32,000 nt of DNA, from contig CP002278.1 of the NCBI GenBank assembly GCA_000166095.1, positions 600,001-632,000 of the forward strand, written 5' to 3'. The notes under the pieces are model-generated. The model saw only the letters and a list, made by a program, of their open reading frames with translations. It made no database searches and was not told the origin of the DNA. Positions 1 to 32,000 of the stretch are shown piece after piece (the stretch's first letter is position 1; each line of letters starts with the position of its first letter). The stretch is from Methanothermus fervidus DSM 2088. Its GTDB lineage: Archaea; Methanobacteriota; Methanobacteria; DSM-2088; Methanothermaceae. The position numbers and the translations under genes are program-made.

Positions 1-1
1 T

Positions 2-442
2 TGGGTACCTTTCGCATTAATATGGTTTGGTATTGGTCTTAAATCAGAAGTGTTTATAATATTTATCGGTTCTTTTTTCCCAATATTGCTTAATACAGTT
101 GACGCTGTTAAGGGCGTTGAGAAAGTTTTCATCGAAAGTGCATATGTCTTAGGAGCCAATGAACAACAAATATTAACTAAAGTAGTATTACCAGGTTCCC
201 TACCAGGAATTGTATTAGGTATGAGAGTAGGATTTGGTATAGGGTTTATGTGTACTGTTGCAGCAGAGATGATAGCCGCAAAATCAGGATTGGGTTATTT
301 GATCATGGATTCTATGCGGCTCATGGACACTGGAACTATGCTTGTAGGTATCATAACAATAGGAATACTAGGTTTTTTAATCGACACTATATTTGCAAAA
401 ATTGAAAAAAGAGAATTTAAATGGAGAGGAAAAACAACATGA
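2..442 (+). CDS. ABC transporter permease, SsuC/TauC/NrtB-type (5' end cut by window edge)
   Basis: The frame is open from base 2 (WVPFALIWFGIGLKSEVFIIFIGSFFPILLNT...). It is hydrophobic and carries the EAA-loop-like segment AAEMIAAKSGLGYLI. The stop TGA overlaps the ATG of the downstream ATPase (ATGA). Confidence 0.8.
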   Translation, partial: WVPFALIWFGIGLKSEVFIIFIGSFFPILLNTVDAVKGVEKVFIESAYVLGANEQQILTKVVLPGSLPGIVLGMRVGFGIGFMCTVAAEMIAAKSGLGYLIMDSMRLMDTGTMLVGIITIGILGFLIDTIFAKIEKREFKWRGKTT

Positions 443-1194
443 TCATTGTTAAGAACCTTTCAAAGAAATTTGGAAACGTTAAAGTTCTAGATAATATAAA
501 TTTAAAAATAAAAGATGGTGAATTTTTCTGCATTGTAGGACCTTCAGGATGTGGAAAAACAACATTGTTAAGAATTATCGCTGGATTAGAAAAACCTACG
601 TCTGGAGAAGTTTATATCAACAGTGAAAAGGTAGGAAATCATAAATCTAGCTGTAGTATGGTATTTCAGCAATATGCATTATTTCCATGGAGAACTGTGC
701 TAGAAAATGTAATGTTTCCATTAGAAATTCAGGGAATATCTGAAAGTAAGAGACGTAAAATAGCCGAAGAATATCTTAAGCTTGTGGATCTACAAGATTT
801 CAAGGATGCATACCCTTATGAATTGTCAGGCGGTATGAAACAAAGAGTTGCAATCGTTAGAGCCTTAGTCAATGATCCTAAAGTATTATTGATGGATGAA
901 CCATTTGCAGCTTTAGACATGCAGACAAGAAATTTCTTACAAAAAGAATTATCATATATCTGGGAAAAGACTTGTAAAACAATTGTTTTTGTTACACATA
1001 ATATTGATGAAGCTGTTTTTCTTGGGGACAGGGTAGCTGTTATGAGTGCAAGACCTGGAAGAATATTAAAAATATTTGAAGTAAATCTAAAAAGACCAAG
1101 GGACAGATTAGATGAAAAATTTTTGGAAATTAGAGGTAAAATACTTGATATTCTTGAAAAAGAAGTTAAGCGATCGATTGAAATAAAAATATAG
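439..1194 (+). CDS. ABC transporter ATP-binding protein, nitrate/sulfonate/taurine (SsuB/TauB) family
   Basis: Walker A GPSGCGKTT, signature LSGGMKQR, Walker B LLMDEPF, and the family-typical tail VAVMSARPGRI...LKRPRD. I prefer ATG 439 (GGAGAGGA RBS 8 nt upstream, ATGA overlap) over the track start 421. Confidence 0.9.
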   Translation: MIIVKNLSKKFGNVKVLDNINLKIKDGEFFCIVGPSGCGKTTLLRIIAGLEKPTSGEVYINSEKVGNHKSSCSMVFQQYALFPWRTVLENVMFPLEIQGISESKRRKIAEEYLKLVDLQDFKDAYPYELSGGMKQRVAIVRALVNDPKVLLMDEPFAALDMQTRNFLQKELSYIWEKTCKTIVFVTHNIDEAVFLGDRVAVMSARPGRILKIFEVNLKRPRDRLDEKFLEIRGKILDILEKEVKRSIEIKI

Positions 1195-1242
1195 TTAAAT
1201 TTGTTATTTTTGTTATTTACAGCTTTTTATTCTTGATTAAAC

Positions 1243-1250
1243 AATATATA
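1243..1250 (+). promoter_or_regulatory. Candidate TATA box AATATATA upstream of the RHH gene
   Basis: It lies in the 81-nt gap after the ABC ATPase. It is followed 4 nt later by the 13-mer TAATCACCAAAAA. Confidence 0.35.
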
Positions 1251-1253
1251 GAA

Positions 1254-1266
1254 TAATCACCAAAAA
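1254..1266 (+). promoter_or_regulatory. Copy 1 of exact 13-mer TAATCACCAAAAA (candidate operator)
   Basis: It is identical to 1801-1813 and sits between the TATA-like element and the RHH gene start. Confidence 0.35.
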
Positions 1267-1275
1267 ATATTTTAT

Positions 1276-1803
1276 TTGAGAATACAAATATTTGGAGAGA
1301 TTTTCTTGAAAAGATTAACGGTTGCTGTGCCAAAAAAATGGCGTAACAGACTTATAAAAGTCATCAATTTAGAACATGAACTTTGTACTAAGAAAAAAAA
1401 ATTAGAAATTCTAAAAAAGGGTGAAGATGCTTTAAAAATACCTTGTGGTTGGTTATCTATTTCGCAACTTGTAGATTATATAGTACAGCAGTATGTTACA
1501 AGGAAAGATATTGATCTGGATTTTTTCAAAACAAAAAATAAAGATACATTATCACTGAATGGAAAGTTAAGTATAACATTTAATGATGATACATATAAGA
1601 AAGTTCAAAATTTTAGGAAAAGACTTGCTCGTAAAGGCAGATGTATCTCATTTGCAGAGGTAGTCAGATCTGCAATAAAATCTTGGTTTGAATCGGAACG
1701 TCCAATTTATCATTTAAAAAAAGAGATTGAAAACGTGGAAAAATTAATAAAAAAATATGAAAGTAAAAAAGAAAAGAGAATGGAAATGTGGCACAGACCT
1801 TAA
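1276..1803 (+). CDS. Hypothetical basic protein with two ribbon-helix-helix (CopG/Arc-like) modules and a C-terminal coiled coil; putative transcription regulator
   Basis: Module 1 is KRLTVAVPKKWRNRL...LSISQLVDYIVQQYV. Module 2 is KLSITFNDDTYKKVQNFRKRLARKGRCISFAEVVRSAIKSWFE. The tail is K/E-rich and heptad-like. The real start is probably TTG 1306 (GGAGAG at 1294-1299). The fold assignment is by pattern only. Confidence 0.5.
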   Translation: MRIQIFGEIFLKRLTVAVPKKWRNRLIKVINLEHELCTKKKKLEILKKGEDALKIPCGWLSISQLVDYIVQQYVTRKDIDLDFFKTKNKDTLSLNGKLSITFNDDTYKKVQNFRKRLARKGRCISFAEVVRSAIKSWFESERPIYHLKKEIENVEKLIKKYESKKEKRMEMWHRP

Positions 1804-1813
1804 TCACCAAAAA
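1801..1813 (+). promoter_or_regulatory. Copy 2 of exact 13-mer TAATCACCAAAAA (candidate operator)
   Basis: It starts on the RHH gene stop codon TAA, 32 nt upstream of the asnB-like ATG. Confidence 0.35.
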
Positions 1814-1832
1814 TTAACTATGATGGTCACAT

Positions 1833-3248
1833 ATGTGTGGGATTGCAGGTTTTTCTGGAAAAAATGCAAAAAAAATTGTTGAAAAAATGCTTAAAATTTT
1901 AAGGCATCGAGGACCTGATGCAACAGGAATTTATTATGATAGCAAAGTAAAAATTATTTATGATAAAAAAGTGGAGGAGAAAGAAGCTCCGCCTTCCAGC
2001 AATTTAGCCCTTGGTCATAATCTTCTTTCAATAATTGGAGGTCCCCAGCCAATCACAGGAAAAGGTGTCTTAGTGTTTAATGGTGAAATTTATAATTACA
2101 AAGAACTTTATGCTAAGGCAAATTCAGATGCAGAAACAGTACTTTACCTTATTGAGAAACATGGTGGAGATATTGAAGATGCTCTCAAATGGACTGTTAA
2201 CAAAATAGATGGAGATTATGCATTTGCTTATTTTGATGGTGAAAATATCGCATTAGTACGTGATCCAGTAGGTGTTAAACCACTTTATTACTCTGATTCA
2301 GCATTTGCTTCAGAAAGAAAAGCTTTATGGAAAATAGGCTTGAAAGATATAAAAAGTCTTAAACCAGGACATGCTCTCATAAATAATAAGCTTGTAAAAC
2401 TTAAAGATCTTCCAAAACCAAAACCTCTTAATAATATTAAACTAGAAAAATTGAAAAATATGCTTAAGTCATCCATTATTTCTGCAGTTGAAAAAAGAAC
2501 TAGAGACATCGATAAGGCAGCATTAGTATTTTCTGGTGGTGTTGACAGTACATTACTAGCAATTCTTCTTGATAAATATATTGATGTTAAACTTTATACT
2601 GTAGGAGTTCCAGGTTCCCAAGATCTTAAATTCGCATTAAAAGCTGCAAAAGATTTAGATATGGAACTTAAAGTTTTAAAAATTGAAAAAGATGTTGTAA
2701 AAGAAATGCTCCCAAAAGTACTTACAGCTATCGAGGAATATAATATAATGAAAATTGGAGTGGCAATGCCTCTCTACATTGCATCTGCAGCTGCATCATC
2801 TGATGGATATAAAGTCATATTTTCTGGCCAAGGAGCTGATGAATTATTTGCAGGATATTATCGTTACAAACGGCTTTTAAGAGAAGGAAAACTTGAGGAA
2901 GCACTTCTCCATGACTTGAAAAACATGTATCATGTAAACCTTGAGAGAGATGATGCTGCTACAATGGCAAACTCAATTGAACTTCGTGTACCTTTCCTTG
3001 ATTATGATGTGATAAAAGTTGCAGTTCAAATACCTATAAAATATAAAATAAAGGATCCAAGCGATATCCTTAGGAAAAGAATATTACGGGAAATTGCTAT
3101 TGAACTTGGAGTGCCCGAATACATAGCAATGAGACCAAAGAAGGCAGTCCAATATGGTTCAGGTGTAGATAAAATATTAAGGAAAAAAGTACTCCCAAAT
3201 TTTGACCATGAATCTTTCATGAAAAAATTAATGAGTGCTTCAGGATAA
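1833..3248 (+). CDS. asnB: Asparagine synthetase B-like glutamine amidotransferase (class II GATase + PP-loop ATP pyrophosphatase)
   Basis: N-terminal nucleophile MCGIAGF, PP-loop SGGVDS, and GQGADELFAGY. It is 471 aa, shorter than typical AsnB. Confidence 0.8.
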   Translation: MCGIAGFSGKNAKKIVEKMLKILRHRGPDATGIYYDSKVKIIYDKKVEEKEAPPSSNLALGHNLLSIIGGPQPITGKGVLVFNGEIYNYKELYAKANSDAETVLYLIEKHGGDIEDALKWTVNKIDGDYAFAYFDGENIALVRDPVGVKPLYYSDSAFASERKALWKIGLKDIKSLKPGHALINNKLVKLKDLPKPKPLNNIKLEKLKNMLKSSIISAVEKRTRDIDKAALVFSGGVDSTLLAILLDKYIDVKLYTVGVPGSQDLKFALKAAKDLDMELKVLKIEKDVVKEMLPKVLTAIEEYNIMKIGVAMPLYIASAAASSDGYKVIFSGQGADELFAGYYRYKRLLREGKLEEALLHDLKNMYHVNLERDDAATMANSIELRVPFLDYDVIKVAVQIPIKYKIKDPSDILRKRILREIAIELGVPEYIAMRPKKAVQYGSGVDKILRKKVLPNFDHESFMKKLMSASG

Positions 3249-3264
3249 TCTTTGAGGTGTATTC

Positions 3265-3615
3265 ATGAAAAAATATGATACAGGAACAGCTATCTTTACA
3301 GCATTAATAATTGGAATTGTTTTTTCATTTTTATTTGACAAAATATTTGTATTGATAATTGTGGGATTTTTAAGTACTTATCTCTCTAAAGAGAAAAATA
3401 GTGGAATAGGAGCAACTGCTTCATTGTGTTTAGGAATGATATATTTCTTTTTTCATCTCATACAAATTCCTGAAGTACCAGACTGGATTTCAAGATCTCT
3501 TGGTCCAGATTTCTTAACTTTTAGTTTAAGTTTTATGCTGATATGTTTATTAAGCATGTTTTTAGGTGGAATTGGAGGATTCATAGGCAGTAGTGTGAGA
3601 AAAAATGAAAAATAA
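3265..3615 (+). CDS. Small integral membrane protein, unknown function
   Basis: 116 aa with about 4 hydrophobic segments. A GAGGTG RBS lies upstream. Its end overlaps the tyrA start by 11 nt. Confidence 0.55.
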   Translation: MKKYDTGTAIFTALIIGIVFSFLFDKIFVLIIVGFLSTYLSKEKNSGIGATASLCLGMIYFFFHLIQIPEVPDWISRSLGPDFLTFSLSFMLICLLSMFLGGIGGFIGSSVRKNEK

Positions 3616-4918
3616 AAAAGTGGCAGTGATAGGTGGTAGCAGAGGTTTAGGTAAATGGATAGCAAAATTTCTAAAAAAGGAAGGTTTTAAAGTCACCATA
3701 ACAAGTAGAGATCATGAATATGGAAGAAAAGTAGCTAAAAAAATGGGAGTAAAATATTGTGAGAATAATATAGATGCTGCAAAGAGTTCAGATATAGTCA
3801 TTGTTTCTGTACCTATAGCAAGTACGGTTAAAGTTATTAAAGAAATTGCACCTCATTTAAGAAAAGGTTCTTTACTTCTTGATGTCACATCTATTAAAGA
3901 AAAACCTGCTAAAGCTATGGAGAAATACGTTCCTAATTATGTTGAGGTTTTACCGACACATCCTATGTTTGGACCACGTATTACGTCTTTAGATGGACAA
4001 GTTGTCATATTAACACCAATAAGGAAATCTAAATGTTTAAATAAAGTTATTAATTTTTTAAAAGAAAAAAAGGCTAGAGTAATAGTAACTACGCCAAAAA
4101 AACATGATAAAATGATGAGTGTAATACAAGTTCTGACACATTTTGCCTATATTTGTATAGCCTCAACTATAGAGAAACTTAAAATAAATATAAAAGAATC
4201 AAGGAAATTTGCTAGCCCTATATATAATCTTATGGTAGATACTATTGCCAGAATAGTTGCACAGAATCCTCATTTAACATTTTCAATTCAGCATGAAAAT
4301 AAGGAAGGTGAAAAAGTTAGAAAGCTTTTCATAGATATAGCAAAAAAAATGAACAACATCATTGAAAACAATGAAAAAGAAAAATTTATAGAGGAAGTTA
4401 GAAAAGCAGCAAAAAATTTAGATGATATTGAATCTGCTTTAGGAAGATCTGATAAAGCAATAGCAGCATTAAATGAAGAAATTAAGAAACTTAAAAAATC
4501 TGTTGGTAAAGAAGTTGGTTTAAAACACATATATTCTGGTAAAGTACATGTTGGGATTTTAAAGGAAGTATCTCCTGATTTTGTAGTTTTAAAATCTAGA
4601 AAAATGACTCTAAAATTAAAAACTTCAAACATAAGAATACTCAATAAAAAAGAATTGCAGAAATGGAAAATTAAAAAATTTGGAACAAAAAAATTCGATA
4701 TATCTGTAATTTTCCCTGAAAAATGTGATCCAAACGTAATTGCAAAAGTTGTTGAAAATGAAGAGGGAGTTATATCAGCCAAAATTATAGATGTATATAA
4801 AGGAGAGCAAATACCACAAGGAATGGTAAGTATAACAATACGTTTTGAAGTATTGGATAAAAAATATTATCAAAATGTTAAAAAATTGTTAGAAGGCTTA
4901 GGAGCAAAAATAAGATGA
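3605..4918 (+). CDS. tyrA: Prephenate/arogenate dehydrogenase with extra C-terminal ferredoxin-fold (FDX-ACB/ACT-like) domain
   Basis: Rossmann motif VAVIGGSRGLGKWIA, the TyrA-typical LPTHPMFGP, and HDKMMSVIQVLTHF. C-terminal aa ~361-437 (FDISVIFPEK...IIDVYKGEQIPQGMVSITIRF) resemble the FDX-ACB domain of PheRS beta. Confidence 0.8.
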   Translation: MKNKKVAVIGGSRGLGKWIAKFLKKEGFKVTITSRDHEYGRKVAKKMGVKYCENNIDAAKSSDIVIVSVPIASTVKVIKEIAPHLRKGSLLLDVTSIKEKPAKAMEKYVPNYVEVLPTHPMFGPRITSLDGQVVILTPIRKSKCLNKVINFLKEKKARVIVTTPKKHDKMMSVIQVLTHFAYICIASTIEKLKINIKESRKFASPIYNLMVDTIARIVAQNPHLTFSIQHENKEGEKVRKLFIDIAKKMNNIIENNEKEKFIEEVRKAAKNLDDIESALGRSDKAIAALNEEIKKLKKSVGKEVGLKHIYSGKVHVGILKEVSPDFVVLKSRKMTLKLKTSNIRILNKKELQKWKIKKFGTKKFDISVIFPEKCDPNVIAKVVENEEGVISAKIIDVYKGEQIPQGMVSITIRFEVLDKKYYQNVKKLLEGLGAKIR

Positions 4919-6859
4919 ATTAGTTACTAATTGCCAAACTACCGTAGAATTGTTCCTATATATTGGTTTAAAGTATTTCGGCGGCTGCTTTAAAATAACT
5001 AATTTTACAAACATAGAATTCTCAAAGTTTTTATCAATTATCAATATTTTATCTGGTGAAATGAAAATTATAGAAAAATTACTGTCTTTATTTATTATTA
5101 CCTTTTTTATGTTTCTATCCACAATGATAAAAGAGTGAGGAGCTTTTTTATTCCACAATGCTCTTTTATGATTTAAATCTAAAACAACATGATTTTTGTA
5201 AGCATTTTCTTTTTTTAGATAAATATATAATATTTCCTTGCTTTTACCAGCTTTAAAATTCCAATTACTATAATAGAAATACCAATAACCTACTTCTACA
5301 TCTCTATCACTTGTAAAGATAAGTATATTTGGTTGTTCAGAACATTTATTTTTTAAAAAACTTACAGCATCCTTTTTACTCATATAATTTTCTAAAATTT
5401 TTGTTGTATTGTTTTTATCCATTTTTAGTATTTCGTCCAGAATTTCTACATGTCTAGCACCAGTCTTGTTCTGCAATGAATAAATCAGAGAATCACCACT
5501 TAAAGATAAGAGTTGTAAAATATTGGAAGAATAATATTCGTTGTCTGTTGCATATGCTTTGCATATCCAATACATACGTGGTGTATTTTGTGATCCACCA
5601 TCAACTAATACTGGTCTTTGTGCAAAAGTTTCTAAAAAATAACCATAGGACCAATCTGATATTATTACAGAGTTTTGAGGCGTGTTGTTTTTAATCCATT
5701 CTGCTGCAGCAACTTGATCTTTATTTATGATGGCCTTTTCTTTATTTAAGGATGCTCCACATTGTAAAATAAGAAGAAATAAAACAAACAACAAAATTAC
5801 ATGTTTTCCAGTTTTTTTCTTTTTAATAAATAATTTTCCGATATAATTAATAATAATGGCTACAATAAGTGATAATGATATTGCAGGCCAAATAATAAAT
5901 CTAATTGCCTGAACATATAATAAAATTCCCGTAATTACCCAAAGAATCAATGTTAAAAATAATAAGCTGTCTATTTTTATTTTTCTTTTGTAAAATAAAA
6001 ATGCAAATAATATTATTAAGTAGATTGATGCGAAAGTGATACAAATGAATTTTAGCCCATAGGGCTTCTGCAATTCTACCACTGATTCATAAATATTTGG
6101 ATAATAAGATTTTGGCATGAAAAATCCAAATGGAGGAATCAAAGAATTGACACCATGAATCAAGATAAGTAGGATTGTAGTGATAACCACAAACAATATA
6201 ACAAATTTTCTTTTTTCTTTAACAAAATTTAAAAAACATGAAATTGTAAACAAATAATAGATGTATGTCCAACCTTCCCAAGTCAGTGAAAACAAAACTA
6301 CTGAAAAAGAAGCTGGAATTACATACATAAATTTTTTAGAGTTTTTAGCTTTTAATAAGAAATATAAAGTAAGGAGTGGAAAAATAGCATAAAACATGTC
6401 AGTGTCAAAAATTCCAGCACTTGTTCTAACCGTGTATATGGGATTTGTTACCAATAATAATCCTGCTAAGATTCCAGTTACTTTATCATCGTCCTGAAAT
6501 AAATAAAAGGATATTATACCTGCTAGAGGTGCAATAAAGGCTGGAAAATAAAAACATAGCTGAAGTAGTTGTAATGATGGAAAAATAAAATTGAGGATTC
6601 TATATGATACAGCTGTTACCCAAGGAAGTAATGGAGGATAATCAACAATTCTACCAGTAGGATAGTAAGAATAAATATCCCACGAATCTCCATTTTTTAA
6701 TATATTTCCCATATGTCCATTTTTTAATATGTTATCAGTCAAACGATAGTTATAGTATGAGTCAGGTTCACACATGATTCTATAGTTTGTGTCAAATGGA
6801 TATAAACGTAAAAAACACCCAAGCAAAAAAATTATTAAAATGATTACTTTAAATCTCAT
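4898..6859 (-). CDS. aglB: Archaeal oligosaccharyltransferase AglB (STT3 family), multi-pass membrane protein
   Basis: STT3-type N-terminal motif CEPDSYYNYR followed by YYPTGR, DxD motif GIFDTDMFY, SVSE/TIXE-like YESVVELQ, and WWDYG-position motif SDWSYGY followed by LVDGGSQN. About 13 TM segments precede a soluble C-terminal domain. Confidence 0.8.
   Translation of the reverse strand: MRFKVIILIIFLLGCFLRLYPFDTNYRIMCEPDSYYNYRLTDNILKNGHMGNILKNGDSWDIYSYYPTGRIVDYPPLLPWVTAVSYRILNFIFPSLQLLQLCFYFPAFIAPLAGIISFYLFQDDDKVTGILAGLLLVTNPIYTVRTSAGIFDTDMFYAIFPLLTLYFLLKAKNSKKFMYVIPASFSVVLFSLTWEGWTYIYYLFTISCFLNFVKEKRKFVILFVVITTILLILIHGVNSLIPPFGFFMPKSYYPNIYESVVELQKPYGLKFICITFASIYLIILFAFLFYKRKIKIDSLLFLTLILWVITGILLYVQAIRFIIWPAISLSLIVAIIINYIGKLFIKKKKTGKHVILLFVLFLLILQCGASLNKEKAIINKDQVAAAEWIKNNTPQNSVIISDWSYGYFLETFAQRPVLVDGGSQNTPRMYWICKAYATDNEYYSSNILQLLSLSGDSLIYSLQNKTGARHVEILDEILKMDKNNTTKILENYMSKKDAVSFLKNKCSEQPNILIFTSDRDVEVGYWYFYYSNWNFKAGKSKEILYIYLKKENAYKNHVVLDLNHKRALWNKKAPHSFIIVDRNIKKVIINKDSNFSIIFISPDKILIIDKNFENSMFVKLVILKQPPKYFKPIYRNNSTVVWQLVTNSSYFCS
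6690..6731 (-). repeat. In-frame 15-nt direct repeat 27 nt apart inside aglB (encodes NILKNG twice)
   Basis: tccattttttaatat occurs at 6690-6704 and again at 6717-6731. The protein reads NILKNGHMGNILKNG. Confidence 0.9.
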
Positions 6860-6932
6860 AATTTTTAGTTTTCATCATAAAATATTTAAATTTTTATTGG
6901 ATTTAAAAAGTTAAAAATTGGAGAGATGTAAA

Positions 6933-8543
6933 ATGAAATTTAGATGTGCAGACGCAATCATAAAAATTCTTGAAAAAGAAAATATTAAATATGTTTTTGG
7001 CCATCCAGGAGAACATGTTTTACCCCTCCTAGATGCAATTAGAAAATCTAAAATTAAACATGTATTGTTTCGACACGAACAAGGAGCAATTCATGCAGCC
7101 GATGGATATGCCCGTGCTAATAGAAAATTTGCTGTATGTCTTTCAACTGGAGGTCCTGGGGCTCTTAATTTTGTAATGGGTGTTGCTACAGCATATAAGG
7201 ATTCTGTTCCTTTACTCATACTTACGGGAGATATTCCAACAAATGATGTTGGTAAAAATGTTTTTCAGGAAGTAGATATTTGTGGCATATTAAAACCTAT
7301 AACTTTGGAAAGCTTTGATCCTTTAACACCAGAAGATTTGATTCTATCACTTAAAAAATCTTTAAAAATGTTAAAATATGGGCCAACTGGTCCTATACAC
7401 ATAAATTTACATAAAGATATTCTTGAGGAAAGAGTTTCGAGTAGTTTAGTTGATAAAAAAGTTAAAATAAAAATCAGGGAGGACAAAAGTAGGTTAAGTG
7501 ACGCCATAGATATTTTAAAATCTGCAAAAAGATTGCTGATATTAGCAGGTGGAGGTGTTTTATGGGCAGGTGCCTCCAAAATTTTAAAAAAAATAGTAAA
7601 AACTAAAAAAATTCCGCTAGTTACTACATATCCAGCTCGTGGAGTCATTAATGAGTATGAAGAATTTTGTTTGGGAATGATTGGCTTAAGAGGTACAAAA
7701 GCTGCAAATTTTGCTGGAAAAACATGTGATGTTTTATTGGCTTTAGGAGCTAAACTTACAGAACGTACATTAGAAGGAATTGGTAATCCAGAAATAATAC
7801 AAGTAAATCTTGATAAAAGATTTTTAAAAGGAGATGTTAATTTACAGATGGATGTAAAAGAATTTTTAGAGATTATTGAGAAAATAGATATATCAGTTGA
7901 TGGAAAGTGGTTAAAAAAATTAAAAAATCTTAAAAAAGAACACATGGAAATTATTAAAAATTCTAAAATATCAAAAACTCAACAAATTATTAAAAAAATA
8001 TTAGAATTTGATGAAAAGGCAATAATTGTTAATGATGCTGGAAGTCATACAACCTGGGTAACCTTATGTAAAAAAGTTGTAAAACCAAGGTCTCTTATTT
8101 TTTCAGGATCTTTTGGTCCTATGGGATATGGATTACCAGCAGCTATTGGCGTGAAATTTGCAAAACCAAATGAAAACGTAATAGTTATAGTGGGAGATGG
8201 TGGATTTCAAATGACGTTGCAAGAACTGGCTACAATCAAACAGTATAATTTACCTATACTTATCTGTGTTTTAAATAATCAATCCTTAAACATTATAAGA
8301 CAATGGCAAGAAATGATGTATAATGCTAGTTATTCTGTAGAGTTGAAAAATCCTGATTTTGTGAAACTTGCCAAATCATATGGAATAAAAGCTATGAAGG
8401 TTAAAAACTTGAAGGAAATAAATAAAATTTTAAGAAAGGCACTGGAATTTAATTCACCATTTCTTATTGAGATCAGAGTGCCTAAAGAAAATATTCCTTT
8501 GCCAAAGACTATTAAAGAAAAATTTTCTATAGGATGGGAGTAG
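6933..8543 (+). CDS. Thiamine-diphosphate enzyme of the acetolactate synthase large-subunit family
   Basis: N-terminal ADAIIKILEKENIKYVFGHPGEHVLPLLDA, then RHEQGAIHAADGYAR, and ThDP motif GDGGFQMTLQELATI...LNN. No ilvN-like small subunit is adjacent. ATG 6933 with GGAGAG 7 nt upstream is preferred over TTG 6918. Confidence 0.8.
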   Translation: MKFRCADAIIKILEKENIKYVFGHPGEHVLPLLDAIRKSKIKHVLFRHEQGAIHAADGYARANRKFAVCLSTGGPGALNFVMGVATAYKDSVPLLILTGDIPTNDVGKNVFQEVDICGILKPITLESFDPLTPEDLILSLKKSLKMLKYGPTGPIHINLHKDILEERVSSSLVDKKVKIKIREDKSRLSDAIDILKSAKRLLILAGGGVLWAGASKILKKIVKTKKIPLVTTYPARGVINEYEEFCLGMIGLRGTKAANFAGKTCDVLLALGAKLTERTLEGIGNPEIIQVNLDKRFLKGDVNLQMDVKEFLEIIEKIDISVDGKWLKKLKNLKKEHMEIIKNSKISKTQQIIKKILEFDEKAIIVNDAGSHTTWVTLCKKVVKPRSLIFSGSFGPMGYGLPAAIGVKFAKPNENVIVIVGDGGFQMTLQELATIKQYNLPILICVLNNQSLNIIRQWQEMMYNASYSVELKNPDFVKLAKSYGIKAMKVKNLKEINKILRKALEFNSPFLIEIRVPKENIPLPKTIKEKFSIGWE

Positions 8544-8710
8544 TAAATTTATTTAAAATTTTCTTACAATGCCAATGCTTATATGTTAGAATTTTTAAAT
8601 TTTTTTACAAACTATCATGATTTATCATGTAATAATATAAAGTTGTGTAAACGTGTTAATGCATTAGAACCATACTTAAATAAATATACCTTCTCAACAA
8701 GAGGAAAAAC

Positions 8711-8718
8711 TTATATAT
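8711..8718 (+). promoter_or_regulatory. Candidate TATA box (TTATATAT) with purine-rich BRE-like tract upstream, for the hydrogenase operon
   Basis: It lies ~35-42 nt upstream of ATG 8753, and the GAGGT RBS at 8741-8745 would fall in a very short leader. A second TATA-like TAAATATA sits at 8681-8688. Confidence 0.35.
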
Positions 8719-8752
8719 TGAGCTCACAAATGAGAAAATAGAGGTTAAAAAT

Positions 8753-9073
8753 ATGAGCACTGTCGATTACATATTTGGAGGGCTAACTGTCGTTGTAATC
8801 ATCACATGTAGCTACTGGTTAAGCGGAATGTTGTCAAGTAAAAGTAAACATCAGAAAATTTTCAAAAGACCATTTACAAGTGGAGCTGTCAATCTACCAA
8901 AACATTATAAGTACATAACAAAGATAGTTGTATTTTTATCATTCTTCTTCACGTTGGAATCACTTCTAATTGCATCAATATTCACAGGTTTATCATTTTC
9001 CACTTTGATATATTTCACACTTACTCTTATTGCTGTCGTGCTTTTCACAATGTTATTCTCTAGAGGTGAGTAA
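8753..9073 (+). CDS. NuoA-like small membrane subunit of the complex
   Basis: 106 aa with 3 TM. KRPFTSG aligns with the NuoA PFESG motif, and FFFTLESLL aligns with VIFDVEALYL (Glu kept). It occupies the first position, as in nuo operons. The match is weak and by eye only. Confidence 0.5.
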   Translation: MSTVDYIFGGLTVVVIITCSYWLSGMLSSKSKHQKIFKRPFTSGAVNLPKHYKYITKIVVFLSFFFTLESLLIASIFTGLSFSTLIYFTLTLIAVVLFTMLFSRGE

Positions 9074-9074
9074 A

Positions 9075-9548
9075 ATGCAAAATAAAATCACAAATTTTTT
9101 CACAAAAAATATCTTGAGGAAAAGCATGTGGTTATTTCATTTTAATAGTGGAGGGTGTAATGGATGTGATATAGAATTTGTTGCAGCTTTGACACCGTTG
9201 TATGATGTAGAAAGGATGGGAATTCAGCTTGTATCTTCACCACGTCATGCTGACATACTTGTTGTAACTGGCCCTGTAACACTTCAGTCTTTAAGCTCAT
9301 TAAAACTCATATATGAGCAAATGCCTTCACCAAAATATGTAATTGCTGTGGGTAATTGTGCATGTGATGGATGTGTATTCAAAGATTCTTATAATGTTCT
9401 TGAAGGCGTAGATAAAGTATTACCAGTAGATGTTTACATTCCTGGATGTCCACCAAGTCCTCGAGCAATATTTAGAGTGTTACAGAGTATATATCATGGT
9501 AAACTAGTAGTAACAGGTGAGAAGGTTGGGGAAGAGGAAGTTGGATAA
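9075..9548 (+). CDS. [NiFe]-hydrogenase small subunit, group 4 / NuoB-like (proximal [4Fe-4S])
   Basis: Motifs NSGGCNGCDIEF, GNCACDGC and IPGCPPSP. ATG 9075 follows a GGTGAG RBS and starts 1 nt after the upstream stop. The track start 9030 overlaps the previous gene. Confidence 0.9.
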   Translation: MQNKITNFFTKNILRKSMWLFHFNSGGCNGCDIEFVAALTPLYDVERMGIQLVSSPRHADILVVTGPVTLQSLSSLKLIYEQMPSPKYVIAVGNCACDGCVFKDSYNVLEGVDKVLPVDVYIPGCPPSPRAIFRVLQSIYHGKLVVTGEKVGEEEVG

Positions 9549-11151
9549 TACTGTAGAAGTTCACCCATCAGAAATAAAAAATATGGCAGAAAAAACATTG
9601 AGGAAATATCCTCATTTAATAACTATAACACCCATACATTTAGATGAGGAGCTAAAAATTATTTATACATTTGATGATTTAAAAGGAAATTTAAAACATG
9701 TAATTACATATATACCTGTCAATTCTCCAAAAATAGATAGTATTACAGATGTAACTCCTGCAGCATTAGTATATGAGATGGAAACAAAGGATTTATTTGG
9801 AATAAAGTTCCAAAACTCTTATACATCTTCCAAACTAATTTTACCAGATTGTTATTCTGATAATTTACCTGCACCTTTACTCAAAACTACAAAATTAAAA
9901 TCTTTAAGAGAAAAATTATCAAATCACTGTATTCAAAATGGAATAATTGATGTATCTACTGATGCAATAAAATATGAAGGTGAATCTATAGTAACAGTCC
10001 CATTTGGACCATATCATCCTGCATTGAAGGAACCAGAGCATTTTGCAATTGTTTTAAAAGGAGAAAAAGTTGTTGATGTATTTCCAAGGATTGGATATGC
10101 ACATAGAGGAGTAGAAAAACTTTGTGAGACACGTCCCTTCCACGATGTTTTGTATTTGGTTGAAAGAGTATGTGGAATATGTAGTTTTGCTCATTCATGG
10201 GCATATACTCTCGCTGTAGAAGAACTTACTGGCATTAAAGCACCAAGAAGAGCAGAATATCTAAGGACAATAGTCGCTGAATTAGAAAGAATTCACAGCC
10301 ATGTAATGTGGATTGGATTGCTAGGATATTGGGCAGGATTCGAAACAATGTTCATGTGGATATGGGGAATAAGAGAAAAAATAATGCATCTTTTAGAATT
10401 GATAACAGGGAATAGAGTCAATGCCTCTTTTATAACTATAGGAGGAACAGTGACAGATGTTTCAGAAGAAAAATTAAATGAAGTAAAAAAAGTTGTAAAG
10501 ACATTTGAAGATTTTGCTGAGGAACTAATGGATGCTTTATTTTCATATGACCCTCTTGTTGAAAGAATGAAAAAAATTGGAGTTTATGATTCTAAAAAAG
10601 CTATTAAATATGGAGCAACAGGTCCAGTAATCAGGGCCACTGGTGTCCCTAATGACATACGAAAAATCGAACCATATGGTGCCTATGAAGAACTACCATG
10701 GGATGTAGTTACGAAGGATGGTGGAGATGTATTTAATGTAACAACTCTTAGAATGTACGAAGTTCTTGAATCCAGTAGAATAATTATAGAGGCTATAGAA
10801 AACATTCCTTCTGGAAATCCTACTCCAAAAAGATTTTTTTCTAGAAGAATAAAAGATGGAGAAGCAATAGGCCGTGTTGAAGCACCTAGGGGCGAATTAT
10901 TTGATTATGTAATGGCAAAGAATTCTAAAAATCCATATAGGGTAAGAATAAGAACACCAACTTTTGCAAACTTGATTTTCACATCCAATCTGCTTAAAGG
11001 ATCAACATTATCAGATGTACCTTTAATATTAACAACTATGGACCCTTGTTTCGCTTGTTTAGACAGATCTCTTGAACTTAAAAAATTATTTGAAAAAAGT
11101 GAAGTTGCCACCTATATAAAGCAGGCATGGAGGAACATGCATGGATTATAG
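9517..11151 (+). CDS. Fused NuoC-NuoD-like subunit = group 4 [NiFe]-hydrogenase large subunit
   Basis: The N-terminal ~110 aa are NuoC/HycE-N-like. Downstream motifs are GPYHPALKEPEHF, IGYAHRGVEKLCE and L1 motif RVCGICSFAH (Cys219/Cys222, TGT at 10171 and 10180). Further on are EAPRGEL and C-terminal DPCFACLDR (Cys511/Cys514, TGT at 11047 and 11056) plus a 27-aa tail. The start is ambiguous (GTG 9517, TTG 9526 after AGGTGA, or TTG 9541). Confidence 0.9.
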   Translation: MRRLGKRKLDNTVEVHPSEIKNMAEKTLRKYPHLITITPIHLDEELKIIYTFDDLKGNLKHVITYIPVNSPKIDSITDVTPAALVYEMETKDLFGIKFQNSYTSSKLILPDCYSDNLPAPLLKTTKLKSLREKLSNHCIQNGIIDVSTDAIKYEGESIVTVPFGPYHPALKEPEHFAIVLKGEKVVDVFPRIGYAHRGVEKLCETRPFHDVLYLVERVCGICSFAHSWAYTLAVEELTGIKAPRRAEYLRTIVAELERIHSHVMWIGLLGYWAGFETMFMWIWGIREKIMHLLELITGNRVNASFITIGGTVTDVSEEKLNEVKKVVKTFEDFAEELMDALFSYDPLVERMKKIGVYDSKKAIKYGATGPVIRATGVPNDIRKIEPYGAYEELPWDVVTKDGGDVFNVTTLRMYEVLESSRIIIEAIENIPSGNPTPKRFFSRRIKDGEAIGRVEAPRGELFDYVMAKNSKNPYRVRIRTPTFANLIFTSNLLKGSTLSDVPLILTTMDPCFACLDRSLELKKLFEKSEVATYIKQAWRNMHGL

Positions 11152-12109
11152 TGTTTTTACATACACAATTTCCATTGTTATATTTTCATTCATTATGGCA
11201 CCTATTATAGAATGGATAGAAAGAAAATTGGTGGCAAAAATCCAAAGAAGAGTAGGTCCATATTTCACAGGGCCTAAAGGATTCCTACAACCCTTCTATG
11301 ATTTCTTTAAACTTCTTGGAAAGGAAGAAAATTTACCTGAAAATATGGATAAACTTGTTGCACATCTTGCAGTGTTACTAGCAGTTATATTACCAATATT
11401 TGGGATACTTTTTATCCCTATATTTTCTCCAGTCTCTCCTTATAATTTCCAAGGTGATTTTCTATTTATTTTGGTTATACTTTCATTTTTGGCATTCTCT
11501 ATAGTTATGGCGGGTTTGGCCTCATTAACACCATTTACTGTTGTAGGGACTGGGAGACTAATAGTCCAATATTCAATGTATGAAGTGATATTAATAATTT
11601 CTCTATTTTTAGCTTTTGCACAGGTGGGTGACTACTCAATCTCAGCAATTTTAAAATATCAAATTGCAAATTATCCATTGATATTAACACAACCCCTAAC
11701 ATTTTTTGTAATGATTTTTTCATTGTTGGCAGTATTAGAAGAACCACCATTTGATCTACCACATGCTAAGCAAGAAATTGTAGCTGGATGGAAGACTGAA
11801 TATTCAGGCAGATTACTTGCTTTCATACTATTTTCAAGAAATTTAAAATTCCTCTATATTGCCTTAATAATTGTTACAGTGTTTTTAGCAGGAGGATATG
11901 GGCCAGGAATCAATAAATATGGATTTTTGTGGATCATTTATTTACTTATTAAATTATTGTTTGTAGTATTCCTAGTTACTTTTGTTAAAGCTATAGCAGT
12001 AAGAGTTAGAAGTCTGTATTTACCTAAAAATTTGTGGCTCAAGTTCATTCCCATTTTGATATTACAGCTCATAATAATAGGTGGACTTAAAACTCTGGGG
12101 GCAATATAA
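11141..12109 (+). CDS. NuoH/HycD/EchB-like membrane subunit
   Basis: ERKLVAKIQRRVGPYFTGPKGFLQPFYDFFKLLGKEE is the family signature. It has about 8 TM. A GGAGGA RBS precedes it and it overlaps the upstream gene by 11 nt. Confidence 0.9.
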   Translation: MDYSVFTYTISIVIFSFIMAPIIEWIERKLVAKIQRRVGPYFTGPKGFLQPFYDFFKLLGKEENLPENMDKLVAHLAVLLAVILPIFGILFIPIFSPVSPYNFQGDFLFILVILSFLAFSIVMAGLASLTPFTVVGTGRLIVQYSMYEVILIISLFLAFAQVGDYSISAILKYQIANYPLILTQPLTFFVMIFSLLAVLEEPPFDLPHAKQEIVAGWKTEYSGRLLAFILFSRNLKFLYIALIIVTVFLAGGYGPGINKYGFLWIIYLLIKLLFVVFLVTFVKAIAVRVRSLYLPKNLWLKFIPILILQLIIIGGLKTLGAI

Positions 12110-12480
12110 TGAATAATATTTTGAGAATTGTAAAAGAAGCTGCCAAAAACTTGGGATCAAAGGTTTTTACACTTATACCTAAAGATATGGACGAAATAAC
12201 AAAGAGATATTGGCTAGGTAGGCCAACTTTAATACCTGAGAAATGTAATGGCTGTTCTATTTGTGCCATTATGTGCCCTGTGAAAGCAATAAACATGGTT
12301 GTTGTAGGCGAAAGAGTAGTAGGTAAAAGAAAAGTACCTCTAAAAAATCCCAAATTTGATTACAACAGATGTATATACTGTGGCTTATGTTCGGAAGTAT
12401 GTAAGTTTGGAGCTATAAAAATCAAAAAAGAGTCATCATATAGGATAATCATTGGTGATAGGTCATGTTATGTGAAATAA
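12109..12480 (+). CDS. NuoI-like 2x[4Fe-4S] ferredoxin subunit
   Basis: Cluster motifs CNGCSICAIMCP and CIYCGLCSEVC. It shows TAATG start/stop coupling with the upstream gene. Confidence 0.85.
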   Translation: MNNILRIVKEAAKNLGSKVFTLIPKDMDEITKRYWLGRPTLIPEKCNGCSICAIMCPVKAINMVVVGERVVGKRKVPLKNPKFDYNRCIYCGLCSEVCKFGAIKIKKESSYRIIIGDRSCYVK

Positions 12481-12908
12481 TGTCAATTATTGGTTCAATT
12501 TTAATAATTTATGCATTGCTTGAACAAAAATTACCTAGGTTAATAGTTTCATTATTTGTTGGTTGTGTATTAATAGGAATTAGCATTGCATTATATACGT
12601 CAATACCAATTGGATTAATAGTCATTTTTTTATTTGGTGGTACTTTAGTTGCTTTATTATATTTAGCCGGATTAACTGTACCTACAATTAAGATAAAAAA
12701 CTTGAAAGTTGCTGTAACTGCTATAGTTCTCACAATTGTTGTATTTACAAGTGTATCACTATTAATTTTAGCTAAGCACAAAATATTGGTCCTAACTACT
12801 CCTAGAGTTGAATGGCCTAAAATCACCGTTAATAATTTACTTGCATTAATGATAACATTGACAGCATCTTTTTATGCAATAGTAAGTATAATGGGTGGTA
12901 AATCATGA
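12480..12908 (+). CDS. NuoJ-like membrane subunit (by position, size and weak motif)
   Basis: About 143 aa with 4-5 TM. FLFGGTLVALLYLAG resembles the NuoJ VYVGAIMVLFLF region. It sits between the I-like and K-like genes, as in nuo operons. Its ATG overlaps the upstream TAA. Confidence 0.5.
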   Translation: MSIIGSILIIYALLEQKLPRLIVSLFVGCVLIGISIALYTSIPIGLIVIFLFGGTLVALLYLAGLTVPTIKIKNLKVAVTAIVLTIVVFTSVSLLILAKHKILVLTTPRVEWPKITVNNLLALMITLTASFYAIVSIMGGKS

Positions 12909-13195
12909 AACTCTTAGCATTTATACCTCCATTATTATTACTATATGGGGGAATGGCAACAATTCTATTTGGAAAAAATATTTTCAGATTGATTTTAGGG
13001 ATATCAACTATAGAAATTTCAGTTATTTTGTTTGCATCTATTTTAATTAGTATGTTTGGGTTTTTACAGTGGATAATAATAATATCCGCGTCAGTGCTTG
13101 TTGCAAGCGAAGCAGTGCTTGTTGCATTTATTGTTTCATTATCTAAGAGAATCAAAATTAGAGAAATAGATGAACTGAAATCTCTGAGGTGGTAA
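12905..13195 (+). CDS. NuoK-like membrane subunit
   Basis: 96 aa with 3 TM. Mid-membrane Glu residues occur in TM2 (STIEISV) and TM3 (VLVASEAVLVAF), as in NuoK. ATGA coupling. Confidence 0.7.
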   Translation: MKLLAFIPPLLLLYGGMATILFGKNIFRLILGISTIEISVILFASILISMFGFLQWIIIISASVLVASEAVLVAFIVSLSKRIKIREIDELKSLRW

Positions 13196-13200
13196 CTTTG

Positions 13201-14886
13201 ATGAAAATTATATTATTATTGCTTATTATCATAAATTTACTAGCTTCTGGAGCTGTACTCTTATTAAATAGATTTAACAGAAGATATGTTGAGATCACTG
13301 CTATAATTTCAACCTCATTGTCATTACTGCTTTCAACAACTCTTCTATTTATTTTCACATGTCCAACAAAAATTCAAATTTTACCATATGTTAGTATTTT
13401 TGTTGATAAAACCTCAGCATTGTTAACATTAATTGTAAATTTAATAGGGACATTTGTGATTCTATATAGCATAGATTATATGAGAAAAGAAGTTGACTAT
13501 GCCAGATTTTATTCATTGATGCTTCTCTTCATAGCTTCGATGACACATTTAATTTTAGCAGGAAATATACTCTACTTGTTGTTACATTGGGAATTAGTTG
13601 GGATTTGTAGTGCTTTACTCATAAGTTATTGGTGGGAAAGACCAGCTGCAAGAAGAGCAGGGATAAAAGCATTGATCATGACAAGAATTAGTGATATTGG
13701 ATTAATGATTCTTGCAGTCATGGCAATTTTAGTAAATGCAACAGATATTTCTCAGTTTCAAAATATAGTTTTGTTAAATCCTACTTTATTATCTATATCC
13801 TCAATTATGATATTAATAGCTGCATTTGGTAAGTCTGCACAATTTCCTTTCCATACATGGCTACCAGACGCTATGGAAGGTCCTACACCAGTTAGTGCAC
13901 TACTACATTCAGCTACAATGGTTAAAGCCGGTATATACTTAATCATGAGATTTCTACCATTAATATCTGCATTTCACTTCGCAAAGTTTTTATTAATAAT
14001 TATATCTTTAATAACATTATATTTAGCATGCTTTGCAGGTTTAGTAAGTCATGGAATAAAAAGAGTTTTGGCTTATAGTACAATTAGTTCATTATCTTTA
14101 ATGTTTTTAGCTTTGGCTTTAGGGGAATATATACTAGCAGCCATGTATTTCTTAACACACAGTATTTTCAAAACGTTATTATTTATGGTGGCTGGAATTA
14201 TAGAGCATGATGTGGGAAAAGGAGATATGCGGGTCGCAAGAGGTTTATGGAGAAAAAACTTTAAATTGGAAGGAATAGTTTTTTTAGTAGGAGCTTTATG
14301 TGCAGCAGGGTTACCACCATTAGCCTCTGGTTTCATAAAGGAATGTATATTTGAAGGTTTGAATCTTGTTTTTGTAAGCTACATATATTATTTAATAGTC
14401 ATTTCACTCTCAATATTGATGTCACTCTTCATGATGAGAGCTTTCGTCATAGTTTTCTTTGCATCGGGGAAAGAAACTAAAGTTAAACACATTTATGAAC
14501 CATTTATGTATTTGCCAACAATACTTCTTTTTGTGTTTGTCTTCATCGTCTTTTTACCTTTAATTAAAATACCAAAATGGCTTGGAATTGAAGTAGAGTG
14601 GTTACATATAGATATAGGGATGCTAGTAGGAACTATAGTTGGTATATTACTTTCACTAACTTATTTAACTTCTAAAAAAGAAATTAGTGAAAAAATTAGG
14701 GAATTATTCAAGACGTCATTTTATCTAGATAAAGCATATGAAAATTTAGGTAATTTATTTAGCCAGGTAATAGTTAAATTAGCAGCAAAAATCCATACAG
14801 GTAGAGCTTCACAAGGCTTAATGGCTTTTTATCTGTTTCTGCTTGTATTGTTAATATTTATATTCATTAGAGGTGGTGCACTATGA
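13201..14886 (+). CDS. NuoL-like antiporter-type subunit with C-terminal extension
   Basis: Motifs WELVGICSALLISYWW and AFGKSAQFPFHTWLPDAMEGPTPVSALLHSATMVKAGIYL. The C-terminal FYLDKAYENLGNLFSQVIVKLAAKIH plus a final TM resembles the NuoL lateral-helix region. ATG 13201 follows GAGGTGG (track start GTG 13189). Confidence 0.9.
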   Translation: MKIILLLLIIINLLASGAVLLLNRFNRRYVEITAIISTSLSLLLSTTLLFIFTCPTKIQILPYVSIFVDKTSALLTLIVNLIGTFVILYSIDYMRKEVDYARFYSLMLLFIASMTHLILAGNILYLLLHWELVGICSALLISYWWERPAARRAGIKALIMTRISDIGLMILAVMAILVNATDISQFQNIVLLNPTLLSISSIMILIAAFGKSAQFPFHTWLPDAMEGPTPVSALLHSATMVKAGIYLIMRFLPLISAFHFAKFLLIIISLITLYLACFAGLVSHGIKRVLAYSTISSLSLMFLALALGEYILAAMYFLTHSIFKTLLFMVAGIIEHDVGKGDMRVARGLWRKNFKLEGIVFLVGALCAAGLPPLASGFIKECIFEGLNLVFVSYIYYLIVISLSILMSLFMMRAFVIVFFASGKETKVKHIYEPFMYLPTILLFVFVFIVFLPLIKIPKWLGIEVEWLHIDIGMLVGTIVGILLSLTYLTSKKEISEKIRELFKTSFYLDKAYENLGNLFSQVIVKLAAKIHTGRASQGLMAFYLFLLVLLIFIFIRGGAL

Positions 14887-16196
14887 ATTTAGAAGGAATG
14901 GCAATTATGATAGCTATAATTGCAGTCATTGTTATCATGACAAGTAGAATTATTTGGAAAGAAAGGAAATTACTTCCACTATATATAGCAATTTTTATTT
15001 CAATAGTACAATTAGTATTATCTTTATATGCAAAAGGTGTTGCAGGACTATCTGGATCTACTGCAGCGTTTATTAGTATATTAAGCTTGTTAGTATCAAT
15101 TACTACTGCCGAAAATATTGAAAGAAAAACTATGTTAGCTATTGGACTTATACTTTTTAATGCAGTCTCATTTCTTATCCCATATACCAATGACATTATA
15201 AGGTTGTTTATTTACTGGAAAACTCTCAGTTTTGTAATTTTAGGATCATTGAATATGAGGCATACTGAAGATGAATATGAAGCCAGTATAAAATATATTG
15301 TCATATGTGTAATAGCAGTGCTAGTTGCATTAGTAGGAATATTTATGGCAATACATGATGCACAAAGCACTAAAATTACTGATATTATCCATAAATCTTC
15401 ATTTATTGCAAAAGTGCTTATAGTTGCGGGGTTAGCAGCTGAGGCAGCAATGTTTCCAATGTACTTCTGGTTACCTGATGTACATATGACAATGCTTCCA
15501 CTTTTAGCTGTCTTACTAATGGGTGCTGCAACTCCTTCAACAACATATGTAGTTGGACATATTGCATCTACCAATATATTTACAAAAGAAATTGTAGGTA
15601 TATTGGCAGTTGTTACATCAATTATTGCTGCATTGGCAGCAACATTTCAAAAAAATATTAAGAGATTATTGGCTTACAGTACTTTATCACATTTTGGATA
15701 CATGTTATTTGCATTTACAACTGGTGTGCCATTGGGAGTCCAATATGGAGCTTTACATATTTTAGCCCATGCTACAGTAAAAATACCAGCATTTTTAGTT
15801 GCATATCTAATGATAGAATATGTAGGCATGTACAGTGTTTCAGGCCTCAGGGAATTGGATGTTGATATCATAAGGTTTATAGTAATTACTTCAGCTATAG
15901 GACTCTTAGGCTTACCACCACTTCTAACGTTTTGGAGTGAAGTATTTATTTTCATTGCCTCTTATTCATTGGGAGGCATCTGGAAGCTACTTGCGTTAGC
16001 TTTCTTTATGGCAATATTGTTCTCTACAGGATATGCCTTTAAACTTATATATTCTTTCTCTAAAAGAAATGACAAAAAGGATGTAAAATTAAATAGAAAG
16101 ATCGTTATTGCTTCTCTACCTTTAGCAATTGCTGTAGTCCTTTCAATAATATTTGGTATATTTCAAAGCAACATTATTATCTATTTCTTCCATTAA
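14883..16196 (+). CDS. Second antiporter-type subunit (NuoN/NuoM-like), divergent
   Basis: Motifs AAMFPMYFWLPDVH and KRLLAYSTLSHFGYML. It has about 13 TM. ATGA coupling follows a GAGGTGG RBS. Confidence 0.8.
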   Translation: MNLEGMAIMIAIIAVIVIMTSRIIWKERKLLPLYIAIFISIVQLVLSLYAKGVAGLSGSTAAFISILSLLVSITTAENIERKTMLAIGLILFNAVSFLIPYTNDIIRLFIYWKTLSFVILGSLNMRHTEDEYEASIKYIVICVIAVLVALVGIFMAIHDAQSTKITDIIHKSSFIAKVLIVAGLAAEAAMFPMYFWLPDVHMTMLPLLAVLLMGAATPSTTYVVGHIASTNIFTKEIVGILAVVTSIIAALAATFQKNIKRLLAYSTLSHFGYMLFAFTTGVPLGVQYGALHILAHATVKIPAFLVAYLMIEYVGMYSVSGLRELDVDIIRFIVITSAIGLLGLPPLLTFWSEVFIFIASYSLGGIWKLLALAFFMAILFSTGYAFKLIYSFSKRNDKKDVKLNRKIVIASLPLAIAVVLSIIFGIFQSNIIIYFFH

Positions 16197-16202
16197 TTTT
16201 TT
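16197..16202 (+). terminator. Oligo-T tract immediately after the operon stop codon
   Basis: TTTTTT follows directly after TAA 16194-16196. Archaeal terminators are typically oligo-T. Confidence 0.35.
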
Positions 16203-16291
16203 ATTAAATAAATGTTATAATAACTTTTTTAGCTAATTTATAGAATTATTCTTACTTTACAAAAAAACAGTTAAAAAGAGAGAGGTAGAAC

Positions 16292-17077
16292 ATGAAGCAG
16301 ATACTTATAACAAATGACGATGGTGTAAACTCTTCAGGAATATTGGCAACAAAGGAGGCAGTAAAAGATTTAGGACGTTGTATAATAGTGGCTCCAACAA
16401 CCCAACAAAGTGGAATTGGACATGCTTTATCATTATTTGAACCGATAAGAGTCAATACTACAATACTCAGAGATGGAAGTTGCGCATATGCAGTTTCAGG
16501 TACACCTACAGATGCTGTGATACTTGGAATATATGAAATAGCCAAAGGTAAAGTTGATTTAGTGATATCTGGGATTAATATTGGTGAAAATTTGGGTAAA
16601 TCAGAGCTAACAACGTCTGGTACAATTGGAGCTGCAATGGAAGCTGCTGTACATGGAGTGCCAGCAATGGCTGTTTCATTACAAGTGGAAAAAAGTGATA
16701 TAAAATTTCATGATGGCCATGTAGATGTTGACTTCACATATGCAAAAAAAATAACAAGAAAAATAGCTAAATTAATTTTAAAAAAAGGATTGCCAGATGG
16801 TGTAGATTTTATAAACATCAACATACCAGCAAAACCAAAAGATGAAGAAATTAAAATTACAAAATTAGGAAAAAGAATGTATAAAGTAAATGTTGAGAAA
16901 AGGCATGACCCAAGAGGAAGACCATACTATTGGATAAATGGAAAATCTGTACATAAGGATTTACCAGGAACCGATGTTTATGTTTTAAAAAATGAAAGAA
17001 AGATTACCTTAACACCCCTAAAACTTGATTTTACGGCAGATATTGATGCCACGAAAGAATGGTTGAAAGAGGTATGA
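16292..17077 (+). CDS. surE: 5'/3'-nucleotidase SurE
   Basis: Motifs [24 protein letters not shown] and [11 protein letters not shown]. Confidence 0.9.
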
Positions 17078-17997
17078 TTATGAACTTTGGAAAAGGAAAG
17101 ATATGGTTCAATGGAGAATTTGTGGATTGGAAAGATGCAAAAATTCATGTTCTTTCACATGTTGTACATTATGGATCAAGTGTATTTGAAGGAATAAGAT
17201 GTTACAAAAACAAAAAAGGGTCTGCAATTTTTCGTTTAGAAGATCATGTAAAACGATTATTTGAATCTGCAAAAATATACCGAATGGAAATCCCGTATTC
17301 TGAAGATGAAATTTGTGATGCAATAATAGAAACAGTGAAAATAAATAATCTAGAAGAGTGTTATATAAGGCCAATAGCATTCCGTGGATATGGTGAGTTG
17401 GGTGTAAATCCACAGAATTGTCCAGTAGAAGTAGCTATTGCAGCATGGGAGTGGGGAACTTATTTAGGGGAAGAAGCAATTAAAAATGGTGTAGATGTTT
17501 GTGTATCAAGTTGGAGAAGGATGGCTCCAAATACGCTTCCAAATATTGCCAAAGCTGGAGGAAATTATCTGAATTCACAACTTGTTAAGATGGAAGCAAT
17601 AGCAAATAATTATGACGAAGGAATAATTCTTGATTACCAAGGATTTGTAAGTGAAGGCAGCGGTGAAAATATTTTCATTGTAAAGGATGGGATTCTTTAT
17701 ACACCTCCTGTCCATTCATCAATATTGATAGGTATAACAAGAGACACTGTCATGAAGTTGGCAGAGGATATAGGTATAGAGGTTAGAGAAGAAAATATAC
17801 CTAGAGAAATGTTATATATTGCTGATGAGATATTTCTTACAGGTACTGCAGCAGAAATAACCCCAATACGCTCTGTAGATGGAATAACTATCGGGAATGG
17901 CAAAAGAGGTCCTATAACTAAAAAATTACAGAAAGAATTTTTCAAAGTAATAAATGCAGAGGTTGAGGATAAATATGGTTGGTTAAGGTATATATGA
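17074..17997 (+). CDS. ilvE: Branched-chain amino acid aminotransferase
   Basis: [35 protein letters not shown] is almost collinear with E. coli IlvE. Further motifs are EGSGENIF and TGTAAEITP. The start is ATG 17074 (ATGA overlap with surE) or ATG 17080. Confidence 0.9.
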
Positions 17998-18557
17998 TAG
18001 TTGGTGTAGACCTTGCTGGAAAAGACAAAAATGCGAGTGGAATTGCAATTTTAAACAAAAATAACATATATACAACTGAAAAATATTATGATAATGAAAT
18101 CATTGAAATATGTAAAAAAGCTCGAATAGTAGTTTTTGATGCACCGCTTTCACTTCCAAAAGGCAGATGTTGTCTTGAAATAAATTGTGAATGTAGTAAA
18201 TTTGGACATTTCAGGAAATCAGACATTGAAATTAGAAAGTATGGTAAAGTTCTTCCTCTTACTTTTAGAGGCATGAAAAAACTTGTGTTTAGAGCTATAA
18301 AACTAAAAAACATTATAGAGTCCTTAAATAAAAATACTTGTGTTATAGAGACTCATCCAAATACTGCAAAGAAAATGATAGATGTTTCTATTTTAAAGAG
18401 ATTTAAAACAAATAAAAAAATTAGTAAAATGACTATTCATGAGTTTGATGCAATGATAGCTGCTATAGTCGGGTATTTTTATAAAAAGAAAAAGTATATT
18501 GCTTTAGGAGATAAAAATGAAGGAACGATCATACTTCCAAAACTTACATCTCCATAA
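17994..18557 (+). CDS. DUF429/COG2410-like protein (predicted RNase H-fold nuclease)
   Basis: N-terminal [20 protein letters not shown] and C-terminal [14 protein letters not shown] resemble this archaeal family. Its ATG overlaps the ilvE stop. Recognition is by eye only. Confidence 0.45.
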
Positions 18558-18580
18558 TTATTTTTCAGTTAATAGCAAGT

Positions 18581-18588
18581 TTTATATA
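18581..18588 (+). promoter_or_regulatory. Candidate TATA box TTTATATA upstream of the ferredoxin gene, flanked by AGTTAAT direct repeats
   Basis: AGTTAAT occurs at 18568-18574 and 18591-18597 on either side of the TATA-like element. A strong AGGAGGTGGAG RBS precedes ATG 18663. Confidence 0.35.
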
Positions 18589-18662
18589 GTAGTTAATGAG
18601 TATTAATAATTGGTATTTTTATCTTCCTATGCTTTAAAAAATTTTCAAAAGGAGGTGGAGTC

Positions 18663-18857
18663 ATGAGTAAAATAACAATTGACTATGATAAATGTGATGG
18701 GCCAGATTGTGCAGAGTGTGTAGATGTTTGTCCAATGGAAATTCTAGTTATAGAAGGAGACAAAGTTGTTGCTAAAAATACTGAAGAATGCAATGAATGT
18801 ATGGTTTGTATGGATGTATGTCCAAATGAGGCCATCACAGTAGAACCAGAAGAATAA
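18663..18857 (+). CDS. Small 2x[4Fe-4S] ferredoxin
   Basis: 64 aa with cluster motifs CDGPDCAECVDVCP and CNECMVCMDVCP. Confidence 0.85.
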   Translation: MSKITIDYDKCDGPDCAECVDVCPMEILVIEGDKVVAKNTEECNECMVCMDVCPNEAITVEPEE

Positions 18858-18890
18858 ATAAGGAAAGCCCCTTTAAAGTTTTTTAGATGA

Positions 18891-19997
18891 TTACCTCTCT
18901 AATTCTCCCTTTATAAATTTATCAACCATTTCTGCAGCCTTTTCATCATCTATTTGTTTTGGAGGATGTTTCATAGTATAAGCAGAAATTGATATGAGTG
19001 GTCCTCCTATTTTCCTATCTAATGCCAATTTACAACATCTTATTGCATCAATAGCACTCCCTGCTGAATTTGGAGAATCTTCAACACTTAAACGTAATTC
19101 TAGATCTATAGGAACATCTCCAAATATTTTACCTTCCATCCTTAAAAAACAAATTTTATTGTCTTTTAACCAAGGAACATAATCACTAGGACCAATATGA
19201 ATGTTTTCAGGCTCCAATCTGTTTTTACCAAGTATTGATTGTACTGCCTCTGTTTTTGATTTTTTCTTAGAATCCAATCTTTTATGGTTTAACATGTTTA
19301 GAAAATCTGTATTTCCTCCTATGTTCAACTGATAAGTTCTTTCTAACTTCACACCTCTTTTTTTAAATAAATTTGCAAGTGCTCTATGTGTTATAGTAGC
19401 ACCTATTTGAGACTTTATATCATCGCCAACAACAGGCAGGTTATTTTTTTCAAATTTTGCAGCCCATTTTGGATCACTGGCTATAAACACAGGTATATTA
19501 TTTATAAAACCTACTCCTGCCTCTATTGCACATTGTGCATAATATCTACTAGCCTCTTCAGAACCTACTGGTAAATAATTTAACAATATTTCAGCTCCAG
19601 AATCTTCCAAAACTTCAGTCACATTCACAGGTTTTTCATCTGCCACAACAAAAGTAAATTTTTCATCATAATTGTACATATGTTTTGCAACACCATCCAT
19701 CACAGGCCCCATGCAAACTTCAACACCTAATTTTGGAATATCATCATAAAATATTTTTGTACAATTTGGTGGTGAAAAAATAGCTTCGCTAACATCTTTT
19801 CCTACTTTTCTTTTATCTATATCAAATGCTGCCACAATCTCTATATCTCCTGGTTTATATCCACCTATATCCCAATGCATCAATCCTACACAATCTTCTT
19901 CTCCCTTATTTCTATAATAATAAATGCCTTGGATTAAAGCACTCGCACAATTACCTAAGCCAGCTATGGCAACCTTTATTTTACTCACATGAAACAC
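18891..19997 (-). CDS. myo-Inositol-1-phosphate (inositol-3-phosphate) synthase
   Basis: Motifs KVAIAGLGNCASALIQGI (NAD-binding N-terminus), DDIKSQIGATITHR and NIGGNTDFLNML...SKKKSKTEAV. The track start is GTG 19997; GTG 19988 after AGGTG is equally plausible. Confidence 0.8.
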   Translation of the reverse strand: MFHVSKIKVAIAGLGNCASALIQGIYYYRNKGEEDCVGLMHWDIGGYKPGDIEIVAAFDIDKRKVGKDVSEAIFSPPNCTKIFYDDIPKLGVEVCMGPVMDGVAKHMYNYDEKFTFVVADEKPVNVTEVLEDSGAEILLNYLPVGSEEASRYYAQCAIEAGVGFINNIPVFIASDPKWAAKFEKNNLPVVGDDIKSQIGATITHRALANLFKKRGVKLERTYQLNIGGNTDFLNMLNHKRLDSKKKSKTEAVQSILGKNRLEPENIHIGPSDYVPWLKDNKICFLRMEGKIFGDVPIDLELRLSVEDSPNSAGSAIDAIRCCKLALDRKIGGPLISISAYTMKHPPKQIDDEKAAEMVDKFIKGELER

Positions 19998-20000
19998 CTG

Positions 20001-20798
20001 CTATATGTTTATTGTTAAACCTGTTTGTAGTTTCATTACATTACCTATTTTTGATTTTAAAACATTATATGCATTTTCACCAGTGCAATGCCCTGTGTAG
20101 ATCATCTGTATTGGGTATTCTGAAAGTTTATCAGCAATAAACTTTATTTTTTCTGTACTTAAATTTATCATGTGAAAGCCTCCTATGAGAAGTTTTATAG
20201 TTTTATTCCCAAAATGTCTATAGGCAGTATCTACAATATTTAAGATCCCGTTGTGTGAACATCCAGTTATAATTGATATCCAATTTTTTTCTTCTATGAC
20301 TAAAAATAATTCATGGGAAAAATCGTCAAGTATCAAGTTTTTATTTGATTTTTTATATAAAGGTTCTTTATACTGGGGAAACTTTTTATTTATTTCAGTT
20401 ATTACATGAATATTTCCAAAACTTTTGTTTTTACTGAGGAATTTTATTCTTTTTTCTTTTTCAATGTTTAGACCAATTTCTCGCCAGCTCCCATCATCTT
20501 TTGCATAATATTTATTTACAGCCTCTTTTTTTAAATAAACATTGGCTTTTTGATTTTCCTTTAGAAAATATGGAAGTCCCCCACCATGATCATAATGTCC
20601 ATGGGAAATAAATGCAATATCTACATCCCTAATATCTATACCCAATTTTCTAGCATTTACAAGAAACAAGTCTGTTGCACCCATGTCAAAAAGTATATTT
20701 TTGTTTGAATAAATGTGTAAAGATAAACCATGTTCGGCTTTAAAATTAACATCTATACTACTATCTTCCACCAGACATGTTATTTGCATATTTTTCAC
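20001..20798 (-). CDS. MBL-fold metallo-hydrolase, COG1237 family (family includes the MJ0301-type methanopterin-pathway enzyme)
   Basis: AEHGLSLHI...ILFDMGA...FISHGHYDHGGGLPYF is the COG1237 pattern. The stop is 3 nt from the downstream MIPS start. The specific activity is not inferable. Confidence 0.7.
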   Translation of the reverse strand: MKNMQITCLVEDSSIDVNFKAEHGLSLHIYSNKNILFDMGATDLFLVNARKLGIDIRDVDIAFISHGHYDHGGGLPYFLKENQKANVYLKKEAVNKYYAKDDGSWREIGLNIEKEKRIKFLSKNKSFGNIHVITEINKKFPQYKEPLYKKSNKNLILDDFSHELFLVIEEKNWISIITGCSHNGILNIVDTAYRHFGNKTIKLLIGGFHMINLSTEKIKFIADKLSEYPIQMIYTGHCTGENAYNVLKSKIGNVMKLQTGLTINI

Positions 20799-20818
20799 CT
20801 TTAAGGAGGGGTTAATTT

Positions 20819-21640
20819 ATGAATGTGTACATTGAAATATTAAGACCTATTAACGCTCTTATGGCCACAATAGCAGTAATTATAGTCGCCATAATATCAA
20901 AAAATTTTGGATTTAATGTAATTTTAGGATCTTTAATAGTTTTTTTAGTTACGGGTGCTGGAAACGTTATTAACGATTATTTTGATCGTGAAATAGACAT
21001 GATAAATAAACCAAATAGACCAATTCCTTCTGGAAGAATAAAAGCTAAAATAGCTTTAATATATTCTCTTGCATTATTTTTAATTGCTGTATTTCTTTCA
21101 TTCTTATTAAGACCTATAATCACCTTCATTGTTATTGTAGCAGAAGCTTTATTAATACTTTATGCTTATAAATTAAAAAGAAAATGCTTAATAGGTAATG
21201 TTGTTGTTTCATTTTTAACATCTTTAACATTTATTTTTGCTGGCATAATTGTTAATTTATTTTTAACCTCATTTTATATAGCAATTTTTGCATTTTTAAT
21301 GACAATGGCTAGAGAAATTGTAAAAGATATAGAAGATATAGAGGGTGATAAAGTAATGGGAGCCAAAACTATGCCAATAGTTTATGGAACTGAAATTTCA
21401 GGAAAGACTGCAGCAATATTGATTATTTTGACGGCTTTACTTAGCCCTGTTCTTTATTTATTAAAAATATTTGGTAATCTATATATCCTATTTTTATCTT
21501 TTGCAATAATTTTATTCCTAAAATCCGCATTTGATATTTTTAAAAAACAAGATAAAAAAACTGCTAGGCAAACATCTAAATATCTTAAAATTGGAATGAT
21601 AATAACATTTCTTGCATTTATAGCCGGTAGTATTGCATAA
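20819..21640 (+). CDS. Digeranylgeranylglyceryl phosphate synthase (UbiA prenyltransferase family)
   Basis: Motifs EILRPINALMA, GAGNVINDYFDREIDMINKPNRPIPSGRI and a second Asp-rich region KDIEDIEGD. It has about 8 TM. Confidence 0.85.
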   Translation: MNVYIEILRPINALMATIAVIIVAIISKNFGFNVILGSLIVFLVTGAGNVINDYFDREIDMINKPNRPIPSGRIKAKIALIYSLALFLIAVFLSFLLRPIITFIVIVAEALLILYAYKLKRKCLIGNVVVSFLTSLTFIFAGIIVNLFLTSFYIAIFAFLMTMAREIVKDIEDIEGDKVMGAKTMPIVYGTEISGKTAAILIILTALLSPVLYLLKIFGNLYILFLSFAIILFLKSAFDIFKKQDKKTARQTSKYLKIGMIITFLAFIAGSIA

Positions 21641-22933
21641 TTAAGCAGTTATATGAATATCTTTTACATAAAACTTAGGTATTATAAATGGTCCAATTTG
21701 TCTAATTTTGGATTTTATGGCATTTAATTTTTTTAACATTGAAAAAACATTTCCAAATATCATTATATCTTTTATTGGATATTTTATTTCACCATTTTCA
21801 ATTAAAAACGCATTATTAGCTTTGACAGAAAAATCTCCTGATATTGGATTTGCAGTATGAGCTCCTAATACATCATATACCAATATTGCTCTTTTGATCT
21901 CTGACATTTTTATTTTTTCTTCAAAATCAAAAATTAAATTTGTAGGTGAAACTTTAGGTGTTTCTGAAAATGAAGATCTTAATCCGTTCCCAGTACTTTT
22001 TTTGTTTTCTTTTTTTGCAGTGTAAAGATCATACATAAATCCTTTTAAGATTCCTTTTTTAATCAATGTTGTATTTTGGGATGGGACACCCTCATCATCA
22101 AAAGATGATGAATTAATACCTTTATCAACGATGCCATTATCATATACAGTAAGATTTGACGTTGCAACTTTTTGATTAATTTTATTTGCAAATATAGATC
22201 TTCCTCTTTGCACATTATCTGAATTTAAAGCATTTACTAATGGATCTAAAAGAGAAGATGCAGCATGATAATCGAAAACAACGTCTATATTACAAGTTTC
22301 AAAACTTTTAGGTTTTAAAGACTCAATTGCAATGTTACAAGCTCTTTCAGCAATTTTTGGATCTAAATCCATCATCCTTGATGAATCAGACTCATGTGCA
22401 CTACTTTTATTTTCATTTCCAGTATTAACAGATAGATATGCTGAAAAGGTCGTGGATTTTTCATAACATTCAACATCATTTGAATTCACGATCGTCACTT
22501 CATTAAGAGATGCTGAAAATCCTCCTGTCACCAAATTACAATTTTTTTCTTTACATATTTCTATCATTTCTTTTACAAACTCATATTTAATTTCATCTTC
22601 AAAAAATTTTGGATCATATATGTTTTCAGGCTTTTTATATTTAGATGGTTTTGCAAAATTAAAATTTTTATCTTTTACATTGGAGTTAGCATTTTTCACA
22701 CAATTTTCTATCATTTTATCTATCTTTTTAATATCTGAGGTATATGAAAATCCTAATTTGTTATTTTTGATTATTCTTAATCCAATGCCAAAGCTAGAAC
22801 CTTCCCAAGATAAATCAATCTTGTTGTCTCTAATTTGTATTTCCTGGCTTTTTCCTTTTTCTAAAAAAACTTCTGCATCATCTGCATAAATCATGGCCTT
22901 TTTTAAAATTTCATCTGCTAATTCTATCATCAT
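21641..22933 (-). CDS. TldD/PmbA family metalloprotease-like protein
   Basis: 430 aa. The N-terminal ADDAEVFLEKGKSQEIQIRDNKI...GIGLRII and C-terminal GDFSV...AFLIENGEI pattern are typical of the family. No paired second TldD/PmbA gene is in the window. Confidence 0.75.
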   Translation of the reverse strand: MMIELADEILKKAMIYADDAEVFLEKGKSQEIQIRDNKIDLSWEGSSFGIGLRIIKNNKLGFSYTSDIKKIDKMIENCVKNANSNVKDKNFNFAKPSKYKKPENIYDPKFFEDEIKYEFVKEMIEICKEKNCNLVTGGFSASLNEVTIVNSNDVECYEKSTTFSAYLSVNTGNENKSSAHESDSSRMMDLDPKIAERACNIAIESLKPKSFETCNIDVVFDYHAASSLLDPLVNALNSDNVQRGRSIFANKINQKVATSNLTVYDNGIVDKGINSSSFDDEGVPSQNTTLIKKGILKGFMYDLYTAKKENKKSTGNGLRSSFSETPKVSPTNLIFDFEEKIKMSEIKRAILVYDVLGAHTANPISGDFSVKANNAFLIENGEIKYPIKDIMIFGNVFSMLKKLNAIKSKIRQIGPFIIPKFYVKDIHITA

Positions 22934-23006
22934 GACACCCTATAATTTTTAATAACAATAAAACTATAATAAAATATAAAATCTTCTAAATTTTTGGAGG
23001 AATGTT

Positions 23007-24140
23007 ATGAAATATTGCGCTGAACAAAGACTTGCTAAAAAAAGCCTAAATATTAATCCAATACAAAGAGGAGGAATATTAACACCAGAAGCTAAAGTTG
23101 CATTACATGAGTTTGAGGATGGGTATAGTGTATGTGACTATTGTGAAGGAAGATTAGATAAGATAAATAAACCACCTATCCATGAGTTTCTAGAAGAATT
23201 TTCAAAGTTTATTAATGTTGATATTGTTAGGCCCACTCATGGCGCTAGAGAAGGTAAATTCATAGTTATACATTCTCTTTGTGAAGAAGGGGATAAAATA
23301 GTTGTAGATGGAAATGCTCACTATACAACATATGTGGCTGCCGAAAGAAATAAAACAGATACTATTGTTGTTCCACATAGTGGATATCCTAATTATGAAA
23401 TAAAGGTTGAGAAATGGAAAGAAACATTAGACAACGTACTAGACAAATATGACAATGTTAAACTTGCAATTTTAACACATGTGGATGGAAATTATGGAAA
23501 CCTTACAGATGCTAAAAAAATTGGAAAGATTTGTAGGAGGAAAGGAATACCTCTTTTACTTAATTGCGCATATACGATGGGAAGAATGCCAATAAATGCA
23601 AAAAAATTAAAAGCAGATTTTGTTGTGGGAAGTGGTCATAAAAGTATGGCAGCCTCAGGACCCATTGGAATACTTGGATTGAGTGAAGAATGGGAAGATG
23701 AAATACTTCGCAAATCAAAAAAATATCCAAATAAAGAAATTGAACTTCTTGGTTGTACAAGCCGCGGTGCGCCTATAGTAACTTTAATGGCATCATTTCC
23801 ACATGTAAAAGAAAGAGTGAAAAACTGGGACCAAGAAGTTAAAAAAACACGTTATTTTGTTAAAGAAATGGAAAAAATAGAAGGAATAAAACAACTTGGT
23901 ATAAAACCAAAGATGCATGATTTAGTAAATTTTGAGACACCTATATTTGAAAAAATAAGTAAAAAACATCCAAAAAAAGGTTATTTCCTCTATCACGAAT
24001 TAAAAAAGAGAAATATTACTGGTGTAAAGCCAGGATATACAAAAACACTTAAATGTAGTGTATATAGGATGGATAAAGAACAAATAGATTATATAATTAA
24101 TTCATTTAGAGAAATAGTTGACGCCGGGATTGGGATTTGA
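23007..24140 (+). CDS. pscS: O-phosphoseryl-tRNA(Cys):Cys-tRNA synthase (SepCysS)
   Basis: It is near-collinear with my recollection of methanogen SepCysS. Motifs are [37 protein letters not shown]-like [12 protein letters not shown]-Lys [14 protein letters not shown] and [25 protein letters not shown]. Confidence 0.9.
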
Positions 24141-24206
24141 ACCCAAGATGAGCATTGCTCAACAGGATTTCGAATCCTGCGCCTTACCTGGCTAGGCTAT
24201 CCCGAC
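24122..24206 (-). tRNA. tRNA-Ser (anticodon CGA), class II with 16-nt variable arm, no encoded CCA
   Basis: The reverse complement folds as GTCGGGA-TA-GCCT-AGCCAGGTA-AGGC-G-CAGGA-TTCGAAA-TCCTG-TTGAGCAATGCTCATC-TTGGG-TTCAAAT-CCCAA-TCCCGGC-G. All stems pair (one U2-G71 wobble). Confidence 0.9.
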
Positions 24207-24207
24207 A

Positions 24208-24293
<86 letters not shown>

Positions 24294-24320
24294 ATCTATT
24301 AATTATCTACTAAATTTCTA

Positions 24321-24328
24321 ATATTTAA
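24321..24328 (-). promoter_or_regulatory. Candidate TATA box (TTAAATAT on minus strand) for the tRNA-Ser pair
   Basis: It is centred ~31 nt upstream of the mature 5' end of tRNA-Ser(UGA) at 24293, within the 47-nt gap after rps10. Confidence 0.4.
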
Positions 24329-24340
24329 GTATTAACCTTC

Positions 24341-24649
24341 TTAACCTTTTAATTCTATCTCTATATTTACGTTATCAGGCACGCTGACTTTCATTATTTG
24401 ACGCATAGTTCTTTCATCTGCTTCAACAGTTATAAGTCTTTTATGTATTCTCATTTCCCACTTTTCCCAAGTAGCACTGCCTTCACCATCTGGTGATTTT
24501 CTTGTAGGCACTACTAATCTTTTTGTAGGTAATGGTATCGGCCCTGACATTTCAGCTCCAGTTCTCTCTGCTATTTTTTTGACTTGTTCACATACATATT
24601 CTAATTTTTTTGGGTCTGTCCCTGTTAATTTAATTCTTGCCTCTTGCAT
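24341..24649 (-). CDS. rps10: 30S ribosomal protein S10 (uS10)
   Basis: [17 protein letters not shown]...[38 protein letters not shown] prefer the ATG at 24649 (GGAGGA RBS upstream) over the track start 24664. Confidence 0.9.
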
Positions 24650-24688
24650 AAAAAAATCCTCCAAAAAAATTAATTAAGGGAAAGGGGA

Positions 24689-25927
24689 TTATCTTGGAAC
24701 TACGTCTATACACATTCCTGCTGCAACAGTTTGACCCATGTCTCTAATTGCAAACCTACCTAACTGAGGAATATCTTTAATCTTCTCAATTACCAGTGGT
24801 TTGGTTGGTTTAACTTTTACTACTGCAGCATCGCCAGTCTTTAAAAAGTCAGGATTTTCCTCTTGTACTTCACCTGTTGCTGGATTTATCTTTTGTTTTA
24901 ATTCTGTTAAGGTACAGGCTACTTGTGCTGTGTGACAATGGAAAACTGGTGTGTATCCTACAGTTATTGCACCCGGATGCTGTAAGACAACTATTTGGGC
25001 TGTAAATTCTTTTGCAACAGTTGGTGGTGAATCTGTGTGCCCTGCTACATCTCCTCTTCTTATATCATCTTTTCCAACGCCTCTGACATTGAAACCTATG
25101 TTGTCTCCGGGTTCTGCTTTTTCCATTGCTTCATGATGCATTTCAATAGATTTTACTTCTCCACTAACACCTGGTGGTTCAAAAACAACTGTGTCACCAA
25201 CTTTTAAAACACCTGTTTCTACTCTTCCAACAGGGACTGTTCCAACACCAGTAATTGAATAAACGTCTTGTACAGGTATTCGTAATGGTAAATCAATTGG
25301 CTTCTCTGGTGGCTTTAATGTATCTAATGATTCTAGAAATGTTGGTCCATCGTACCATCCCATATTTTCGCTTTTTTCAGTTATATTGTCTCCTTTAAAT
25401 GCTGAAAGAGGTACAAATGGTATTTCATCTGGTTTGTAACCTACAATTTTAAGTAGGTCACTTACTTCTTTCTTCAATTCTTTAAATCTACCCTCATCGT
25501 AATCCACTAAATCCATTTTATTAATTGCAACTATTAATTGGTTTATACCTAAAGTCCTAGCTAAAAATACATGTTCTTTTGTTTGTGGCATCACTCCATC
25601 ATCTGCAGCTACTACTAACACTGCTGCATCTGCTTGGGATGCACCTGTAATCATGTTTTTTACAAAGTCCCTGTGTCCAGGACAGTCAACTATTGTAAAT
25701 TCATATTTATCTGTTTCAAATTTTGCGTGTGCTAAATCAATTGTTACTCCTCTTTCTCTTTCTTCTCTTAATTTGTCCATTACATATCTAAATTTATCTT
25801 CTCCTTCACCTAACTTTTGTTCTGAAATCACTCCAGTTTTAAGTAAAAGGTGGCCAACCAATGTAGATTTTCCATGATCTACATGTCCAATGAAAGCCAA
25901 ATTAATGTGTTCCTTTTCTTTAGCCAC
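24689..25927 (-). CDS. tuf: Translation elongation factor EF-1 alpha (aEF1A)
   Basis: GTPase motifs [17 protein letters not shown] and NKMD, with the full domain II/III sequence. It has a GTG start with a GGGAGGT RBS. Confidence 0.97.
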
Positions 25928-25978
25928 AGTCTAACCTCCCTTAAACTTTGTTTTGTTTTTCTTGTTAATTCATGAAGT

Positions 25979-25986
25979 TTATATAT
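25979..25986 (-). promoter_or_regulatory. Candidate internal TATA box (ATATATAA on minus strand) between fusA and tuf
   Basis: It lies ~52 nt upstream of the tuf GTG, within the 77-nt intergenic gap. Confidence 0.3.
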
Positions 25987-25998
25987 CTTTTGGTTTAT

Positions 25999-26004
25999 AA
26001 AAAA
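25999..26004 (-). terminator. Oligo-T tract (T6 on minus strand) directly after the EF-2 stop codon
   Basis: The minus strand reads TAA-TTTTTT-ATAAACC. This is a possible partial terminator/attenuation point within the str cluster. Confidence 0.25.
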
Positions 26005-29000
26005 TTATTGTAGGTAATGATCAGCATCAAATGGTTCTGGAGATAAACCTTTCCTAGTCCTTATTTCTTTAATGACTTTTTCTTGCAGTTCATCTGGTAA
26101 TTTTTTAAATCCAGCATTTTCTGTTGACCATAGACATCGACCCTCTGTAGCTGACCTTATAGCTCCCGCAAATCCAAACATTTCAGCTACCGGCACTATA
26201 GCTTCTATTAACATTATGTCTCCTTCTTGGTTCATGTTAACTATTTGACCTCTCCTATTTTGAAGTTCGCGTGTTGCATTTCCCATATAATCATGAGGGA
26301 CATTTATAAATACTTTTTGTATTGGTTCTAAAAGTATAGGATCTGCCATCATCATTGCAGCATAAATTGCTCTCCTCACAGCAGGCATTACTTGTGCAGG
26401 ACCTCTATGTACAGGATCTTCATGGATCTTAGCATCTACAAGTTTAACTTTGATTCCCATTATCTTTTCATTAGCTAACGGTCCTTTATCCATTGCTTCT
26501 CTAAACCCTTTTATCAGTAATTCTCTAACTTCATCTAGATACTGAATACCTCTAGTCATATTTATAAACAAATTTTTCTCATAAACATCCCAAACTCTTT
26601 TTGCTTCATCTTTATCTAGTCCTGCCTCAATGAATTTTTTAGTCATTTCTTTTCCTCTTACTTGACCTTCTTTTATTTTACCTTCCGCAATTGCATTAAA
26701 CACAGATTCTTCAAGTGGTTCTACTGTTATGTAAAATCTGTTATGTTTATTTGGGGATTTACCTTCGACAGGCCCTGCTTCACCAGTTACTGTTTCTCTA
26801 TATACAACAATTGGCTCTGAAGTTTCAATGTCCACACCTTTTTCTTTTATACGATGTGCAATAACTTCAAGGTGTAATTCACCCATACCTGAAACAAGGT
26901 GTTCACCAGTCTCTTCATTAATTTCTACACTGATTGTAGGATCCTCTTTAGCCATTTGTCTCAAAACTTCAATTAATTTTGGTAAATCTTTTGTATTTTT
27001 AGCTTCCACTGCCACAGTAACCACAGGTTCTGAAATATGTTCAAGTGATTCAAATGCTTTTATCTTCCTCTCGCTATCACAAATAGTTTCACCTGCAAGT
27101 GCATTTTTTACGCCAGTTATCGCAACAATGTTGCCTGCTGGTACTTCCTCAGTATTTAACCTTTCTGGTCCCATGTATACTCCAACTTGCTGTACTCTTG
27201 ACTTACTTTGTGATGAAACAAGATATACTTCTTTTCCTTTCTTTATAGTACCACTATATATCCTACCTGTTGCTATCTCACCAGCATGTTTGTCTATTCG
27301 TACATCAGTGACCATAATTGCTAATGGACCTTCTGGATCTGTGTTAAGCATTGCTTGTCCTTCTTCACTTTCAATATCACCAGACCATATTTTTGGTACT
27401 CTGTATTTTTGAGCCTCTTTAGGACTTGGAAGATGTTTGACAACCATCTCTAAAACTACTTTATGTAAAGGAACTTTTTTAGCTAATTCATCTTGTTTTC
27501 CTTCTTTACAATATCTTATGATGTCATTGAAGTTTATCCCTGTCTTTTTCATCATTGGTACATTTATTGCCCATTTGTAGTATGCAGAACCAAATGCGAC
27601 GCTACCATCTTCTACACGAACTTGCCATTTATTTTTAAATTCTTTAGGAGCCATATTACGAATTAATTTATTTACATCAGTTATAATCTTAACAAATCTT
27701 TGTTGTAATTCCTCAGGGCTTAATTTAAGTTCATTGATTAATCTATCAACTTTATTTATGAATAAAATTGGTTTAACATTCTCACGAAGTGCTTGTCGTA
27801 ATACTGTCTCTGTTTGAGGCATTACACCTTCCACTGCGCAAACTACGACTATAGCACCATCTACAGCTCTCATAGCCCTTGTTACATCTCCTCCAAAATC
27901 TACATGTCCAGGAGTATCTATTAAATTGATTAAGTATTCTTCATTGTTGTACTTATGGACCATAGAGATGTTTGCAGCATCGATAGTTATTCCTCTTGCT
28001 TGTTCTTGTTCATCAAAATCTAAGAATAATTGTTCTCCTGCTAATTCAGCAGAAATCATTCCAGCGCCTGCTAGTAAGTTGTCTGATAATGTCGTATTAT
28101 GTACAATTACACCATTTGCTACAAAATTATGATATTTCTCTACTGTTAAATCATAGACATATTTTTCGTCGTTGATTCTGTTTATTTTCTTAACTTTCAC
28201 ATAAGAAACATCGTCACAAACTAATGGTTCTAAATCTTTCACATTTTTACTTTCTAAATTGTTGAAGATGTTTCGTAATTCATGTTTTGATATGCTTGTT
28301 TTATCTTCATTAATTATTTCTGAGATTTCTCTTGAGACTGGAATGTGGTCAATTTTTGAATCTATATTTTTCTTTAATAATTTGTTAAATTCTTTCTTCT
28401 TGTTAATGTCTGAAAATCCTATCTTCTTAAATCTGGTTAAAGAACTTTTACCTGTTATACACAACGTTCCATTATTTTCATTTATGGATGCTATATCAAA
28501 CTTATAGAGTAGTAATTGCAGTCTCTTTATAAATTCATTGTCAGATGAAATATAGATTCCATTATTTTTCACTATACCTCTAGTATCTACATATCCTCTT
28601 ATAAATGAAGAGATATATTTCTTAGGAGAAGTTTCTATGAATTTCCATGTAAATAAAGTATCTACAACTTTCTTAAATATTGATATATTTTTTAATTTTG
28701 TATTACCGCCAGCTTTAACAATACCTGCTAAATAATAAAATTTTGTGAATTCTTCAGTTGAATCTGGCAATCTTAATTTTTCACCATCACTAAATAATTC
28801 TTCATGTGAAATCCATTCTATATTATCATATCTTTTATCTTTTAAAAAACTTAATTTACAGGTGTCCCCATTGACACAAGCAATGAATCCTTCATCTTTA
28901 GATAAAATCTCAATAATCTTCTTTTTCAATTCTTCATTAGTTAAATCTTCATGATAAAGTTTCCTTGCAACGACTATATAATCGCCTTTCTTGATTTTGT

Positions 29001-29442
29001 CTGCTCTTTTCTCTATTATACCTTCTTCATTGTCAAACACAAGGAATTTATGTTCGGGCGTTGTTTTTATTTTATTTCCATTTTCTAAGTGAAGTTCAAC
29101 TAATGGATCTGTCTTCTTTAATTTCCATAGATGCGTTACTTTCCCTTTTACAATTTTATTTTCTTTTTTATCTAAGCTACTTACATGTATTCCAAATCCA
29201 TCAACGTCTATTACTTTTTCATTTTTTTCTTCTTTGATGATCCTTCCCTTATTTTCAAATTTTTTAAATAATTCTGATGCCTTAACATTTTCCCCTGTTG
29301 CAAGAGATATTAAACTGTCTCCTGATACACATTTACCATGATCGATGTGAGCAACTATTCCAATGTTTCTAATATTATCTGGTTTATGCATTAATTCTTT
29401 GATTTTATTAATCATTTTAGCACGTCTACTCAAAATAATCAC
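26005..29442 (-). CDS. fusA: Translation elongation factor EF-2 (aEF2) interrupted by an intein in the P-loop
   Basis: The extein reads AHIDHGK|...|[12 protein letters not shown], then [13 protein letters not shown] and the diphthamide-site region [15 protein letters not shown]. Removing the 412-aa insert from the 1145 aa leaves 733 aa, normal aEF2 size. GTG start is 1 nt after the rps7 stop. Confidence 0.95.
28096..29331 (-). mobile_element. Intein (412 aa) with LAGLIDADG-like homing-endonuclease domain, inserted between Lys37 and Thr of the GxxxxGK|T P-loop
   Basis: It starts with Cys ([10 protein letters not shown], block A) and has block [11 protein letters not shown] (TxxH). C-terminal blocks F/G are [22 protein letters not shown], followed by +1 Thr. 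The central motifs are [11 protein letters not shown] and [10 protein letters not shown]. Confidence 0.9.
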
Positions 29443-29443
29443 C

Positions 29444-30001
29444 TTATCTAGCAGATCTTGCTATTCTTTCTTTTTCTTCTTTTTTCTGTACAGCAAAACT
29501 TCTTGTGTCATTATTGGCAGCTAAAATTATTTCATCTGCTAAACATTCTTCAATGGATTTTTTACTTTTAAATGATGATTGTAATGCACCTTTAGCAATG
29601 AACATTAAAGCTAAATCTAATCTTCTTTGAGGAGCGACGTCTACAGCTACTTGATAAGCTATACCTCCATATTTAACTCTTGTTGTTTCTTCTCGAGGAG
29701 CAGAATTTTCAATTGCATCTACGAGTACCTGTATTGGATTCTTTTTTGTTCTCTTTTCTATTATTTCAAAAGCTTTCTTAACGATATTGTATGCTTTATT
29801 TTTTTTACCTGTGTTTCTAGCGGTTCTCATCATTTTATTTATTAATCTTTCAACTATTGGAACTTCAGCTTTTCCAAATCGTTTCTTAGCATGTCTTCCC
29901 ATTGTATGTGGAACCAAAACTTTTTTTAATGATATATATCTAGCTAATCCCATATCTCTCACTTTAACTTCCTTAGGATCCCATCTTTCATATAGAAACA
30001 T
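29444..30001 (-). CDS. rps7: 30S ribosomal protein S7 (uS7)
   Basis: Motifs [21 protein letters not shown] and [24 protein letters not shown], in the conserved position after S12. Confidence 0.95.
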
Positions 30002-30006
30002 CTTAA

Positions 30007-30432
30007 TTACCTCACTGGTTTTTCTTTTCTACCTCTAACTAATTCTTGCAATGAAACTCCATTGACTTTAACGACTTTCCATCTTACTCCAGGTATATCA
30101 CCCATCGCTCTTCCTTCTGGTCCTCCTATTCCTTCCACTATCACCTCATCATGTTCATCTATGTAATTGATAGCACCGTCACCTGGAGCAAAAGCTGTTA
30201 TTTGTTTTCCATTTTTGATTAGCTGCACTCTTACACATTTCCTAATAGCTGAGTTTGGCTGTTTTGCTTCAATTCCTACTTTTTCGATGACAATGCCTCT
30301 TGCTTGAGGTGCCCCCTCTAAAGGATCTGCTTTAACATCTAAACGTAACATCCTTCTCTTATAATGTTTATCTTTCCATCTAAATTTTTTTCTGTTTGCT
30401 TTGAGTTTTCTGGCTGCAAATAGCCCTGGCAT
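30007..30432 (-). CDS. rps12: 30S ribosomal protein S12 (uS12)
   Basis: Motifs [47 protein letters not shown]. Confidence 0.95.
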
Positions 30433-30443
30433 TTTTACTCCTC

Positions 30444-30875
30444 CTATTTCACTATTATGTTACTTATGTTGTGATGTCTCTTTGCCAGTATTTTAGCTCT
30501 TTTAATATTTTGGCCACCTTTACCTATTATAATTCTTTTGTTTCTTGCATCGGCCTTAACTGTAGCTATTTTTTCACCATTTTCTTTTTGTAAAATTCTT
30601 ATACTTTTTAATTTAGCGGGAGATAAGATGTTTGAAATAAATTCCACTGGATCGTCAGAATGTTCTAAAACTTCGACACCTTTATCTAAGGTTTTCCTAA
30701 CTTTAGCTATAGTACTACCTCTTCTACCTATTGCTAATCCCATATCTCCTTTTTTTACTAAAAACGTTACTTTTCCACGTTTTTCATCTATAATACAATC
30801 TTTTACTGCAGCACCAGTTAGGCTTTCAAACAAGGCTATATATCTTATTTCATCTGTTGTGAATTTTATTGTCAC
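30444..30875 (-). CDS. nusA: Archaeal NusA-like transcription termination/antitermination protein (two KH domains)
   Basis: 143 aa with KH GxxG motifs AIGRRGSTI and IGKGGQNI. It sits in the conserved position between L30e and S12. Confidence 0.9.
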
Positions 30876-30879
30876 GTGT

Positions 30880-31176
30880 TTACCCCACCATTTCTAGTAT
30901 TGGTGAATCACCAGGATCTTTAATAAGTAAAGCTGCAACAGTAAATGGTTTACCACATACAGCACCTAACTTTACACTACTTCCATTATATATGTATACA
31001 GGTATATTTGAAAGTTTTGCATAATATTTTACATCTTCCATGATTTCATCTGGTGCATTTTTAGCAACTATAACTAATTTACCTTTACCTAATTTTAAGT
31101 TTCTTATTGTTTCCTTAGATCCTAATATCACTTTTCCTGTATCTACCGCCATTCTTATGGATTTTTCGACGTCCAT
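30880..31176 (-). CDS. rpl30e: 50S ribosomal protein L30e (eL30)
   Basis: 98 aa with [29 protein letters not shown]...[11 protein letters not shown]. Confidence 0.9.
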
Positions 31177-32000
31177 TTATTTCCTCCTTCCATAATTCTT
31201 TTTCATTACTACTTTAATAGATCCTGTACCTAATGGTATAGGTTGCCCAACAATTACATTTTCAGTTATACCTGCAAGACGGTCCTTTTCTCCCCGCATA
31301 CTTGCTTGAAGTAGATGTTTACTAGTTTCCTCAAATGCAGCTCTTGCAAGTACACTTGCTTTTTCACCACTCACACCATGTCTACCAATTGGTTTAATAG
31401 TGCCGTCTGATGTCATTAAATCTGCCACTAACATTATATGTCTAATATCCACAGTTAAACCTTGTTCCTCTAGTGTGTTCTTTGCTTCCCTTATTATTGC
31501 ATTTCTTGCAGCTTCAATTCCCAATACTTTCTCAATTTCATGTATGTCATTTGTGGTTGTTCTAGTTTTGTCCACGCCATCCATTTTCAAAATTTTAGAA
31601 AGATTAGATCCCTCAGTAACTACTACAAATTCATCTTCTTCTTTTCTTATAACTGCCTTAGTAATATCTTTTATACCGCTTACATGTAATTTTCTAACTT
31701 TATCTGCAAGTAATCTTAAACTTCTTATTGTAGCTTGTCTGGGCTTAAATTTCAATTTATTTCCATTTATTTCTACATCTTTAAATGTCTTTTTTATTTT
31801 TTCCATTATTTTTTTATAATCTAATCCTCTATCTTTTATTTTTTCTTCATCTATTTCTGCATTTACACACATTTCAATATAATCAACACTAAAGTTCTTT
31901 AATACATCCTCAAGGTTTGTTCTGATAATATTGTTACTGAAATTCTTTACAAATTCTTCATCATTTTTCTTATCATCTTCAAAATAAATTGTCATTATAG
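31177..32000 (-). CDS. rpoA2: DNA-directed RNA polymerase subunit A'' (5' end beyond window edge)
   Basis: The C-terminal region is LGIEAARNAIIREAKNTLEEQGLTVDIRHIMLVADLMT...GRHGVSGEKASVLARAAFEET...GITENVIVGQPIPLGTG. The frame stays open upstream of the ATG at 31995 to the window end, and 272 aa is too short for A''. Confidence 0.9.
   Translation of the reverse strand, partial: IMTIYFEDDKKNDEEFVKNFSNNIIRTNLEDVLKNFSVDYIEMCVNAEIDEEKIKDRGLDYKKIMEKIKKTFKDVEINGNKLKFKPRQATIRSLRLLADKVRKLHVSGIKDITKAVIRKEEDEFVVVTEGSNLSKILKMDGVDKTRTTTNDIHEIEKVLGIEAARNAIIREAKNTLEEQGLTVDIRHIMLVADLMTSDGTIKPIGRHGVSGEKASVLARAAFEETSKHLLQASMRGEKDRLAGITENVIVGQPIPLGTGSIKVVMKKNYGRRK

Follow-up and report, generated by a model that had tools for sequence, protein, structure and literature searches.

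Nine adjacent genes of the hot-spring methanogen Methanothermus fervidus DSM 2088 encode, with a probability of about 0.8, one group 4 [NiFe]-hydrogenase complex with a complex-I-type membrane arm, which was acquired horizontally, would be reversible and ion-coupled and would in this host more likely reduce ferredoxin with H2. Established are the subunit identities and metal-ligand motifs, the modelled NuoL-like fold of L, the nesting of the large subunit in the tree and, among relatives, synteny with maturation genes. All positions refer to the 32,000-nt stretch of genomic DNA that was analysed (the window). A sequence-only reading of the window, made without knowledge of the host, had taken the operon for a [NiFe]-hydrogenase and for an architecture distinct from those already described. 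The Ni-Fe ligand motifs, the NuoB-type CxxC and the subunit families bear out the former. The latter did not hold, since orthologues exist in Thermoproteota and the Hfo and Asgard enzymes have already been published. The operon is no new machine but an acquired example of an enzyme type that is known, though still uncharacterised. Modestly new are the acquisition by a methanogen from Thermoproteota, a two-antiporter sub-lineage apart from Hfo and the unusual charges of the distal subunit.

Operon layout and catalytic subunits

Nine intact ORFs, all on the plus strand, span positions 8753-16196 in the nuo-type order A, B, fused CD, H, I, J, K, L, N, and their lengths all agree with those of orthologues. 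The gene order proposed from the sequence, A-B-CD-H-I-J-K-L and one more antiporter-like subunit, is thus correct. The genes are packed tightly: A and B are 1 nt and K and L 5 nt apart, and overlaps are found at B/CD (32 nt, or 8 nt using the GenBank start), CD/H (11 nt), H/I (1 nt, TAATG), I/J (1 nt), J/K and L/N (4 nt each, ATGA). Coordinates and tight packing stand as first described, and the 1- or 4-nt overlaps named in the sequence-only reading are found at four of the eight junctions. Sequence reading suggests a candidate archaeal TATA box, TTATATAT (8711..8718, plus strand), about 35 nt 5' of the first ATG in the 210-nt intergenic gap behind an upstream TPP-enzyme gene, a putative ribosome-binding site AGAGGT (8740-8745, plus strand) and, directly 3' of the last stop codon, an oligo-T run as candidate archaeal terminator (16197..16202, plus strand).

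The fused NuoC-NuoD [NiFe] large subunit CD (9517..11151, plus strand; 544 aa from GTG 9517, 536 aa as deposited, ADP77426.1 / WP_013413704.1) contains the Pfam domains Complex1_30kDa, NiFeSe_Hases and Complex1_49kDa. Its cysteines C219, C222, C511 and C514 are invariant across 22 relatives and fall, in alignments with solved structures, on the ligand motifs of MbhL (...MCGICSFSH / DPCLSCTDR) and HycE (...VCGICGFAH / DPCYSCTDR), which confirms that both Ni-Fe ligand pairs are kept. In Nqo4 and NuoCD the aligned positions are not occupied by Cys. CD ends in a 27-aa C-terminal tail, and this tail can be aligned with the extension at the C-terminus of HycE. The NuoB-like hydrogenase small subunit (9075..9548, plus strand; 157 aa from ATG, alternative TTG start at 9030; Oxidored_q6, E = 2.5e-36) has a CxxC motif at its one [4Fe-4S] site. 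Its GGCNGCDIE aligns with GGCNGCEIE of HycG and with the CxxC of HyfI, while the tandem SCC occupies this place in E. coli NuoB; the motif is hence of hydrogenase style and no tandem CC, as had been claimed. GNCACDG and PGCPP are also found in this subunit. The NuoI-like 2x[4Fe-4S] subunit (12109..12480, plus strand; 123 aa; TIGR01971 NuoI, E = 2e-16) carries the complete CxxCxxCxxxC motif twice, at residues 46 and 88, and is the presumed entry or exit point for ferredoxin electrons.

Membrane arm

The NuoH/ND1-like membrane anchor (11141..12109, plus strand; 322 aa) matches PF00146 (NADHdh) with E = 2e-70 over profile positions 5-297 of 298. The NuoA/ND3-like subunit (8753..9073, plus strand; 106 aa, three TM helices) has by itself no match in Pfam or NCBIfam and was identified by an orthologue profile. 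This profile, made from 11 syntenic orthologues, matches only ND3/NuoA/Nqo7 chains in the PDB (best 8b9z_A, E = 1.2e-5, full length). The loop motif PFTSG resembles PFESG of E. coli NuoA, and Glu70 in TM2 aligns with E. coli E81. The NuoJ/ND6-like subunit (12480..12908, plus strand; 142 aa, or 147 aa from ATG 12465; about five TM helices) is not split and by itself matches nothing in Pfam. Its family profile finds NdhG/NuoJ best and at full length (E = 3.5e-6, positions 19-139), MbhD with the N-terminal half only (E = 2.9e-4) and HyfE not at all. The NuoK/ND4L-like subunit of the MrpC/MbhG family (12905..13195, plus strand; 96 aa, three TM helices) reaches 24.2 bits with Pfam Oxidored_q2, under the cut-off of 26.1; its profile matches E. 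coli NuoK at full length (E = 5.6e-12) and MbsG/MbhG in two stretches (about 1e-12 to 1e-13). It had been credited with both mid-membrane Glu residues. Glu69 lies exactly on E72 of E. coli NuoK, but Glu38 lies three residues off the E36 column and is found in just 3 of 9 close relatives.

The NuoL/ND5-type antiporter-like subunit L (13201..14886, plus strand; 561 aa; Proton_antipo_N and Proton_antipo_M) scores 234 bits with Nqo12, 182 with MrpA and 116 with MbhH, and its channel residues E131, K211, K242 and K380 are canonical. In the AlphaFold2 model (pLDDT 92.8) helices are predicted at residues 434-460, 472-488, 497-531 and 536-560; residues 489-528 are amphipathic and the predicted C-terminal helix has a lower pLDDT of 62-88. 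The best 50 Foldseek matches of the model comprise NuoL/ND5/NdhF chains only, each aligned from one end to the other. By sequence and by modelled fold L is of NuoL type; at its C-terminus an amphipathic helix and then a last TM helix are predicted, and the model agrees with the lateral-helix-plus-final-TM tail expected for this 561-aa protein. Yu 2021 (PMC8165549) reported that lateral helices are longer the more antiporter-like subunits a complex has.

The second antiporter-like subunit N (14883..16196, plus strand; 437 aa; Proton_antipo_M; NuoN/MrpD/MbsH class) has MbsH as its best solved relative (86 bits), followed by Nqo14 (69) and MbhH (63). Its channel charges are atypical: K113 (TM5), E187 (TM7) and E353 (TM12) stand where E, K and K/E are canonical. 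Because the canonical TM7 and TM8 lysines are missing and a Lys is present at TM5, a lineage-specific change from Glu, this distal subunit may not pump in the standard manner. No Mrp E/F/G/B subunits were found in the operon with Pfam and NCBIfam. Together with the A, J and K profiles, which matched NuoA, NuoJ and NuoK, and with the NuoL-type L, this bears out a membrane arm of complex-I type and not of Mbh, Ech or Hyc type.

Origin and proposed function

In a neighbour-joining tree of large subunits, built without Ech, Coo, Eha and Ehb references, M. fervidus nests with bootstrap 100 inside a clade whose other named members all belong to Thermoproteota, as sister to a Desulfurococcaceae/Fervidicoccaceae group (bootstrap 95). 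The best matches of the L subunit fall in the same lineages. An identical nine-gene order occurs in Thermogladius sp. 4427co, Fervidicoccaceae and Desulfurococcaceae and an eight-gene form in Thermofilum pendens Hrk5 and Thermogladius calderae 1633. The examined members of this 100% bootstrap clade thus have either the nine-gene architecture or its eight-gene form, which largely overturns the case for a separate architecture. Many uncultured archaea have the same set of subunits in an unfused form, often adjoining hycI, hypA and hypC. From the tree and the best matches of L, the Methanothermus lineage appears to have received the operon horizontally from a Desulfurococcales/Fervidicoccales-like archaeon. 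Since its GC content equals that of the flanks, the transfer would be old and the genes maintained.

The Fervidicoccaceae orthologue of the operon has hycI, hypA and a hypB-like gene at its flanks; sister-clade operons have hycI first, and hypA, hypC and pyruvate:ferredoxin oxidoreductase genes close by. Within the 32,000-nt window there are no hyp or hycI genes. A stand-alone 2x[4Fe-4S] ferredoxin (18663..18857, plus strand; 64 aa; Fer4 family matches, two 4Fe-4S motifs) does exist 2.5 kb downstream as described before. Its suggested link to the operon was not upheld: three unrelated genes (surE, a class IV aminotransferase gene and a 192-aa ORF) lie between, and no conserved ferredoxin neighbour was seen at the related loci examined. 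This ferredoxin is a possible redox partner of the complex.

We infer ferredoxin partnership, ion coupling, stoichiometry and direction. Ferredoxin would exchange electrons with the NuoI-like subunit; the NuoB-like subunit would relay them through its single [4Fe-4S] cluster to the Ni-Fe site of CD, where 2H+ + 2e- and H2 would be interconverted. The NuoH/A/J/K-like 'E-channel' subunits would couple this redox step to L and N, which would be held together by the predicted C-terminal lateral helix of L and its last TM helix, and H+ or Na+ would be translocated across the membrane. The reaction would be reversible. In fermentative Thermoproteota reduced ferredoxin would most likely yield H2 and build an ion gradient. 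In M. fervidus, as in Eha and Ehb, the gradient would more likely be spent to reduce ferredoxin with H2; the obligate methanogenesis of the host from H2/CO2 favours this direction.

The enzyme class is reversible, as is established for Ech and Mbh. The complex could also work in M. fervidus as an H2-evolving, ferredoxin-oxidising ion pump like Pyrococcus Mbh, which sheds excess reduced ferredoxin and conserves energy. The donor lineages are fermenters and the sister-clade operon adjoins pyruvate:ferredoxin oxidoreductase genes, in line with such a role. Nothing in the sequence fixes the direction, but net H2 formation from ferredoxin would waste low-potential electrons that an obligate H2/CO2 methanogen needs for CO2 reduction, and we consider this unlikely. 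That the operon is a decaying or silent acquired remnant, functionless in a host with other energy-converting hydrogenases, would suit its solitary position outside Thermoproteota and the Glu-to-Lys change in N. The nine ORFs are, however, full-length and tightly coupled, all catalytic and cluster-binding residues are conserved, the GC content points to long maintenance, and identical or near-identical copies recur across independent sequencing runs, which makes a remnant very improbable.

The proteins might finally be no hydrogenase but a lookalike, a ferredoxin:unknown-acceptor oxidoreductase of 11-subunit Nuo/Fpo-like, Mbx/Mbs or Ehr type. The best NCBIfam matches are NuoD, FpoD, NuoB, NuoH and NuoL models, the GenBank gene names are those of NADH-ubiquinone oxidoreductase subunits, and MbsH is nearest to N. 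Against this, the four Ni-Fe cysteines and full L1/L2 motifs are kept and invariant, every NuoD-type NCBIfam score is under its cut-off, and CD scores higher with MbhL (289 bits) and HycE (277) than with Nqo4 (211) and MbsL (205). Given also the protease-type tail of CD and the hycI and hyp genes adjoining orthologous loci, a lookalike is hardly credible. The group 4 hydrogenase remains the preferred reading.

Comparison with known systems

Loh et al. 2021 (PMC7886697) described Hfo of Bathyarchaeia, an 11-subunit, fpo-collinear [NiFe] hydrogenase (HydDB 4g, sub-lineage 4g-6) with L1/L2 cysteines kept, and presented it as the link that had been missing from group 4 hydrogenases to complex I. 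The sequence-only reading had held that archaeal 11-subunit Nuo/Fpo-like complexes lost the Ni-Fe cysteines, which Hfo contradicts. Hfo-like clusters are reported in Pyrodictium delaneyi and Ca. Methanomethylicus; membrane-potential-driven electron transfer from H2 to ferredoxin is proposed for Hfo, and no 4g-type enzyme had been characterised (PMC7886697). Both systems show nuo/fpo collinearity without EFG or FpoF, L1/L2 Ni-Fe cysteines and NuoA/H/J/K/L/N-type membrane subunits without an Mrp Na+ module, and for each of them ferredoxin coupling and ion translocation are proposed. Hfo-type loci (L015, L031, L080) read A-B-CD-H-I-J-K-L-M-N, whereas the M. fervidus operon lacks M and has two antiporter-like subunits instead of three, an L of 561 aa instead of about 650, a large subunit in a separate clade and a C-terminal tail absent from the CD-fused Bathyarchaeia/Asgard clade. 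Valentin-Alvarado et al. 2024 (PMC11291895) described an Asgard 'complex I-like NiFe-hydrogenase' that has an HL helix and, like Hfo, a fuller A-to-N gene set with the cysteines kept; it has been modelled only and not purified. It differs in that the Nuo-like genes can number as many as eight and HL is full-length; large subunits of the Asgard loci sampled (L031, L076) fall in clades other than that of M. fervidus.

Among solved structures, Pyrococcus furiosus Mbh (group 4d; PDB 6CFW) provides the nearest large subunit, MbhL, and Mbs (6U8Y) the nearest relative of N, MbsH, which shares the TM7 Glu. In contrast to both, the M. fervidus operon has no MrpE/F/G/B-type subunits, an unsplit NuoJ instead of MbhD and MbhE, the predicted lateral helix within L instead of a separate MbhI, and a NuoA homologue. 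E. coli Hyf (hydrogenase 4 / FHL-2, group 4a) and Hyc (FHL-1; PDB 7Z0S) likewise have C and D fused in the large subunit, which ends in a cleavable C-terminal tail, and Hyf has several antiporter-like subunits. They differ in gene order, the M. fervidus operon has no HycB/HyfA or formate dehydrogenase partner, its J-like profile does not match HyfE, and HycE and HyfG form a distant branch of the large-subunit tree. Complex I and 11-subunit Nuo/Fpo-like complexes share the gene order and the NuoA/H/J/K/L-type membrane subunits, and L is nearest to Nqo12/NuoL/ND5 of complex I by sequence and fold; the M. fervidus operon has a Ni-Fe site instead of a quinone pocket, CxxC instead of tandem CC in NuoB and only two antiporter-like subunits. 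The orthologues of Thermogladius sp. 4427co, T. calderae 1633 and Thermofilum pendens Hrk5 belong to the same clade (bootstrap 100), with identities of 46-54% (large subunit) and 38-47% (L subunit), and the T. calderae proteins are already annotated 'Membrane-bound hydrogenase, subunit NuoCD' and 'NuoL'. In T. pendens and T. calderae no A-like gene is called, I precedes H and the I subunit has 233 aa. Unlike M. fervidus, a methanogen, the hosts of these orthologues are fermenters.

Operon organisation and catalytic subunits

The interval 8753-16196 is filled by nine plus-strand open reading frames (ORFs) with nearly no intergenic space. With the most plausible start codons the junctions measure +1 nt (A/B), -32 nt (B/CD, or -8 nt with the GenBank start), -11 nt (CD/H), -1 nt (H/I), -1 nt (I/J), -4 nt (J/K), +5 nt (K/L) and -4 nt (L/N). 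At both ends the operon has the appearance of an independent transcription unit: the first gene is preceded by an AT-rich gap of 210 nt containing the TATA-like element TTATATAT (8711-8718) and the ribosome-binding site AGAGGT, and the last stop codon is directly followed by six consecutive T. Profile libraries (Pfam, NCBIfam) identified six of the products directly: a NuoB-like small subunit, a fused NuoC-NuoD that also matches the N-terminal Ni-binding region of PF00374, NuoH, a two-cluster NuoI-like ferredoxin subunit, a NuoL/MrpA-type antiporter-like subunit with a Proton_antipo_N domain and a second, shorter antiporter-like subunit. The 96-aa ORF gave a NuoK match slightly under the Pfam threshold, and the 106-aa and 142/147-aa ORFs, searched singly, had no match in the Pfam and NCBIfam profile libraries.

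The sequence-only reading had described the operon as a [NiFe]-hydrogenase with a complex-I-like arm, and this was borne out by the motifs, the subunit set and the membrane-arm profiles. In group 4 hydrogenases, the L1 (RxCGxCxxxH) and L2 (DPCxxCxxR) motifs of the large subunit supply the four cysteine ligands. Both motifs are present in the fused CD subunit, and all four cysteines named in the sequence-only reading are invariant in an alignment with 22 relatives. Residue by residue, RVCGICSFAH and DPCFACLDR match the solved MbhL of P. furiosus (MCGICSFSH and DPCLSCTDR) and HycE of E. coli (VCGICGFAH and DPCYSCTDR) column for column, and the ligand positions are devoid of cysteine in T. thermophilus Nqo4, Aquifex NuoCD, E. 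coli NuoCD and T. pendens NuoD. By bit score, the large subunit is closer to MbhL (289 bits) and HycE (277 bits) than to complex I subunits (about 211 bits) and MbsL (205 bits). The small subunit carries the CxxC motif: GGCNGCDIE aligns with GGCNGCEIE of HycG and with HyfI, at a position where E. coli and T. pendens NuoB have CC. It has the single [4Fe-4S] site with CxxC instead of CC that marks group 4. A NuoH-like anchor (PF00146, E = 2e-70) and a NuoI-like 2x[4Fe-4S] subunit, likewise expected of group 4, are encoded in the same operon, the latter with complete CxxCxxCxxxC motifs (n=2).

Maturation of group 4 enzymes requires Hyp proteins and, for large subunits with a C-terminal tail, a HycI-type endopeptidase; the C-terminal extension of HycE is the part cut off by the HycI protease in maturation. 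The large subunit has a tail of 27 residues beyond L2 (11071-11151) that aligns with this extension. Genes for hycI, hypA and hypC adjoin orthologous operons in relatives, and no hyp or hycI genes are found within the 32-kb window. In the alignment of large subunits, tails of 20-34 residues past DPCxxCxDR are present in the clade of M. fervidus and Thermoproteota and in its sister clade. The CD-fused Bathyarchaeia/Asgard clade has large subunits without a tail, terminating exactly at DR. This difference between clades would imply different maturation requirements, endopeptidase-dependent in one case and endopeptidase-independent in the other.

The membrane arm

Family alignments were made from syntenic ORFs of related loci and run as profiles against all PDB sequences, which was more informative for the small subunits than hhalign comparisons with single NuoA and NuoJ sequences of E. 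coli and T. pendens (weak, probabilities 8-43%). As the sequence-only reading had it, NuoA-, NuoJ- and NuoK-like proteins, the small membrane subunits of complex I, are all present. ND3/NuoA/Nqo7 chains are the sole PDB matches of the A-like family (best E = 1.2e-5, full length), which shares an acidic residue in TM2 with NuoA and has the loop motif PFTSG where E. coli NuoA has PFESG. The best match of the J-like family is NdhG/NuoJ (E = 3.5e-6, almost full length); MbhD matches the first half of the profile only, and HyfE is not matched. The K-like family matches NuoK with E = 5.6e-12, but MbhG and MbsG fit equally well, as expected for members of one family, and NuoK cannot be distinguished from MbhG/MrpC. 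Both mid-membrane glutamates of NuoK had been ascribed to this subunit. One of them stands, Glu69 lying exactly on NuoK Glu72; the other, Glu38, is displaced by three residues from the Glu36 column and lacks conservation.

The L subunit (13201-14886) is of NuoL type, judging from sequence and a structural model, and its predicted C-terminal lateral helix and terminal TM helix, noted earlier as an apparent tail, are found consistently by sequence, AlphaFold2 and Foldseek. It scores 234 bits with Nqo12, 182 with MrpA and 116 with MbhH, and contains the full set of channel residues (Glu in TM5, Lys in TM7, TM8 and TM12). In the AlphaFold2 model (pLDDT 92.8, pTM 0.92) the 14-helix core is followed by two more TM helices, then by a helix spanning about 35 residues (497-531) and finally by a terminal TM helix (536-560); the stretch 489-528 is strongly amphipathic. 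The best 50 structural matches (Foldseek) are NuoL/Nqo12/ND5/NdhF chains throughout, in end-to-end alignment, and include neither Mrp nor Mbh chains. The predicted lateral helix is shorter than its complex I counterpart, which fits the published rule that helix length tracks the number of antiporter-like subunits spanned (PMC8165549).

The distal antiporter-like subunit (14883-16196, plus strand) has P. furiosus MbsH as its closest solved relative (86 bits), followed by Nqo14 and MbhH. Its TM7 carries Glu187, a glutamate found throughout the family and in MbsH, at a position that is lysine in Nqo14 and MbhH. TM8 lacks its lysine, and TM12 has a glutamate (Glu353). In TM5, Lys113 occurs in M. 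fervidus alone, the position being Glu in all eight relatives examined as well as in Nqo14, MbhH and MbsH. The usual Glu/Lys pair thus appears charge-swapped in the distal subunit of M. fervidus only.

Relatives, probable horizontal transfer and neighbouring genes

Methanothermus fervidus is a hyperthermophilic methanogen known to grow solely on H2 and CO2. The nearest relatives (46-54% identity) of the large subunit of strain DSM 2088 (ADP77426.1 / WP_013413704.1) are not methanogens; they belong to Fervidicoccaceae, Desulfurococcaceae, Thermogladius, Thermofilum and Infirmifilum, and the L subunit gives the identical list. A bootstrapped neighbour-joining (NJ) tree of the catalytic domain was calculated (358 columns, 63 sequences), with MbhL, HycE, HyfG, NuoCD, T. 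pendens NuoD and an Mbh-like Desulfurococcaceae subunit as references and without Ech, Coo, Eha and Ehb. M. fervidus falls within a clade of 17 members (bootstrap 100), the named ones all Thermoproteota, and is sister to a Desulfurococcaceae/Fervidicoccaceae/Thermogladius group (bootstrap 95). The GC content of the operon equals that of its flanks. These data are most simply read as an old transfer in which the whole operon passed horizontally from a Desulfurococcales-like archaeon to the Methanothermus lineage. Contig CAZUSK010000041.1, binned as 'Candidatus Saccharibacteria', also has such a cluster (49% identity to that of the window). This cluster groups with a metagenomic sequence inside the Thermoproteota-named clade and, because of this position in the tree, the contig is probably mis-binned.

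The identical nine-gene order occurs in Thermogladius sp. 4427co, an ENA metagenome contig, a Fervidicoccaceae metagenome-assembled genome (MAG) and a Desulfurococcaceae MAG. In the Fervidicoccaceae MAG, hycI lies just upstream of the operon, and hypA and a hypB-like gene just downstream. In the Desulfurococcaceae MAG (locus L087), the nine-gene cluster (9239-16611) directly follows a 13-gene Mbh/Mrp-type cluster (1159-9199) on the same strand. Thermofilum pendens and Thermogladius calderae have an eight-gene form with no called A gene, I ahead of H and a longer I. In T. pendens, the hydrogenase cluster (9586-16975 of its locus) is followed at once by a nuoABCDHIJ... operon (17146-21614) without the Ni-Fe cysteines, so that hydrogenase and complex I versions of one ground plan stand in tandem on one chromosome. 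A paper on Staphylothermus lists T. pendens among the organisms without mbh/mbx-type clusters. The sister clade (bootstrap 95) consists of uncultured archaea with unfused D subunits; in its loci the gene order is hycI-A-B-C-D-H-I-J-K-L-N, and hypA, hypC and genes for pyruvate:ferredoxin oxidoreductase lie close by. More distant Bathyarchaeia/Asgard loci are complete (A-B-CD-H-I-J-K-L-M-N, L of about 650 aa), and in many bacteria B-CD-H-I is preceded by three antiporter-like genes.

Other genes of the window include an intein-interrupted elongation factor 2 gene (26005-29442, minus strand; 1145-aa ORF), the intein carrying a LAGLIDADG homing-endonuclease domain. Two tRNA-Ser genes with the anticodons CGA and TGA (24120-24294, minus strand) directly abut each other and adjoin a gene for a PLP-dependent enzyme (23007-24140, plus strand; SepSecS family match, E = 8e-35). 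Because the host is a methanogen, this enzyme is probably a SepCysS-type Sep-tRNA:Cys-tRNA synthase.

Possible function and relation to known systems

At the level of sequence, the operon encodes a defined subunit set with its metal-binding motifs and a complex-I-type arm in which one antiporter-like subunit is canonical and the other atypical, and orthologous operons are associated with [NiFe] maturation genes. By analogy with Mbh, Ech, FHL and complex I, ferredoxin may dock at the I subunit and electrons would reach the Ni-Fe site by way of three [4Fe-4S] clusters. As in characterised relatives, proton reduction or H2 oxidation would be coupled through H, A, J and K to ion movement in L and N. 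A 2x[4Fe-4S] ferredoxin encoded downstream (18663-18857, plus strand) has an HgcB-type ferredoxin model as its best NCBIfam match, far under the cut-off. No functional link between it and the operon was established, and it was set aside as a dedicated partner for lack of linkage or conservation. H2 evolution would be the natural direction of the reaction in fermentative Thermoproteota; in M. fervidus, gradient-driven electron transfer from H2 to ferredoxin is more plausible, since the organism is an obligate hydrogenotroph. Eha and Ehb likewise reduce ferredoxin with H2, driven by the gradient. The same direction, at the expense of membrane potential, was proposed by Loh et al. for Hfo, the 11-subunit Fpo-like [NiFe]-hydrogenase (PMC7886697).

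A joint reading of these data, to which we give a chance of about one in four, is that the two-antiporter, ten-subunit-equivalent form (A, B, C, D, H, I, J, K, L, N) found in M. fervidus, Thermoproteota and the large uncultured sister clade constitutes an undescribed monophyletic lineage of complex-I-like hydrogenases distinct from Hfo. On this reading, the lineage would represent a stage in the evolution of complex I before the third antiporter-like subunit (M) was added. The distal subunit, with its TM7 Glu and without the TM8 lysine, would provide a non-canonical, possibly Na+-binding pathway, and the complex would serve M. fervidus as a third, high-stoichiometry H2-to-ferredoxin 'low gear' beside Eha and Ehb. 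Because M. fervidus, Thermogladius and T. pendens are cultured thermophiles, it would also be the first of all complex-I-like hydrogenases to be accessible to purification.

A membrane-bound [NiFe]-hydrogenase is regarded as the ancestor of complex I, and Moparthi and Hagerhall in 2011 (PMC3144371) predicted an ancestral form that had the subunits of complex I together with the Ni-Fe site. Hfo and the Asgard complexes fit this prediction; to our knowledge, they are known by sequence only and from uncultured organisms only, no member having been purified. The operon, together with its Thermogladius and Thermofilum orthologues, is a close relative of this design in cultured hyperthermophiles. 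A thermostable complex could be isolated from such hosts for activity measurements and cryo-EM. For methanogen physiology, the operon would add a third, foreign energy-converting hydrogenase where reliance on Eha and Ehb had been assumed.

Among the characterised group 4 types, Mbh (group 4d) contains MbhA-C and F, which correspond to MrpE, F, G and B, a split NuoJ (MbhD/E) and a separate MbhI with the lateral helix. The operon, in contrast, has one J-like protein of five TM helices and the predicted lateral helix on L. An Mbh type was rejected since the Mrp module is missing: PF01899, PF04066, PF03334 and PF04039 have no Pfam matches in the window, in contrast to the true Mbh-type cluster of the Desulfurococcaceae MAG. 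Ech (group 4e) has six subunits, of which only two are membrane subunits, and the six membrane subunits encoded here are too many for this type. Hyc/Hyf enzymes (group 4a) have a gene order of their own, a HycB/HyfA ferredoxin-like subunit and a formate dehydrogenase partner; no HycB/HyfA-type or formate dehydrogenase genes are found in the window, and a Hyf type was rejected on gene order, the distant HycE/HyfG branch in the tree and the missing HyfE match. Eha and Ehb operons (groups 4h and 4i) are larger, with 17-20 genes that encode polyferredoxins and numerous small integral membrane proteins, whereas the operon has nine genes and no polyferredoxin. A Nuo-like complex using quinone or another, unknown acceptor was rejected as well, the Ni-Fe ligands being intact.

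The closest described systems are complex-I-like hydrogenases. Hfo of Bathyarchaeia is an 11-subunit, fpo-collinear hydrogenase of HydDB group 4g with intact L1/L2 motifs, and similar clusters exist in Pyrodictium delaneyi and Methanomethylicus (PMC7886697). The statement in the sequence-only reading that archaeal 11-subunit Nuo/Fpo-like complexes have lost the Ni-Fe cysteines is therefore outdated, as Hfo keeps them (PMC7886697). Valentin-Alvarado et al. 2024 (PMC11291895) modelled a 'complex I-like NiFe-hydrogenase' of Asgard archaea, in which the HL helix is complete. Bathyarchaeia subunits related to that of the window have been placed in HydDB 4g (PMC5037454, PMC7886697), a loosely clustered, polyphyletic group (PMC5037454, PMC13582414). 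Nothing specific was found in the literature on the M. fervidus cluster, on a two-antiporter lineage or on the Thermoproteota cluster as a complex-I-like hydrogenase, and the two-antiporter sub-lineage seems not to have been singled out before. The architectural novelty suggested by the sequence-only reading is largely lost to an already described subgroup, because the clade is present in genomes deposited years ago and its T. calderae member is annotated as a membrane-bound hydrogenase. Acquired by horizontal transfer, the operon belongs to a class that is already recognised, though uncharacterised, and does not represent a new type of system.

With Hfo it shares the Ni-Fe motifs and the absence of the Mrp Na+ module and of FpoF/NuoEFG. 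It keeps the fpo/nuo order but not the eleven-subunit set: C and D are fused, and only two PF00361 genes are present, so that M is missing. In the NJ tree, its clade stands apart from the Bathyarchaeia/Asgard A-to-N loci L015, L031, L080 and L018, taken as stand-ins for the Hfo lineage 4g-6. Complex I and the 11-subunit Nuo/Fpo complexes have lost the Ni-Fe cysteines and have a quinone pocket and the CC motif of NuoB, whereas the operon retains the cysteines and CxxC. With complex I it has in common the NuoA, NuoJ and NuoK subunits and a NuoL with a predicted lateral helix and terminal TM helix, but complex I has three antiporter-like subunits (L, M, N) and the operon has two.
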